A DNA stretch of 64,000 nucleotides from Terriglobia bacterium (GCA_963666975.2 CAXVYR010000004.1:640001-704000), one strand, 5' to 3'. Counted from the first letter of the stretch, positions 1 to 64,000 are shown. Notes: generated by a model not told the origin, from the sequence alone. Translations and numbers: made by a program.

Positions 1-457
1 CACAGAAATCGACAGGAAAACAGAACGCTTACGCCTTCTCTCATTTGAGACCTTGCAGAAAACCCACGATGAGGGATTGGGCACACCAAAATAGGCGCAG
101 ATATCCTTCCATAGCAGGCCCTCACCGGCCCCGTCTGATGCCTGCTAAAAGTTCTCTGCCGAAATTTTATGAACGAACGCCGAGAGGTGGATAGCCTCTT
201 GGCCGGAAAAGCAGACGCTGGGCACACGCACGGAATCAGCATCTACTCAAGGACTGCTGGTGACCCGCCGCGCAAGCACCTCGTTCAGGGCGCTACAGGA
301 ATCGAACAGTAGCAAAACTCCGGAAACGAAAAAAATTGATTTGTTGCGTGTTCTAGGTTTGCCATACGAGCCTCTGGCAGCTTCCAATCCGAAGCTGGAA
401 AGATTCCTATACGGCCAAGACATCGTTGCCTGTTTCTCTTGCCCTTGCGATTTTGTC

Positions 458-661
458 CTAGAGATTGTGCTCGGCGAAATTGAGGACAATCAGGTGGTCT
501 CCGCACACAGATCCTTTGTAGGGCGCTATGGCTGCAAAGAAATCTATATTTCCGAGTACCGGGAGATTCTCGTCCCTCGGCAAAATGAGCGAGGCAACAT
601 CCTGGGAGTGCAGGAGTTCCTCTGCCAGAGCTCCCTGTGGCCAGTCCTGAATGTTAGTCAA
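458..661 (-). pseudogene. Possible N-terminal remnant of a SpoIIE/PP2C-type phosphatase
   Basis: 'LILPRDENLPVLGNIDFFAAIAPYKGSVCGDHLIVLNF' resembles the start of SpoIIE domains (P..G.D.....P..G..GGD); stops after 67 aa. Recognition from memory only. Confidence 0.3.
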
Positions 662-1770
662 ACTGATTTTCCCATCCTCTCCATCCGTATGCCGAGCGTG
701 TGCTCCAATCGACGCAATTCCGGTCGCTGGTCCGTTGTGAAGAGGGTCGAAGCCACACCGTGTTCTCCTGCACGACCGGTGCGCCCTATGCGATGGATGA
801 AAGTCTCGGCGACCTCAGGCAGTTCGTAATTAATGACGTGGGCGATGTCCTGGACATGGATCCCGCGAGAAGCCAAGTCAGTAGCAACCAGGACTCGGTA
901 GCGTCCTTGCTGGAAACCGGTCAACGCCGCGGTTCTCTGGGATTGCGAGCGGTCGCCATGGATCAAGGCAGCCGCAAACCCTTCCCGATTCAGATTTTTT
1001 GCCAGCCGCTCGGTGCCGCGCTTGGTCCGTGCGAATACGAGGCAGCGACCGGTCTCGCTGGCGATGAGCCGGCACAGTAATTTCTGCTTGCTATCGTGGG
1101 CGACTTCAAATGCCCGGACGCGCACATTCTCCGACGGCTTCAGCGTCGAACCGAACGCGAGACGCACGGGCTTTCTCATATAGTCATTCACGATGCGTGC
1201 CACGGAGGCCTCTAAGGTTGCAGAAAAACAAAGCGTCTGGCGGTCTTTCGGCAGGACGGAAAGTATCCGCCGAATCGCAGGAAGGAATCCCATGTCCAGC
1301 ATGCGATCCGCTTCGTCGAGCACCAGCATTCGCGCGCCGCGGAGGTGGATGAGTTTACGTTTGAGAAAATCTTCCAAGCGGCCCGGAGTGGCGACCACCA
1401 GGCGAGCGCCGGCGCGTATCGCCGCGAGTTGTTGTCTTTCGGACAACCCACCGATCACCAGGGCGCCCGGCAATAGTTTTTTGCCCCGCAAGGCGGTGTA
1501 CTGATCCATGACCTGCATGGCGAGTTCGCGGGTGGGAACGAGCACAAGCGCCGCGATGCCAGGCGCATTCTGCTGCAGCAGTTGTTGGATGATTGGAATG
1601 AGGAACGCTAGCGTCTTTCCCGTCCCGGTCTGAGCGGTAGCGAGCACATCCTTGCCTGCGAGCGCCTGGGGAATCGCCGCGGCCTGCACCGCAGTCGGCG
1701 TCGAAAACCCAGCCAAAGAAAGTTGTTCCCTCGTGTAAGGGAGAATCGGAAGATCGGAAAACTTCTGCAC
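658..1770 (-). CDS. DEAD-box ATP-dependent RNA helicase (RhlE-like)
   Basis: Q motif GFSTPTAVQ, AQTGTGKT, PTRELA, DEAD, SAT, HRIGRTGRAG. GTG start at 1770 chosen because AAGGA lies just upstream. Confidence 0.95.
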   Translation of the reverse strand: MQKFSDLPILPYTREQLSLAGFSTPTAVQAAAIPQALAGKDVLATAQTGTGKTLAFLIPIIQQLLQQNAPGIAALVLVPTRELAMQVMDQYTALRGKKLLPGALVIGGLSERQQLAAIRAGARLVVATPGRLEDFLKRKLIHLRGARMLVLDEADRMLDMGFLPAIRRILSVLPKDRQTLCFSATLEASVARIVNDYMRKPVRLAFGSTLKPSENVRVRAFEVAHDSKQKLLCRLIASETGRCLVFARTKRGTERLAKNLNREGFAAALIHGDRSQSQRTAALTGFQQGRYRVLVATDLASRGIHVQDIAHVINYELPEVAETFIHRIGRTGRAGEHGVASTLFTTDQRPELRRLEHTLGIRMERMGKSV

Positions 1771-1994
1771 TGGTCTTGTCCTTTTACTGGCCTCGGCTTT
1801 CCTGCGTGCGCGCACGATAGCGGAGCGAGCACAACCATGTGCTTTGCCAGTGTTGTTAAATTACGCTGAATGCAAACGGAGAGGAAAAAACGGAATTTCT
1901 CAGGCTGGGTACTTCACCGGAGCAACCGCACGACACACCGCGGAATAAAGCGCAAACTCAGTTTACCACATCTGCGTTCCGTGAAGCGTATTTG

Positions 1995-2339
1995 CTACCA
2001 GCGCGGTTCGCGCGGCTGGCGCGCGGACCCGCTGTAATCATCACGGGAGAATCCCTCGCGACCTCCGTCATCGCGGCGCGGGGCACTGCGCTCCGGCTTG
2101 GGTCGGGCCTCGTTCACGTTCAAGGCTCGCCCTCCCACCTCTTTCCCATTCAACGCTGCGATGGCCTTGGTCGCTTCCTCGTCATTGGGCATTTCCACAA
2201 AGGCAAAACCGCGCGCCCGGCCTGTATCCCGGTCTGTGATAATCCGAAGTCGCGTGATCTGGCCAAGAGGTTCAAACATCGACCTCAGTTGATCCTCAGT
2301 GGTTTGAAAACTCATGTTGCCAACAAACAGATTCTTCAT
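1995..2339 (-). CDS. RRM (RNP-1) RNA-binding protein, 114 aa
   Basis: RNP2 'LFVGNM', RNP1 'RGFAFVEM', 'LNVNEARP' and an R/G-rich tail; AGGAG RBS upstream of ATG 2339. Confidence 0.93.
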   Translation of the reverse strand: MKNLFVGNMSFQTTEDQLRSMFEPLGQITRLRIITDRDTGRARGFAFVEMPNDEEATKAIAALNGKEVGGRALNVNEARPKPERSAPRRDDGGREGFSRDDYSGSARQPREPRW

Positions 2340-2714
2340 TTTCTCGTATCTCCTTTCAAGCCCGTGCGTTGCTTTTGGCCCAATATAACGAGGAGTTGCC
2401 CGAAGCTTTCTTCGTTCAAAGGCTTTTGCAACAGTTCGTCGAGCCTCTGGTCTTGTACGGCGTTCATATGGTCTCTTTCTGGAGTTTTGAAAACTTGTAT
2501 TGCCGACAAACGCATTGTTCATCTTCATTTCCCTGGAGTTGCCGCACCCTGCTACGGAGCCGTCTGGCTGCCGACCATCAACGAGCTGTTTTCGGCGCGG
2601 GCATTTCGAACTTGCCGAGCCAATCGTGTGGGGTGCTTTCACAACAAGCCGAGTATTCAAATCCCCCCAAGGACATCCGCGCAGCGATCGGGAATGCCCG
2701 GAAGGAAACGGTGG

Positions 2715-3050
2715 TTACCCACGGTGTATCACGCCAGCCTTCGTTGGCGGGGTCCATTTTCGCTCTTTGGGCGGATAGTGCCTTTCCAAGTATTGCAGAA
2801 TATCCGGATCGCCAATCCTCATGTGGGCTTCAGCGTGCGATGCCTCAGTTTCCCTGCCCAGTTCCTGCTCTAACCGCTCAAGGGTGATGAGTGGTCCATC
2901 CTGGAATTTCAAGGGGGTCGCTTGAAAAGACTCCAATGGAACCTCGACGCTGAATTTGCGAGACTCTCCGGGCGCGTCGATCACCTGGAAGTTATAAGTA
3001 CGCAAAGTAGTCGATACGGTGAAACCTTCGGACTGTATTAGGGTTTTCAT
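2715..3050 (-). CDS. Hypothetical protein, 111 aa
   Basis: ATG preceded by AAAGGA; co-oriented with the RRM and helicase genes; protein-like composition. Confidence 0.7.
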   Translation of the reverse strand: MKTLIQSEGFTVSTTLRTYNFQVIDAPGESRKFSVEVPLESFQATPLKFQDGPLITLERLEQELGRETEASHAEAHMRIGDPDILQYLERHYPPKERKWTPPTKAGVIHRG

Positions 3051-3098
3051 GCTGCGTCCTTTCTCGGCCCTTTGAGCGTTGATTATTCGGATCCTCCA

Positions 3099-4257
3099 TT
3101 AGCAGTTTGTTGAAAAATTCACCTTCCGAGATACTTTTCTGGGATAAGAAGCGTCGATCAGATGAACACGCCTCGAATCACAGGAGGCCCCCTGCGCGGA
3201 GAAGACTCGAAACAGGAAGCGATGTTCCGCTACGTGTCGCCGGAACAGCGAGTGCCGAGAGATCATCCCCTGCGACCGATCCGGGAGATGGTGGACACGA
3301 TCTGGCAACAGATGTCGCCGCGGTTTGCCCGGCTGTATGCCCAGCGGGGGCGGCCTTCGATCGCTCCCGAGAGGTTGCTGCGCGTCTTGCTGTTGCAGAT
3401 CTTCTACTCGCTGCGCAGCGAACGCCTGCTGATGGAGCCATTGCACTACAACCTGCTGTTCCGCTGGTTCGTGGGCATGGAGAGGGACGAGCAGGTATGG
3501 AACCACGCGGTGTTCAGCAAGAACCGGGAACGGCTGCTGAACGAGCAGATTGCCCAGGCCTTCTTCCAGCGGGTGCTGCGGCAAGCCCAACCGTATCTGT
3601 CGGACGAACACTTCACGGTGGACGGGACGCTGCTCGAGGCGTGGGCCAGCCAGAAGAGTTTCCGGCGCAAGGACGAGGGAGAACGGCCTCAGGGCACGCC
3701 TCGCGAAGCAGATTTTCATGGCGAGCAGCGGAGCAATCAAACGCATCCATCCACCACCGACCCCGAGGCCCGGCTGAGCTACCTGGGACACGTGCTGATG
3801 GAGAACCGCAACGGGCTGCTGGTGCAGACGATGCTGACGCAGGCCGATGGGACAGCGGAACGGGATGCAGCCTTGCTGATGGCGTCGAAGATTCCTGGAA
3901 CCCGGCGCCTCACCCTGGGAGCGGACAACAACTATGACACGCGCGAGTTCGTCGGCACGGCGCGGGAGAGGAAGATCATTGGCCTGCTGAGGAAAGTGAA
4001 GTGGCGAGGCCGGGAGAAAGTGGGTTGGTGGTTCACCTTCGTCGGGGCGGCCTACAACTTGGTTCGGTTGCGACGACTGCGGGCGGAGGCGGTGGCATGA
4101 CCGCCCAGCTGCAAAGGCGCTCCGAAAGTCCCCAGCGGGACCTAGGGTAGACCTCTGATCTCTGGCCGGAAACCCCTTTACCCTTGTTTTAACTCGATCC
4201 GAAACGAAAATAGAAACGGAAATCATCACAAACTCGGATTTTTCAACAAACTGCTAG
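3099..4257 (+). mobile_element. IS5-family insertion sequence, internally deleted
   Basis: 19-bp inverted repeat tagcagtttgttgaaaaat at 3100-3118 and 4238-4256; ends ttag/ctag (YTAG target type); encloses a transposase. Confidence 0.88.
3192..4100 (+). pseudogene. IS5-family transposase, degenerate
   Basis: 'RVPRDHPLRPIR', 'HFTVDGTL', 'TTDPEARL', 'TLGAD'. CTG stands where the start is expected after AGGAGG, and the C-terminal catalytic-Glu segment is missing. Confidence 0.8.
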
Positions 4258-4476
4258 TCGCACAGTGCCTGCATCACGGCAGACCGGCAAAGTAACTGAG
4301 AAATACCTCGGATGCAAGCAGCGCCTTAACGGAGCAATCAACGACCACATCGGACATCGAGCTGCCATAGGAATGAGTTTACTTTTCTACTACTTCTGGC
4401 CGGTCTCCGGTCAATCCGGCAAGCTTTTTGTTTCCTGGGCCTTCCATAAAATTTACACAGGATAATTTTGGCAGGC

Positions 4477-4632
4477 TCAGTCGGGCCCCCGATTACCTGC
4501 CAACGTTTCCGCTCCATCCCGCGACGAACGCTCGGTCTGGTCAAGGGTATGGGGACGGTTGAATGTAATGCGCGCAACGCTATCGATTTCTTGATACAGA
4601 AAGCAGTTATGTTGTTTTGTGTCCTGTTGCAT
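4477..4632 (-). pseudogene. Enoyl-CoA hydratase N-terminal fragment
   Basis: 'FLYQEIDSVARITFNRPHTLD' is a crotonase N-terminal motif; similarity is lost after about 32 aa. Confidence 0.55.
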
Positions 4633-4754
4633 CTTTTTCTTCCTCATCGGTAAACGGCCAACCGTTGGGCGGCGATCCGCCCTCCACGGCAACCGAGCAG
4701 CCCTCCGCCGGTCACGATAATTCCACAGGTCGGAGCATTTCTGGCGAGTTTCCT

Positions 4755-5531
4755 TCAGGACATCACCTGCCCACCGGAAACGTCAATGGCCTGACCTGTG
4801 ATCCCCCGCGCCTGCTCGCAGGCCAGCCACACAACCGTAAATGCGATCTCTCCCGGTTCAAGGATACGCTTCTGGGGACTGTCGCCGGCCAAATATTCCC
4901 GGGCCTTTTCGGCGGTGACTTTCGTCTTGGCGCTGATGGTCGAAACAGCCTTCTCCACTATATCGGTCTCGACCCACCCGGGACACACGGCGTTGACCGT
5001 AATGCCGGAGGTTGCCGTCTCCAGAGCCATGGAGCGCGTCAAGCCCAGCACTCCGTGTTTGGCCGCTGCATACGCCCCGGCGTAGCGGAACCCCATCTGG
5101 GCGGCGGTCGATGCGATGTTGATGATTCTCCCGGATTTCTGCGGCAGAATCCATTGCAGCGCCTGCTGGGAACACAGGAAAGTGCCGGTTAGGTTGACGG
5201 CGAGTATCCGCTCCCAGGTTTCGAGACTCACGCGGGCGAGCAGATCGCTGTGGCTCTGTCCGGCGTTGTTGACCAGTATGTCCAGCCGCTCCCAGCTCTG
5301 CCGCGTCTTAGTAAATAGTCCCTTGACCGAGTCAGGGTCGGTGACGTCGCAGCAAACGGCCAGAGACTCCCGCCCGGTCGCCCGGATTTTTCCGGCGACC
5401 CTTTCCAGGTGGGCGGCGGTCCTCCCTGCAACAGCCACGGAGCAGCCCTCCGCAGCGAGCGCTAAGGCAATGGCCTCTCCTATTCCTCTCCCCCCGCCGG
5501 TTACGATAGCGGTCTTCCCTTGGAGCCGCAT
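4755..5531 (-). CDS. SDR family NAD(P)-dependent oxidoreductase, 258 aa
   Basis: TGGGRGIG, NNAG, YAAAK, VNAVCPG; ATG 5531 with AGGAGG. Confidence 0.93.
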   Translation of the reverse strand: MRLQGKTAIVTGGGRGIGEAIALALAAEGCSVAVAGRTAAHLERVAGKIRATGRESLAVCCDVTDPDSVKGLFTKTRQSWERLDILVNNAGQSHSDLLARVSLETWERILAVNLTGTFLCSQQALQWILPQKSGRIINIASTAAQMGFRYAGAYAAAKHGVLGLTRSMALETATSGITVNAVCPGWVETDIVEKAVSTISAKTKVTAEKAREYLAGDSPQKRILEPGEIAFTVVWLACEQARGITGQAIDVSGGQVMS

Positions 5532-5590
5532 CTGTACCTCCTTGACCTTGCCTTCACCTCGGATTCGATGGCTGCCGGCAGGGCCATCGT

Positions 5591-5850
5591 TCATTCGTTG
5601 TAGATCTGCACCTTGGTCATGCACATGGCGAATGTCGTCCCGGCGGCCAACTTCCGGGCCCAGGCGAGCGATTCCTGCCGAACTCCGTTGCCTTGACGAC
5701 ACGGTTGACCAGGACGATCTGCTCGGCGCGCTCCGCCCGGAACGGCTCTCCCGGATAGAGCAACTCCACGGCTCGTGAGGCTCCCACGATGTGCGGCAAC
5801 AAGTAGGCGACGCACATATCCGCTCCGGTCAATCCGGCCTTAGTTGAACA
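5591..5850 (-). pseudogene. Enoyl-CoA hydratase C-terminal fragment, frameshifted
   Basis: 'KAGLTGADMCVAYLLPHIVGASRAVELLYPGEPFRAERAEQIVLVNRVV' continues in another frame as 'ARKLAAGTTFAMCMTK'; no N-terminus. Confidence 0.7.
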
Positions 5851-6381
5851 GGAAAGCAATCTCGCTGCCCTCTGCAACGATAAGGATGGGCATCGAAAAT
5901 GATCGAAGCCAACAAGGACCACGCAGGAGAGACGAGACATCTGCAACGAAACGGTCCGCCTGAACGCACACAGGAATATAGCTTAATCCTCGTTTTTGGT
6001 CGAGTCGTAATGTAATTTTTAACGGTTTTGTTTGTTACCTCCCTTCAGCGCCCATCCCACCTTCGGGACAACCTGCCGAGTAGGAGGAGCAATCGGCTAC
6101 TAGCAGATTAGGTATCTCAGCAGGAGTGAGGTTTCCTCGGCAGCAGTTCTCAACGGGCATACTGGTTGAGGCGGCTATCCAACAGATTGGGTCAGATTCG
6201 TTTGGTTCGCAGAGGAAACAATTTGGGCAGCTTTTGTAATGGCGCGAATTTAAACATCTCGGGTGAAATTGCCTCATGGCGGCGACGGCGCCTTTCACCA
6301 TGCGAAAGGGAACCTGAGGGGTCCCGCTACGATCGTAAACTCAAGGTCGGGAGAAAATCCAGAGATAGAGGAGCGCATAGA

Positions 6382-6681
6382 ATGCACAATAAGCTGGAGT
6401 TCATTGATCCGCCGGAATTGGGTAAGCATCCCGGCTACAGTAATGGAATCAAGACAAAATCGGCCAGTCTGCTCTTCGTAGCTGGTCAAGTGGCTTGGGA
6501 TGAAGCCAACAAGATTGTCAGTTCCGAGTTTGTTGGGCAATTTGACCAGGCGTTGTCCAACGTACTTACGGTGGTACAGCAGGCGGGTGGCAAGCCGGAG
6601 GACATTGTCCGCTTGACGATTTATGTGCTGGCCTGCTCGCATTCCACGATACAGGTGCCGGTGTGGCTGTCGAATGGATAG
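6382..6681 (+). pseudogene. RidA/YjgF family protein, C-terminally truncated near 6630
   Basis: 'GYSNG', 'LLFVAGQVAWD', 'DIVRLTIYV'; the second half is absent and the frame runs into the antisense of the next gene. Confidence 0.8.
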
Positions 6682-7247
6682 CAGTGCGCCTGGAACAATC
6701 CGTGCTCGTTCTCACAAAACAGGAACGTAAAGGCGTCAAACACCTTATCGGTTCCGAGCCAGATGAACTTGGCGTTTTCTACCGTCACACTCGGCTGGAA
6801 GATGGACTCGTAGGTCTTCCGCACAATGCTGTTGACACCATCGGCGGCGATGATCAGATCATAGTCGCAGAATTCCGACAGGTCGCTCACCTCAACCCCA
6901 AACTTCATCCGGACGCCCGCTTCGCGGCAGTGCTTCTGCAAGATGTTGAGCAGCAGTTTCCGCGAGATGCCGGCGAAGACGTGGCCTCCAGAACGGATGG
7001 TGTGATCGTGGTATTGCACGTCAATGGCATCCCACCTGACGAAGTGTTTCATGATGTCCTGGTAGGTCTCCGAATCAACCTCCTGGAAAGTAGCCAGCGT
7101 CCGTTCGGAAAAAACCACTCCCCAGCCGTAGGTCGCATCGGGCGGATTGCGCTCCAGGAGTGTGATATCGTGGGTTGGGTCCGCCTTCTTCAGCAGAAAT
7201 CCGCTGTATAATCCTCCCGGTCCTCCCCCGATGATGAGAATCTTCAC
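6621..7247 (-). pseudogene. FAD-dependent monooxygenase (salicylyl-CoA/anthraniloyl-CoA monooxygenase-like), N-terminal fragment
   Basis: 'MKILIIGGGPGGLY', 'TYGWGVVFS', 'DLIIAADGVNS', 'FIWLGT', 'AHCYPF..TCIVEC'; ends abruptly at 208 aa. Confidence 0.85.
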
Positions 7248-7292
7248 GGCATGCGTCTCCCAAACTCTCCAGATGCGTGATGCGTATTCCCC

Positions 7293-7865
7293 CTAGCCAA
7301 CGGCCTCGGCTAGGCGGGCGAGTTGAGTGATGTTGCCCACAGTGGGGAACAAAAGCAGTTCGTCGCAACCTGCTTCTTGATAGCCTTGGATGAACTCGGC
7401 AACGGCTTGCGGGGTAGTGAGCAGGCTGGCGGTGATTCTATCGGCGAACGGTCCTGCGAAAAAATAGTAGTCCTTCATGTAACGGATACCTGCCTCCACC
7501 GCATCTTCGCCGAGCGCATAGTAACCCATTCCCCACAGTAGCAGCTTATCCGGGCGTCCCGCATCGAACCAGGCGGCTCGAGCTTTTTCAGCGGCGCGGG
7601 CGAAAACCCGTGGTGGTCCGCCCCCGTGCAGGTAGCCATTCGCGTAGCGGGCCATGCGGGCAAAAACCGGCTCGCTCGTCCCGCCTACCAGCAGTTCCGG
7701 GCCGCCGGGACGGGCCGGCTTGGGCCCCAAGGTATCCTCCTCCCAGTACGAGCGCAGGGCGCCCAGTTGCTCCGACAGCCGCCTGCCCCGAGATCGGTAC
7801 TCGACTCCCGCCACCTTGTAGTCGGCCTCCCGAGCCCCCACGGCCATGCCCAAGACCAGCCGGAT
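7293..7865 (-). pseudogene. LLM-class (luciferase-like) flavin-dependent oxidoreductase lacking its N-terminus
   Basis: 'RLVLGMAVGAREADY', 'GPKPARPGGPELLVGG', 'YQEAGCDEL'; sequence upstream of about 7865 is unrelated. Confidence 0.75.
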
Positions 7866-8411
7866 AGTTAGGTGCTTCCGCCATCCAGTGTTGTTAGGCT
7901 GCGAGAGACATTCGCTTATTGCTGGCAGCAACTGAGATTGTGGAGGAAACGAACACCAATATGAACTTTTCCCAACAGCGGGAATTCCTTTTTCGATACC
8001 TCTCCAATCATCGTAAGACCCCTTTTGGCATGTACTCAGCATGCTTAATTGTTGGAGGTTGTGCGTTTTCGCCGTTGCCGGATCGAAAGGAAATCATTTC
8101 TGCGCGGCCACCACTGGAGCCCAAGTCAAGACACTGCTCAGCCACTACCGAGGGCTAGGCCTGGCGGAACAAACTGAAGAGAATTTAATTGAGGTCCGCG
8201 AATTCTGCTATTCGCTCTCTTTTGTTCCTGGTGGGCCGCAACAGCAATGCAAGAACTCCCCCAAGCCTGATATTCCCAATTATCACTATATTACCACTCG
8301 GCGATCCGTGACTATTTTCCGAGTTTGTTACCAACGTGTTTAGGGATTATGGTGGAATTACTTCTCGGATGGACTCCCTGAAAAAATGAGGGAAGCCCAC
8401 CAGAATAAAGC

Positions 8412-8441
8412 TTGACAACCAGATTAGGAAAAGCATAGTGT
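8412..8441 (+). promoter_or_regulatory. Putative sigma70 promoter for the receptor-amidohydrolase locus
   Basis: TTGACA at 8412-8417, 18-bp spacer, TAGTGT at 8436-8441; about 110 bp upstream of ATG 8554. Confidence 0.5.
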
Positions 8442-8553
8442 TAACCACATATTGTGGACGTTTTACAAGATAATTCAAACTGCATCGTTCCTGAAGGCAA
8501 GGGAGAAAGCACTTGTCAGCCGAGCGATCCGTAACCGCAAACAGGAGGAAGTT

Positions 8554-11500
8554 ATGTCAGTGAGAAGGCTTTGGTCGGTGGTATTGGTGTGTGCGTTTTT
8601 CATCGGTGGAATCACTTGGGCTCAGGTGACCACTGGGACGATCTCGGGAACCGTAACCGACTCTACCGGAGCGGTGATTCCCGGAGCCACCATCACATTG
8701 AGGAACGTGGAGACGGGGATTACCCGCACAATCTCCACCGATGCGGCGGGCCGTTACACGGCTCAGCAGTTGGGGCTGGGCGGCTACGAAGTCACGGCGG
8801 GGTCGGCGGGCTTTCAAACTTTGATCCGGAGCGGCATTGAGATGACCGTGGGCCGGCAAGCGGTGTTGGATTTCGCCTTGCAAGTGGGAGCGGTGGCTGA
8901 GTCGGTGACGGTGACCGGGGAAGCTCCGTTGCTGGAGACCACCAACTCAACGGTGGCCGACCTGGTCACTGAGAAACAGATGCGGGATCTGCCGCTGAAC
9001 GGCCGCAGCTTTACGAATTTAGTGGCCATCCAGCCGGGTGTGGTTACAGATCTCGGGATTCCTCAGGGGGTATTCCAAGGTGGAGGCAGGATGTCACTGA
9101 ACGGTGCTCGCCCGCAGCAAAGCTTATACCTGCTGGACGGAACCGATATTGTGGCTCCCTATTCGAATGTGGCTCCTGTCAGCGTATTGTTCCAGGCGCT
9201 GGGAGTGGACACCATTCGGGAATTCTCCGTTTTGCAAAACAACTACGGAGCCCAGTATGGCCGCGCCGTCGGCGGCATCATGAGTGCCGTCACCCGTTCG
9301 GGCACCAACCAGATACACGGCAGCCTGTTTGAGTTTATGCGGAATGAGAAGCTGGACGCCAAGAACTTTTTTGATTCGGGCGAAGATTCGATCCCGCCCT
9401 TCAAGCGAAACCAGTTTGGGGGAACGATTGGGGGACCGATTGTGCAGGACAACACCTTTTTCTTCTTCTCCTACGAAGGTCTGCGGCAGGTCCTGGGAAC
9501 GACGGATTTCGGCACCGTATTCAGCGACGAGACGCGGCTAGGGGTGATCACAGGTTGTCCCCCAGGGCAGTCGAGTTGCACGGAAGAAGAGCGCATTGTG
9601 GCAGACACAGTAACAGTGAATCCTGACATCCAGCCTCTCATCGCCATCGCCCCGCGAGGTAACGGCCGCTATCTGAACGATGGAATTCAGGAATTCTTCG
9701 GCAGCCGGTCGCAGCGGGGCCGGGAGAGTTACTACATGTTCCGCATTGATCAGCGGATCAGCGACAACGACAGTTTGTTTGGCCGGTGGACGGGCGATCA
9801 CAGCAGCAAGGAACTTACCGATGCCCAGTTCTTCGCGGACGGTAGCGGCAGACACACCAGCACCGACGACGACGGTTTCTATGGCTTCTTGACAGTGGAA
9901 TGGACACGAATCCTGTCGCCTACGGTCATCAATATTGCGCGGGCAGGGTTTGCTCGAAACAACAACCGCCAGTGCATGTGCATTGATGGGACTGAGATTG
10001 GTGTGAACGAAATAAGTCACCCCGACTATCCCGTTGGCATGATCCCGGCGCAGTTGCAAATCATCCCCGGAATCCCGTTCGGAGGGCCGTGGGGGATGCC
10101 GGGTGTTGACATTCCTGGCGGGCACAATGGTATTGGCCGTCATACCGAAGGTGCGGACTTGGACGATCCCTTACATTACGTTGACAACACCTTCAGCTTT
10201 GCGAACTCTGTCCGCATTGCAAAGGCCGGGCACTCGGTGGACATCGGCGTGGACGTGAGGCGCTATCAAGAGAACGCGCTGCAATCGGTATGGGGCAAGG
10301 GAGGCACCAACTTCCGTTCCCCCATGCGGAACTTCTTGACCGCCGGCAGACCCGATCTTTGCCTGGAAGGGGGTGAGAGTTCCCGCAACTGCCGTGGGCT
10401 TAACACGCTCACTACGACAGGGATAACCGGACCGCCCGATTCATATCGCGGATTCAGGCAGACCTACTATGCCATGTTCTTTCAGGACGACTACCAAATC
10501 CGGCCGAACCTGACCTTGAACTTTGGGATCCGGTGGGAGTCAATTACGGGGCCTACAGAAGTCAACCAAAAGGTGGCGACCATCCTGGACGTATTGAACG
10601 ATGCGGATTGGACCCAGTTGGGGGACAAACCCTTGTTTGAGCTGCGCGATGGGTTGAAGGGTTTTTCTCCGCGATTCGGCTTTGCTTACAGCCCGGATCA
10701 AAGCACCTCCATCCGCGGTGGTTTTGGAACGTTCCGGGAGATGCCGTTGTTGTACTCGTACCAGTTAGCTGTTTTTTACCCCCCGTTTTCGGATCGGCTA
10801 CAGATACGGTCATTCCCACTTGATGCGTGGCCGAACCCCTTGGCTGGCATTGATCCGGCCGGAGCCCGGCGGCAGCCGCTGACGGTCAACCACGACTACA
10901 AATACCCGTACAGCATGCAATGGAACTTGCAGATTGAGCGGCAGATTGGGCAGACATGGGTAGCCAAGGCCGGCTATGTGGGGACCCGTGGGATCAGTCT
11001 CATATCGATCAATAACCTGCTTCAGCCAGCCCAAGAACTAGATGACCAGGGTGTGCCGTTCACACCTCGCAACGCACCTTCCCCCAATCCGGCCATCTTC
11101 TCGACTCGTAGTTACGGCAATTTTGGGGATTCCTGGTACAACGCGCTGCAACTGCGTCTCAAAAAGCGCTTCAGCCATGGAATAGATTTCAATTTTGGTT
11201 ATACCTGGTCGAAGAACATCGGCGATACGGGAATCGGCCTGAAGGGCGCAGAAACCCCGGGAGGAGACAGTCAGCAAGTCGGCTCCTTATGGGACTGGAA
11301 GATACTTGACAGGGGACTGGTCGCCCAGGACACTCGTCACAACTTCACGTTCAACTTCAGCTACGACGTCCCAATCGGGCCGGGGCGCTTCTTTGGCGGT
11401 AACATGGGCAGTGTCGCGAATACCATCCTCGGTGGCTGGCAGCTCAATAGTATCTTCAAAGCGCGATCAGGGTTACCGATGACCATTTCTGGAGGCGGCT

Positions 11501-11919
11501 ACAGCCGAAACAGCTACTGCCGCACCTGCGAAATTCGGCCCAATTTGGCTCCGGGGGGAGATAATAACCCGGTTAGGGATGAATGGGATCCGAATGCCCC
11601 GACTCCGGAATCTGCTTACTTTGATGTGTCGAATTTTGAGGTCGTGCCAGCCAGCTACTACGGCAACTTGGGGAAGCACACCTTGACCACACCCGGCTTG
11701 ACCACAGTGGATTTCTCCATCTTTAAAATGTTCGAACTGGGCGAGGCCAAGAACCTCCAGTTCCGAGCAGAGGTCTTCAATCTGCCGAATCACCCGAACT
11801 TTGCCCGGCCGAATGCTTCCGTCTTCCGCACCAATGGTTCTGTTAACCCGACGGTAGGGAAGATTACGCAAGCTCGCACCTCCCGGCAGATTCAGTTGGC
11901 GCTCAAGTTCGAGTTCTAA
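8554..11919 (+). CDS. TonB-dependent receptor (Oar-like, N-terminal carboxypeptidase-regulatory-like domain)
   Basis: Signal peptide, 'GTISGTVTDSTGAVIPGA', 'DLPLNGRSF', 'RNQFGGTIGGPI', C-terminal 'RQIQLALKFEF'; AGGAGG RBS. Confidence 0.95.
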   Translation: MSVRRLWSVVLVCAFFIGGITWAQVTTGTISGTVTDSTGAVIPGATITLRNVETGITRTISTDAAGRYTAQQLGLGGYEVTAGSAGFQTLIRSGIEMTVGRQAVLDFALQVGAVAESVTVTGEAPLLETTNSTVADLVTEKQMRDLPLNGRSFTNLVAIQPGVVTDLGIPQGVFQGGGRMSLNGARPQQSLYLLDGTDIVAPYSNVAPVSVLFQALGVDTIREFSVLQNNYGAQYGRAVGGIMSAVTRSGTNQIHGSLFEFMRNEKLDAKNFFDSGEDSIPPFKRNQFGGTIGGPIVQDNTFFFFSYEGLRQVLGTTDFGTVFSDETRLGVITGCPPGQSSCTEEERIVADTVTVNPDIQPLIAIAPRGNGRYLNDGIQEFFGSRSQRGRESYYMFRIDQRISDNDSLFGRWTGDHSSKELTDAQFFADGSGRHTSTDDDGFYGFLTVEWTRILSPTVINIARAGFARNNNRQCMCIDGTEIGVNEISHPDYPVGMIPAQLQIIPGIPFGGPWGMPGVDIPGGHNGIGRHTEGADLDDPLHYVDNTFSFANSVRIAKAGHSVDIGVDVRRYQENALQSVWGKGGTNFRSPMRNFLTAGRPDLCLEGGESSRNCRGLNTLTTTGITGPPDSYRGFRQTYYAMFFQDDYQIRPNLTLNFGIRWESITGPTEVNQKVATILDVLNDADWTQLGDKPLFELRDGLKGFSPRFGFAYSPDQSTSIRGGFGTFREMPLLYSYQLAVFYPPFSDRLQIRSFPLDAWPNPLAGIDPAGARRQPLTVNHDYKYPYSMQWNLQIERQIGQTWVAKAGYVGTRGISLISINNLLQPAQELDDQGVPFTPRNAPSPNPAIFSTRSYGNFGDSWYNALQLRLKKRFSHGIDFNFGYTWSKNIGDTGIGLKGAETPGGDSQQVGSLWDWKILDRGLVAQDTRHNFTFNFSYDVPIGPGRFFGGNMGSVANTILGGWQLNSIFKARSGLPMTISGGGYSRNSYCRTCEIRPNLAPGGDNNPVRDEWDPNAPTPESAYFDVSNFEVVPASYYGNLGKHTLTTPGLTTVDFSIFKMFELGEAKNLQFRAEVFNLPNHPNFARPNASVFRTNGSVNPTVGKITQARTSRQIQLALKFEF

Positions 11920-12022
11920 AGCTAGGAGCAGTGACTTAAAGACAAGGTGCTTTCATGAAAGGCTAACCCCTTTGTGGAAGCACCTTTTTTATTTCAGCCT
12001 ATTGCTGAGGAGAGAAGCAATT

Positions 12023-13912
12023 ATGAGGAAAACGCTGTATGCAAGCTTGGCGATAGTTCTGGCTACTGGGTGGGGATGGGCTCAGCAAGAGAATGTTGCA
12101 GCGAAGTTAGGCTATCCCCAGATGATTGTTTACAACGGCAAGGTCGTGACCATGGACGACGCCTCGTTTGAATCACGAGTCGGGACCATTGTGCAGGCGA
12201 TGGCGATCCGGGACAGCAAGATTCTGGCGACGGGGAACAATGCAGAGATTCAGGCTCTGGCCGGGCCGCAGACGAAACAGATTGACCTCCAGGGCAGGAC
12301 GGTGCTGCCGAGCTTCATCATGACCCACGAACATCCCACCGACTGGGTCTTTATCGAGCCACGGGCTTTCCGGCACGTTCTGCCGGGGGACGATGTCATC
12401 GTCTCGCGATGGATGCCGAATGAGCCTCCCAAGCAACAGTTGGCGAAGCTGGAGCCGACGATGCGGGAGGCGGTCTCCAAGGCCAAGCCGGGACAGTGGA
12501 TTCGGGTGATCTTCAACTGGGGACCGGAATACGAATGGGCCACCGAGATGCAGCCGCTCTTTCGCAATTCCATCACCAAGGAATGGCTCGATGACATGGC
12601 CCCCAATAACCCGGTCACTGTGAAGAATGGATTCATTAATTCCGTATCCAATAGTAAAGCTGTCGAGGAATTGGCAAAGGTGCATGATCTGGAATCCTAC
12701 GATCCTGGCCCCGGCGGCGGAGGCCAAAAGGGCATTCGAGCCAGAGAAACCGGGCAATTGGGACGCCCGGTAGATCCCAATGCCATGCTCAGAGGAAAGC
12801 TCCCGGTGCTGGCTGAGCTATTGAAAGCGGAGTTGGAATTGTGGGGAAGCTACGGGATCACGACCTTTGGTTCCTCGCCCTACGCCTATCACAACCTCCA
12901 GGCCTTGGACTATTTGGACAAGCGAGGCGAGATGCCTGCCCGTTTTACCTGGGGTTATACGGGACCGACTTGGGACATAGAGACATTGCGGGTCCTGGCG
13001 GGCACATTAGGACATGGGACAGACCACCTGTGGCTTGTGGGAGCGTGGAAAGATACGGGCAGCGGTTGCATGAGCGTGCCGATGAGAGCGGAATGGGTCG
13101 AGCAAATGCGCGAGCAAGACGCGGGCTTTTCAGGGACGGGCCGCTGCAATTTCGCTCCCGGCACCGAGGGGAGAGAGATTCTGGAGCGGATCGTCGAAAG
13201 TGGCCTGCGGGTGGCCACGCTGCATACTGGCGGGGATAAGGATATCGACTACTTCATGGATGCGATCGAGCAGGCGAGCAAAAAAGCAGGTTTTACTCTA
13301 GACCAGATCCGCAGCAAGCGTCATGCCTTTGACCACAGTTCGGGTGCTCCCCGGCCAGATCAGATCCCCCGCATTAAGAACCTGGGGATGATGGTAAGCC
13401 AGATCAATACCATTTTGTGGGAGACGCACCGCGGGGCATCGATGACCGCCAAACAGTATGGGATTGAGTACACCGACTGGGTGGTGCCCCGGAAGAGTTT
13501 GACCGAGGCGGGGGTGATGACCACCTTCGAGATCGACCGGCCCTTGCCGCGCAAGGTGTTTTTCTTCATTACCAAAGGGATGAATCGGTACAACGACCGG
13601 GACCAGAGGGTCTATGGGCCGAACCAGAGGACGGACCGAATTGTCCAACTGAAGGCCCTGACGGTGTGGGGAGGCTATTACGTCTTGCGGGAAAACCTGT
13701 TGGGTACGCTGGAACCGGGTAAGTTTGCGGATTTCATCGTCCTGGATCGGGACTTTCTGACGGTCCCGGAGGCGGAGATCCCAGACACGACGGTGTTGAT
13801 GACGGTGGTGGGCGGCAAGACAGTGCATTTGGCTTCCCCGCTAGCGAGGGAGATTGGGATGCAACCAGTGGGCGCGAGCACCTGGACGGAACCGATCCCG
13901 GAGGGATGGTAA
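12023..13912 (+). CDS. Secreted amidohydrolase (Amidohydro_3/YtcJ-like), paralogue 1
   Basis: Signal peptide, 'NGKVVTMD', 'IDLQGRTVLP', THEH, 'GTLEPGKFADFIVLD', 'VLMTVVGGK'. Confidence 0.9.
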   Translation: MRKTLYASLAIVLATGWGWAQQENVAAKLGYPQMIVYNGKVVTMDDASFESRVGTIVQAMAIRDSKILATGNNAEIQALAGPQTKQIDLQGRTVLPSFIMTHEHPTDWVFIEPRAFRHVLPGDDVIVSRWMPNEPPKQQLAKLEPTMREAVSKAKPGQWIRVIFNWGPEYEWATEMQPLFRNSITKEWLDDMAPNNPVTVKNGFINSVSNSKAVEELAKVHDLESYDPGPGGGGQKGIRARETGQLGRPVDPNAMLRGKLPVLAELLKAELELWGSYGITTFGSSPYAYHNLQALDYLDKRGEMPARFTWGYTGPTWDIETLRVLAGTLGHGTDHLWLVGAWKDTGSGCMSVPMRAEWVEQMREQDAGFSGTGRCNFAPGTEGREILERIVESGLRVATLHTGGDKDIDYFMDAIEQASKKAGFTLDQIRSKRHAFDHSSGAPRPDQIPRIKNLGMMVSQINTILWETHRGASMTAKQYGIEYTDWVVPRKSLTEAGVMTTFEIDRPLPRKVFFFITKGMNRYNDRDQRVYGPNQRTDRIVQLKALTVWGGYYVLRENLLGTLEPGKFADFIVLDRDFLTVPEAEIPDTTVLMTVVGGKTVHLASPLAREIGMQPVGASTWTEPIPEGW

Positions 13913-13924
13913 CCAAAGCCTTAT

Positions 13925-14027
13925 TATTGAGGTTTACATAATATAGTGACACTTAGATTCGCTGGGCGGCCTTCTGTAGGGCTTTTGAAGCCTGTAGAAA
14001 TGTCACTATATTATGAAATGTTCAATA
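13925..14027. mobile_element. MITE-like element, about 103 bp
   Basis: Perfect 15-bp inverted repeat cataatatagtgaca (13937-13951) / tgtcactatattatg (14001-14015), extending imperfectly to tattga/tcaata; internal hairpin; no ORF. Confidence 0.6.
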
Positions 14028-14106
14028 GGAGAAAATCGTCCTTACGGACCGTTAATCGATTGGAGCAACCGGTACATTTTTCTGCATTAACACAAGGGAG
14101 GAAACC

Positions 14107-16002
14107 ATGAGGAAAGCGGGCGCGATACTGTTGGCAGTTGTTTGGTGTAGTGTTTGGGGATGGTCCCAGAATGTTAGCGTACCGGCGGTGCTGGCGAACT
14201 ATCCACAAATGATCGTGTACAACGGAAAGATCGTAACCATGGACGATGAGTCCTTCGAGCCCCGCGTCGGGACGATCGTGCAGGCGATGGCGATCCGGGA
14301 CGGGAAGATCTTCAAGATGGGGAACGATGCGGAGATACGAGCCCTGGCGGGCCCGCAGACGAGGCAGATTGACTTGAAGGGGCGAGAGGTGCTGCCGGGT
14401 TTTATCATGACGCACGAGCACCCTGTCGACTGGATGTGGACGGAACCTTTGGCCTTCCGGCATGTCTTCCCGAATGACGAGGTAGCTGTCTCGCGATGGC
14501 TGCCTAACCTGCCGGCGAAGGAACAGTTTGCGCTGTTTGAGCCAACGATGCGGGAGGCACTGGCGAAGGCAAAACCGGGTCAGTGGATCCGGGTGATTCC
14601 CAACTGGGGCCCGGACAACGAGTGGGCTGAAGAATTTAGAGGGCAACTTGGTGATATCTGGGAAACATCCATCAAGAAAGAATACCTGGATATATTGGCG
14701 CCCAACAATCCGGTCTGCATCAGTAACGGCTTTACCAGCGCTTGCATGTCCAACACGAAGGCCATACAGGAATATCGTAGTGTGCATTCAGACATGGACG
14801 CTCAAGATGAGCAATCGGGAGTGTTAGGCCGCAAGATGCCGTCCGATGTCATACTGAAGGGGAAAGTGCCCCTTTTAGCTGAGCTTCTGAAGGCTGAACT
14901 GGAGTTGTGGGCTCGCTACGGGATCACGGCTTATGGCTCCGCGCCTTATGCTTACACGAACCTGCAAGCCCTGAATATTTTGGACCAAAGAGGCGATCTG
15001 CCGGCGCGGTATGCGTGGACATGGCATGCTGCAGTAGCTCCAAAAGGGTGGGATTTAGACACACTGCGACATATGTCTGGCATGCTGGGACAAGGGTCGG
15101 ACCACTTGTGGTTTATAGGCGCTTTCGGTTCTTCTGGCGGTTGCATGTCGATCTCGCCGAGACCCGAGTGGTCGGAGAAGTGGGGAGCCAATCTGCCTCG
15201 GTATTCCTATAGCCCGGAATGCCGTAACGCTCCCGGCACGCCTGGGTATGATAGGAATGTGGCGATCGCCGAGTCCGGCCTCCGGATCGCCACAATGCAT
15301 TCCTCAGGGGACAAAGGGATTGACTACGTCATGGACGCAATCGAAGAGGGTAGCAGACGAGCCGGGTTGACGCCGGAAGAGATTCGCTCCAAGCGGCATG
15401 CGTTTGATCATGCAGCGGGAGCTCCCCGACCGGGCCAGATTCCTCGCCTCAAGAACCTGGGGATGATGACGAGCATGCTCAATACGATTCTGTGGGAGAC
15501 CCACCGGGGGGCCTCGCAGGTTGCCAGGCAGTTCGGGGTGGAATACACGAACTGGGTCGTCCCCCGCAAGAGTGTGGCGGATGCCGGAATCATGAATACG
15601 TTTGAAATAGACCGGCCGCTGCCGCACAAAGTGTTTTTCTTTGTTGCAAAAGGGATGAACCGCTATAACGACCGGGATCAGCAAGTGTACGGACCGGGGG
15701 AGAGGACGGACCGGATTACGCAGTTGAAAGCGCTGACGACCTGGGGAGGATATTATTTGCTGCGGGAAAACCTGGTGGGGAGGCTGGCACAGGGCTCGTA
15801 TGCTGACTTCATTGTGCTGGACCGGGACTTTCTGACGATACCGGAGGCGGAGATACCACAGACGCAGGTGCTGATGACGGTGGTCGGCGGGAAGACGGTG
15901 CATCTAGGCAATGCCCTGGCCAGAGAGATTGGGATGCAGCCAGTGGGGCCGAGCACCTGGGCGGAGCCGATTCCGGAAGGATGGGAGCCGAAGGCTTATT
16001 GA
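14107..16002 (+). CDS. Secreted amidohydrolase (Amidohydro_3/YtcJ-like), paralogue 2
   Basis: Same architecture as paralogue 1: signal peptide, THEH, RHAFDH, FEIDRP; GGAGG RBS. Confidence 0.9.
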   Translation: MRKAGAILLAVVWCSVWGWSQNVSVPAVLANYPQMIVYNGKIVTMDDESFEPRVGTIVQAMAIRDGKIFKMGNDAEIRALAGPQTRQIDLKGREVLPGFIMTHEHPVDWMWTEPLAFRHVFPNDEVAVSRWLPNLPAKEQFALFEPTMREALAKAKPGQWIRVIPNWGPDNEWAEEFRGQLGDIWETSIKKEYLDILAPNNPVCISNGFTSACMSNTKAIQEYRSVHSDMDAQDEQSGVLGRKMPSDVILKGKVPLLAELLKAELELWARYGITAYGSAPYAYTNLQALNILDQRGDLPARYAWTWHAAVAPKGWDLDTLRHMSGMLGQGSDHLWFIGAFGSSGGCMSISPRPEWSEKWGANLPRYSYSPECRNAPGTPGYDRNVAIAESGLRIATMHSSGDKGIDYVMDAIEEGSRRAGLTPEEIRSKRHAFDHAAGAPRPGQIPRLKNLGMMTSMLNTILWETHRGASQVARQFGVEYTNWVVPRKSVADAGIMNTFEIDRPLPHKVFFFVAKGMNRYNDRDQQVYGPGERTDRITQLKALTTWGGYYLLRENLVGRLAQGSYADFIVLDRDFLTIPEAEIPQTQVLMTVVGGKTVHLGNALAREIGMQPVGPSTWAEPIPEGWEPKAY

Positions 16003-16034
16003 GCCGAATGTTAGGTTTGCGGTAGGAGAGGAAG

Positions 16035-17948
16035 ATGAGAATAGGTCGGATAATGAGTGTGGTTTTGACTGTGGTGTTAGCCTCTGGCTTGGCCTGGTCT
16101 CAACAAGCGAATGTTGCAGCGAAGTTAGGCTATCCCCAGATGATCGTCTACAACGGCAAGGTCGTGACCATGGACGACGCCTCGTTTGAGTCGAAGGTAG
16201 GCACCATCGGGCAAGCGATGGCGGTGCGCGGGGACAAGGTATTGGCCGTCGGAACCAACTCGGAAATTCGCGCTCTGGCCGGGCCGCAAACCAAGCAAAT
16301 GGACTTAAAGGGCCGGACCGTGCTGCCCAGCTTCATCCTGACCCACGAACATCCCACCGACTGGGTCTTTATCGAGCCAAGGGCTTTCCGGCACGTTCTG
16401 CCGGGAGACGATGTCATCGTCTCCCGATGGATGCCGAACGAGCCTCCCAAGCAACAGTTGGCGAAGCTGGAGCCGACGATGCGGGAGGCGGTGTCCAAGG
16501 CCAAGCCGGGACAGTGGATTCGGGTGATCTTCAACTGGGGACCGGAATACGAATGGGCTACGGAGATGCAGCCGCTGTTTCGCAACTCCATCACCAAGGA
16601 ATGGCTCGATGACCTGGCCCCCAATAACCCGGTCACTGTGAAGAATGGATTCATTAATTCCATTGTCAACAGCAAAGCCATCGAGGAATATCGGAGTGTC
16701 CACGATGACGTCAGTTTTTACTCGACCGGGCGCCGGGGAGGCGGACGGATTCCGGAACGGGAGGCCCAGGCCGAGCGAACAGGGAACTTAGGCCGTCCCG
16801 TCGATCCGGATGCCATGCTCAAAGGGAAGCTCCCGGTGCTGGCCGAGCTGTTGAAAGCAGAGTTGGAGTTATGGGCAAGCTTCGGGATGACAACCTTCGG
16901 TTCCTCCCCCTATGCCTATCACAACCTCCAAGCCTTTCACCTTTTGGATCAGAAAGGCGAAATGCCAGCTCGCTTCGCTTGGGGTTATACGGGGCCTGCT
17001 TGGGACAAGGAGACATTGCGCGTCCTGGCAGGCACACTGGGACATGGGACGGATCACCTGTGGAATGTGGGGGTGTGGAGTGGCTCGGGCAGCGGTTGCA
17101 TGACCGTGCCGATGCGAGCGGAGTGGATCGAACAAATGCGCGAGCAAGGCGCGGACTTTGCAAGGTCGGGCCGGTGCAGTTTCGCTCCCGGTGCAGTTGG
17201 AAGAGAGATCATGGAAAGGATCATCGAAAGCGGCAATCGTATAGCCACGATGCACACGGGTGGAGACAAGGATATCGACTATTTCCTGGACGCGATTGAG
17301 CAGGCGAGCAAGAGAGCAGGCATTCCTCTGGACGAGGTCCGCGCCAAGCGCCATGCTTTTGACCACGGTTCGGGTGCTCCCCGGCCGGACCAGATCCCCC
17401 GCATTAAGAACCTGGGGATGATGGTGAGCCTGATCAACACCGTTTTGTGGGAGACGCACCGGGGGGCGTCGGTGACTGCCAAGCAGTATGGGATTGAGTA
17501 CACCGATTGGGTGGTGCCGCGGAAGAGTTTGACCGAGGCGGAGGTGATGACCGGCTTCGAGATCGACCGGCCTCTGCCGCACAAGGTGTTTTTCTTTATC
17601 ACCAAAGGGATGAATCGGTACAACGACCGGGACCAGAGAGTCTATGGGCCGAATCAGAAGACGGACCGGATCACCCAGTTGAAGGCGTTAACGGTGTGGG
17701 GAGGCTATTACGTCTTGCGGGAAAATCTGTTGGGTACGCTGGAGCCCGGTAAGTTTGCGGATTTCATCGTGCTGGACAAGGATTTTCTGACCGTCCCGGA
17801 GGATCAGATTCCAGGCATTCAAGTGCTGATGACCTCAGTGGGCGGCGAGGTGGTTCACCTGACTTCTTCGCTGGCCAGCGAGATCGGAATGCAGCCCGTG
17901 GGCGCTACCACCTGGAAGGAAGCGATCCCGGAAGGTTGGGAATACTAG
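16035..17948 (+). CDS. Secreted amidohydrolase (Amidohydro_3/YtcJ-like), paralogue 3
   Basis: Same architecture; long stretches near-identical to paralogue 1. Confidence 0.9.
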   Translation: MRIGRIMSVVLTVVLASGLAWSQQANVAAKLGYPQMIVYNGKVVTMDDASFESKVGTIGQAMAVRGDKVLAVGTNSEIRALAGPQTKQMDLKGRTVLPSFILTHEHPTDWVFIEPRAFRHVLPGDDVIVSRWMPNEPPKQQLAKLEPTMREAVSKAKPGQWIRVIFNWGPEYEWATEMQPLFRNSITKEWLDDLAPNNPVTVKNGFINSIVNSKAIEEYRSVHDDVSFYSTGRRGGGRIPEREAQAERTGNLGRPVDPDAMLKGKLPVLAELLKAELELWASFGMTTFGSSPYAYHNLQAFHLLDQKGEMPARFAWGYTGPAWDKETLRVLAGTLGHGTDHLWNVGVWSGSGSGCMTVPMRAEWIEQMREQGADFARSGRCSFAPGAVGREIMERIIESGNRIATMHTGGDKDIDYFLDAIEQASKRAGIPLDEVRAKRHAFDHGSGAPRPDQIPRIKNLGMMVSLINTVLWETHRGASVTAKQYGIEYTDWVVPRKSLTEAEVMTGFEIDRPLPHKVFFFITKGMNRYNDRDQRVYGPNQKTDRITQLKALTVWGGYYVLRENLLGTLEPGKFADFIVLDKDFLTVPEDQIPGIQVLMTSVGGEVVHLTSSLASEIGMQPVGATTWKEAIPEGWEY

Positions 17949-18161
17949 AGCGTTTTCGCAAATGGTGTAAACCACAACGCGTTGTCATTCCGAGCGCAGC
18001 GAGGAATCTGCTTTTCGCCGGGTAAGGGCCAATCCCCTTGTACAAAAGCAGATCCTTCGCGGCGTTTACCCTGAGCAACGCCGAAGGGCTCAGGATGACA
18101 GCCAAAGAGGTTGCCTGGTTCCGATGGCGGAGCGGTCTACACCATTTGCGAAAACGGTATA
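17946..18161. mobile_element. MITE-like element enclosing a REP-like palindrome
   Basis: 28-bp inverted repeat, 25/28 match: tagagcgttttcgcaaatggtgtaaacc (17946-17973) vs 18134-18161; inside, gtcattccgagcgcagcgaggaatctgctt...aagcagatccttcgc...ctcaggatgac. Confidence 0.7.
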
Positions 18162-18253
18162 AATCAAGAGACTTTTTCTTCGCGGGATGGGGAGGCGATG
18201 ATGAAACCCACTCTGTGCCTATTAGCCTTACTGTGTATAGTAGCGGCCGGCGT

Positions 18254-18419
18254 GGTGCTTCCGCAATCGACTGTTGGTGGGATCAGCATAACCTTATAAT
18301 GTTCAATATGTTGCTGGCAGAAATGGTCTTGGCAGTTCTGCCGTGTGGCAAATACAGGATAACCAAATTTGTTTGTTGGATATAGGGATGCGCTAACAAC
18401 ACAAGATTGCGGAAGCACC
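18254..18419. mobile_element. MITE, 166 bp, with 15-bp perfect terminal inverted repeats
   Basis: ggtgcttccgcaatc ... gattgcggaagcacc; AT-rich interior; second copy at 26996 and a lone end at 48156. Confidence 0.75.
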
Positions 18420-18814
18420 GAATAAATAGAATTGGTGTGAACTTTTGGACAAGCGGGTTTTATTTAAGCAAAGCCTGGTCCACCTGCACGCCCGAGGCAC
18501 CCAATGGAGTGGCACCCAATTCGAGAAGCAGATTCGCCGTAATCTCGCGCATCGCGCGCGGTTTCGCGTTAAAGGCATCCGCCAAACCCACTGTAAGGAT
18601 GTTCGACGTGATACTCAACGGCGTTTGGCCCCACTTATCCATCACGTCCATCTTGGCACCCCTGTCCACCAGAAACTGAATGATTGTATTCAATCCGCTG
18701 TATGCTGCGGCGTGCAGTGCGGTCTGGCCCACTTCGTTGGCCGCATTGACATCGGCGCCCAATTCCACAGCCAATTTGAAGGCTTCGAGAGCGCGCCTCT
18801 CCGCCGCCTCCGTG

Positions 18815-20263
18815 GAAGGTGTCCCAAACTCAGTTGCAGGTTGGGACGGCGGGTTGAGTTCATATTACGCCACTTCCTCCTTGTGAGAGGAAGCAGCGTT
18901 TGGACTTCGGCCGAGAATCGATGCCAAAGCCCAGAGATCGTGATAACCCATGATCTTCCGGAAATTCTTCTCGGTCAGCAGAAACGCTCCTGCCACCCAG
19001 CGCAACGTCATCTCGCCGTCGCGCCAGCGGCAAACATTGCCAGTCTTTTTCCGCACGCCCGACTGCGGGCTCTCGATGAGGTTCGTGGTTGCCAGGCAGC
19101 GGTGGAGGCTGGGAGGAACGTCGGCTCGATTGATCGTAAAGGTCTCCTCCAACCCTTCGCGCAAGCTGGCGGCTGCTGCCGGATGATCGCACTCGATCAT
19201 CCCAGCGAGCTTCTTTATGCGCACGATGCCTTCCTCGGCTTGGGGCAATCGCCAGGCGGCGCGCATCAGCGACCGCACCTGATTCGCCAGCATTTTGTCG
19301 CCCTTTGGTAACCGCTCAGCCACGTTGCGCAGCTTATGAGTACGGCAACGCTGCACCAGCTGATTGCTGCCGAATACTTCCTCGATCCCCGCGCGGAGCG
19401 CTTTGGCGCCGTCGATCACAAACAGATAGCGCTGATCCGTGCGCAGACCTTGCTGGCGCAGGCGGGTGAGAAGGTCTTTCACCGCAGCGGCGTTTTCGGT
19501 CGCGCCCAGTTGAATCCCCAGCACATGCTTGCGGCCCTCGCTGTCCACGCCCACGGCGCTGATGACGTGGTGGGAGCCGAACCGCATTCCGTCCAGGTAA
19601 ATCACCAGAATCTCGACCTCCTCCCAGCGCCGCGCCAACAGTTCTTCCAGCCGCCGCGCTCCTTGCTCGGCCGCTTCCCGGCTCACCTGAGACTTCGACA
19701 CCCCAGCGCTGTTGGCCATCTCCGGGATCACCTCGCGGTAGTTCCGCGTCGAAACCCCTTTCAACAGTGCCTCGAACATCTCCTCGCCCGTCTTCTCGCT
19801 TTTCCGCAGCGCTTCGTAGGCCGGCACCGCTTCTTCCCCTCCGCCCTTCCGGCGCAGCCGGGGCCGCTCCACCCGCAGCTGGCGATCGGCCAGTTTCACC
19901 CTCCCCAATTGCCGGCCATGCCAGCGCACCTCTCCGCTCGCCTTCCCGGGACTCTTTGGCCCCGCGATTTGCTCTGCGCTCATGCTCAGAATCGTTTCAA
20001 TCAAACCTCGCCCGGCCCGATCAATCACCTCATCCACCGCCAGACGCGCCTCCGTGATCAGATCCACCACCGGCAACAGCATCTGTCCGTTGGTTTGGCA
20101 AAACTTCTGGATGGTTTCTTCGGCTCCCTTGGAACCCAGTTCCAAAACGTGATATTTTCCCTTCATTCGGCGGTTCTCCTTCTATAGGATTTAGGCTTGG
20201 CCCGATTCTATTCGATTCGGGCCGAACCGCCGTTCAACCTTCAACTATGTATGGGACACCCTC
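18815..20263 (-). mobile_element. IS256-family element, copy 1 (1449 bp)
   Basis: Imperfect terminal inverted repeats gaaggtgtccca.../...tgggacaccctc; 8-bp target duplication cctccgtg (18807-18814, 20264-20271). Confidence 0.95.
18865..20166 (-). CDS. IS256-family (mutator) transposase
   Basis: 'GVSTRNY', 'IYLDG', 'FVIDGAKAL', 'QRCRTHKLRN', 'TTNLIES'. Confidence 0.95.
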   Translation of the reverse strand: MKGKYHVLELGSKGAEETIQKFCQTNGQMLLPVVDLITEARLAVDEVIDRAGRGLIETILSMSAEQIAGPKSPGKASGEVRWHGRQLGRVKLADRQLRVERPRLRRKGGGEEAVPAYEALRKSEKTGEEMFEALLKGVSTRNYREVIPEMANSAGVSKSQVSREAAEQGARRLEELLARRWEEVEILVIYLDGMRFGSHHVISAVGVDSEGRKHVLGIQLGATENAAAVKDLLTRLRQQGLRTDQRYLFVIDGAKALRAGIEEVFGSNQLVQRCRTHKLRNVAERLPKGDKMLANQVRSLMRAAWRLPQAEEGIVRIKKLAGMIECDHPAAAASLREGLEETFTINRADVPPSLHRCLATTNLIESPQSGVRKKTGNVCRWRDGEMTLRWVAGAFLLTEKNFRKIMGYHDLWALASILGRSPNAASSHKEEVA

Positions 20264-21659
20264 CCTCCGTGTATATTCGATAGTTATTTGGATTTACGTC
20301 GTTATGCTCAGTCGCAGCGCCCCCTCCCGCCGCCAGAAGCAGCGATGTGGTATTGTCCTCCATTGCCAACAAAGGATCGGCGCCGCTGGTCGCCAGGACA
20401 CGCATGACGCCGGTGTTGTTGTTCATGGCTGCCAGCAAAAAAGGGGTTGCGCCAACTAGGACTATGCCTCCGATTGCAGGCACGTCCTTCCCGAGTCGAG
20501 CGTTCGGATTCGCTCCATGTGCCAGGAGCGCCTTCACCAATTCCTCCATGGTCCGGGAGGTGATGATTATAGCCCCTTGATATCTGCGGCCCAGGTTCTG
20601 CCCCGACGCCGCATAGTGTAGAGCAGTAAACCCTTTTCCGTCGACCGTCGCGTTCGGGTCCGCGCCTTTGTCCAGCAGAAATACGGAAAGCGCTTCGTGT
20701 CCGCTGGAGCTCGCCACCAGTAAGGCGCTCATGCCGTCCGGCGCGGCCTCATTCACATTCGCTCCCGTTGCCAGTAGTATCTGGGCAGAGTCCAGATCGC
20801 CCTGCTGGGCAGCAAACAGCAACGGGGAAAAACCGCCTTTCGAACGGGCATGAACATCCGCTCCGTGCTCGATCAACGGTCGCGCGACATCCGGGTGTTT
20901 TCTTGCCAAAGCCCACATTAGTGCCGTTTGCCCCCCCTGATTTTCTGCCGCGTTTGGGTCCGCTCCGTTAGCCAGCAGCGACTTCACCGCCTTCACGCTT
21001 CCGGTGTCCGCGGCCGCCATGAGCGGCGTTTCTCCTAACGGCAGGGCGGCGTTCGGGTTTGCCCCGGCGCTCAACAGCTTCTCGACCATGACAGCGTTCC
21101 CATTGCGGCAAGCTAGCCATAGAGGAGTGGCGCCATAGTCGTTCCTTGCATTCACGTTTGCGCCGGCATGAATTAGAAGTTCCGCCGTTTCCAGATCATC
21201 CAGGTGGACCGCCCATGCCAGTGCTGTCGCGCCATCCGCACCCGAGCGCATTTACATCGCTGTGGTGCTGTAGCAGGGAGCGGACGGCCTCCTTATCTCT
21301 CTTCTTAACCGAATCAATCAGCCGAAGATCGCTGCTGGCGGCAGCTAGGCTGGCGACTGAAAGCAGAGTTACTATACACCAGACACCAAAAAGCCTAATT
21401 TCAGCACCCATCCTCGGTTTCTCCCTTCGCGGAATTGCTCTCTAAAAACCCGACAAGAAATTTTCGCAGGATCACAATTCGTTCAAATAAAGGCCACCCG
21501 TTTTTTAACAACGAGCTATTGACTGGGTGGAAAGATATCGAATTGGAGCCTGTACGGCTTACTTTGCCGGCGCATCAGCGCCACGCATTGCTATAATTGC
21601 AACCATCGCCCCAAATCTAATCCCACATGCGGAAAAGAAGCCAAGTCCTTCACCACCAT

Positions 21660-23015
21660 TTACACTGCGAGGAGGTTCAGCTTTCCAGTGCTGTCGCCGA
21701 ATTTCTCCACTGGAATCCCTAACATGTCAATCATGGTCAAATACAAATTGGTCATCGGGGTACCCTTTGGATACCGGAGGTGACGGCCTCCTTTGATCTG
21801 ACCTGATCCCCCACCCACTAACAGGGTGGGTAGGTCCGTAGGTATATGCTGGTTACCGTCGCTCAGACCGGCACCATAAACGATCATTAAATGATCCAGC
21901 AGGGAGCCATCGCCGTCAGGCGTAGATCGCAGCCTTTCCAGGAAATAGGCGAACATCTTGGTATGAAAGATGTTGATCTGGAGCGCCTTCGCGATCTTCT
22001 CGGGGTCGCCCTGGTGGTGCGTCAACGGCTGGTACGGATCCCAAATGCCAAGGTCGGGATAGGCCTGAGCGCTCATTTCGTGTCCTACCATGAGGGTGCT
22101 GACGCGGGTCAGGTCGGTCTGATAAGCCAACACCTGCAATTCAAACAGCAACTTAATGTGCTCTGTAAAAGTTGCAGGGATCCCACCAACGGGTCGCTGG
22201 AAGTTCGGCAACTCCCGGGAGGATTGTTCCTCGGCCATCTGGATGCGCCGCTCGACATCTCGAACGGCATCGATATACTGGTTGACCTTGGTACGGTCGC
22301 TGGGGCCGAGATCGCTCAAGAGCCGAGCCACATCTCGGGTCATGAAGTCGAGAATACTGCGCCTCTCCTGGATTCGGGCGAGCTGGCTGGCACGATCCGT
22401 ACTCTCACTGTCCCCGAACAGACGTTCGAACACCACGCGCGGTTGGTTCTCCATCGGCAGCGGCGTCGTGGCATTGCGCCAGCAGATCGTGTTGTGGTAG
22501 GCACAGCTGTAGTTGGCATTGCATGCGCCCACAACCTCGCTGGATTCTATGCCGAGCTCAAGCGACCCGAGTTGGGTATACTTTTGGAGTTCCTTCGCAA
22601 CGATCTGGTCTGCAGATATTCCCGCGACAACATCAGCGCCTCCCGTCGGCTTCGGGTGAACACCCGTAAGGTATGCGCCGCTGGCGCGCGGATGCTCTCC
22701 CACAGGTTCCCCCGGCAGCCCAAGAGCTTCGTTGGAGTCGAGGCCGCTCAGTACGAGAAGCTGATCCCGAAATGGAGCCAGCGGTTCCAGAATCGGAGTC
22801 ATCGCGAAAGCAGCGCCCTCTGTTGCCGGCGTCCATTGATTCATAAGTATCCCGTTCGGAACATAGACGAATGTCATGCGGGTCGCAGACTGGGGCGCCG
22901 TGTCGATCGTGCTGGCGAATGCTGGAATCATTCCTTCCAGCAGCGGGATAGCCAACGTTGTTCCCATCCCGCGCAAAAACGTGCGTCGAGGGATAGCTTT
23001 CTTGAAGATCATCAT
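21660..23015 (-). CDS. DUF1552 domain protein (Tat-like RR leader)
   Basis: 'PRRTFLRGMG', 'YVPNG', 'LGSLELGIE', 'CAY.NTI.W..TTPLPME', 'DGDGSLLDH'; ATGA overlap with the upstream stop. Confidence 0.9.
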   Translation of the reverse strand: MMIFKKAIPRRTFLRGMGTTLAIPLLEGMIPAFASTIDTAPQSATRMTFVYVPNGILMNQWTPATEGAAFAMTPILEPLAPFRDQLLVLSGLDSNEALGLPGEPVGEHPRASGAYLTGVHPKPTGGADVVAGISADQIVAKELQKYTQLGSLELGIESSEVVGACNANYSCAYHNTICWRNATTPLPMENQPRVVFERLFGDSESTDRASQLARIQERRSILDFMTRDVARLLSDLGPSDRTKVNQYIDAVRDVERRIQMAEEQSSRELPNFQRPVGGIPATFTEHIKLLFELQVLAYQTDLTRVSTLMVGHEMSAQAYPDLGIWDPYQPLTHHQGDPEKIAKALQINIFHTKMFAYFLERLRSTPDGDGSLLDHLMIVYGAGLSDGNQHIPTDLPTLLVGGGSGQIKGGRHLRYPKGTPMTNLYLTMIDMLGIPVEKFGDSTGKLNLLAV

Positions 23016-23879
23016 GGCTCTTCCGGCCTCCTCATCTGAAATGGAGTGCTGTTGACTATTCCCAAAACTAGCTCCGACCACCGGTAGTCGCGGGCAGCGA
23101 CCTCCCTTGTGATCTTGCGGATGGCTGGAAAGTCGTAATACTCGACTCCCCGGCCGAGGGCGTAAGTGAGAAGTTTTTCCGTGAGGGTAGTGACAAAATC
23201 TTCGCGACGGCTCAGCAATATTTGCCGGAGCTCCGCAGGACCTTGAAACTTGGTGCCGTCGGGCAGCACCCCGGACGCATCAATAGGAGTGTTCGCCACG
23301 CCGCTGGTGGTCCGCCACCTGCCGATCGCGTCATAGGTTTCGAGCGCGAAGCCCAACGGGTCCATCAGTCGGTGGCAACTTGCGCAGACGGGATTCTTGC
23401 GGTGCTGTTCCATGCGCTCGCGCATTGTGAGGGCCTTGGCATCATTGTCTTCCTTCAATGATGGCACGTTCGCTGGCGGCGGCGGGGGTGGCGTACCCAA
23501 AATGTTTTCGAGCAGCCACTTGCCGCGTATCGTCGGGGCTGTCCTGGTGGCATACGACGTCACTGTCAGAATGCTGCCATGGCCCAGCAACCCTCTCCGA
23601 TTTTCATCGCTCAACGTCACGCGCCGAAACGTGCTGCCGTGAATATTCGGGATCTGATAATGCCGGGCCAAACGTTCGTTGAGGAACGTATAATTCGCGT
23701 CCAATAAATCCAGCACGCTCCGATCCTCGCGCACAATGCTTTCGAAGAAAAGCTCCGTCTCTCGCTGGAATGCCTCCCGCAGGTTGTCGTCGAACTCGGG
23801 AAAGACTGTACGTCGTCAGATAATGTTGGACACAGAGCATAAAAAGATAAGGTGGCGTTCAGGCTCCTCTGGGTTGATG

Positions 23880-24863
23880 TTAGGCTGCCCTTCTTTTGAA
23901 GTGCAACCGTTTTCTTAAGATCATAGTTTTCTCTTTGATGCGATCCCGTTTTTGCAGGATGGCACTGCCTTGGCCTGTAAAAACGTCATACGGTGTCAGG
24001 TTGTTCAGGCTTTCATGGTATCGGTTGGTGTTGTAGTGGTTGACGAAGGCATCGATCTGCCGCTCCAGCTCTTCTGGCAGGTAATAGTTGTTGAGCAGGA
24101 TGCGGTCTTTCAGAGTTCGGTGCCAGCGTTCGATCTTGCCCTGCGTCATGGGGTGATAGGGCTTGCCGCGAGTATGCGGCACGCTGTTTTCTGCCAGCCA
24201 TGATTGCAGTTCGGAAGAGACGTAGCACGGCCCGTTGTCGCTCAGGAGGCGAGGTCTGTGCCGGGCGCCCACGCGGTCGAGGCCGGTGGCTTGCAAAGCA
24301 TCCCGCAACGTGGCCGAGACGTCACTTGCGCTCATGGTTTTGCACAGCCGCCAGGCGATGATATAGCGCGAGAAGTCGTCCAGCACCGTGGACAGGTAGA
24401 ACCAGCCCCAACCGATGACTTTCAGGTAGGTGAAGTCGGTCTGCCAGAGCTGGTTGACCGCCGTGGTCGGGTTGGCGAACCGTTCCGCCGCTTTCAGGAC
24501 AATAAAGGCTGGCGCGGTAATCAGGTCATGGCTTTTCAGGACGCGGTAAACCGTCGATTCAGAAAGGTAATACCGCCTTTCCTCGGTAAAACGCACCGCC
24601 AGCTCGCGTGACGACAGATCGGGCTCGGCCAGGGCTAACGTCACCAACTGCTGAGTTATCTCCTCCGGCACCTTGTTCCAGACAGGGCCAGGATCGGGTT
24701 TTTTGTCTTCCAGCCCATCAAAGCCTTCCGACACATAGCGGTCGTACCAGTTGTAAAACGTCGATCTGGGAATGCCAACCTGCTGCAGCGTCCGGCGCAC
24801 CCCCAGGGCAGATTGCTCCACCGTGCAGATGATCTCCAGCTTCTCCGAGGCAGGGTATCTCAT
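23880..24863 (-). CDS. Transposase OrfB (rve integrase core)
   Basis: 'WQTDFTY', 'LLSDNG', 'PMTQGKIERWHRTLK'. Confidence 0.93.
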   Translation of the reverse strand: MRYPASEKLEIICTVEQSALGVRRTLQQVGIPRSTFYNWYDRYVSEGFDGLEDKKPDPGPVWNKVPEEITQQLVTLALAEPDLSSRELAVRFTEERRYYLSESTVYRVLKSHDLITAPAFIVLKAAERFANPTTAVNQLWQTDFTYLKVIGWGWFYLSTVLDDFSRYIIAWRLCKTMSASDVSATLRDALQATGLDRVGARHRPRLLSDNGPCYVSSELQSWLAENSVPHTRGKPYHPMTQGKIERWHRTLKDRILLNNYYLPEELERQIDAFVNHYNTNRYHESLNNLTPYDVFTGQGSAILQKRDRIKEKTMILRKRLHFKRRAA

Positions 24864-25231
24864 GTATGTTCCTCCCCATCCCCGATCACGCTTTTTTTTA
24901 GCAGGCGATTTTCCAGCATAGCCTCGGCCAGGGCCTCTTTCAGCTGTACGGCCTGCTCCCGCAGAGTCTTGACTTCGCCACTGGTTGCCTCACGGTCTAT
25001 GTCGCCCGCCAGCCGCTTGCGGCCAGCCTCCAGAAACTCCTTGCTCCAGCGGTAATACTGGTTCTGGTGCAGCCCCTCGCGGCGGCACAGCTCCGCGATG
25101 CTGTCCTCGCCGCGAAGTCCCTGCAATACAATGCGGATTTTGTCTTCCGGGCTGAACCTGCGCCGCGTCCTGCGTTTGATCTCCCGGACGGCCTTCTCGA
25201 CCGCCCCCCTGTCGTCTTGTTTTTGTCTCAT
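24860..25231 (-). CDS. Transposase OrfA (HTH), probable -1 frameshift into OrfB
   Basis: 'RRFSPEDKIRIVL', 'IAELCRREG'; A8G slippery run at 24891-24899 on the minus strand. Confidence 0.88.
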   Translation of the reverse strand: MRQKQDDRGAVEKAVREIKRRTRRRFSPEDKIRIVLQGLRGEDSIAELCRREGLHQNQYYRWSKEFLEAGRKRLAGDIDREATSGEVKTLREQAVQLKEALAEAMLENRLLKKSVIGDGEEHT

Positions 25232-26995
25232 CTTCGTTCCTTTCAGTCTCTACGATGAGCCAAAAACATCACCTTAACTATTACCCTCTACCTGTCCAAC
25301 AAGCCCTGACGGGGCACAGGGAAAGACATCTGGATCCGGATACACCGAATCCATGTTGCGCAGGTATAGCCACTGTCCGGCAAAATTGCTCACCAGCGCC
25401 TCCGAGCGAGAATCGCCGAGCATACGCCTAACCTGCTCTTCCAGTACCGCAGGATCTTTGAGCTTACCGCGTTCGGCCCAGTCTAAAAGCTCCTCGTCAG
25501 GTATGCTGCTCCACAGGAAAAAAGACGAACGGGAGGCCAGTTCGAGGTCGCTGATGCCATAAGCGTTACCCGGCGCCACGTTCGCCGGGTCGCGTTCGAC
25601 GCGGAACAGGAACCCTGGACTAACCAGCATTCCCTGGAGGGCCATCCTGATTCCTGCTTCGAACCCTCCTTTGCTTTGGCCAGCCTTGTAGAGGCTCAAT
25701 AGAGGCTGTACATCTTCGTCAGTTACAGGCCGGCGATAAGCGCGACGCGCTAGCGTGGAGAGAATCTTCTTGGCGCAGGGCTCTGCGTCTCCGCTGTCGG
25801 CTGGGCGGCACACAAAAATCTTGCGGCGACTGGGTGTGTCCCCCGGCCCTTCTGGATCGTAGGGCCCAGCGATCATGACACTGCCCACGCCCTCCCGCGA
25901 TTCCTTCCCCAACCTAGCGTTCCGCTCAAGTGCACCTTCAGGTTTCACAGTTCCTTTCAAGAACGTGACCCCAACCAGATGCGGACCCGCTTTCGCCGGG
26001 AAGCGGACCTCTATGCCGTCATCCGCCGTGCGCTCGTATTTCTCCTGTTCGGGGTCTCCGATTGCTTGGCCTCCACCGGACTTGCCCTTGCGCTCGCCTC
26101 CAACCGTAAATAGCATGATCCTTGAGCCATCCAAGCGGACATCGATCAGCTTCGGCTCCGCGATGCCGACGATAATCCCATCATTATGGGAAGATCTTTG
26201 CAGGCGAACTGTGATGATGTACTCGCCGTCCAGCGGGAAGTAATGGCGAAACGCGATTCCGCCGCGCGACCCGAACGGCAAATCTTCGCTCATGCGGTCC
26301 TCTTGCACAAGGCGCTGGGGGACATCGTACGTCTTGAGCGCCGGTGACATAGAGGCATCCCCAACGGCTAGACGAGAGATCTTCTCTGCTGCTGACAGGT
26401 ATCTTTCCAGCAGCGCCGGCGAGACCGTGAGATTTTCCCCGATGTTGTCAAAGCCGTAGCCTGCCGAATCGTCGCCGGGAAGAAGAGATCTGCCATTGAT
26501 CTCAAGCGCAAGCAAGTCGCGGATTGCGTTGGTGTATTCGGTTCGATTCAGGCGATGGATGACTGCCCTGCCGGGATTGGGATTGGCCTTGGCAGCGCGG
26601 TCGAGCTCAGTCTCCAGGTACGTGGCGAAGGAGTCATAAGTGGCCTCATCAGGCCGCGGCATGCCGGCGGGGGGCATCGCTCCGGTCCGTAGTTTACGAA
26701 TAACCTTTTCCCAAACCTCCGCGCGCGCGGGAACATTCTCGAGGTCCATCTTGTCAAGCATCAGTTCCGCTGTTCGTAAATTTTCATTATGGCAGGTGAC
26801 ACAGTAGCGGTTGAGAACTGAACGGTATGGCGAGGTTGGCGCGGCAACACGGCTCGACAATTCTTGTGCAGGCGCATCCAGGTAGCTACCCGCAACCAGC
26901 GCGATTGTGGCCCAGGCCAGAATCGTTCTTAGCATAGATACCCGCCTCCTGCCTTGAGTTGTCCAAGTGTACCAGATGAAAATTGCACTAGGCAA

Positions 26996-27143
26996 GGTGC
27001 TTCCGCAATCGACTGTTGGTGCGATCAGCATAACCCTATAATGTTCAATATGTTGCTGGAAGAAATGGCCTTAGTAGTTCTGAAGCGTGGCAAATATAGA
27101 ATCAGCCAATTTGTTGTTGGAGATAGGAATGCGCTAACAACAC
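26996..27143. repeat. Second, right-truncated copy of the 18254-18419 MITE
   Basis: Colinear with 18254-18402 from ggtgcttccgcaatcgactgttggtg to gcgctaacaacac; right inverted repeat absent. Confidence 0.8.
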
Positions 27144-27235
27144 TACCGCATCCTGTACCCCAGAATCAGTTTCATAACCACAGGCTGTGATGTGAACGCT
27201 CTCAGTCACCCTGGCACAATAATTCGGTCTGGTCA

Positions 27236-29563
27236 CTAGAAGTCGAACGAGTAGGTGAGCTTGAGCTGTAGGGAGCGATCCTTCTGACCGCCGAACACGC
27301 CCGCAATTTGGCGGCCTTCGTTATCGAACACGCTCCGGCGGCCTTCATTATAAACCAGGAAGAGATCGTCACCGGGCCGGAAGATGTAGTTCAGGCGGAA
27401 GTTGATCCCGGCAAAGGAGTCCACGTTGTTGTACTGAATGGTAGTCCCGGTGAGCCATTGATTGTTGAAATTGTAATTGATGCGAAAATTCGCGACGTGC
27501 TGAATGAAGCTGGTTTGGCCAAAGGTAATATCATTGATCCTATAATTCAGCTCGAATGAGAGGTTGTCGGTCAGTTTCAGTTTCGGCTGGACCCTCCATT
27601 CTATTAGATCACCGCCGAAGTATCCGGGATTCGGTGTGACACTTATGTTTCCGGAAAGCCTTCTTGCCGGATTGGCGCTGTACTGATACCGCACGTACCA
27701 CCAGCCGTAGTCACCCCGAGGAACCACCACTTCCGGCACACCCGGGGGCACATCCGGGCGAAACAGTTCGCTCAGCCTCTCAAAACGGTAGTGAGGGGAA
27801 ACCTGAACGGAGTCGCCGCTCTGGAAATGTACTTGGATCGTGTAATGATTGCGCCGCCTATCGAACTCCCAGTCGCTATTGGTAACGTAATCGAATCGGG
27901 TCCGCAGTTCGATTTGGCGGATGGGACCACTTCTCGGACGGGGCTTGAGTTGCAGGGTGGGAGTCACACGCCGTATGTTTGTTTGGTTAATAAATCCCAG
28001 ATCATCCCGGAAATTGGGTTCAATGAAAACGTAGTCCAGGCCCGTCGACAAAAAATCACTGTTCCACCGGATCGTGCCGCTGCTGACCCAGTTTTGTTCC
28101 GTGTTCCCCGGTTGTTGCGATTTGGCCCACAGGCCTGCCACGCGTAAATATTTGTAGAAGTTGAAGTTCGCGTCAACACCGTAGACCCGGTTGAAATCCG
28201 CTGTGCCCCCGAGCTCTCTATTCAGAAAAAACCCCCCAACAGTGGAACGGGCCAGTACATTGCGTTTGACCCTGACCACGCTGTAATTGCTCGCGGGAAC
28301 GCTAAAATTTTCCGACTCGTCCAAGGGATCGGTCTGGACACTCATCAAGCCCAGGGTGAAGCCCTGTAGATTACCGGTGATGCGGGCTCCAGCGTTGATG
28401 GGCACAGGTTGTCCCTTGCTAAGGCCGATCCGTCGGCTGTGAAATAACTTCATGTCGGTGGTGCCTTCGGCTCTGGACAGGCCAAATTCAAAGATACCCG
28501 CCCCCTCCAGGAAAAACTCTCTCTTTTCAGCGAAGAAAAGCGGGAAGCGGTCCAGGTTCACCCGCTGATCATCGACTTCAGTCTGGGCAAAGTCGGTCCG
28601 CCAGGTCATGTCCGCCGTGAGGCCCGGCGTGATCCGATATTTCAAAACTTCTATCCCGATGTCGGAGGCGTTGCGGAACGTGCTTCGGAATGGATCGGTG
28701 GCTCCGGGTATTGGATTCAGCCTGCGCTCGTTGACAAAACCTCCTAACACGTAGGGCTTGATTCGCAGCGTCAGTCCCGCATCGATCTCCTCTATCCCTT
28801 CCAGATGCCCTCCCTGTGAGATGTTTTCCAGATCGAATCCGCGATGGAAGCTGTTCCAGTAAGAAAACTCATTTTTCCGCCGAATCACTCGCTCCAGGTC
28901 TAATCCCCAGCCTTGCCCGTCTTCTTCACTCACTCGCAGGCTCTTGAAGGGGATGGCGAACTCCGCCGTCCAACCCGCCGGGCTCACCTGGGAAGCTACA
29001 TCCCACTTCTCGTCCCAGTTTTCGTTCACATCGTTCCCTTCGTCGGTAATCATGGCGTCATATTGGGTGCCCAGTGGATTCGTGCGGAACAGGAAAGCAT
29101 TGCGGTGGTCGTGAAAGGTATCGAGCACGAGGGTGATGGTGTCGTCGTTTACCAGATTGTTGTCCCGCCGCCGCTCGGTAGCCAGTATTCCGTCGGCGCC
29201 GGCGTCATAGCAGATGACCCCAACGTATAAGGTCGTGGCCGTGTAGAGGACGCGGAACTCCGTCCTTTCCGTGGAGGCTTCACCCTCCTGCGGATCTTTC
29301 TGAACGAATCCCAGGGAGACCTGAGCTTGCTGCCATGCCGGCTCGTCGAGGCTCCCGTCCACATCCACCGGCAGTTCGATCTGAATCGCAGTGATGGTTC
29401 TTTTGCCGTGGGCCCCGGCTGCAATCTGGAGACCGCTCTGGGCGTGACTGGGAAATGCAGCGAGTGCGGAAAGCAGCGTAAGGATAAACAGAAGAAGCCA
29501 TCGATGCAGGCTGGTGTTTCGCGCTGACAGAGCCTCATTCTTTTCAAACACCATTGGCTGCAA
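27236..29563 (-). CDS. DUF5916 / CBM9-like outer-membrane protein
   Basis: 'VDGSLDEPAW', 'LDTFHDHRNAF.F.TNPLG', 'DFAQTEVD', 'EKREFFLEG', C-terminal 'KLTYSFDF'; start uncertain. Confidence 0.85.
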   Translation of the reverse strand: MQPMVFEKNEALSARNTSLHRWLLLFILTLLSALAAFPSHAQSGLQIAAGAHGKRTITAIQIELPVDVDGSLDEPAWQQAQVSLGFVQKDPQEGEASTERTEFRVLYTATTLYVGVICYDAGADGILATERRRDNNLVNDDTITLVLDTFHDHRNAFLFRTNPLGTQYDAMITDEGNDVNENWDEKWDVASQVSPAGWTAEFAIPFKSLRVSEEDGQGWGLDLERVIRRKNEFSYWNSFHRGFDLENISQGGHLEGIEEIDAGLTLRIKPYVLGGFVNERRLNPIPGATDPFRSTFRNASDIGIEVLKYRITPGLTADMTWRTDFAQTEVDDQRVNLDRFPLFFAEKREFFLEGAGIFEFGLSRAEGTTDMKLFHSRRIGLSKGQPVPINAGARITGNLQGFTLGLMSVQTDPLDESENFSVPASNYSVVRVKRNVLARSTVGGFFLNRELGGTADFNRVYGVDANFNFYKYLRVAGLWAKSQQPGNTEQNWVSSGTIRWNSDFLSTGLDYVFIEPNFRDDLGFINQTNIRRVTPTLQLKPRPRSGPIRQIELRTRFDYVTNSDWEFDRRRNHYTIQVHFQSGDSVQVSPHYRFERLSELFRPDVPPGVPEVVVPRGDYGWWYVRYQYSANPARRLSGNISVTPNPGYFGGDLIEWRVQPKLKLTDNLSFELNYRINDITFGQTSFIQHVANFRINYNFNNQWLTGTTIQYNNVDSFAGINFRLNYIFRPGDDLFLVYNEGRRSVFDNEGRQIAGVFGGQKDRSLQLKLTYSFDF

Positions 29564-29877
29564 GGTGGTTTTTTTAGTCTGATAAATGGTTATGTCCCCC
29601 CCTCGCCATCCCGGACGAAGTGGAGCATCCTAGTCGGAATCGCCGTTTTCAAGTCTGCCTTCTGCAGATCATACACCAGCCACCCTCTTATATCCAGTTC
29701 AGATTGTCATGGACGTGGCAGCGCAGCTCGTTTTGGCCGTTTTGCCGATTTGTCTGTTGTTCTCATGAAGAATGTAGTGTTGCTGAAACTAACATCAATA
29801 TTGAGGTTAGCAGAAGGTTTTTTCTCCGATTTCAAACCGGGAATGCGGGCTAAACGGGCATTCGTGATACCGTTTGT

Positions 29878-30690
29878 TCAGATGTCGGCAAAGTCGCCAT
29901 GTCGCCCCTTGCCTTGTGAGAATCTTCTCGCACCCTCTGCCCCTTCGCGGAAATGCACATCGACGCTGTTCGCCCACTCGCACTTGAGTGCCTCGCGGAC
30001 CGTGAGCCCATAGGTCTCGTAGACGTTGCGTCGGTCGGCAAGAACAGCCGCCTGCGGGAAGCGCGCGATCTCTTGGGCCAGCGCTTCAGCGGCCCCGCGC
30101 GCTTTGCCCCTCGGCACCACCTTCTCGCACAGGCCGATGCGTAGCGCTTCTTCAGCAGGAACTTTGCGGCCCGTGAGGATGATCTCCATTGCGCGTCCCG
30201 TTCCGACAAGTCGCGGAAGCCGCACCGTGCCACCATCGAACAGCGGCACCCCCCAACGCCGGCAGTAGACGCCAAAGTAGGCGTCCTCGGCCATGACGCG
30301 GATGTCACACCAAAGCGCAAGCTCCATACCGCCAGCGAGCGCCGGGCCCTCGATCGCCGCAACGACCGGTTTGGACAGTTCGAGGCGCGAGGGTCCTAGC
30401 GGGCCTCGGGGAACCGGCTCCGTGCCTTGCGGGAAGCCTAACCCTTCGACAATTTCACGCTGAAATTTCTCACGATCATCTAGGGTGCTTGCATACTTGA
30501 GATCCCAGCCCGCACAAAACACCCCGCCCGCGCCCCAGAACACCGCAACCTTCGCCTCGGGATCGCGATCGAAAGCCCAGAAAGCCTCCACCAACGCATC
30601 AGCCGTTTCCGGATCAACCGCATTACGGGCGTTAGGGCGATCGTTGATGATGACCGAAACCTGGCCCTTTCTTTCCACAATGACCGTCAT
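29878..30690 (-). CDS. Crotonase/enoyl-CoA hydratase family protein
   Basis: 'RNAVD', 'FCAGWDL', 'GGMELALWCD', 'DGGTVRLPRLVG'. Confidence 0.93.
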   Translation of the reverse strand: MTVIVERKGQVSVIINDRPNARNAVDPETADALVEAFWAFDRDPEAKVAVFWGAGGVFCAGWDLKYASTLDDREKFQREIVEGLGFPQGTEPVPRGPLGPSRLELSKPVVAAIEGPALAGGMELALWCDIRVMAEDAYFGVYCRRWGVPLFDGGTVRLPRLVGTGRAMEIILTGRKVPAEEALRIGLCEKVVPRGKARGAAEALAQEIARFPQAAVLADRRNVYETYGLTVREALKCEWANSVDVHFREGAEGARRFSQGKGRHGDFADI

Positions 30691-30814
30691 GATCGTCTCC
30701 GTAATAGTGTAATTTTAGGAGCAGAAAAATCGCCTTGCGCCACCGCGTAGCAAACGCAGATAATCGTCTTCCCAGAACCTGAAGGATTGTTCACCGGAAC
30801 AATCTTCCCATTAT

Positions 30815-31060
30815 CCGGAATTAACTTTTTGCCCTTACGGCGGTTGCGAGTATACCCTCGCTTGCCTCCAGTCGAGCCCACCGAGCACAATTGTTTACTC
30901 GAGATGGTCCCGCTGGCTCCCAACCGCCCTTTTCCAGGTCCTGAAAACGCATCGGCCCGGCTGTTTTTTGCTGAAATCGCACGGCCATACGAGCCAACCG
31001 CGCAGTTCCTGGATGCGGGGACTTCCTGCACTTGGTTATGTGTTTGTCGTGACTGTAGTG
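30815..31060 (-). repeat. Dispersed non-coding element, long copy A (candidate structured RNA/promoter module)
   Basis: Colinear with 50002-50230; identical 36-nt core at 30997-31032 and 50169-50204. Confidence 0.75.
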
Positions 31061-31257
31061 GGTATATAGGGAGGGTATACCCTGGAGGACCCAGGCCAAG
31101 TCGCCTCCGGCCCTTCCTTTCCATCCCCCTCACAAGTCATTACACCCACTACGGGTCTGCGGAGACGAGGCTTTCAAATTTCTGATCGCTTGTCCCAGTA
31201 GATCCCTATTTGTCAGAAGGCCTACCCCACGACGGAAGCCGCAACTCGGCGCATCTT

Positions 31258-33141
31258 TTACCATTGAGCCGCTGGTCCGCCGAGTTCCACCTGGGCCCCG
31301 GTCGGTTGCATCCCGATTTCGCGGGCCAGAGATGGAACCAGATGGACTACCTTGCCGCCCAGCATGGTCATCAACACCCGCAACTTGGGAATCTCCTCCA
31401 CCGGAACTGTCAGGTAGTCCTGATCGAGCACAATCAGGTCCGCCCATTTGCCCGGCTCCAGCGACCCCAGCACATCTTCCCGCAACGTCCCATAGGCCCC
31501 CCAGAGCGTCGCCGACTTCAACATCGCCCTGCGATCTATCCCTTGTTGCGGTGCGACAACCTTTCCGTCCCAATCTTTTCGGGTAATACCGGAATAAAGA
31601 ACATGGAAAAACGTTAGGTTGGTGTATTCACTAAGGGGCCGGTCAATTTCGACGCTGTTCATGATGCCCGCTTCATAGAGACTCTTGCGAGGAACCACTT
31701 GCATGGCACCCCGCTCGCCGTAATCCCGGAGGACGTCCTGTCCCCTTCCTTCCCAAATAAAAAAGTCCCAACCACTGGTCATCATGCCCAGCTCTTTGTA
31801 CCGTGGGATCTGGTCTGGCCGCGGATACATGGCCATGTGTTCGGTCACATGGCGTTTGGCCCGAATCTCATCCGGCGTCATGCCGGCATCCTTGCTCGCC
31901 TTCTCGATGATGTCCAGGACCCGATCTATCTCCCCATCCCCTATCTGATGGTCTCCCATCAGCCGCCCGCCGGCCTTGATATATTCATAAAGAGCCTTAT
32001 CCGCCCTGTTGACAGAGCCCTCGGCAAATCTGCATTTCGGTTCCCGTTGCTTGACCTCCGGGGAAGTGCCCGGCAGCTTGCTGCAGCCCCCGCCCATCAT
32101 CGAAGTCATGCCGGCAAACCAGAAATAATCCGAGCCTGTGCCTTCCCGGCTGACGTTGGCCTGAACAAAATAGGGATCTGAATGGAAGTCATTTCGAAAT
32201 GGCCAGAAATAGCCCCAGGCAAAGCGGGCAGCCAACCGACCCTGGCGGTCCAGGGTGCTGTAGGCGCGGATCGCTCCCCCGGTGTAGAGCGACGTCCCGT
32301 TGAGGGTCACCCCCAAGGCTGCCGTCCAGGACAACCCCAGACGGTAGATCTCCGCCAATACATCGGGCGGATAAACGACATCCTGTTCCACATACCGATA
32401 GCAGGTACCGCAGGCTCCCGTCTGCTCAAAATCTGTCGGCGCACCGCCAAGGTCTCCTAACGGCGAGTAGAGAAACTCGTCCCATTGATCCCCATAGAAC
32501 TTTTTTACGGCATCGATCGCTTTCTGGTTCATCAGAAGTCCGGTAAAGCCCCCGCGAACAATCAACGGATTGTTGGGAGCAGCCAGATCCAGCAACTGCT
32601 TGTTAATCTGGCGTCCCATAAGCTCCCTAATCTCTTTTCCCCACCGATATTCCTTCCCAAACAACAAACTGATCCGAATCCATTGTCCGGCCCTGGCCTT
32701 CTGGACCGCTTCGTCGAGGACCCGTGGAAATTGCTGGACCACCTCAGCCGCAGGAACGTTCAAAAACCGCTCAATGTGCATGTCATCGGATACCACTTTC
32801 CCTACAACCACCGGATTCAGCGGGCTCCAGTCCTGGGGGTGATCGTGCGTGGCGCCAAAGCCCGGCGTTACCGTCCTCCCCTTCAGGTCAATGGATTTGG
32901 TGTTGCTATCTGCCAGCCGCCGAACCTGGGAGTTGCCACCCACGGCCACGATTTTTCCACCCCGGATCGCAATCGCCTGAGCGATGGTGCCCAACTCCGA
33001 GTTGACCTCATGGTTGTCCACGGTCACGATCTTCCCATTGTAGAGAATGGTATCCGGTGCTTGTTGGGCCCAAAGGAGGCCCCGTCCAGCCCAAATGACA
33101 CACACCATCAGCACAACTCGCAAAACCCATTGCTTTTTCAT
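31258..33141 (-). CDS. Secreted amidohydrolase (Amidohydro_3/YtcJ-like), divergent paralogue 4
   Basis: Signal peptide, THDH, RHVTEH, VEIDRP, 'GSLEPGKWADLIVLD', shared tail 'LAREIGMQP'. Confidence 0.9.
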   Translation of the reverse strand: MKKQWVLRVVLMVCVIWAGRGLLWAQQAPDTILYNGKIVTVDNHEVNSELGTIAQAIAIRGGKIVAVGGNSQVRRLADSNTKSIDLKGRTVTPGFGATHDHPQDWSPLNPVVVGKVVSDDMHIERFLNVPAAEVVQQFPRVLDEAVQKARAGQWIRISLLFGKEYRWGKEIRELMGRQINKQLLDLAAPNNPLIVRGGFTGLLMNQKAIDAVKKFYGDQWDEFLYSPLGDLGGAPTDFEQTGACGTCYRYVEQDVVYPPDVLAEIYRLGLSWTAALGVTLNGTSLYTGGAIRAYSTLDRQGRLAARFAWGYFWPFRNDFHSDPYFVQANVSREGTGSDYFWFAGMTSMMGGGCSKLPGTSPEVKQREPKCRFAEGSVNRADKALYEYIKAGGRLMGDHQIGDGEIDRVLDIIEKASKDAGMTPDEIRAKRHVTEHMAMYPRPDQIPRYKELGMMTSGWDFFIWEGRGQDVLRDYGERGAMQVVPRKSLYEAGIMNSVEIDRPLSEYTNLTFFHVLYSGITRKDWDGKVVAPQQGIDRRAMLKSATLWGAYGTLREDVLGSLEPGKWADLIVLDQDYLTVPVEEIPKLRVLMTMLGGKVVHLVPSLAREIGMQPTGAQVELGGPAAQW

Positions 33142-33329
33142 GATTCACCCCTTCAGCTTTTGTTGGCAGGTTAAGCCAGAAGCTCCGAGTACAAAGTATA
33201 CGCTCCCCCGTTATCGGTTCCATCTCTTTTCGCCTCTCTTGTTGCAAGGCCTCAATCCTGTCCCCAATTGCTTTCCCCTCTCCCCTCGTGTAATCTTTTT
33301 CAATCATTTCAATCAGCCAAGGGTAATCC

Positions 33330-36300
33330 GTGCCCATGTCCCTAGATGCCCAGGTTCTTGCCAACCAGTATAGAGAATATCCAAATAGTTTGGATTTTTG
33401 GAACCACTTCCTGCGCAGGCTGGGTGTCTTTGGACTGGCGGTCATTCTTCACTTTCTGCTCGCACCTTACCACTCTCCAGCGCAGGGTCTCATCACCACC
33501 GTAGCCGGTAGTGGACGCTTCGTTTTTTCCGATGACGGCGGGTCGGCAACGAACGCGTCACTGGGAGAGATTGCGGGAATCGCGGTGGACGCGGCCGGCA
33601 ATGTCTTCGCAGCGGATTATGACAATAATCTCGTGGTGAAGATTTCCCCTGCCGGCGTTCTTACCGTGGTGGCGGGAAACGGTCTTTGTTGTTCGTCCGG
33701 CGATGACGGGCCGGCCACCAGCGCCTCGCTCACCTTTCCCGATGATGTGGCGGTGGATGCGGCCGGCAACCTGTACATCGCTTCCTTTGGCCGCATCCGC
33801 AGGGTTAGTCCGGACGGGATTATTGCCACCGTCGTGGTTGATGGCTTCAGCCCCAATGGTTTGACGGTAAACGCGGCCGGCGAGCTGTACATCGCGGACA
33901 CGCTGGACCACCAGATCTTCAAGGTTAATTTTTCCGAGAGGATTGTCACCACCGTTGCCGGCAGTGGGGTCGAGGGCTTTTCCGGAGACGGCGGGCCAGC
34001 CACAAGTGCCTCCCTCGCTTTGAACTTTCTTGGCTTGACCGGTTTGGCAGTGGATGCGACGGGCAACCTCTACGTCGCCGACACCAATAACCACCGCATC
34101 CGCAAGGTGAGCCCTGACGGGATCATCACCACCATAGCCGGTAGCGGTGAGACGGGCCGTTTCACCGGTGGTGGGTTTTCCGGCGATGGAGGGCCGGCCA
34201 TCAGCGCTTTACTGGATGCGCCGGAGGGAGTCGCAGTGGATTCCGCCGGTAACCTCTACATCGCTGACAGGTTTAACTTCCGCATCCGCAAGGTGAGCCC
34301 TGATGGGACTATCACTACCGTGGCGGGAAATGGAGATTTGGGCTTTTCGGGGGACGGCGGCCCCGCCATCAACGCTTCCCTGTCTTTTCTCTCCGATGTA
34401 GCGGTGGATGCGGCGGGCAACCTTTATGTGGCCGATTCGGATAACTATCGCGTCCGCAAGATCAGCCCCAATGGAACGATCACGACCATAGCCGGGAATG
34501 GTTTATTCAAATTTTCTGGGGACGGAGGCCCGGCTACAAGTGCCTCGCTCGATGCGCCCTTCGGCGTGGCGGTGGATTCGCTGGGCAACTCCTACATCGC
34601 CGACACGGATAACGACGCCATCCGCAAGGTAAGCCCCGAGGGGATCATTACAACCGTAGCCGGGGGGATTGGAGTCCGCGGCTTTTCCGGGGACGACGGA
34701 CCGGCGACAGCGGCAGCGCTGAATGAACCCTTCGATGTGGCCGTGGATGCACTGGACAACCTCTACATCGGCGACGCAGGCAATAACCGCATCCGCAAGG
34801 TCGGCCTTGACGGAACAATCTCGACCGTAGCCGGAAACGGAGTCGATGGCTTTTCCGGCGATGGGGGCCCAGCCACCAGCGCTTCTCTAAAGTCTCGTCT
34901 CAGCGTGGCTGTGGACACACTCGGCAACCTTTACATCGCCGACACCTTCCACAACCGCATCCGCAAGGTGAGCTTCGCCGGGATAATCACTACCGTGGCC
35001 GGGGACGGTTTCGGGGGCTTTTCCGGAGATGGAGATCTGTCCACCCGCGCCTCACTCGATCTCCCGCGTAGTGTGGACGTAGATGCGACGGGCAACCTGT
35101 ACATCGCCGATTCCGATAACGACCGCATCCGCAAGGTGCTGACCACCGTGTCCTCCTTCTCGGTTAGTCCTGCGACTCTGAATTTCACAGCGATTGCCGG
35201 CTCGACGGAGATTCCGGCTCACCGAATTACTGTTTCCAGCCCCATAGTCGGTCTGCCCTGGAGTACGCGGGCATCCACGGAAACCGGCGTCGGCTGGATA
35301 GCCCTTTCGGCTGTCTCTGGCTTTTCGCCCGGCACCCTGAGCGTTTTTGTGAGTGCGGCTAGTTTGGAGCCGGGCACTTACCGGGGCGCGGTGACGGTGC
35401 AGTCGGCCCTGGCTTCTCCTCCGACGCAGACCGTGACTATCGAGTTTACCGTCACTCCGGCTTTACCTGCGCAGCTTGCCGTCGAGTCCTCCTCGCTCAC
35501 CTTTGAAATTTCAACTGGAGTGGATTCCCCCCCGGCGCAGACGCTGCGCATCAGCAATGCCGGCGGAGGAACGCTCGACTGGATGGCGCAAGCCAGCACG
35601 ATTTCCGGCGGCAACTGGCTGAGCGTCTCGCCGTCCTCGGGCTCGGCTCCGGCTGGCGCGCCGGCGGTGGTCCAGGTGAGCGCCAACGTCGCCGGCCTGG
35701 AGCCTGCCGTTTATTCGGGCTCAGTCCGGGTCGAGAGCCCCGGTAGCGACCCGCGATCAGTAGCCGTGACTTTGCTCGTCTCGCAGGTGCCCCAGATTAT
35801 CCTAGTGAGCCACAGCGGATTACTGTTCACTGGGGTGGTAGGCGGCGGGATAGTGCCGCCGCAAACCTTCGATGTCCTCAACACCGGCGAAGGGACAATG
35901 AACTGGACGGTCGAGACCAGCACTACAGGGGGCGGCAATTGGCTGAGTGTGTCGCCAACCAGCGGCACGAGCGAGGCAGCCTCGGCGCAGTCCCCGACTG
36001 TCAATGTTATTGTGAACATGGCTGGGCTGCCCACCGGGGCGTATAGCGGACTGATCGAAGTCAGCGCGCCGGTGGCGAACAACTCGCCGCAGTTTGTCAC
36101 CGTAACCTTGAACGTGCTGCCGGCGGGGAGCAATCCGGGGGTGCTGGTGCGGCCAACAGGTCTGATCTTCACGGCGCAGGCCGGAACCTCTTCGCCCGGC
36201 TCACAAACGGTGCATCTGGCTACAGCAGGGCTCGGCAACCGGACATTTGTCAGCGGCCTGCTGACCCTCGATGGTGGCGATTGGCTGGAGGCGGTCCCGC

Positions 36301-37562
36301 ACAGCGGGGTAGTTTCAGCAGGCGACCCCGTGACGATTACCATCCAACCAACACTGAGCGAACTGGTTCCCGCAGTATACCGCGCCGCGCTGACTTTGCT
36401 GTTCGCCGACGGCAGCCCGACGCAGGTGGTAGACATCCTGTTTTTGGTGGTAGCGCCTTCGGCTGGCGCGACCTCGGCACGGCTTCGTTCCGCTCCCAGC
36501 CAAAATGAAACCGCGGAGGGCTGTGTTCCCCAGCGTTTACTCGCAGTGCAGCGCATTCTGGGAATCAACTTTGTTTCGCCGGTAGCCTGGCCCAGCACCA
36601 TCGAGGCGCAAGTGGTGGACGACTGCGGTAATGCGGTGGCTGATGCCCCTGTAGTTGCCAGCTTCTCGAACGGCGACCCGCCGCTGCCGCTGGTGAGCCT
36701 GCGCGATGGACGTTACGTGGGCACATGGAGGCCGGTGAACCCCGCAGCGCAGGTAACAGTGACGGTGCAGGCCAACTTGCCGCCACTGGTTCCAGTCGAG
36801 GTGCAGGTACAGGGCCAGGTGAGCAGCAATCCTGAGGCACCGGCGCTGAATACCGGTGGGATCGTCAACGCGGCCAGTTTTGCTCCCGGTGAAGCCTTGG
36901 CACCGGGCAGCATCGTCTCGGTGTTTGGGAGCAATCTGACCCAAGGGCAGCATTTTGCTTCGCAACTGCCGCTGGAAACCACACTGGGTGGGGCCCCGCT
37001 AGTGGTGGGTGGCGTGGAGCAACATCTGTTTTTCTCCAGCGACGGGCAGATCAACGCACAGATTCCCTTCGAGCTGCCAGCTAACAGCCGCCCGCAGATG
37101 GTGGTGCGGGTCCAGCGGGAAGGCGGCGCGGAAGCCATTAGCGTGCCGGAGACGATCACGATAGCGGAAGCGCGGCCCGCGATCTTCACCACCAATCAGC
37201 AGGGCACCGGACAGGGAGCAATCCTGAACCAGGACTCTTCGCCCAACTCGGCAAAGAACCCGGAAGTGGTGGGCAATGTGATTCAAGTATTCTCCACTGG
37301 GCTTGGCAACACGGACCCTGGGGTGCCGTCTGGCCAGCTAGCGCCGAGCCAAGAGCCCTTGGCACGGGTCATCATTCCAGTGCAGGCGCAAATTGGAGGG
37401 AGTTCAGCGGCGGTACAGTTCGCCGGATTAGCACCCGGCTTTGTGGGTCTTTACCAAGTAAACGTGCAGATTCCAGCAGGTGTTGAACCAGGTTCAGAAA
37501 TCCCGCTGGTCTTGTTCCAGAATGGTGTGCCCTCGAACACCGTCACTGTTGCACTGCAATAG
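33330..37562 (+). CDS. Large surface protein: 10 NHL repeats, BACON/Ig-like domains, TIGR03437-type C-terminus
   Basis: Ten 'GNLYIAD..N.RIRKV' units with 'GFSGDGGPA' linkers; 'WLSVSPSSG'; 'VNAASF', 'FAGLAPGFVGLYQVN'. Confidence 0.9.
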   Translation: MPMSLDAQVLANQYREYPNSLDFWNHFLRRLGVFGLAVILHFLLAPYHSPAQGLITTVAGSGRFVFSDDGGSATNASLGEIAGIAVDAAGNVFAADYDNNLVVKISPAGVLTVVAGNGLCCSSGDDGPATSASLTFPDDVAVDAAGNLYIASFGRIRRVSPDGIIATVVVDGFSPNGLTVNAAGELYIADTLDHQIFKVNFSERIVTTVAGSGVEGFSGDGGPATSASLALNFLGLTGLAVDATGNLYVADTNNHRIRKVSPDGIITTIAGSGETGRFTGGGFSGDGGPAISALLDAPEGVAVDSAGNLYIADRFNFRIRKVSPDGTITTVAGNGDLGFSGDGGPAINASLSFLSDVAVDAAGNLYVADSDNYRVRKISPNGTITTIAGNGLFKFSGDGGPATSASLDAPFGVAVDSLGNSYIADTDNDAIRKVSPEGIITTVAGGIGVRGFSGDDGPATAAALNEPFDVAVDALDNLYIGDAGNNRIRKVGLDGTISTVAGNGVDGFSGDGGPATSASLKSRLSVAVDTLGNLYIADTFHNRIRKVSFAGIITTVAGDGFGGFSGDGDLSTRASLDLPRSVDVDATGNLYIADSDNDRIRKVLTTVSSFSVSPATLNFTAIAGSTEIPAHRITVSSPIVGLPWSTRASTETGVGWIALSAVSGFSPGTLSVFVSAASLEPGTYRGAVTVQSALASPPTQTVTIEFTVTPALPAQLAVESSSLTFEISTGVDSPPAQTLRISNAGGGTLDWMAQASTISGGNWLSVSPSSGSAPAGAPAVVQVSANVAGLEPAVYSGSVRVESPGSDPRSVAVTLLVSQVPQIILVSHSGLLFTGVVGGGIVPPQTFDVLNTGEGTMNWTVETSTTGGGNWLSVSPTSGTSEAASAQSPTVNVIVNMAGLPTGAYSGLIEVSAPVANNSPQFVTVTLNVLPAGSNPGVLVRPTGLIFTAQAGTSSPGSQTVHLATAGLGNRTFVSGLLTLDGGDWLEAVPHSGVVSAGDPVTITIQPTLSELVPAVYRAALTLLFADGSPTQVVDILFLVVAPSAGATSARLRSAPSQNETAEGCVPQRLLAVQRILGINFVSPVAWPSTIEAQVVDDCGNAVADAPVVASFSNGDPPLPLVSLRDGRYVGTWRPVNPAAQVTVTVQANLPPLVPVEVQVQGQVSSNPEAPALNTGGIVNAASFAPGEALAPGSIVSVFGSNLTQGQHFASQLPLETTLGGAPLVVGGVEQHLFFSSDGQINAQIPFELPANSRPQMVVRVQREGGAEAISVPETITIAEARPAIFTTNQQGTGQGAILNQDSSPNSAKNPEVVGNVIQVFSTGLGNTDPGVPSGQLAPSQEPLARVIIPVQAQIGGSSAAVQFAGLAPGFVGLYQVNVQIPAGVEPGSEIPLVLFQNGVPSNTVTVALQ

Positions 37563-37586
37563 CCTCTTTGGGGCGCGGACTGGAAT

Positions 37587-37631
37587 AACTGGTTTGAAGA
37601 ACTGAAGCATGAAGGTGCCCACAGGGAATGA
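37587..37631 (+). pseudogene. Orphan 3' tail of a Ser/Thr kinase-TolB-like gene ('NWFEELK')
   Basis: aac tgg ttt gaa gaa ctg aag; matches 38574-38648 and 40145-40173. Confidence 0.5.
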
Positions 37632-37634
37632 CTG

Positions 37635-37937
37635 ATGAAAGCAAAGAAAATCTGCCCCAGGTGCAAGTGGGATTTTCATTTCAGGAAAAAGGGGAAGTGT
37701 CCGGGATGCGGGGCGACACTAATGCTTCCATCTGATCGATGGACGGAAGTTCGCCCAACAAAAGAGTATTATGCGTTGGACTATCCCTCATCGACAGGGC
37801 GATGGCATTACATTGACGATATGGACAAGGCTGTGCAGCGAGCCATGCTTCAATATGAGGCCGCGATGCAGGGTGAGAGAAAGCAAGCAGAAGAAAAAGA
37901 ATTGGCGAGAACGCTGTCCAGATACGGTCCCGATTGA
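37635..37937 (+). CDS. Hypothetical protein with CxxC...CxxC zinc ribbon, 100 aa
   Basis: CPRC and CPGC motifs; helical C-terminus. Confidence 0.55.
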   Translation: MKAKKICPRCKWDFHFRKKGKCPGCGATLMLPSDRWTEVRPTKEYYALDYPSSTGRWHYIDDMDKAVQRAMLQYEAAMQGERKQAEEKELARTLSRYGPD

Positions 37938-38120
37938 GAACCTAATAAGCCATACGATCTGAGAATGGAACATGGCCTATTCAACCGCGCTTCCAAATCA
38001 TCAGTCCACCCCGAGCGAACCCGTCATTGCTTGACTGGAACTTGGAAGCAAACCATTGTCGGAGTGTACAATATCGAATCAAGAAAGCACTTACCGGACA
38101 TCCCCAAAAAGGAGGGTAAC

Positions 38121-38483
38121 TTGGCAACGCTGGATCGGTGCTGCTCTATTCACCCCTATTTCAAGATTCGTGAAGGACATGTGGAGGACTTCAAGGCCCT
38201 TTGTGAACGATTTGTTGCAAAAACGAATCAGGAACCCAAAGCTCTATATTATGGCTTCAGCTTAGATGGAAATGAAGTTCATTGCCGGGAAGGTTATTCA
38301 GATGCTGAAGGGTTATTGAGCCATCTCGATAACGTCGCATCCCTCTTGGAAGAGGCCCTCAAGATTGCCGACCTCACTCGTCTGGAAGTTCATGGTGCCG
38401 AAGAGGAGTTATCGAAACTGCGAGAGTCCCTAGCCTCACTCAAGCCACAATTCTTCACATTGGAGTATGGGTTCCGCCGTTAA
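38121..38483 (+). CDS. Dimeric alpha/beta-barrel (ABM/quinol monooxygenase-like) protein
   Basis: 'PYFKI..G..EDFKALC', 'EPKALYYGF', 'REGY.DAEGLL.HL'; TTG start after AGGAGG. Confidence 0.75.
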   Translation: MATLDRCCSIHPYFKIREGHVEDFKALCERFVAKTNQEPKALYYGFSLDGNEVHCREGYSDAEGLLSHLDNVASLLEEALKIADLTRLEVHGAEEELSKLRESLASLKPQFFTLEYGFRR

Positions 38484-38573
38484 CAACCTATCGCTCCAAG
38501 TCGTTTGCAAGTTGCTTCGTGATGACAGGGTGCGCGTAGACCTTCCCGATGAAACCCTGCCCTTCATGCAGGT

Positions 38574-38648
38574 GGGAACGAAGCGCCGCAAATCACCATC
38601 GTGCTGAACTGGTTTGAAGAGCTAAAGCGGCGGCTGCCTGCCAACTGA
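38574..38648 (+). pseudogene. Orphan 3' tail of a Ser/Thr kinase-TolB-like gene
   Basis: Translates GNEAPQITIVLNWFEELKRRLPAN-stop with no gene body upstream. Confidence 0.6.
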
Positions 38649-38676
38649 ACCGCCGTAAGGCCCAAAAGTTAATTCC
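38648..38676 (+). repeat. Short core copy of the dispersed non-coding element
   Basis: aaccgccgtaaggcccaaaagttaattcc vs copy A minus strand aaccgccgtaagggcaaaaagttaattcc (27/29). Confidence 0.65.
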
Positions 38677-38725
38677 TGTTAGATTGGGGAGCGTGGCGGA
38701 TAATATCGATAGCCGGAAGGTAACC

Positions 38726-39400
38726 ATGAACAACTTATGTGCCGCATTTTTGTTGCTGGCAGCATTGGTATTCCTGATGTTTGGAGCCGCTCAGGCAGAG
38801 ACAATCCACTTCGACTCGGACTCCATCGGTTCCCTGCCTTCAGGTTGGTCCTCGGCGATGACCCACAGCGGTGGGCTGGGCCGGTGGGAGATCGTCAGAG
38901 ACGACACGGCGCCGAGCAAGCCCAATGTGCTGGCACAGCTTTCCTCCGACAGCACGCGTGGGCGTTACCCGCTGGCGGTCTTCAACAAAGTGAGTTGCAA
39001 GAATGGTGACCTGCGCGTGAAATTAAAGCCGGTCTCGGGCGAGGTGGATGCTTCCGGCGGCCTGGTATGGCGTTACCTGGACGAGAATAACTACTACATC
39101 GTCCGCGCCAATGCGCTGGAGGACAACGTAGTCCTCTATAAAGTCGAAAACGGCAAACGCTCTTCCCTGGCTCCGAAGGGAAAGGCCCTGGGAACATACG
39201 GCGTCGAGACAAAGGTGTCCGGGCAAACCTGGCACACACTCCGTGTCGCCTTCCAGGGCTCTCTCTTTACCGTCTACTTTAACGGAGAAAAGCTGTTTGA
39301 AGTGGAGGACACCACTTTCACCCAGGCAGGCAATGTCGGCTTGTGGAGCAAGGCTGACAGCGTCACCCATTTTGACGATTTTCAGGTTGCAGTGAAATAA
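38726..39400 (+). CDS. Secreted DUF1080 / concanavalin-like beta-sandwich protein
   Basis: Signal peptide; 'GGLVWRYLDENNYYIVRANALEDN', 'GNVGLWSKADSVTHFDDF'. Confidence 0.85.
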   Translation: MNNLCAAFLLLAALVFLMFGAAQAETIHFDSDSIGSLPSGWSSAMTHSGGLGRWEIVRDDTAPSKPNVLAQLSSDSTRGRYPLAVFNKVSCKNGDLRVKLKPVSGEVDASGGLVWRYLDENNYYIVRANALEDNVVLYKVENGKRSSLAPKGKALGTYGVETKVSGQTWHTLRVAFQGSLFTVYFNGEKLFEVEDTTFTQAGNVGLWSKADSVTHFDDFQVAVK

Positions 39401-39457
39401 GGCACCGCTTGCCGCCCCGCGCTTGGCAGATGAAGCGAAGGCTATCCGCACCACTGT

Positions 39458-39615
39458 GCGGAAATCAAATTATGGACCGAGAGAAGGGCTGGGGAATTGC
39501 TGGCTGAGTCTACCAAGCGCGGCGGGGACAGGAAGTCGGAATCAAAATCACGCGATGTTACTTTGAGCGAAGTTGGCATCACCCGGATGCAATCCCACCG
39601 CTGGCAGGCTGTGGC
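39458..39615 (+). pseudogene. Phage-type relic resembling the N-terminal region of MT-A70-associated proteins
   Basis: 'AEIKLWTERRAGELLAE..KRGGDRKS...TLSEVGITRMQSHRWQ'; no start and no catalytic domain. Confidence 0.5.
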
Positions 39616-39854
39616 GGGGGGTTGCCTAAAAAGAAAAACTGCCGCACTCGACCTGCCCGCACTGCGAGGAGAGGGTATTCGACGCACTGCCCCCGGTGTA
39701 ATGCGGAGGAGGGAGGAGTTACGAGGAAAAATTGAAGAATGACCGTCAGTCCAAGGACACCCAGCCTGCGCAGGAGGTGGTTCCACAAATCCAAACTATT
39801 TGGACCAACGCCAAAGGGGTTTACAACAGCCTGGGTGCCTGGGGAAACTGACAC
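39579..39854 (-). pseudogene. Truncated third NHL-protein gene (leader and signal peptide only)
   Basis: 'NSLDLWNHLLRRLGVLGLTVILQFFLVTPPS' matches the N-termini at 33330 and 46241; upstream DNA 39860-40110 matches 46250-46570. Confidence 0.75.
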
Positions 39855-40144
39855 GTGTTACCCCTCGTTTCATTGAAAATGTTGAGGAAAGATTACATGA
39901 CGTGAAAAGGTAAATCAATTGTTGGACGGGGTTTCCTGGGCCTGTAGCTGGGCTCCGAGTGCGGTCGAGGAGACAAGCCCCAGATTACTCCTCAGTAGTC
40001 GCCTTATGTTTACCGACGATCCATTCTGCCCCAGTGACGGCGCACTCGGAAACTATCCGGCGGCAGGCCGTACATAGTTTCCGAGTAGGCGACCACTCGG
40101 ACAGAATCACGCCCTTCACATTTGAGGTCTTGACCGGTCAAACA

Positions 40145-40173
40145 ACACGCCGCTACAACTCTTCAAACCAGCT
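40145..40173 (-). pseudogene. Degenerate kinase tail ('WFEEL*RRV')
   Basis: Minus strand tgg ttt gaa gag ttg tag cgg cgt gtt, just after the stop of the second NHL gene. Confidence 0.4.
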
Positions 40174-41453
40174 CTTCTTGTCTGCCTGTCAGTCTTACTA
40201 AATCAACTACTGCACAGTCATCGTGACCGTAGGGCTGCTCTGCCCGGCCACGTTAAGGACCACCGGCACGTCGTTGCCAGTCGTTACCCCCTCGGGAACC
40301 ACGGCGTTAACTTGATACAATCCAGCATAGCCCGGCGCGAGCCCTGCAAATTGTACCGGGGCATTCACTCCTCCAATGGTAACCATGACTGGGTTTGCCG
40401 TTATAGCTAGAGGAAGCGAGGAAGGCGCGGCTTCACCTGCGGTTACCGGCGGGTTTACCGCTCCCAGCCCGGAGCACCAGATAGTCACCACGTCTCCCGT
40501 CTTGGCCGGGTTCGACCCGTCCGCCAGCACCGAGGTCGTCGCCGTGGCCACAAAGACCAACCCTTGCCCCTTGCCCGACTGGTTCAGTGTAAAGACCGCC
40601 GGTTGGGCATCTGCTACAGTCACAGGTTCCGGCACTGTAAAACTCGTCCCCCGCTGCACCACAAGCTGATGCTCCGTGTTAGTGGCTATCCCGTAGGGCA
40701 CCATTGCGTTGATCTGTCCTTCGCTGGTGAACAGCAATGGGAGCGTTTGCCCGCCCAGCAGCACCGAGGTGCCCGCCAACTGCGTGGACAGCGGGAGCGC
40801 ATCGGCAGTGCCGGTCCCGTCGGCCATCTCCACCCCGAAGATCGAGATCATGCTGCCCGGCGAGGCTGGAACCAGCGCCGCGAAGCTGGCCGCGCTCACC
40901 ACCCCCCCTGCATTGACCTGAGGAATACTCGGATTGGCCTGTAGTCCTCCCACCAGATCGGCCGTTCCCTGCAACGTCGTGCCGGGGATCGCTGCCGTCA
41001 CCGTGATTGTGACCGCAGCTACTCCGGCATTGCGGGCCTGCCAGGTTCCGCTCCATCGCCCATCGCGCAGGGGGACCAGGCTCAGCGGAGGATCGCCGTT
41101 GGAGAAAGTCGCCAGCACGGACCCGCTGACCATCGGGTTGCCACAGTCATCCACCACCCGCACCTCCACCGGGGTTGGCCACGCGGCAGGCACGTTGAAC
41201 TGATCCGGCAATAAGGTGAAAACAGGGAGCAATTCCGTCGGCGTACAGGTGCTTTGCGCCGGAAATGCTTGCTGCTGCGCCCCTGCGCCGGCGGTCAATA
41301 CGAATAACAACCTCACCGTCCGGACAGTGCCATCCTGGAATAACAGTGTCAACACTCCTCGCCGGATGCCAGCCTCCAGCCCGCTGAGTTCGGGCTGCAC
41401 CACGATCCGGCTCGGCCGGTCTGGGGCTACTGTAGCGTTGGTGGGGAGGTGGA

Positions 41454-42902
41454 GAAGGTGTCCCAAACTCAGTTGCAGGTTGGGACGGCGGGTTGAGTTC
41501 ATATTACGCCACTTCCTCCTTGTGAGAGGAAGCAGCGTTTGGACTTCGGCCGAGAATCGATGCCAAAGCCCAGAGATCGTGATAACCCATGATCTTCCGG
41601 AAATTCTTCTCGGTCAGCAGAAACGCTCCTGCCACCCAGCGCAACGTCATCTCGCCGTCGCGCCAGCGGCAAACATTGCCAGTCTTTTTCCGCACGCCCG
41701 ACTGCGGGCTCTCGATGAGGTTCGTGGTTGCCAGGCAGCGGTGGAGGCTGGGAGGAACGTCGGCTCGATTGATCGTAAAGGTCTCCTCCAACCCTTCGCG
41801 CAAGCTGGCGGCTGCTGCCGGATGATCGCACTCGATCATCCCAGCGAGCTTTTTTATGCGCACGATGCCTTCCTCGGCTTGGGGCAATCGCCAGGCGGCG
41901 CGCATCAGCGACCGCACCTGATTCGCCAGCATTTTGTCGCCCTTTGGTAACCGCTCAGCCACGTTGCGCAGCTTATGAGTACGGCAACGCTGCACCAGCT
42001 GATTGCTGCCGAATACTTCCTCGATCCCCGCGCGGAGCGCTTTGGCGCCGTCGATCACAAACAGATAGCGCTGATCCGTGCGCAAACCTTGCTGGCGCAG
42101 GCGGGTGAGAAGGTCTTTCACCGCAGCGGCGTTTTCGGTCGCGCCCAGTTGAATCCCCAGCACATGCTTGCGGCCCTCGCTGTCCACGCCCACGGCGCTG
42201 ATGACGTGGTGGGAGCCGAACCGCATTCCGTCCAGGTAAATCACCAGAATCTCGACCTCCTCCCAGCGCCGCGCCAACAGTTCTTCCAGCCGCCGCGCTC
42301 CTTGCTCGGCCGCTTCCCGGCTCACCTGAGACTTCGACACCCCAGCGCTGTTGGCCATCTCCGGGATCACCTCGCGGTAGTTCCGCGTCGAAACCCCTTT
42401 CAACAGTGCCTCGAACATCTCCTCGCCCGTCTTCTCGCTTTTCCGCAGCGCTTCGTAGGCCGGCACCGCTTCTTCCCCTCCGCCCTTCCGGCGCAGCCGG
42501 GGCCGCTCCACCCGCAGCTGGCGATCGGCCAGTTTCACCCTCCCCAATTGCCGGCCATGCCAGCGCACCTCTCCGCTCGCCTTCCCGGGACTCTTTGGCC
42601 CCGCGATTTGCTCTGCGCTCATGCTCAGAATCGTTTCAATCAAACCTCGCCCGGCCCGATCAATCACCTCATCCACCGCCAGACGCGCCTCCGTGATCAG
42701 ATCCACCACCGGCAACAGCATCTGTCCGTTGGTTTGGCAAAACTTCTGGATGGTTTCTTCGGCTCCCTTGGAACCCAGTTCCAAAACGTGATATTTTCCC
42801 TTCATTCGGCGGTTCTCCTTCTATAGGATTTAGGCTTGGCCCGATTCTATTCGATTCGGGCCGAACCGCCGTTCAACCTTCAACTATGTATGGGACACCC
42901 TC
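41454..42902 (-). mobile_element. IS256-family element, copy 2 (1449 bp)
   Basis: Same ends as copy 1; 8-bp target duplication gaggtgga (41446-41453, 42903-42910). Confidence 0.95.
41504..42805 (-). CDS. IS256-family transposase
   Basis: Protein identical to 18865-20166. Confidence 0.95.
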   Translation of the reverse strand: MKGKYHVLELGSKGAEETIQKFCQTNGQMLLPVVDLITEARLAVDEVIDRAGRGLIETILSMSAEQIAGPKSPGKASGEVRWHGRQLGRVKLADRQLRVERPRLRRKGGGEEAVPAYEALRKSEKTGEEMFEALLKGVSTRNYREVIPEMANSAGVSKSQVSREAAEQGARRLEELLARRWEEVEILVIYLDGMRFGSHHVISAVGVDSEGRKHVLGIQLGATENAAAVKDLLTRLRQQGLRTDQRYLFVIDGAKALRAGIEEVFGSNQLVQRCRTHKLRNVAERLPKGDKMLANQVRSLMRAAWRLPQAEEGIVRIKKLAGMIECDHPAAAASLREGLEETFTINRADVPPSLHRCLATTNLIESPQSGVRKKTGNVCRWRDGEMTLRWVAGAFLLTEKNFRKIMGYHDLWALASILGRSPNAASSHKEEVA

Positions 42903-45900
42903 GAGGTGGACGAACCAATCCACTCCATCAAAAGTCACCCGCCCCGAGGCAAAGTTGGTCGGACTGGCAGCAAGGTTGGAGACAAACACGTTCTGAGAGC
43001 CGGGCGAAGTCTCACCGGCCTCGGCGGTGAAGATCACTCCGGTCGGGCGCACGATCGGTCCAGGGTTGCTGCCTGCGGGCAGAACGTTCAGGACGATAGA
43101 AACAACCTGGGGGGAGTTGTCGGCCGTGGGCGAGGATACCTGCACCTGACCGTAGTATTCTCCTGCCGCCAGTCCCTCTGGACGGATGCTGGCTTCCAGC
43201 TGTGGAATATTCGAGGAGGCTGCGTCGGTGGAGTCGTTGGTGGGGCTCACCGTCAGCCAGCTTGGACCGCCTGAGAGCGTCGAGGTGCTCACCGACCATT
43301 CCATCACACCCTGTCCGGAGTTCAACACCTCAAAGGTCTGCGGCGGCACCCGACCTCCGTTGGCCACCGCCGTAAAGGTCAAACCGGTCTGGGAGAGCAG
43401 GATGGAGGACTGCTCAATCGCGCTTATGGTGATTGTGACAGGCACATCAATGCTCTGGTTGGTGGTGGAACTGAAAACCGTGATGCGCCCAGTGTATGTG
43501 CCGACATCCAATCCACTGGGGTCAATCGTCACGGGCACAAAGACAGGGTCCGCCAGCGTGGCAGTGCCGCTCTCGGTTTCGACCGTCAGCCAGGGGCCGC
43601 CGGAGGCGGTGGTGGCCGTGACCTGAAAGTCTAACGAGCCGCCCCCCTGATTAAGAACCTTGATCTGCCTTCTCCTTGCCTCGTCGCCCTGCACAAACGA
43701 GAGGGTTCTGCTCCTGGGTCTCACCGCCAGGTTGGGTTCCGCTGCCGTCTCCACGTTGAACGTCACCATGACCATCCGCATCGCTGGATCTGCATTCAGT
43801 GCCGTAATGTTCACAGTTCCTGAATAGGTGCCGGGAGTGAGCTGTGCGGGGTCCGCAGTAATCTCCACTGTGGTCGGCATCGATCCGTTCAAGGGAGTTG
43901 CCTCCAGCCACGCACTGCCGCTGGAAGTACTTAAGCTTACGGAGAACGGAATGCCGGGAACCAAGCTGGAGATGGTAACGTTCTGCGCCGCAGAGGGCAG
44001 CCCGCCTGCCTGAGCGGAGAAGCTCAAAGCTTCCGGCAAAACGAAGAAGGAAGGCGCGGCCGCCAGTATCACCCGGATACGATTGTTCAATGTATCGGCA
44101 AAGTAAAGGTTGCCGACCGTATCGACCGCCACCCCGCGGGGTAGATTTAGGGAAGCGCTGGTGGCCAGCCCGCCATCGCCGGAAAAGCCCAAGTCTCCAT
44201 TGCCGGCCACGGTGGTCATGATCCCGTCGGCGCTGACCTTGCGGATGCGGTTGTTCTGCGTGTCGGCGATGTAGAGGTTGCCGGCCGCATCCACCGTCAC
44301 ACTTTGGGGTAGATTCAGGAGGGCGCTGGTGGCGGGACCTTCATCGCCGGAAAAGCCCGCTTCCCCGGTGCCGGCCACAGTGGTGATAATTCCGCCGGGG
44401 CTGACCTTGCGAATGCGGTGGTTATCCGTGTCGGCGATGTAGAGGTTGTCGGCCGCATCCACCGTTACACCGAGGGGTCGATTCAGGGAGGTGCTGGTGG
44501 CGGGGCCTCCATCGCCAGAAAAGCCCCGTTCTCCGTTCCCGGCCACGGTGGAAATAATCCCGCCAGGGCTGACCTTGCGGATGCGGTGGTTGAACCGGTC
44601 GGCGATGTAGAGGTTGTCGGTCGCATCTACTGCGATCCCAAAGGGCTGATTCAGGGAGGCGCTGATGGCAGGGCCTCCATCGCCAGAAAAGCCCCGTTCT
44701 CCGTTCCCGGCCACGGTGGAAATAATCCCGCCAGGGCTGACCTTGCGGATGCGCTGGTTGAGCCAGTCGGCGATGTAGAGGTTGCCGGCCGTATCGAACG
44801 CCACCCCGCGGGGTAGATTTAAGGAAGCGCTGGTGGCCAGACCGCCATCGCCGGAAAAACCTCGAATTTCATTACCAGCTACGGTCGAGATAACCCCACC
44901 AGGGCTGACCTTGCGGATGCGGCTGTTGGACAGGTCGGCGATGTAGAGGTTGCCGGCCGCATCCAAGGCCACACTGGTGGGATTATTCATTAATGCGCTA
45001 GTGGCCGGCCCACCGTCGCCTGCGAATTTGAATATTCCGTTGCCAGCCACCGTGCTAATAATCCCGTCGGCACTGACCTTGCGGACGAGGAAGTTCTCCG
45101 TGTCGGCAATGTAGAGTTTGCCGGTCACATCCACCGCCACATCGCGGGGAAAATTCAATTTGGCGTCGGTAGCCGGCCCGCCATCGCCGGAAAAGCCTGC
45201 TTCCTCGGTCCCTGCCACAGTAGTGATAATTCCGGCGGTATCAACCTTGCGGATGCGGTGGTTATCCTTGTCAGCGATGTAGAGGTTGCCGGCCGCATCC
45301 ACCGTGATGTCAAAAGGTAGATTCAGTGAGGCGCTGGTGGCAGGGCCTTCATCGCCAGAGAAGCTTGCTTCCCCGGTGCCTGCCACGGTGGTGATGATCC
45401 CATCAGGGCTAACCTTGCGGATGCGGTGGTTGAACAGGTCGGCGATGTAGAGGTTGCCGGTCGCATCCACCGCGATCCCAAAGAGCTGATTCAGGGAGGC
45501 GCTGATGGCAGGGCCTTCATCGCCAGAGAAGCTCGCTTCCCCGGTGCCTGCCACGGTGGTGATGATCCCATCGGGGCTAACCTTGCGGATGCGGTGGTTG
45601 AACCGGTCGGCGATGTAGAGGTTGCCGGTCGCATCCACCGCGATCCCAAAGGGTTGATTCAGTGAGGCGCTGGTGGCAGGGCCTTCATCGCCAGAGAAGC
45701 TTGCTTCCCCGGTGCCTGCCACGGTGGTGATGATCCCATCGGGGCTAACCTTGCGGATGCGGTGGTTGAACCGGTCGGCGATGTAGAGGTTGCCGGCTGC
45801 ATCGACCGTCACACTGTGGGGTTGATTCAGTGAAGCGGCGGTAGCCGGACCGCCATCACCGGAAAACCCACGGATACCGTTGCCCGCCACCACGGTGAGC

Positions 45901-46644
45901 ATCTCTGTGGGAGAGACCTTCATCACCATGTGGTTGCCGAAATCAGCGGCGAAAAGATTACCGGCCGCGTCTACTACAACTCCGGAAACCAACCCCAGCG
46001 GGGCATCAGTCGCTGGCCCTCCGTCGCCCTGAAAGGTCCGATCCGTGCCAGCCACCGTCGTGATGATGCTTTGTGGAGTGATGCCCTGCGCCAAGGAAGG
46101 AGGAGTTGCGAGGAAAAAGTGAAGAATGACCACAAGTCCCAGGACACTCAGCCGACGCAGGATGTGGTTGCACAAATCCAAATTCCTTGGACCTACGCCA
46201 CACGGGTTGGCAAGAGCCTGGGCACCTGGGGATATGGGCACGGATTACTCCCGCATAATTGAAAATATTGGTCAAAGATTACACGAGGGGAGAGGGGAAA
46301 GCAATTGGGAACAGAAGACTTCCTCGGCTTACAGCCGGGCTCCGAGTGCAGTCGAGGCGGACAATTCCCAGATTACTCCTCAGTAGTCGCCTTATGTTTA
46401 CCCACAATTCCGCAGGTTAATCTGAAGTTCTGCCCGCGTGACGGCGCACTCGGAAACAATTCGCTTTGGCAAATCACGCGTTAACGGTCGAGCGGCTCTG
46501 GTCCGACAGATCGCAAGTAAACGCCGTAGGCTTTATCCATTCAATCCCGCCGACCACCTGCACAGAATGCAGTGGGTCTCCCCTTACGATTGCCCCTCTT
46601 GAAAGACTTCCCGTGGCGATCCACTGAGAAAATGTAGTAAAGAT

Positions 46645-46682
46645 TGTAGAAAGTCTACAGTAAATTAGGTAGAATGTCTATT
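46645..46682. promoter_or_regulatory. Pair of palindromic operator-like sites
   Basis: TGTAGA-aag-TCTACA (46645-46659) and gGTAGA-atg-TCTAtt (46668-46682) in an AT-rich divergent intergenic region. Confidence 0.4.
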
Positions 46683-47162
46683 TAAGTGGTCTGTAATGAG
46701 AGGCTTGCAAGGTAGATCGCGGTTGCCCAAGGCGATTGCCGCGCCTTTTCGCCAATGCCCTATTTTTAGATGCTTACGGTTCAATGAGTTGGGACCGACC
46801 TATTGAAACTTGTGGAACCGCGGTGAGCCTGAGTGCTGTGGCAGCTACAATATTATCTACATCCATTGGGGTGGAACTGGAGTGCCCCCCTTGCCTTAGG
46901 CAAACTGCCATTGCTACACTTACCGACTTCTGCGGCTGGTTCGACTACCGACATCTTTTGATGGTCATCTATCTTGGCGATGAACCGCTGAGCCCCGGGT
47001 CGGATTTCGGATTGGAGATAACTCTATGCCTAATACAGGTTCAATTGACCACACGATCTAATTTTTGGCGAACGACAGGCCGCAACGCGTCATTTTCGCG
47101 ATCGTGTCGGACTTTCCATATCGAGATTGACTTAAGTCTTCTTTTCCTGTGAGATCACACTC

Positions 47163-47843
47163 GTGAAACCTTTGGAGTTACTCGGTCAAACACTCACGCC
47201 CGACGGTACCGACATGAAGCTGACCCGTCGCGCGAGCGAGTACGTCATTCTCGCCAATGGCAAAAGCCTCATGTCGAGCCGCATGCACGGCTCGGAGGAG
47301 GCGCTGGCCACGCTCGCCTGCCGACGGGTGCGGACGCTGGAGCAGCCCTGCGTGCTCGTCGGCGGCCTCGGAATGGGCTTCACGCTCCGCGCGACGCTCG
47401 ATTTCCTCCCACCGGACGCGATGGTTGTCGTCGCAGAGCTGGTGCCGGCAATAGTGGAGTGGAACCGTGGCCCGCTCGGGCCGTTGGCGGGACACCCGCT
47501 GAAGGATAAGCGCGTACGGGTCGACGTGGGAGACGTCGCAGTCACGCTCAATTCGGGCCCTGGCCAGTTCGATGCCGTGCTACTCGACGTGGACAACGGC
47601 CCGGCCGCGTTTACCGCGTCGGACAACGCCGGGCTCTACGATGACCGGGGATTAGCCGTTACTCGCGCGGCTCTCAAGATGGGCGGGGTGCTGGCCGTCT
47701 GGTCTGCCCGGGATGATCGCAAATTCGAGCAGCGCCTGCGCTATGGCGGGTTCGCCGTCGAGGTGGAGCGCGTGCGCGGTCGCCTGAAGAAGGGCGGCCC
47801 TCGCCACATTATCTTTCTGGGTCACAAACCTCCATCGACTTGA
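47163..47843 (+). CDS. Spermidine synthase-like SAM-dependent methyltransferase-fold protein
   Basis: 'LMSSRMHGSEEALA', 'VLVGGLGMGFTL', 'LLDVDNGP', 'GGVLAVWS'. Confidence 0.88.
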   Translation: MKPLELLGQTLTPDGTDMKLTRRASEYVILANGKSLMSSRMHGSEEALATLACRRVRTLEQPCVLVGGLGMGFTLRATLDFLPPDAMVVVAELVPAIVEWNRGPLGPLAGHPLKDKRVRVDVGDVAVTLNSGPGQFDAVLLDVDNGPAAFTASDNAGLYDDRGLAVTRAALKMGGVLAVWSARDDRKFEQRLRYGGFAVEVERVRGRLKKGGPRHIIFLGHKPPST

Positions 47844-47869
47844 GAGCACCCCCAAAGAGGCCATCGTGA

Positions 47870-48156
47870 CTAGAGCAAATTCATAGTTGCTGTATAGCTT
47901 TCCAGAACGCTCGTGAAGCCCCTGAGGGGCGTAAGAGTTTAGCCCACGGCGCCAGCCGTGGGTGGGAAAGGCTACGCCGGATCAGCCCCGGAAGGGGCAC
48001 CGAAAGGAGCGAAAGACGAGGGCCGGAGCGTCTTGCGCCCCTCTGGGGCTTGGGGTAACACCGGTCCCCATTGTCCCAGGGCTTACGCCCTGGGCTAGAT
48101 TCTGCCGCCCTTGCAGGGCTGTGAAGCACTCTACACCAACTCTGAAACAGGCCTAG
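47870..48156. mobile_element. CTAG-bounded MITE-like element enclosing REP-like palindromes
   Basis: ctag at both ends; imperfect inverted repeat (18/25); inner hairpins cccacggc-gcca-gccgtggg and cccagggc-ttac-gccctggg; directly followed by gattgcggaagcacc (48156-48170). Confidence 0.6.
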
Positions 48157-48222
48157 ATTGCGGAAGCACCGAAGCCTGCAAACTCTAATCCTCTACATAG
48201 ACATTCCAAGTGATGCAAGATT

Positions 48223-48777
48223 TTATTGGATCACACCGCAGGCGACGCGGGCACCTGCATCGCCCGAGGGCTGGCTTTGAACATCGTCTTCCCCAGCGTG
48301 GACCACGACCGCCTTGCCGCGAATCGAGTTCGATCCTTCCAGGCTAAGAAATTCAAAATGCAAGTCCGCCATGACTTGACCCTCGGCATTGGCTTCCACG
48401 TTTCCCAGATCACCGATGTGGTGTTCGGCAGCATCCGGCGCGCCATGAGGTTTGTCATCGGGGTTAAAATGCCCCCCCGCGCTGCTTGCGTCAGGGGCAC
48501 TGCAATCACCTGTTGCGTGAATGTGGAACCCATGCCTGCCAGGAGTCAGTTCCGTTAAGTTGATTTCAACGTGGGTTTCTCCACTGACTTCCTCAAAATG
48601 TACCGTGCCTTCTACGGTATTGCCTTCGGTAGGTTGCAGGCTCGCCTCAGCGGTTCTCGCCATCGGTTGGGCCGGCGCTTCCGCTTGCTCGGCTGGCTGC
48701 TCTGTTGGCCCACATCCCATGAAGAAAACGATGGGCAACAATAAAAAGAACACCATCCAGCTTCTGTAGTTCAACAT
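48223..48777 (-). CDS. sodC: Cu/Zn superoxide dismutase (lipoprotein)
   Basis: Lipobox FFMGC; HGFHIH, GGHFNP, HIGDLGN, VVHAGEDD, GARVACGVI. Confidence 0.95.
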   Translation of the reverse strand: MLNYRSWMVFFLLLPIVFFMGCGPTEQPAEQAEAPAQPMARTAEASLQPTEGNTVEGTVHFEEVSGETHVEINLTELTPGRHGFHIHATGDCSAPDASSAGGHFNPDDKPHGAPDAAEHHIGDLGNVEANAEGQVMADLHFEFLSLEGSNSIRGKAVVVHAGEDDVQSQPSGDAGARVACGVIQ

Positions 48778-48844
48778 CCTATCCTCCTCAACAAAGGTTT
48801 CGGGGCTCTACCCGGAATTTCCGATTTGAGCCCCCGGAGTCAAA

Positions 48845-48873
48845 ATATTACGCCAGCCGCATTATCGAGTCAA
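48845..48873 (-). promoter_or_regulatory. Putative sigma70 promoter of sodC
   Basis: Minus strand TTGACT, 17-bp spacer, TAATAT. Confidence 0.45.
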
Positions 48874-49045
48874 TGGTTGCTATAGGAGCGGTCCGGAATT
48901 ATTCTTGTAGCGATTCCCTGAGCGGTGTAGCCGCCAACCGGACAGGGCCCCGACTTTCGCCCCGCAAAGGCTAGGCGGCTGAACTATTCTAGCTCAAACT
49001 GCTATCGACCTTTTAGCTCAACAGCCTATGCCAGCATCCTTGCCT

Positions 49046-49930
49046 TCAACTCGGATTTGTTTTGCTTCCTAGGGAAGCCCTAAAAGGGATGCCGGATTCC
49101 TTATTAACCATCCGGTCAATATCCGCTTCCGTGAACCCTTGTTCTCGGAGAGCCAGGAAAAAGAACACCAGCCCGTCCGGATGCAGCGGATTGCCGGCTT
49201 GGCCCAGGTCGCTGGACAAAATGCAATGCTCCGTTCCGATTGCGCGGATTGCAGTGGCATACTCCTGAATATCATGTTCTCGGAGCAATGCGTTATATAC
49301 GAACTCCACATACGCTCCCAGGTTTGCCGCCTCCTGCATTTGCGGTACACTCATATTAAGCGTCATGGCGTGGGTCACGACGATCCGCTCGATCCCCAGA
49401 TTACGGGCTTCCCGAATCAACAGCAGGCTTTCTTCCGGCGCGGAATGGCCTGTGGCAAGCGTCAGCTTGTGCTGAGCAATAATTTCCAGCACCGCTTTCA
49501 CCTCCGGTCTTAACTGGCCACCGCGGGAGACGGAGACAAAGGGGCGGTTTTCCAGGGAACGGCGCACTTGGTTTTCTGCGTTAACGGTCGGCATCCAGAC
49601 AACCCGACCCCATCCTCCTTTGACAATGGTCATTTGTTCGACAGCAGCCGGATTCACGCCTCCGACTGCGCGATTGAGCACAATCCCGCCGAATACCTCA
49701 ATGCCTGGCACTACCTTCCGGACCAGATAGGCCAGCGCAGTCGTGGGTTCGTAATGGTTCTTGAAAACCAGACCACGGATCCCCCGTTCCCGTGCCAGTT
49801 TTGCAAGGTCAATTGGGTCAATGGAGCGGGCCCTGCTGTCGGGATCGGCATGGACATGGATGTCCACAACGCCCGAAACAGTTTGCGCGCTAAGCGCCAA
49901 GGGGAAAAACAAAATTGCCAAATACCGCAT
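49046..49930 (-). CDS. Secreted DUF6282-type metal-dependent hydrolase (amidohydrolase fold); last residues frameshifted
   Basis: DIHVH, FKNH, 'VVWMPT', ATGH, VTHA, SSDLGQ; the expected tail 'NPASLLGLP' is in another frame (stop 49069). Confidence 0.82.
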   Translation of the reverse strand: MRYLAILFFPLALSAQTVSGVVDIHVHADPDSRARSIDPIDLAKLARERGIRGLVFKNHYEPTTALAYLVRKVVPGIEVFGGIVLNRAVGGVNPAAVEQMTIVKGGWGRVVWMPTVNAENQVRRSLENRPFVSVSRGGQLRPEVKAVLEIIAQHKLTLATGHSAPEESLLLIREARNLGIERIVVTHAMTLNMSVPQMQEAANLGAYVEFVYNALLREHDIQEYATAIRAIGTEHCILSSDLGQAGNPLHPDGLVFFFLALREQGFTEADIDRMVNKESGIPFRASLGSKTNPS

Positions 49931-50001
49931 GCTTTTGGGCGAATGCAGAGTTGAACTCAAAAATTCCGATCCATAAACCACTCCGCCAACTCCAGTGTGA
50001 A

Positions 50002-50230
50002 CCGAAATTAGTTTTTGATCCTCCGGCAGTTGCGATTATACAGCATTTGCCTCTAACTGAGCCCTTCCAGCGTAGTATTTGCTGCCAGTGGCTCCGAGCG
50101 GTTCTCTCAGCTCCCAGGACCCATCCCCTCGGCTGTTTTCTGCTAAAATCGCGCGGCCAAAATCGTCGACCGCGCAGTTCCTGGATGCGGGGACTTCCTG
50201 CACTGGGTTACGTGTTTGTAGTGACTGTAG
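50002..50230 (-). repeat. Dispersed non-coding element, long copy B
   Basis: Colinear with 30815-31060; contains TATAAT on the minus strand. Confidence 0.75.
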
Positions 50231-50275
50231 CGAGGTTATGAGGAGGGAGTGGATCACGTCCGTCGCCGGGGAATT

Positions 50276-51016
50276 CTATTCCCGGAAATGGAACTGCATC
50301 GTGATCCCCCTGATCTTGATCACATCCCCTACCCGCAATTCCCTGGCTGTGGTGAGCGGCTCTGAATTGATCTTGGTGGCGCCGACTTTATCTGACGGAG
50401 CAATGGTGTACTGGCCTTCCTTGCGATTGATCACGGCAGCGACCTTGGGAACAAACCAGCCGCGCAGCTTCACCGAAGCCATCGTGTCTTTGCCGATCAC
50501 GCTCAGTTTGCTGGTGAGGATGTATTCGCGCTGGTCGGTTTTCCCGCTGAGCACCGTGAGGCAACCGACCATTACCTGGGATTCCGGCGAGACTCCTTCC
50601 TGTGCGATGGCGGTGGATTGGGCCAGCAACTCCCGCCGACTCTTTGTATCAAGCACAAACGTCTCATCCATTTTCTCCATCGGCGAGCTTATGACGGTTT
50701 CCACCTCAACGGGCTGTGTCGGCACCTCGCCTTCATCCTGAAAGATCAACGTGTGTTTCCCGATCACAATTACGTCGCCATTCTTCAGCGGGCTCCTGCG
50801 GATTCGCTGGTCGTTCAGGAAAGTGCCGTTCATGCTGCTTAAGTCTTCCACCGCGTAACACCCCTGCTCCAATATGACCCTGGCATGGCGCCCGGACACA
50901 GCAAGGTTATCGATGACCACGTCGTTGCCGATAGTGCGTCCGATGCGAATAGCAGTCTTCTGGAGAGGAATTTCTTTCAGAACTGAGGCCTCATACTTTA
51001 GGATCAATTTGGCCAT
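50276..51016 (-). CDS. FHA-domain protein (N-terminal FHA plus a C-terminal FHA-like domain)
   Basis: 'IGR...NDVVIDNLAVSGRHA', 'DLSSMNGTFLN'; GGAGG RBS. Confidence 0.9.
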   Translation of the reverse strand: MAKLILKYEASVLKEIPLQKTAIRIGRTIGNDVVIDNLAVSGRHARVILEQGCYAVEDLSSMNGTFLNDQRIRRSPLKNGDVIVIGKHTLIFQDEGEVPTQPVEVETVISSPMEKMDETFVLDTKSRRELLAQSTAIAQEGVSPESQVMVGCLTVLSGKTDQREYILTSKLSVIGKDTMASVKLRGWFVPKVAAVINRKEGQYTIAPSDKVGATKINSEPLTTARELRVGDVIKIRGITMQFHFRE

Positions 51017-51310
51017 GCTTGATTTCCTCCAGACAGGAATCTTACCGCTGACCGGATCGAATTTTGGTGCCAACCGTAGAGAGTCTATATCAAAGCATGG
51101 GACTGTGAAACGGGTTTGGTGGGAGGAATGGCTACAGGCCAACGCCGAGTGTGGTCGAGGAGGCAATTCACAGATTAGCCCGCATAAGCCTGCGAAGAGG
51201 CGATCCTCGACCAGGATCGGAAAGAACGCCTAGCTAACGTGCGCGAAGTGCTCTTGGAAGATTCCCGGATCACTTGCCCTGTGAATCGAAACTTATACCA
51301 CCAGACCTTT

Positions 51311-51562
51311 TCACCTTCCTTTCTGCCGCTCATTCTTCTTGCTACCTGCTTTCGCAGCCTGTTGTTTTAACCGTGCCTGCCGTGCCCTTTGGTAGAGGGC
51401 AGATTGGCTGAGTTGGTCATCCGGCAGCCGTGGTCTGCCGCCTTTCCTTCCATTCTCACGGGCGATTTCCTGCAATCGTTCCAGTCCGAGCCGTTTCAGG
51501 CGTGCCGAATAGCTGCGCTTACCCAGCCAGCTAGTGAATTGTTGGATTTCTTTTTGGTTCAT
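51311..51562 (-). CDS. Small basic hypothetical protein, 83 aa
   Basis: 'EIARENGRKGGRPR' motif; R/K-rich. Confidence 0.6.
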   Translation of the reverse strand: MNQKEIQQFTSWLGKRSYSARLKRLGLERLQEIARENGRKGGRPRLPDDQLSQSALYQRARQARLKQQAAKAGSKKNERQKGR

Positions 51563-51929
51563 TCCATTATCCCAATTCGGTTTAGTTTAATTGTTAAGAG
51601 ATAATCCCTGCCCCCAATGGGCAATGAGTACCTGGTTAAAAAGTACTGCCTATTCATTGACCCAAATTTGGCCAGAATTCATAGTGTTTATTGTTAGGTG
51701 AAATCCAACTGTTCTGAGATTGAAACGAAAGGGGCATGTCCCATGAAAACGCTTCTACCCCGCGAGAGTCAAACGAGAAAAGAAAAGAATTCCCATTTGA
51801 TGCTGTTTTGCGCGCTCCTGTTGGCGAGGAAATCCAGAGCCACGTTGGAGGAAGCGATTGGGGTTGCTCCACTCGATGGAAATGCCAAGTGTTTAGCGGA
51901 ATCTCTCTTAACCTAAGGAGGCAGTTGTC

Positions 51930-52286
51930 ATGCTGGCAGGAACCCAACACCAGTTCGACTTTCCCAAGTTTGCCCTTACCCTCCCTGGTCTCCCGTCCCA
52001 CGATATGTTGAGGGTAGTGGAGGAGGAGATAAAAGACCTTTCCAACACTCCTCCGGATGACCCAGTGTGCCAATACAGGGAGGTTTATTACAGGAAAAGG
52101 TTAAATCGATTACTCAGCTTCCTGCAAACATTTGAACTCCCTGCGGATATTGCTCCTCGAGAACAGGAAGCCTACCAAGCCATCACAAGCAGCCTCGAGA
52201 CAGAAGGGTTGCAAGTCCGAAAGCCGTCAATTAGATTTAGCCAGGTTCCCTTGGGCACCTGTTTGGAAATGGTGCCGAGCGCCTGA
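51930..52286 (+). CDS. Hypothetical protein, 118 aa
   Basis: AAGGAGG RBS before the ATG; no motif recognised. Confidence 0.45.
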   Translation: MLAGTQHQFDFPKFALTLPGLPSHDMLRVVEEEIKDLSNTPPDDPVCQYREVYYRKRLNRLLSFLQTFELPADIAPREQEAYQAITSSLETEGLQVRKPSIRFSQVPLGTCLEMVPSA

Positions 52287-52399
52287 CTTCCTGCGGATAC
52301 AACAACCATAGAGCCCTGTTCGGTTCATTCAGAACCTAGCGGGGCTTTACTTTACCCTTAGACTCATTGTCCACTACTTCACCCTCTGGCAGGGCAGCA

Positions 52400-52542
52400 A
52401 GTACTCCTTCCGCCACCGGTAGTATGTCTGGGTGTGGATCCGGCTTCTTTGCATGGGGCACCGTCTTCCCGTTTGCGATCTGCACTTCGATCTGCCGTAG
52501 GACCGTTACGATCTGTTCCGGTTTGCTCTTCTCGATCGACAT
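52400..52542 (-). pseudogene. IS3-family OrfA relic
   Basis: 'KPEQIVTVLRQIEVQIANGKT'; frameshifted and truncated. Confidence 0.65.
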
Positions 52543-52691
52543 GATCTGCTTTCCTCCTTCATGAGATTCTCTCTCACTTCAGGTGGTACAAAAAGAGCCG
52601 GTCAGATCACCTTCTTCTAACCTCCCACGTCAATATTGATGCGGATTCCAGCTTCAATATTGCTATCCGGAGGTTGACACCGAATGGGTAG

Positions 52692-52794
52692 CCACTCGGG
52701 ACCCACGGAGGGCGAAACTGCGCTGGAAGGGGCCAGTTTGGAGGCTGATGGCTGTATATTCGCGACCGCCGGAGCGCCAAAAAACTAATTCCGG
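52692..52794 (+). repeat. Dispersed non-coding element, 3' half copy
   Basis: cgctggaaggg...gctgtatattcgcgaccgccggagcgccaaaaaactaattccgg matches the minus strand of 50002-50100. Confidence 0.7.
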
Positions 52795-52969
52795 GAAAAA
52801 CCTGGAAGACGGATAGGACCAGGCAGTGTTCTGCGTCGATTACGATGAAACCAAGGAGGCTCTGCTTGCTTTGATTCCGGACACAGAAGACCGGGTTGTG
52901 ATTGTATTGCTGAAAGACTTCAATTAAACTACCCTTTCGTTTTGTTATTAAGTTGATTCAGGAGGAGAG

Positions 52970-53200
52970 ATGCCCGCTACAGGAGTCGATGCAGCTATCC
53001 GCGAGCTTCAGCGCGAACAGGAAAGAATCCATGGAGTAATATCGGCTCTCAAGAGCCTCTTCCCCGGAAGCGGCCCTGGAAAGCGCACAAAACGCGGCAA
53101 ACGTAAACGCACTGGAAGGAAACTCTCGCAGGCTGCACGCAGGCGGATCTCTATAGCCGCGAAAAAGCGGTGGGCAACTCGGCGTGCTGCCAAGAAGTGA
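52970..53200 (+). CDS. Small basic coiled-coil protein, putative DNA-binding
   Basis: N-terminal coiled coil, G/K/R linker, 'LSQAARRRISIAAKKRWA'; AGGAG RBS. Confidence 0.75.
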   Translation: MPATGVDAAIRELQREQERIHGVISALKSLFPGSGPGKRTKRGKRKRTGRKLSQAARRRISIAAKKRWATRRAAKK

Positions 53201-53541
53201 ACTTTCAGTTTCAGGCGCGTTTAAACCTCACCCACCGCTGGAACTGATCGTATCCCGCTGGATAGAATAGACTGCTGCTGGTTCCACCGGAAACTGGCTA
53301 CTTCTGGTCCTGACCCCTTTATCCAGCCCTGGCCGACGCCCCTCGTTTCTCTGAAAATCCAGTAATAACCGCGCCGCACGCCGCCGGCAAGAGCGCGATC
53401 TTCCTCACCGCCGTAGGTGTGCCAGTCGAGCGCCGACTCCATATGTTATAGAATCTCGTTGGGCTATACTTTTTGCTGTTTGGCGTTCAAAATGATTGGA
53501 CAACGCCGACGCCGTTATAGAAGGAACTTCCGGTTCATACA

Positions 53542-54567
53542 ATGAACTTCTGGCACAATTTAACCAAACCAATCCTAGCTCTTGCTCCGATGGCTGGTGT
53601 GACTGATCCGGCTTTTCGGCGCATCATCGCAAAGTATGGCAAGCCGGATGTCTTATGGACTGAGTTTGTTTCCGCGGACGGACTTTTCTTGGGTGGTTAT
53701 GACGCTCTCATCAAAGATCTTGAATTTACGCAGTCAGAGCGACCGATCGTGGCGCAATTTCTTACCTCTAATCCGGATATGATGCGCAAAGCAGCATCGC
53801 TTGCAAGAGAACTCGGATTTGATGGATTAGATATAAATATGGGTTGTCCGGACAAAAGTATTGAAAAGCGAGGTGCCGGAGCAAACTTAATAAAACATCC
53901 GGAACTTGCCCAAGAAATAATTCGCGCGGCAAAAGAGGGGGCTGGTAATCTGCCTGTATCCGTCAAAACTCGCATCGGATGGATGAATAATGAACTTGAA
54001 ACTCTGCTTCCGGCGCTTTTAGAAGCGGAGCCTGCTGTGATCACCATTCACGCACGAACGCGCAATGAAATGTCCCGTGTGCCCGCTCGATGGGAACACA
54101 TAAAATGTGCTGTAGAGATTCGAAATGAAAAGGGAAGCGATACTCTTATCTTTGGTAATGGGGATGTCGCTTCGGTTGCTGAAGCCTTACAAAAAGTAAA
54201 AGAGACTGGTTGTGATGGAGTGATGATCGGTCGCGCGATTTGTGGCAATCCATGGTTATTCGCTAAAGATTCCCCGAAGGTTCTTCCAAAGGAAAAGTTG
54301 GAGGTTTTGGTAGAACATACAAAACTGTTTCAGGAATTGCTGCCACATAAACGTTTTGAGCTAATGAAAAAACATTACAAAGCCTATGTAACAGGCTGGG
54401 ATGGAGCAATGGAACTTCGAATGAAACTAATGGATGCAAGAGACGCAACTGAGGTAGCATTCATACTACGTTCGCAAGACTATTTGCCCCGCCGCCCGGC
54501 ATATGATTCTAGCCGTTCTTTTACCGACCCAACCTCCATCGCTTTAACCCAACCGGTGCGCCCGTAG
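53542..54567 (+). CDS. tRNA-dihydrouridine synthase
   Basis: 'LAPMAGVTD', 'DINMGCP', 'SVKTRIG', 'TIHART', 'GNGD', 'DGVMIGR..GNPW'. Confidence 0.93.
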   Translation: MNFWHNLTKPILALAPMAGVTDPAFRRIIAKYGKPDVLWTEFVSADGLFLGGYDALIKDLEFTQSERPIVAQFLTSNPDMMRKAASLARELGFDGLDINMGCPDKSIEKRGAGANLIKHPELAQEIIRAAKEGAGNLPVSVKTRIGWMNNELETLLPALLEAEPAVITIHARTRNEMSRVPARWEHIKCAVEIRNEKGSDTLIFGNGDVASVAEALQKVKETGCDGVMIGRAICGNPWLFAKDSPKVLPKEKLEVLVEHTKLFQELLPHKRFELMKKHYKAYVTGWDGAMELRMKLMDARDATEVAFILRSQDYLPRRPAYDSSRSFTDPTSIALTQPVRP

Positions 54568-54668
54568 AGGAAATTCCTTCGGTCGAATGGAGACCATGCG
54601 CAGCAGCGGAGGAGCAGGCACGGTGTTATCCTGGTGGAGAATATGTCACAATAAGGCTGTAATTTCTC

Positions 54669-56351
54669 ATGTCCAATCCAAACATCCCGGAATCCCAATC
54701 CACGACAGAATTCACCGAGTCATTCGAGGACATGCTCTCCCAACACGAGCGGAGCCGTTCGCGCAAGCCTGATGGGGGCGGTCAAGGACTCGAAGGTACT
54801 GTGATCGCCGTTACCGGCGAATCGGTTTTCCTAGATATAGGCTTCAAGACCGAAGGCATCCTGCCGCTGGCGGCGTTCGCGGGCACTGGCGAATCAGTAA
54901 GACCCGGCGATAAGCTGCCGGTCACGATCAAGGGTCGCGATCCGGATGGCTACTACGTGCTTTCTCGCGGCCAGGTTGGGCAGCCAAAGGACTGGCCTTC
55001 GCTGGAGAAGGCCTTCGCCGATCAGGCGGCTATTGTAGGCACAGTGACCGGCGTGATCAAAGGCGGGCTGAGCGTGGATGTGGGTGTGCGTGCGTTCATG
55101 CCAGCCTCGCGCAGCGGAGCGCGCGACGCCGCCGAGATGGAGAAGTTGGTGGGGCAGGAGATGCGCTGCCGCATTATCAAGCTCGATGTGACGGATGAAG
55201 ACGTGGTGGTGGACCACCGTGTTCTTGCCCAAGACGAAGAGCGTGCCGTGAAGGAGCGCCGGTATTCGGAGATCAGGGAAGGCGAGACGGTGAGCGGCGT
55301 GGTCCGCAGCCTGACCGATTACGGCGCTTTCGTCGATATTGGCGGAGTGGACGCCTTGCTGCATGTCAGTGACATCGCCTGGGGCCGCGTCAACAAAGCG
55401 TCGGACGTACTCTCGCTCGAGCAGCAGATCGAAGCCAAAGTGCTCAAGGTCGAGCCCGCCAAGAGGCGCATTTCGCTGGGCATGAAGCAGCTTCAGCAGC
55501 ATCCCTGGGATTTGGTGGCCGAAAAGTACATAGTAGGCGAGCGCGTGCGAGGTGCCGTTACGCACGTAGCCGACTTCGGAGCGTTTGTGGAACTGGAGCC
55601 GGGGATTGAAGGGTTGATCCATATTTCGGAAATGTCGTGGTCCAAGAAAGTGAGGAATCCCAGCGACGTGGTGAAGCCGGGCGAGACGGTGGAAGCGGTG
55701 ATTCTGAGGCTGAACACGGCCGACCGCCGCATCTCCCTGGGCCTCAAGCAGGCGCTGGGCGATCCATGGGCCGAGGTGGCGCAGAAGTTTGCGGTGGGCT
55801 CAGTGATTGAAGGGCCGGTGACCAGCTTTACCAATTTCGGCGCCTTCGTGCAGCTTTCCGAAGGCGTCGAGGGCATGATTCACATTGGCGAGATCAGCGC
55901 CGACAAGCGCATCAACCATCCGCAGGACGTGCTGAAGGTCGGACAACCGGTCAAGGCCCAGGTGCTCGAAGTCGATACGGAAAGGCGGCAACTACGGCTG
56001 AGCATCAAGCGACTGGTTCCGAGCAGCCTCGATGAATACATAGCCGAACACAAGGAAGGCGACGTGGTCACGGGCCGGATGACCGAGGTTTCGAGCGGCC
56101 GCGCGCGCGTGGAATTGGGCGAAGGCGTCCAGGCCCTGTGCCGAATGGACTCGGAGGGCAAGGAGAAGGAAGAGACGCAGGCCGAAGAGAAATTGGATTT
56201 GTCATCGCTGACTTCCATGCTGAGTGCCCACTGGAAGGGCCGCGTTGTCGACGGGTCCAAATCGAAAGCCGTCAGCGTCGGCCAGATTCGCAGTTTTCGG
56301 ATTGCGAAGCTCGATCCGGCTGCGAAGAAGATTGAATTGGAGTTGGCGTAA
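54669..56351 (+). CDS. rpsA: 30S ribosomal protein S1-like protein (probable second copy)
   Basis: Tandem S1 domains: 'DIGFKTEG', 'YGAFVDIGG', 'FGAFVELEPGIEGLIHISE', 'RRISLGLKQ'. Confidence 0.88.
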   Translation: MSNPNIPESQSTTEFTESFEDMLSQHERSRSRKPDGGGQGLEGTVIAVTGESVFLDIGFKTEGILPLAAFAGTGESVRPGDKLPVTIKGRDPDGYYVLSRGQVGQPKDWPSLEKAFADQAAIVGTVTGVIKGGLSVDVGVRAFMPASRSGARDAAEMEKLVGQEMRCRIIKLDVTDEDVVVDHRVLAQDEERAVKERRYSEIREGETVSGVVRSLTDYGAFVDIGGVDALLHVSDIAWGRVNKASDVLSLEQQIEAKVLKVEPAKRRISLGMKQLQQHPWDLVAEKYIVGERVRGAVTHVADFGAFVELEPGIEGLIHISEMSWSKKVRNPSDVVKPGETVEAVILRLNTADRRISLGLKQALGDPWAEVAQKFAVGSVIEGPVTSFTNFGAFVQLSEGVEGMIHIGEISADKRINHPQDVLKVGQPVKAQVLEVDTERRQLRLSIKRLVPSSLDEYIAEHKEGDVVTGRMTEVSSGRARVELGEGVQALCRMDSEGKEKEETQAEEKLDLSSLTSMLSAHWKGRVVDGSKSKAVSVGQIRSFRIAKLDPAAKKIELELA

Positions 56352-56358
56352 TAGACCT

Positions 56359-56607
56359 GACGGCACTGTCAAGTGGTGCTTTCGCAATCTAGTGTTGTTA
56401 AGCAGCCTCTGAAATCGCCGAGTCTTCCCGATCGGTCGAATTCGCGTGGAAGATGAACACACAGACGGTCCTTACCAAGCGCAAATAATTGGGGATGGAC
56501 GTGAAGATGTCGCGGAATGTCAACCGCCTGCTGGTCAGGTCGGCCTGCATAGCCGGAGTCCTGACTTCACATCCGAATTTCAGCGGTATTGTCAAGTTAG
56601 GGGAAAT
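56359..56607. repeat. Two orphan IS6-like ends
   Basis: gacggcactgtcaagt (56359-56374) and cggtattgtcaagttaggggaaat (56584-56607) match the inverted repeats at 59751-59890. Confidence 0.5.
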
Positions 56608-56693
56608 TCCCGAGGTGCTAGGATTGCAGCCCACAGGGGCCCGAGTCGTTCCCGGCGGGAAAGCGGAAGCATGGTAGTTTCAAAAAACCTTCT

Positions 56694-59645
56694 ATGGAGA
56701 TGGGAATGGGAATAGCAAAGGAAGCCCGATGCGTGGGGCTAGCATTTTTGATGGGATGGCTCTTTGTGCATGGAGATGCTCTTTGGGGACAGCAGCAAGA
56801 AACTCAAAGCACAGGGGAAACAGCCACAAGCACCTCGACTGCCTCCAGTCGGATTGACGAAAGCCAGTTAGTCGGATTACCACTCCAAGGGCGCAGTTAT
56901 ACCCAACTGGCTACCCTGGAAGCGGGGGTGAGCGATACATCGGCTACTGCGGCGTCTCGTGGGATTGGCGGTGGAGGGTTGAACGTGGCAGGGGGACGGA
57001 ATACCTCCAACATCTTCTTGCTGGATGGGACCAATATCATGACTCTTGGTAATATCGTCCCGCGAAGCGCAGCCGGAGTGCAACTGGGTTCTGATGCCGT
57101 CTTGCAGGTCCAGGTGTTCAGTACCACCTATTCCGCTGAATATGGCCGGGGCAGCGGCGGGATTCTGAACACCATCACGCGTTCGGGAACGCCCGAGTTT
57201 CATGGGACCTTGTTTGAGTACTTTCGCAATAGCAAGCTCGATGCTCGTAACTTTTTCGACCCGGGTGAGCCTCCTCCCTTCAAACGCAACCAGTTCGGTT
57301 TCACCTTTACCGGCCCGATCCGGAAGGAAAGAACTTTTTTTATGGGTAGCTTTGAGGCGATGCGTGACCGGTTGACGGACACTGATGTCAGCTTCTTTCC
57401 CGATCGAGAGGCGCGGCAGGGAATCATCACGGATAGAGACGGAATCGTGACTCGAACCATCGAGAGGGTGAACCCCGACGTAATTCCCTATTTGAACCTA
57501 ATGCCTATTCCCAATGGGGATCGGGTGGGTGGAGGAGTCGGAGAGAATCGCGCCGCACGGTTTCTGCCGACGGATGAGAATTTTTTCACGGTTCGCCTGG
57601 ATCATGAAATTTCCCAGCGCGACAGCTTGTTCGCTCGCTACACTTTTAGCGATGCCACCAGCAACTCCCCTGCAGACTCCTTCCTCTTTAAGAGGTTCGC
57701 CGAAAGCCGCCAACAGTATCTGACCCTGGTGGCGTCCCATATTTTTAGTTCCCGGACACTGACTTCATTCCGTTTTGGGTATACTCGGCCGACGAGTAGA
57801 GCCGACACATTCTCGTCCATTGAGATTCCCGAATCACTGTTTTTTGTTCAGGGAGGGCCCAGGTTTGGGCGAATCGAGATTCCCAGCCTGACGACCTTGG
57901 GAACGTTTACTACCCTTCCCGAAGTCAACATCGTGAATACCTTCCAATTTGCGGATGACGTGGTGGCTCAAAGAGGGTCTCATGCGCTAAAATTTGGCGC
58001 ACAGCTCCATCGCTACCGTTGGTTTACTTTCTCCAGCCGGAACTTTGGGGGGTTATGGTCGTTTAACAGCCTAGAAAGCTTTTTGGATGGCGGTCCGGAA
58101 GGGGGGAGAGGAACCTCCGTGTCCGTGGCATTGCCTGGTTCCAGCAGTAAGGTTGATTTTCGCCAAACTCTGGCGGGCTTCTACATTCAGGATGAATATC
58201 GAGTCACTCCTCGCCTTCTGCTCAGTCTCGGCTTACGCTATGAATTTATTACTCGCGTCCGGGAAAAGGATGGCCGAAGCCAATTTCTTGTCGACCCGTT
58301 GCGCGATCCGGAGATACAGGTGGGGCACTACATAGCTTCTAATCCTTCTCCTCGATATCCTGTCCCCCGGGTTGGTCTTTCCTGGTCTCCCTGGGGACAT
58401 CGAGATACGGTCATTCGTGGCGGCTTTGGGCTTTTCAACGACCAAATTGTTGAATATTTGGTGGACCGGCCAAAGACTTCGGTGCCATGGTTTCTGCTGG
58501 CGGAGAAACCCAACCTCGGGTCTGAGGAATTCCTCCGCAGTTTCCCTAATATCCTAGAAGTTGCCACCGGAGCATCCGCCAGCGCTCGCGTGATGGATTA
58601 TGAACACATCACGACCCCACGGGTGATGCGGTACAACTTCGCGGTTCAGGATGAGCTTCCAGGAGGGTGGCGAGTGCAGGCATCTTATGTAGGGGCCAGG
58701 GGGATCCATTTGTTTCGGTCCTATGGAGTAAACAAGTTCCCGTTCCCGGAAGTGCGGGAGGATGGGTCTTTGTTCTTCCCGCCGGATCCAAATCTCACTC
58801 CCATCAATCCGGCGTTTCGAAACATTGAAGTTACCAGCAGCGATTCGCAGTCCTTTTACAACTCATTGCAACTTGCTGCCCGCAAAACTGTCGGCCAAGG
58901 GCTTTCTTTGCGGGCTAGCTATAGTTTCGGCAAGTCAGTGGATGATGCTTCCAGGCTGAGCCCGAATGCCCAGTATGGATTTGACCGGACTCTGGAACGG
59001 GGCTTGAGCAGTTCTAATATCCGTCACCGACTTGTGTTTAACTATTTCTACACTCTTCCGTTTGGAAGTGGGCAGCGGTGGTGGAACTCCGGCATTGCCT
59101 CGCGAATATTCCGAGGCTGGCGGCTGGGGGGCATTCTGCGATTTCGTACTGGGACTCCTTTTAACCCGCAAGTGAGCGTTCGGTATCCGGATTTCCTGTT
59201 CGAGCCGACGCGGCCCAACCTGAAGGCAGGCCAAGACCTGAGTAACATAACCGAGGGCGTGACGGCTGGCTGCGGCTTTGATCCGGAAACCGGCAGGTTT
59301 GTGGTAGAGCCAGGTCAGATGTTGGGAACTCGGGAGCTATATTTCGACCCCTGCGTATTTGAAGTACCTCCGCCCGGAACCATGGGTAATGTGGGGCGCA
59401 ATACGCTCACTGGCCCGAGCGTATTTAACATGGATCTTTCTATCTCGAGAGAATTTGCGGTGGATTCCAAGAGACGACTTCAATTTCGGGCAGAAATCTT
59501 TAATCTGCCGAACCATACCAATTTTGGTCGCCGCTCTTCCCTGGTTTTCCGTGGTACCGGACGCCGCAACTTGTCAGCAGGAAGAATTACGAGCACTTCG
59601 ACCACTTCGCGGCAGATTCAATTCGCCTTGAGACTTTCGTTTTAG
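56694..59645 (+). CDS. TonB-dependent receptor (Oar-like) without the N-terminal carboxypeptidase-regulatory domain
   Basis: 'LPLQGRSY', 'YSAEYGR', 'RNQFGF', C-terminal 'RQIQFALRLSF'. Confidence 0.92.
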   Translation: MEMGMGIAKEARCVGLAFLMGWLFVHGDALWGQQQETQSTGETATSTSTASSRIDESQLVGLPLQGRSYTQLATLEAGVSDTSATAASRGIGGGGLNVAGGRNTSNIFLLDGTNIMTLGNIVPRSAAGVQLGSDAVLQVQVFSTTYSAEYGRGSGGILNTITRSGTPEFHGTLFEYFRNSKLDARNFFDPGEPPPFKRNQFGFTFTGPIRKERTFFMGSFEAMRDRLTDTDVSFFPDREARQGIITDRDGIVTRTIERVNPDVIPYLNLMPIPNGDRVGGGVGENRAARFLPTDENFFTVRLDHEISQRDSLFARYTFSDATSNSPADSFLFKRFAESRQQYLTLVASHIFSSRTLTSFRFGYTRPTSRADTFSSIEIPESLFFVQGGPRFGRIEIPSLTTLGTFTTLPEVNIVNTFQFADDVVAQRGSHALKFGAQLHRYRWFTFSSRNFGGLWSFNSLESFLDGGPEGGRGTSVSVALPGSSSKVDFRQTLAGFYIQDEYRVTPRLLLSLGLRYEFITRVREKDGRSQFLVDPLRDPEIQVGHYIASNPSPRYPVPRVGLSWSPWGHRDTVIRGGFGLFNDQIVEYLVDRPKTSVPWFLLAEKPNLGSEEFLRSFPNILEVATGASASARVMDYEHITTPRVMRYNFAVQDELPGGWRVQASYVGARGIHLFRSYGVNKFPFPEVREDGSLFFPPDPNLTPINPAFRNIEVTSSDSQSFYNSLQLAARKTVGQGLSLRASYSFGKSVDDASRLSPNAQYGFDRTLERGLSSSNIRHRLVFNYFYTLPFGSGQRWWNSGIASRIFRGWRLGGILRFRTGTPFNPQVSVRYPDFLFEPTRPNLKAGQDLSNITEGVTAGCGFDPETGRFVVEPGQMLGTRELYFDPCVFEVPPPGTMGNVGRNTLTGPSVFNMDLSISREFAVDSKRRLQFRAEIFNLPNHTNFGRRSSLVFRGTGRRNLSAGRITSTSTTSRQIQFALRLSF

Positions 59646-59750
59646 AGTTACTGGCTGAGTTGTTCAAAAGGGTTTCCTTCGGTACAGGGAACCAAACACG
59701 AAAATAATGAGGGTTCAATGGGAGTCCAATTCCTATCGCGCCAAGCGAAG

Positions 59751-59890
59751 CGACGGTACTGTCAAGTTAACGGTTTGAGCTCCTTGTGAACGCTTCATGG
59801 CAGTCTCTAAGTTGTTGATTCTTCGTTCCTGAGCGGACCGATTTCGCCTCGACAACGGGGGAGATTTCCCTTAACTTGACAATACCGTCG
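59751..59890. mobile_element. MITE-like element, 140 bp, IS6-like ends
   Basis: 20-bp inverted repeat, 19/20 match: cgacggtactgtcaagttaa / ttaacttgacaataccgtcg. Confidence 0.7.
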
Positions 59891-60509
59891 AGGTAGTCAC
59901 ATCCAGCACAGCTTTCAAAGTACCGCGTACGCCGGGCGGAAAGTGATCTGCAAATTGCCACAATCGCTGATGATTGAGCGTGGAAAGATCGATCTCGTCC
60001 CACGGGATTTCTTTTCCTTTCAAGCGCCGGTAATAGATCCAATCGAGCAGCGCCTTCTCCGGATAGGCTAAGATGGTCTCAGCTCCACTTGTGGTTCTCA
60101 CCTGCTCGAAGCCGAAGAACCGTTGGTCAGAAAAATGGATGTAGGAGATCTCGCCGAGGAAAGTTTCCACTCGGCGTGGGCGCCCTATCGTCACGCAGGT
60201 CAGGGTGGGAGTAACCTGCTGAGTCAGTCCGTGATAACTGAGTGCCCAATCGAGAGACAAATAGGCAGGAGGAAATAAAATTACGGCCAACTGCTCTCCT
60301 TGGGGACTTTTCAGGAGATTGGCATAGAGCCTGGGACCAACACGGCGCAACAACCCTACCTGCTGGTTGCGCCAGCAGACCTGACGGACGGCAGAGTCCT
60401 TCAACCCCGTCAGTTTTGCTAGGGATGTCACGGTGAGGAAATCGCCTTCTGGGCTCGGCAGATCTCGCAAAATAGACAACCAATTTCTCGTGGTAACGTA
60501 ACGCTTCAT
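59871..60509 (-). CDS. Type IV toxin-antitoxin antitoxin, AbiEi family
   Basis: N-terminal wHTH-like region, 'PAYLSLDWALSYHGL..Q', 'AYPEKALLD'. Confidence 0.85.
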   Translation of the reverse strand: MKRYVTTRNWLSILRDLPSPEGDFLTVTSLAKLTGLKDSAVRQVCWRNQQVGLLRRVGPRLYANLLKSPQGEQLAVILFPPAYLSLDWALSYHGLTQQVTPTLTCVTIGRPRRVETFLGEISYIHFSDQRFFGFEQVRTTSGAETILAYPEKALLDWIYYRRLKGKEIPWDEIDLSTLNHQRLWQFADHFPPGVRGTLKAVLDVTTSTVLSS

Positions 60510-61282
60510 AGCTTTGTGAAAGGCTTGAGTAGGTTCCTCACCGACCGAACGAGGCTCGCATAGTTGTCCTTGCGAAGCTTGTTAAGCCAGGGCGTCGGCA
60601 GGAGAGGAGCAAGATCGGCTTCGAGCCTGCTCGGGCTGATGAGTTTGAGTCTCCTCTGGATTTCAAGGTCCTCGATTTCTTCCAAAGCAAGCCAGTGCTC
60701 AAACTCCCGCTTGTCCAGCTTGGCTTCGAGATTCAGCAGATACCACAGATCGAACACATCCCGGGCCTTGAGGAATTTTCTTTTTAATAACGTCTTGATT
60801 TTGAGGAAGAGAAGTTCGTCGAGGACGGGACAGACCACGACTTCGCTTGCCAGCGATTCGGATCGGAGAAGTTTTGTCTCCGTTCGGCCTACTGCGCCGG
60901 CGATGCGGCTGAATTCGAGCACGACCATCCGACGGCTTGCCAGCCGAATATCTATGGTTGCCGGTTCCAGGCTGCGCACCCGACAATCAATGGGTTGCCT
61001 AAGAAGAGCGGCTAAGGGCAGGAGCCTCCGCTCCAGGCTTCCCGAGATTTTGGCTAAATCCCCGGAGTGCAATATTCGCAGGGGAAAGAGATCAACATCC
61101 CGGGAGTACCGAGGGCTGTCATAGAGGAGATGCAAGACATTACCCCCAATAAAGATGGCCAGATCCGGAAATACGCGGAAGAATACGAGCAAAGATTCGC
61201 GGGCTAGCGTGGATCCCAATGCATGGTCCTCTGCAACGCCTTGCTCCCGGGCTTGCCGGCGAATTTGCTCCCATAGGTTCAT
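60506..61282 (-). CDS. Nucleotidyltransferase toxin, AbiEii/AbiGii family
   Basis: 'FIGGNVLHLLYDSPRYSRDVD', 'K...LL.R...RDVFDLW'; ATGA overlap with the antitoxin. Confidence 0.85.
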   Translation of the reverse strand: MNLWEQIRRQAREQGVAEDHALGSTLARESLLVFFRVFPDLAIFIGGNVLHLLYDSPRYSRDVDLFPLRILHSGDLAKISGSLERRLLPLAALLRQPIDCRVRSLEPATIDIRLASRRMVVLEFSRIAGAVGRTETKLLRSESLASEVVVCPVLDELLFLKIKTLLKRKFLKARDVFDLWYLLNLEAKLDKREFEHWLALEEIEDLEIQRRLKLISPSRLEADLAPLLPTPWLNKLRKDNYASLVRSVRNLLKPFTKL

Positions 61283-61618
61283 GGCAATATTATAACAATT
61301 ATGTAGATAAAATGAAATATACTTAGCGGGACCTCAACCAAGCATATTCCATAATTCTTTATTAAATTCTGGCGGCTATGACCTTGCCGCCCTCGGTGGC
61401 TGATGGGCCGCGGAGCTGCTGGGACGAGTTGAACGCCTACCACCGCTTTTAGCAGCCCCTCCAGCAAATCGCTCATGACCCAGAAAGCTTCGGTGTCCGA
61501 TCAGCTGGCGTTAGGGTTGGGGATTTAGCTACCGTCTTCCTGGAGGCACCCCTTTCATGACATGACATAAGCGAGAAACAGCATGAGAGTGTGGATACGG
61601 TGGCTTTGTTTCGCAAAA

Positions 61619-62515
61619 TCAGCTTTCGCTGGAGACGCCCACTCTGATAGATGGAGGAACCGCTTTGCCCTTCCTCTGTCGCTGTAATTGCTCTAGCTGA
61701 CTCATCGCACGATGCAGCTGCCGCTCAATCGTCGTCTCGTAGCGAAGGATTTTGTCCAGCACATCCTTAGAGGGGAGGTGGAGCCTGGAGAGCTTTGACT
61801 CCAGCCGCAGGTTCTCATGTGCCTCGGTCCTCCGCCGTAAGTCTTCTAACCTTTCTTGCTCCTCATTAAGTTCCTGTAGGATGCTCTTCTTGCACTTCCT
61901 GGGAACGCCGCCGACATGATCCGGTTCAGCGGCCTCCACTGGATTGAAGGCGCGGCACCGGTTAGCAAGATGCTCTTCATCGTCTCCAAAGTACTCCGTG
62001 AGCCGCTTGTGGCCACTCTCGGAGAGATAGCCGATCTGTTTAACGTCCTCTTTGATCTCTTCCAGAAGATCAATTAGATACTCCAATCCCATGGAACTGT
62101 CCCGCAGGCCCCACCGGATGTAATATGAGTCGGAGTAAATTGCACGTTCAACCTTTTCAATTTGCTCGGAATTTTCTTTCTGCTCTGCGGTGTCCAGTTC
62201 ATTTCGTATCTCCCCGATCTCGCACCGTAGTACTCGGCGTAGCCTCCAGTAGCAAATGGCGATTTTCTCAACCTGCATCTCTTCAACGATGCCTTTGGGC
62301 TGTCTATCAACTCGGAGTTGAGCAAGCAGGCCATTAAACTCGGCCTTGTTCTCCTTGCCGTCGCCGGCTTGAATCAAAACCTCCTGAGCTAAAAGTCCGT
62401 GTTTTAGGGCATTCCACCTGACCACCTTCTTTCCCTCCAGTGTTCTCGGCCCGGTGGATCGGCGGGCATTCCGCCGGTTCGCCTCAATCTTCTCAAATGA
62501 GGTATTCCTTGCCAT
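61619..62515 (-). CDS. Conserved hypothetical protein ('ANRRNA..STGPRT.EGK...NALKHG' family)
   Basis: Recognisable N-terminal motif and C-terminal 'ILRYETTIERQLHRA'; GGAGG RBS. Confidence 0.8.
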   Translation of the reverse strand: MARNTSFEKIEANRRNARRSTGPRTLEGKKVVRWNALKHGLLAQEVLIQAGDGKENKAEFNGLLAQLRVDRQPKGIVEEMQVEKIAICYWRLRRVLRCEIGEIRNELDTAEQKENSEQIEKVERAIYSDSYYIRWGLRDSSMGLEYLIDLLEEIKEDVKQIGYLSESGHKRLTEYFGDDEEHLANRCRAFNPVEAAEPDHVGGVPRKCKKSILQELNEEQERLEDLRRRTEAHENLRLESKLSRLHLPSKDVLDKILRYETTIERQLHRAMSQLEQLQRQRKGKAVPPSIRVGVSSES

Positions 62516-62767
62516 GACTGTTCCTCCAGATTGATGATCGCCCCACAGAGCTCCGCACGGCATCACGTGAGATGATAGCGAAGAGCCCGATCCCAAGTGG
62601 AAGCCAAAGGATCCCGGGGCTTAAAGGAACTATAGGGAGTTACGGTTGCTCATATAAGGCACGCAACGGAAATATTCCCTTTGGCTGCATACCCCAATGA
62701 AAAGGTTTGAGCCGAAAAGTCCCAAGTCTGTTCCTATCCCAAACGTTCGGCGAACACAGGCTTAGGG

Positions 62768-63471
62768 CTACATCAGCCTAAAGGTTGTGTGCTTTCTTTT
62801 GCGCCAGGCCTTTTGGGCCCTAGTGGGATGATCGAGGGCTTTGTTTGGATGCAACTGCTTTTGGACATAATTGATGAGCGTGCCAACTTCTTTGTCGCAA
62901 TAGGTCCCTGTCCGTAAATGGACTTCCCTGGTAAGATGCGTTCTCTCATAATTGCACCAACCGTCCCGCAAGGTCTGGGGATTTTTAAATGGACTTCCCT
63001 GGTAAGATGCGTTCTCTCATAATTGCACCAACCGTCCCGCAAGGTCTGGGGATTTTTGTTTAGACGTTGAATATCCTTCAGGAAAGCAGCACAGGGTTCG
63101 AGGTTTTCTTGCAAAGCTGAAAGATGGTCAATGAAGCGCCTCCAATGAATATTAGTAGGAGATGAAGCAAGGGCTTCTGTATCGAATTTGTCCAACTGGC
63201 GGGCCATCTTGCTCATGTTTTGGTATAGCGACCTTATTTCCCATCGCTTAGTGCCCTTGGGTTTAATGACATCCCAGGCCGACTTTCGGTCACTCACCAC
63301 TAGAAGCGTGGAAATGTATGTTTTCAATGTCACGGGGTCCATCCCTTTTATGCATAGACTCACCGCTGAATTCAGAGCGGGTTCGTCGTCCCCGAATAAC
63401 TCAACCAATTCTGGATACCTAGCCGTGTCTTCTTGGAGCGCTTTTCCCCGGCGGAGCTTCTGGTTGGGCAC
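62768..63471 (-). pseudogene. Hypothetical gene frameshifted by a 71-bp tandem duplication
   Basis: Removing one unit joins ORF 62773-63471 to ORF 62768-62971. Confidence 0.55.
62915..63056. repeat. Perfect 71-bp tandem duplication
   Basis: 62915-62985 equals 62986-63056. Confidence 0.92.
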
Positions 63472-63725
63472 GGTTCACCTCCCGAGTAAAATCCGATTTG
63501 AAATGGGTCGGCGGGCCATCCAGAAGAAGCCGCTTTTCAGGCGACGCCAGCCGATATCGTACAATTCCCTGTAATTGTAATATTTCCTGTCACTCAGGGT
63601 CATTCACCACACTAAGATCGGTCTCTATGAACTAAGATCGCTGTTTCCGCTTAGGTCCTAAGAATATTCGTATGCAGGCTATTGTGGATTGGTTGTTCAG
63701 ACTTCTGGCGCGAGATGAAGCGCTC

Positions 63726-63857
63726 CTAATATTCCTTCAGATGGGTGCGCGACATGCCCTTGAGGATTCCGCGGAATTTTTCCAACGGCTGATCGGGAAA
63801 CGTTGTGATGATGCCGTCTTGTTCGAGCAGCGTGATCTGTTGACCCGGCCTCAGGCA
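63726..63857 (-). pseudogene. Possible AbrB/MazE-type antitoxin C-terminal remnant
   Basis: 'LRPGQQITLLEQDGIITTFPDQPLEKFRGILKGM'; N-terminus replaced by IS110 sequence. Confidence 0.35.
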
Positions 63858-64000
63858 AACTCTTCTTAGCTCCGCACAGTCCGCAATAACTGATGACCCG
63901 CTTCACCGACCGCAAGCGCCGCACCTCACCGAGCTCTAGCACCCACGTCAGGGCCGTAATCAAACCTACGGCAGGGATCGTCCGGAGTCGTTCGACCCGC
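63858..64000 (-). pseudogene. IS110-family transposase fragment (enters from the window edge, truncated)
   Basis: 'RLRTIPAVGLITALTWVLELGEVRR...VISYCGL'. Confidence 0.75.

What the first reader, a model, noticed from the sequence alone, without database searches (positions are those of the whole stretch)
8412..17948. TonB-dependent receptor plus a tandem array of secreted amidohydrolases: a PUL-like uptake locus for a non-sugar substrate
Seen: one promoter-like site, an Oar-type receptor and three co-oriented ~630-aa amidohydrolase paralogues, each with a signal peptide; a fourth paralogue lies at 31258-33141. No glycoside hydrolase or SusD-like gene is adjacent. Known: receptors with clustered periplasmic enzymes form substrate-utilisation loci, and the best-studied Amidohydro_3 member (NfdA) cleaves N-substituted formamides. 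Inference: an uncharacterised import-and-periplasmic-hydrolysis system for amide or N-heterocycle compounds, with paralogues covering related substrates. I am not aware of a description of this arrangement.
Basis: partly seen in the sequence, partly recalled or inferred. Interest (0 to 1): 0.72.

Follow-up and report, generated by a model that had tools for sequence, protein, structure and literature searches.

The report
Receptor-headed arrays of exported amidohydrolases
An outer-membrane receptor gene followed by three genes for exported metal-dependent hydrolases is real, and it is one small piece of a genome that carries about ninety copies of this little-known enzyme family, many of them lined up behind such receptors.

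Summary
The region contains an Oar-type TonB-dependent receptor (8554-11919) and three exported Amidohydro_3 paralogues (12023-13912, 14107-16002, 16035-17948). A fourth lies at 31258-33141(-).

It is not a lone system. The 4.23-Mb genome has 87 full-length paralogues, 3.9% of its DNA, in 54 arrays. A receptor lies within 1 kb of 13 arrays, against 3.9 expected. Of the 11 paralogues closest to this receptor, 10 adjoin exported amidohydrolases. Receptor-enzyme adjacency recurs in related Terriglobia genomes but not in the gammaproteobacterial homologues.

The enzymes form a distinct YtcJ-like clade. Four His and one Asp metal ligands are kept, but the carboxylated lysine is replaced by glycine in 85 of 87 paralogues and 85 of 85 homologues.

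A terminator-like hairpin follows the receptor gene. It occurs at 7 of 9 receptor-to-enzyme junctions, against 3% of other co-oriented gene pairs.

Contigs from RNA libraries cover all four genes.

The substrate is unknown. Import followed by periplasmic C-N hydrolysis is the best reading. Oar-like export of the enzymes is a live rival.

I rate it a new variant of a known kind.

The parts
8412..8439 (+). promoter-like site TTGACA-16 nt-CATAGT upstream of the receptor gene
   Evidence: 10 of 12 matches, but the region has 6 such sites against 5.5 expected in shuffles; contigs of four RNA libraries (one study) begin at 8463-8466.
8554..11919 (+). Oar-type TonB-dependent outer-membrane transporter: signal peptide, CarboxypepD_reg N-terminal domain, plug, large beta-barrel (1121 aa)
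   Evidence: Covered from 8463 to 11941 by RNA-library contigs with no mismatches.
11946..11992 (+). terminator-like hairpin plus T run between the receptor gene and the first enzyme gene
   Evidence: -27.8 kcal/mol, z -3.2, 0 of 200 shuffles as good. Similar hairpins at 7 of 9 receptor-to-enzyme junctions, against 32 of 1006 other co-oriented pairs. 9 of 21 pairs show compensatory changes across 4 junctions.
12023..13912 (+). AMH1, exported YtcJ-like amidohydrolase (629 aa)
   Evidence: An RNA-library contig covers 13027-13463 with no mismatches.
13985..14014 (+). second promoter-like site in the 194-nt gap before AMH2
   Evidence: 9 of 12 matches. Pattern only, not tested further.
14107..16002 (+). 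AMH2, exported YtcJ-like amidohydrolase (631 aa)
   Evidence: RNA-library contigs cover 14334-14664 and 14871-15565 with no mismatches.
16035..17948 (+). AMH3, exported YtcJ-like amidohydrolase (637 aa); the protein that was modelled
   Evidence: AF2 model pLDDT 92.9. Best structural match 3igh, Z 32.6. RNA-library contigs lie between 16649 and 17668.
31258..33141 (-). AMH4, a more distant paralogue (43% to AMH1), with no receptor beside it
   Evidence: Co-oriented with a 148-aa ORF, an enoyl-CoA hydratase and a DUF5916/CBM9 protein.
18865..20166 (-). IS256-family transposase gene that bounds the locus downstream
   Evidence: NF033543 1e-61. IS elements recur beside the arrays genome-wide.

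Best explanation
The region is a nutrient-acquisition module. It has one Oar-type TonB-dependent outer-membrane transporter gene, followed by three genes for Sec-exported, metal-dependent hydrolases of a distinct YtcJ-like (PF07969) clade.

Most likely mechanism (inferred): the transporter brings scarce or bulky nitrogen-bearing organic compounds with amide or amidine bonds into the periplasm. There the paralogous enzymes, each with somewhat different specificity, cleave C-N bonds and release smaller acids and amines or ammonia.

Shown here:
- the gene anatomy and the export-type N-termini;
- the conserved catalytic His/His/His/His/Asp set, with glycine in place of the carboxylated lysine. This suggests, but does not show, a changed and possibly mononuclear metal site;
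- the recurrence and enrichment of receptor-array linkage;
- the presence of all four genes in RNA libraries.

Also shown: the receptor gene ends in a conserved terminator-like hairpin. Receptor and enzymes are therefore probably expressed discoordinately, by read-through or from the enzymes' own promoters, and not as one simple operon.

The module is one of at least 13 receptor-linked arrays. The lineage has expanded this family to 87 full-length copies, plus 25 of a second exported amidohydrolase family.
For: Anatomy and domains.

Fold: AF2 model pLDDT 92.9. The best matches are the uncharacterised Pyrococcus YtcJ-like hydrolases: Foldseek 3icj 1.3e-24 and VIA 3igh Z 32.6 over 462 residues, with the next match at Z 26.6.

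Catalytic residues in 87 paralogues: H104 87, H106 87, H407 86, H444 87, D511 83. They are also kept in 81-85 of 85 homologues elsewhere.

Export: 86 of 87 N-termini look like signal peptides. A conserved Cys355/Cys381 pair is present in 83 and 82 of 87.

Linkage:
- 13 of 54 arrays (32 of 87 genes) have a receptor within 1 kb, against 3.9 arrays expected. Seven have it directly upstream on the same strand, against 0.26. None of 2000 random placements reached these figures.
- 16 of 38 receptors lie within 1 kb of an exported amidohydrolase of either family. This includes 10 of the 11 paralogues closest to the window's receptor.
- Linked receptors cluster on the tree: 8 label changes against 11.6 in shuffles, with 11 of 500 shuffles as low.
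- Receptor-then-array orders recur in other genomes.

Expression: contigs of four RNA libraries cover the receptor gene from 8463 to 11941, and parts of each enzyme gene, with no mismatches.

Chemistry of relatives: characterised YtcJ-like or PF07969 enzymes cleave N-acyl amides. Examples are the epsilon-lysine acylase SmELA (PMC10699109, passages) and a secreted metal-dependent bile salt hydrolase (bioRxiv 10.64898/2026.04.05.716592, abstract and passages).
Against: - 41 of 54 arrays (55 of 87 genes) have no receptor within 1 kb.
- None of the 20 gammaproteobacterial loci has an Oar-type receptor within 4 kb.
- In three other genomes, only 1 of 13, 1 of 9 and 1 of 5 listed full-length receptors is linked. 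Those lists were truncated.
- The copies are not independent. Arrays may have been duplicated as units, and IS elements flank many of them, so the permutation test overstates the case.
- A terminator-like hairpin separates the receptor from the enzymes.
- No inner-membrane transporter or regulator lies beside the locus.
- No substrate, cellular location or direction of transport has been shown.
- The missing carboxylated lysine means the chemistry may differ from that of characterised relatives.
Confidence: 0.5

Rival explanations
1. Export instead of import. As with Myxococcus Oar, which is needed to move the periplasmic protease PopC out across the outer membrane, the Oar-type transporter lets the Sec-exported amidohydrolases leave the periplasm, and they act outside the cell.
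For: - The receptor has the Oar architecture: CarboxypepD_reg N-terminal extension, plug and large barrel.
- Oar is required for PopC secretion from the periplasm, and this depends on TonB (PMC6434023, abstract and passages).
- The enzymes have export signals and lie directly behind such receptors.
- No inner-membrane uptake gene lies beside the locus.
Against: - Only one such case is known, and its cargo is a subtilisin-like protease without a signal peptide.
- Most family members (55 of 87) have no receptor nearby.
- One receptor would have to pass up to seven or eight different 70-kDa enzymes.
Confidence: 0.15
2. Neighbours without a shared job. Receptor and enzymes are both parts of a general scavenging repertoire and sit together through co-duplication and IS-driven shuffling. 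The enzymes act on small substrates that enter through porins, and the receptor carries something else.
For: - A terminator-like hairpin closes the receptor gene at 7 of 9 junctions.
- 41 of 54 arrays lack a receptor within 1 kb.
- The gammaproteobacterial homologues are single genes without Oar-type receptors.
- IS elements are the next most frequent neighbours.
- There are identical copies on different contigs.
Against: - The enrichment is strong and directional, with the receptor upstream on the same strand at 7 arrays against 0.26 expected.
- It holds for two different amidohydrolase families.
- It is concentrated in particular receptor clades.
- It recurs in other genomes.
- The junction hairpin is largely specific to these junctions: only 9 of 38 receptors carry one, and by comparing the lists, 7 of those 9 are receptors within 1 kb of an amidohydrolase gene.
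Confidence: 0.2
3. Different chemistry. With the bridging carboxylated lysine gone, the enzymes are mononuclear deaminase- or dehalogenase-type hydrolases acting on N-heterocycles (purine-, pyrimidine- or triazine-like rings), not amide-bond hydrolases.
For: - Glycine replaces the lysine in 85 of 87 paralogues and 85 of 85 homologues.
- The remaining HxH, His, His, Asp set is what, as I recall, the mononuclear deaminases of the superfamily use.
- After the YtcJ-like structures, the next structural matches include adenosine and guanine deaminases and the triazine hydrolases TrzN and AtzC, at Z 25-27.
- The N-terminal stretch gives weak NCBIfam matches to 8-oxoguanine and guanine deaminases, far below cut-off.
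Against: - Those structural matches tie (Z within about 1) with prolidases and imidazolonepropionase.
- The closest relatives by sequence and fold are YtcJ-like.
- D-aminoacylases of PF07969 also lack the lysine yet cleave amides (recalled, not tested).
- Ninety exported deaminases would be hard to rationalise.
Confidence: 0.12

Closest known systems
YtcJ-like metal-dependent amidohydrolases (Pfam PF07969 Amidohydro_3; structures 3icj and 3igh; characterised members NfdA, epsilon-lysine acylase SmELA, Bilophila metalloBSH)
   Same: - Pfam match above the cut-off.
- Same fold, with 3igh at Z 32.6.
- HxH, two His and the Asp ligands are conserved.
- Some characterised members are secreted and carry Sec signals.
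   Different: - Only 18-21% identical to the solved structures.
- About 150 residues longer.
- The carboxylated lysine is replaced by glycine.
- A conserved Cys pair is present.
- No member of this clade has been characterised. NCBIfam has no model for it.
Polysaccharide utilisation loci and other TonB-dependent-transporter loci with periplasmic enzymes (SusC/SusD PULs, CUT loci)
   Same: An outer-membrane TonB-dependent transporter gene sits next to several genes for exported hydrolases, and the arrangement is repeated many times per genome with diverged paralogues.
   Different: - No SusD-like lipoprotein, no glycoside hydrolase and no adjacent regulator.
- The receptor is Oar-type with a CarboxypepD_reg extension.
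- The enzymes are amidohydrolases.
- A terminator-like hairpin separates the receptor from the enzymes.
Myxococcus xanthus Oar, the TonB-dependent transporter needed for secretion of protease PopC (PMC6434023)
   Same: Same receptor architecture by Pfam. The partner proteins are periplasmic or exported hydrolases.
   Different: - PopC is a protease without a signal peptide.
- Here the neighbours are amidohydrolases with signal peptides.
- No functional data exist.

Membership tests
Amidohydrolase superfamily, YtcJ-like / PF07969 | Match to the family profile above the curated cut-off | tested here: met
   Amidohydro_3 scores 90-133 bits against a cut-off of 29.7 for all four proteins.
Amidohydrolase superfamily, YtcJ-like / PF07969 | (beta/alpha)8-barrel fold closest to solved YtcJ-like structures | tested here: met
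   Model pLDDT 92.9. 3icj Foldseek E 1.3e-24. 3igh Z 32.6, rmsd 3.6 over 462 residues.
Amidohydrolase superfamily, YtcJ-like / PF07969 | HxH (strand 1), His (strand 5), His (strand 6) and Asp (strand 8) metal and catalytic residues | tested here: met
   H104/H106/H407/H444/D511 are present in 83-87 of 87 paralogues and 81-85 of 85 homologues. They align to the 3icj motifs.
Amidohydrolase superfamily, YtcJ-like / PF07969 | Carboxylated lysine after strand 4 bridging two metals | tested here: not met
   The Lys of the 3icj motif 'WGVKLFVDG' aligns to Gly346. Gly is present in 85 of 87 paralogues and 85 of 85 homologues. The alignment there is of moderate confidence.
TonB-dependent transporter, Oar type | Plug domain plus 22-strand-type barrel, with an N-terminal CarboxypepD_reg extension | tested here: met
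   OMP_b-brl_4 7e-179, Plug 6.8e-07, CarboxypepD_reg 4.8e-20.
TonB-dependent transporter, Oar type | Functional TonB box and dependence on ExbB/ExbD/TonB | not tested
   No TonB-box model was run.
SusC/SusD-type polysaccharide utilisation locus | Adjacent SusD-like lipoprotein and carbohydrate-active enzymes | tested here: not met
   Neither appears among the neighbours scanned against Pfam.
NfdA-type N-substituted formamide deformylase | Close sequence relationship to NfdA, and formamide hydrolysis | not tested
Only the shared Pfam family is shown.

The most novel reading that the evidence does not exclude
A small-genome lineage of Terriglobia has built its way of life on more than 100 exported amidohydrolases, about 5% of its genome. 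They are organised in 'amide utilisation loci': a dedicated clade of Oar-type TonB-dependent transporters, each closed by a conserved terminator or attenuator hairpin, heads arrays of up to eight diverged enzymes of a lysine-less, possibly mononuclear YtcJ-like clade. This would be a nitrogen- or amide-directed counterpart of polysaccharide utilisation loci. Alternatively, it could be a second and much larger case of enzyme export through a TonB-dependent transporter.
Probability: 0.3. Interest if true: 0.75.

Novelty: new variant of a known kind. Interest (0 to 1): 0.62.

Why it matters
Most organic nitrogen in soils, sediments and waters is amide nitrogen (from general knowledge, not a call here). 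How bacteria unlock the non-protein part of it is poorly known.

Here a 4.2-Mb genome spends 3.9% of its DNA on one uncharacterised exported hydrolase family, much of it tied to outer-membrane receptors and present in RNA libraries. That gives a concrete and testable set of candidate enzymes and transporters.

It also offers three further openings:
- a natural test of whether Oar-type transporters import substrates or export enzymes;
- a clade of the amidohydrolase superfamily with an altered metal site;
- a recurrent hairpin at the receptor-enzyme junction that may set their expression ratio.

Only 210 of 1.84 billion representative clusters match at E<=1e-30. The family is therefore rare worldwide but hugely amplified in a few lineages.

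Tried and rejected
- **Complex prediction.** I tested AMH3 (residues 24-637) against the receptor's N-terminal extension plus plug (residues 25-250). The result was 'no answer', score 0.00 in both runs. This is not evidence either way.
- **RNA-library contigs.**
  - There was no cover over 6000-8067.
  - No listed contig bridges 11941-12091, but 121 records were not shown.
  - Listed contigs over the receptor stop at 11931 or 11941 in three runs of one study.
  - Contigs cannot show RNA ends, levels or absence, so I draw neither co-transcription nor its lack from this.
  - Contig depth was higher over the receptor than over the enzymes, but it cannot rank genes.
- **Run labels.** No habitat is claimed.
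- **Rfam on 8000-18500.** No riboswitch or leader was found; the one hit was sR28 at E 0.48.
- **Shared promoter or operator.** I looked upstream of nine receptor paralogues and found none. My first regular expression also failed on most of them.
- **The 115-aa ORF at 18038-18385.** It has no similarity to the conserved roughly 125-aa ORF downstream of the gammaproteobacterial homologues.
- **DUF5916/CBM9 proteins as a second linked outer-membrane partner.** Only 4 of 10 in the genome lie within 3 kb of a family member. The link is weak.
- **NCBIfam.** No model came near its cut-off.
- **ESM Atlas.** It returned only unnamed Acidobacteriota amidohydrolase clusters.
- **Second hairpin type.** The alignment of five junctions gave a poor consensus, -5.45 kcal/mol.
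- **Literature.** Searches found no description of the arrangement. One search gave three unrelated papers, seven unrelated papers, and none. For most hits I saw only listings.


Full report
**What is in the region.**

The receptor ORF (8452-11919) most likely starts at ATG 8554, behind AGGAGGA. It has a signal-peptide-like N-terminus, a CarboxypepD_reg domain, a plug and an OMP_b-brl_4 barrel (7e-179). That is the Oar-type architecture.

Three co-oriented genes follow: AMH1 12023-13912, AMH2 14107-16002 and AMH3 16035-17948. Each matches Amidohydro_3 (PF07969) above the cut-off. A fourth, AMH4, lies at 31258-33141 on the minus strand. AMH1 is 66, 82 and 43% identical to AMH2, AMH3 and AMH4.

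The neighbours are two truncated oxidoreductase genes upstream and, downstream, a short repeat, an IS256 transposase gene and an ankyrin-repeat gene. No glycoside hydrolase, SusD-like gene, regulator or inner-membrane transporter is present.

**What the enzymes are.** No NCBIfam model comes near its cut-off. By sequence, the only solved relatives are two uncharacterised Pyrococcus hydrolases. A single AMH3 query gives E 1e-6. A 60-sequence profile gives 1.8e-13.

An AlphaFold2 model of AMH3 built on that alignment is confident (pLDDT 92.9). Its best structural matches are the same two proteins: Foldseek gives 3icj at 1.3e-24, and VIA-align gives 3igh at Z 32.6 over 462 residues. The rest of the amidohydrolase superfamily follows at Z 27 and below. 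That group includes deaminases, prolidases, imidazolonepropionase and triazine hydrolases.

Across the 87 genome paralogues, H104, H106, H407, H444 and D511 (AMH3 numbering) are present in 83-87 copies. So are several arginines and a Cys355/Cys381 pair.

The lysine of the 3icj motif that normally becomes the carboxylated metal bridge aligns to Gly346. Glycine is present there in 85 of 87 paralogues and in 85 of 85 homologues from other genomes. So this is a distinct clade within PF07969 whose metal site must differ from that of characterised members. For comparison, the Bilophila bile-salt hydrolase preprint lists six metal residues, including the carboxylated lysine, and two zinc ions (abstract and passages).

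The characterised YtcJ-like or PF07969 enzymes I could document cleave N-acyl amides: the epsilon-lysine acylase (passages) and the metalloBSH. NfdA and D-aminoacylase are recalled, not tested.

**The locus is a small part of a very large expansion.** A six-frame search of the window's own genome (4.23 Mb, four contigs, 98.9% complete) gave 118 matches. On my own ORF set, phmmer found 102 ORFs. Of these, 87 are 500 aa or longer and 15 are fragments. It also found 38 Oar-type receptors of 700 aa or more.

The 87 genes add up to 165,798 bp, or 3.9% of the genome. Of the 87, 86 have a signal-peptide-like N-terminus ending in ...A/G-Q by my rule-based check.

They form 54 arrays: 38 singles, 8 pairs, 3 triples, 3 of four, 1 of five and 1 of seven. 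Only 16 of the 87 have their nearest paralogue within 20 kb, and median identity to the nearest paralogue is 76%. Most arrays are therefore not fresh tandem copies. Two pairs on different contigs are 100% identical, and IS elements are frequent neighbours.

A second exported amidohydrolase family (PF01979) has 25 further members. These include a six- to seven-gene array directly behind another receptor.

**Receptor linkage.**
- In this genome a receptor lies within 1 kb of 13 of the 54 arrays, which hold 32 of the 87 genes. It lies directly upstream on the same strand at 7.
- Random placement of the 38 receptors gave means of 3.9 arrays, 7.7 genes and 0.26 upstream cases. None of 2000 trials reached the observed values.
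- Counting both amidohydrolase families, 16 of 38 receptors are linked. That includes 10 of the 11 paralogues most similar to the window's receptor.
- On a quick maximum-likelihood tree the window's receptor sits in a clade of three, all linked. A neighbouring group of eight has six linked to this family. The label needs 8 changes against 11.6 in shuffles, and 11 of 500 shuffles were as low.
- These copies are kin, so the statistics overstate independence.

In other genomes:
- The Oar-type receptor is the commonest neighbour in the 62 loci fetched, present in 13 loci, all labelled Acidobacteria or Terriglobia.
- In a same-genus genome, 12 of 25 listed full-length receptors have a family member within 1 kb. 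These include receptor-then-seven and receptor-then-eight arrays.
- In two other genomes of the family and one from a different family the figures are 1 of 13, 1 of 9 and 1 of 5, from truncated lists.
- The roughly 49%-identical homologues in Woeseiaceae and other Gammaproteobacteria MAGs are mostly single genes. None has an Oar-type receptor within 4 kb. Classical receptors occur within 10 kb in 4 of 20 loci.

**Distribution.**
- All 13 other genomes of the same taxonomic family have matches at E<=1e-30, with 11 to 128 first-look candidates. Three of 27 genomes from other families of the class have one match each.
- In an even sample of 200 other genomes of the phylum, one genome has matches at E<=1e-60. 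It belongs to a different family and gave 56 matches at E<=1e-20.
- Among 1.84 billion representative proteins, 210 match at E<=1e-30.
- Public names for the homologues are only 'amidohydrolase family protein' or 'predicted amidohydrolase YtcJ'.

**Expression and transcript structure.** The stretch is held by runs of seven studies, including four metatranscriptome libraries of one study.

Laid on 6000-21500, their contigs cover the receptor gene from 8463 (8466 in one run) to 11931 or 11941 with no mismatches. They also cover pieces of AMH1, AMH2 and AMH3 with no mismatches.

This agrees with the site, but contigs cannot prove an RNA end.

Right after the receptor's stop codon there is a hairpin (11946-11984) followed by a T run. 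It folds at -27.8 kcal/mol, z -3.2.

The same kind of element recurs. I required a hairpin of -20 kcal/mol or better abutting a run of at least four T within 160 nt of the stop codon.
- It follows 7 of 9 receptor-to-enzyme junctions.
- It follows 4 of 30 enzyme-to-enzyme junctions.
- It follows 32 of 1006 other co-oriented gene pairs.
- Only 9 of the 38 receptors have one. By comparing the lists, 7 of those 9 are receptors within 1 kb of an amidohydrolase gene.
- Only 2 of the 54 arrays end with one.
- In other genomes, 4 of 7 junctions examined have one.

Across four junctions whose receptors are only about 47% identical (three in this genome, one in the same-genus genome), 9 of 21 predicted pairs keep pairing through changes on both sides. 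That is few sequences and therefore modest evidence.

I read this element as a terminator or attenuator that uncouples receptor and enzyme levels. An RNA-stabilising role is equally possible.

**How it most likely works.**
- *Shown:* the anatomy, the export-type signals, the conserved catalytic set with an altered metal site, the recurrent and directional receptor linkage, presence in RNA libraries, and the junction hairpin.
- *Inferred:* the receptor imports bulky or scarce amide- or amidine-bearing organic compounds, and the diverged exported enzymes hydrolyse their C-N bonds in the periplasm.
- *Main rival:* the Oar precedent, in which the transporter is needed to export a periplasmic hydrolase. 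I cannot exclude it. A complex prediction between AMH3 and the receptor's periplasmic part gave no answer.
- *Other rivals:* co-location without a shared job, and deaminase-type chemistry on N-heterocycles.

**Novelty.** Loci that pair a TonB-dependent transporter with hydrolases are a known kind, as is the amidohydrolase superfamily. The following appear undescribed in the library searched (mostly listings only):
- the lysine-less exported clade;
- its amplification to about ninety copies, plus 25 of a second family, in a 4.2-Mb genome;
- its organisation behind a dedicated set of Oar-type receptors;
- the junction hairpin.

I rate it a new variant of a known kind.

Noticed in passing
G000:C4:208947-221821 (outside the window): A second exported amidohydrolase family (PF01979 Amidohydro_1, some members with a TIG domain) has 25 members of 450 aa or more. 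One array of six to seven lies directly downstream of an Oar-type receptor that also carries a junction hairpin.
   Followed up: partly
G000:C3:46095-56264 (outside the window): An Oar-type receptor close to the window's is followed by four co-oriented exported-looking proteins of 494, 490, 559 and 552 aa with no Pfam match.
   Followed up: partly
window 21660-27031 (-): A DUF1592/DUF1588-type gene appears to be split into 25274-27031 (N-terminal domains) and 23012-23734 (C-terminal domains). Between them lies an inserted IS with an rve-type transposase gene (23880-24863) and probably its 123-aa partner (24860-25231). A DUF1552 gene follows at 21660-23081. The same DUF1592 plus DUF1552 pairing lies near homologues in L062, and a DUF1592-type gene also in L048.
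   Followed up: partly
window 17975-18100: A short repeat lies just after AMH3. It gives 24 partial blastn-short hits in the genome. RNA-library contigs show many different loose ends at 17978 and 18016 and high summed depth there.
   Followed up: partly
window 6621-8042 (-): Two truncated genes lie upstream of the locus. One is the first 207 of 768 profile positions of a salicylyl-CoA 5-hydroxylase-like flavoprotein (6621-7247). The other is a fragment of a luciferase-like monooxygenase (7293-8042).
   Followed up: no
window 27236-33141 (-): AMH4 is co-oriented with a 148-aa ORF of no family, an enoyl-CoA hydratase (29878-30690) and a 775-aa DUF5916/CBM9 protein (27236-29563). DUF5916 proteins also lie beside gammaproteobacterial homologues (L013, L014). 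Only 4 of 10 in this genome lie within 3 kb of a family member.
   Followed up: partly
L014, L017, L038, L040-L044, L048, L050: A conserved ORF of about 125 aa with no Pfam match clusters near the gammaproteobacterial homologues in 10 loci, and lies directly downstream in most of them. It is unrelated to the 115-aa ORF after AMH3.
   Followed up: partly
G000:C3:308601-310439 = C4:577921-579759; C3:880557-882392 = C4:773381-775216: Two pairs of family genes on different contigs are 100% identical, which points to recent segmental duplication. IS481-like, DDE_Tnp_1_4 and IS256 transposase genes are frequent neighbours of the arrays.
   Followed up: partly
window 20241-21251 (-): A 336-aa protein made almost entirely of ankyrin repeats (Ank 1.3e-54).
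   Followed up: no
G148 (another family of the phylum): A 3.6-Mb genome from a different taxonomic family has 56 matches to AMH3 at E<=1e-20 (best 42% identity). At least one lies next to an Oar-type receptor. This may be a second, separate expansion.
   Followed up: partly
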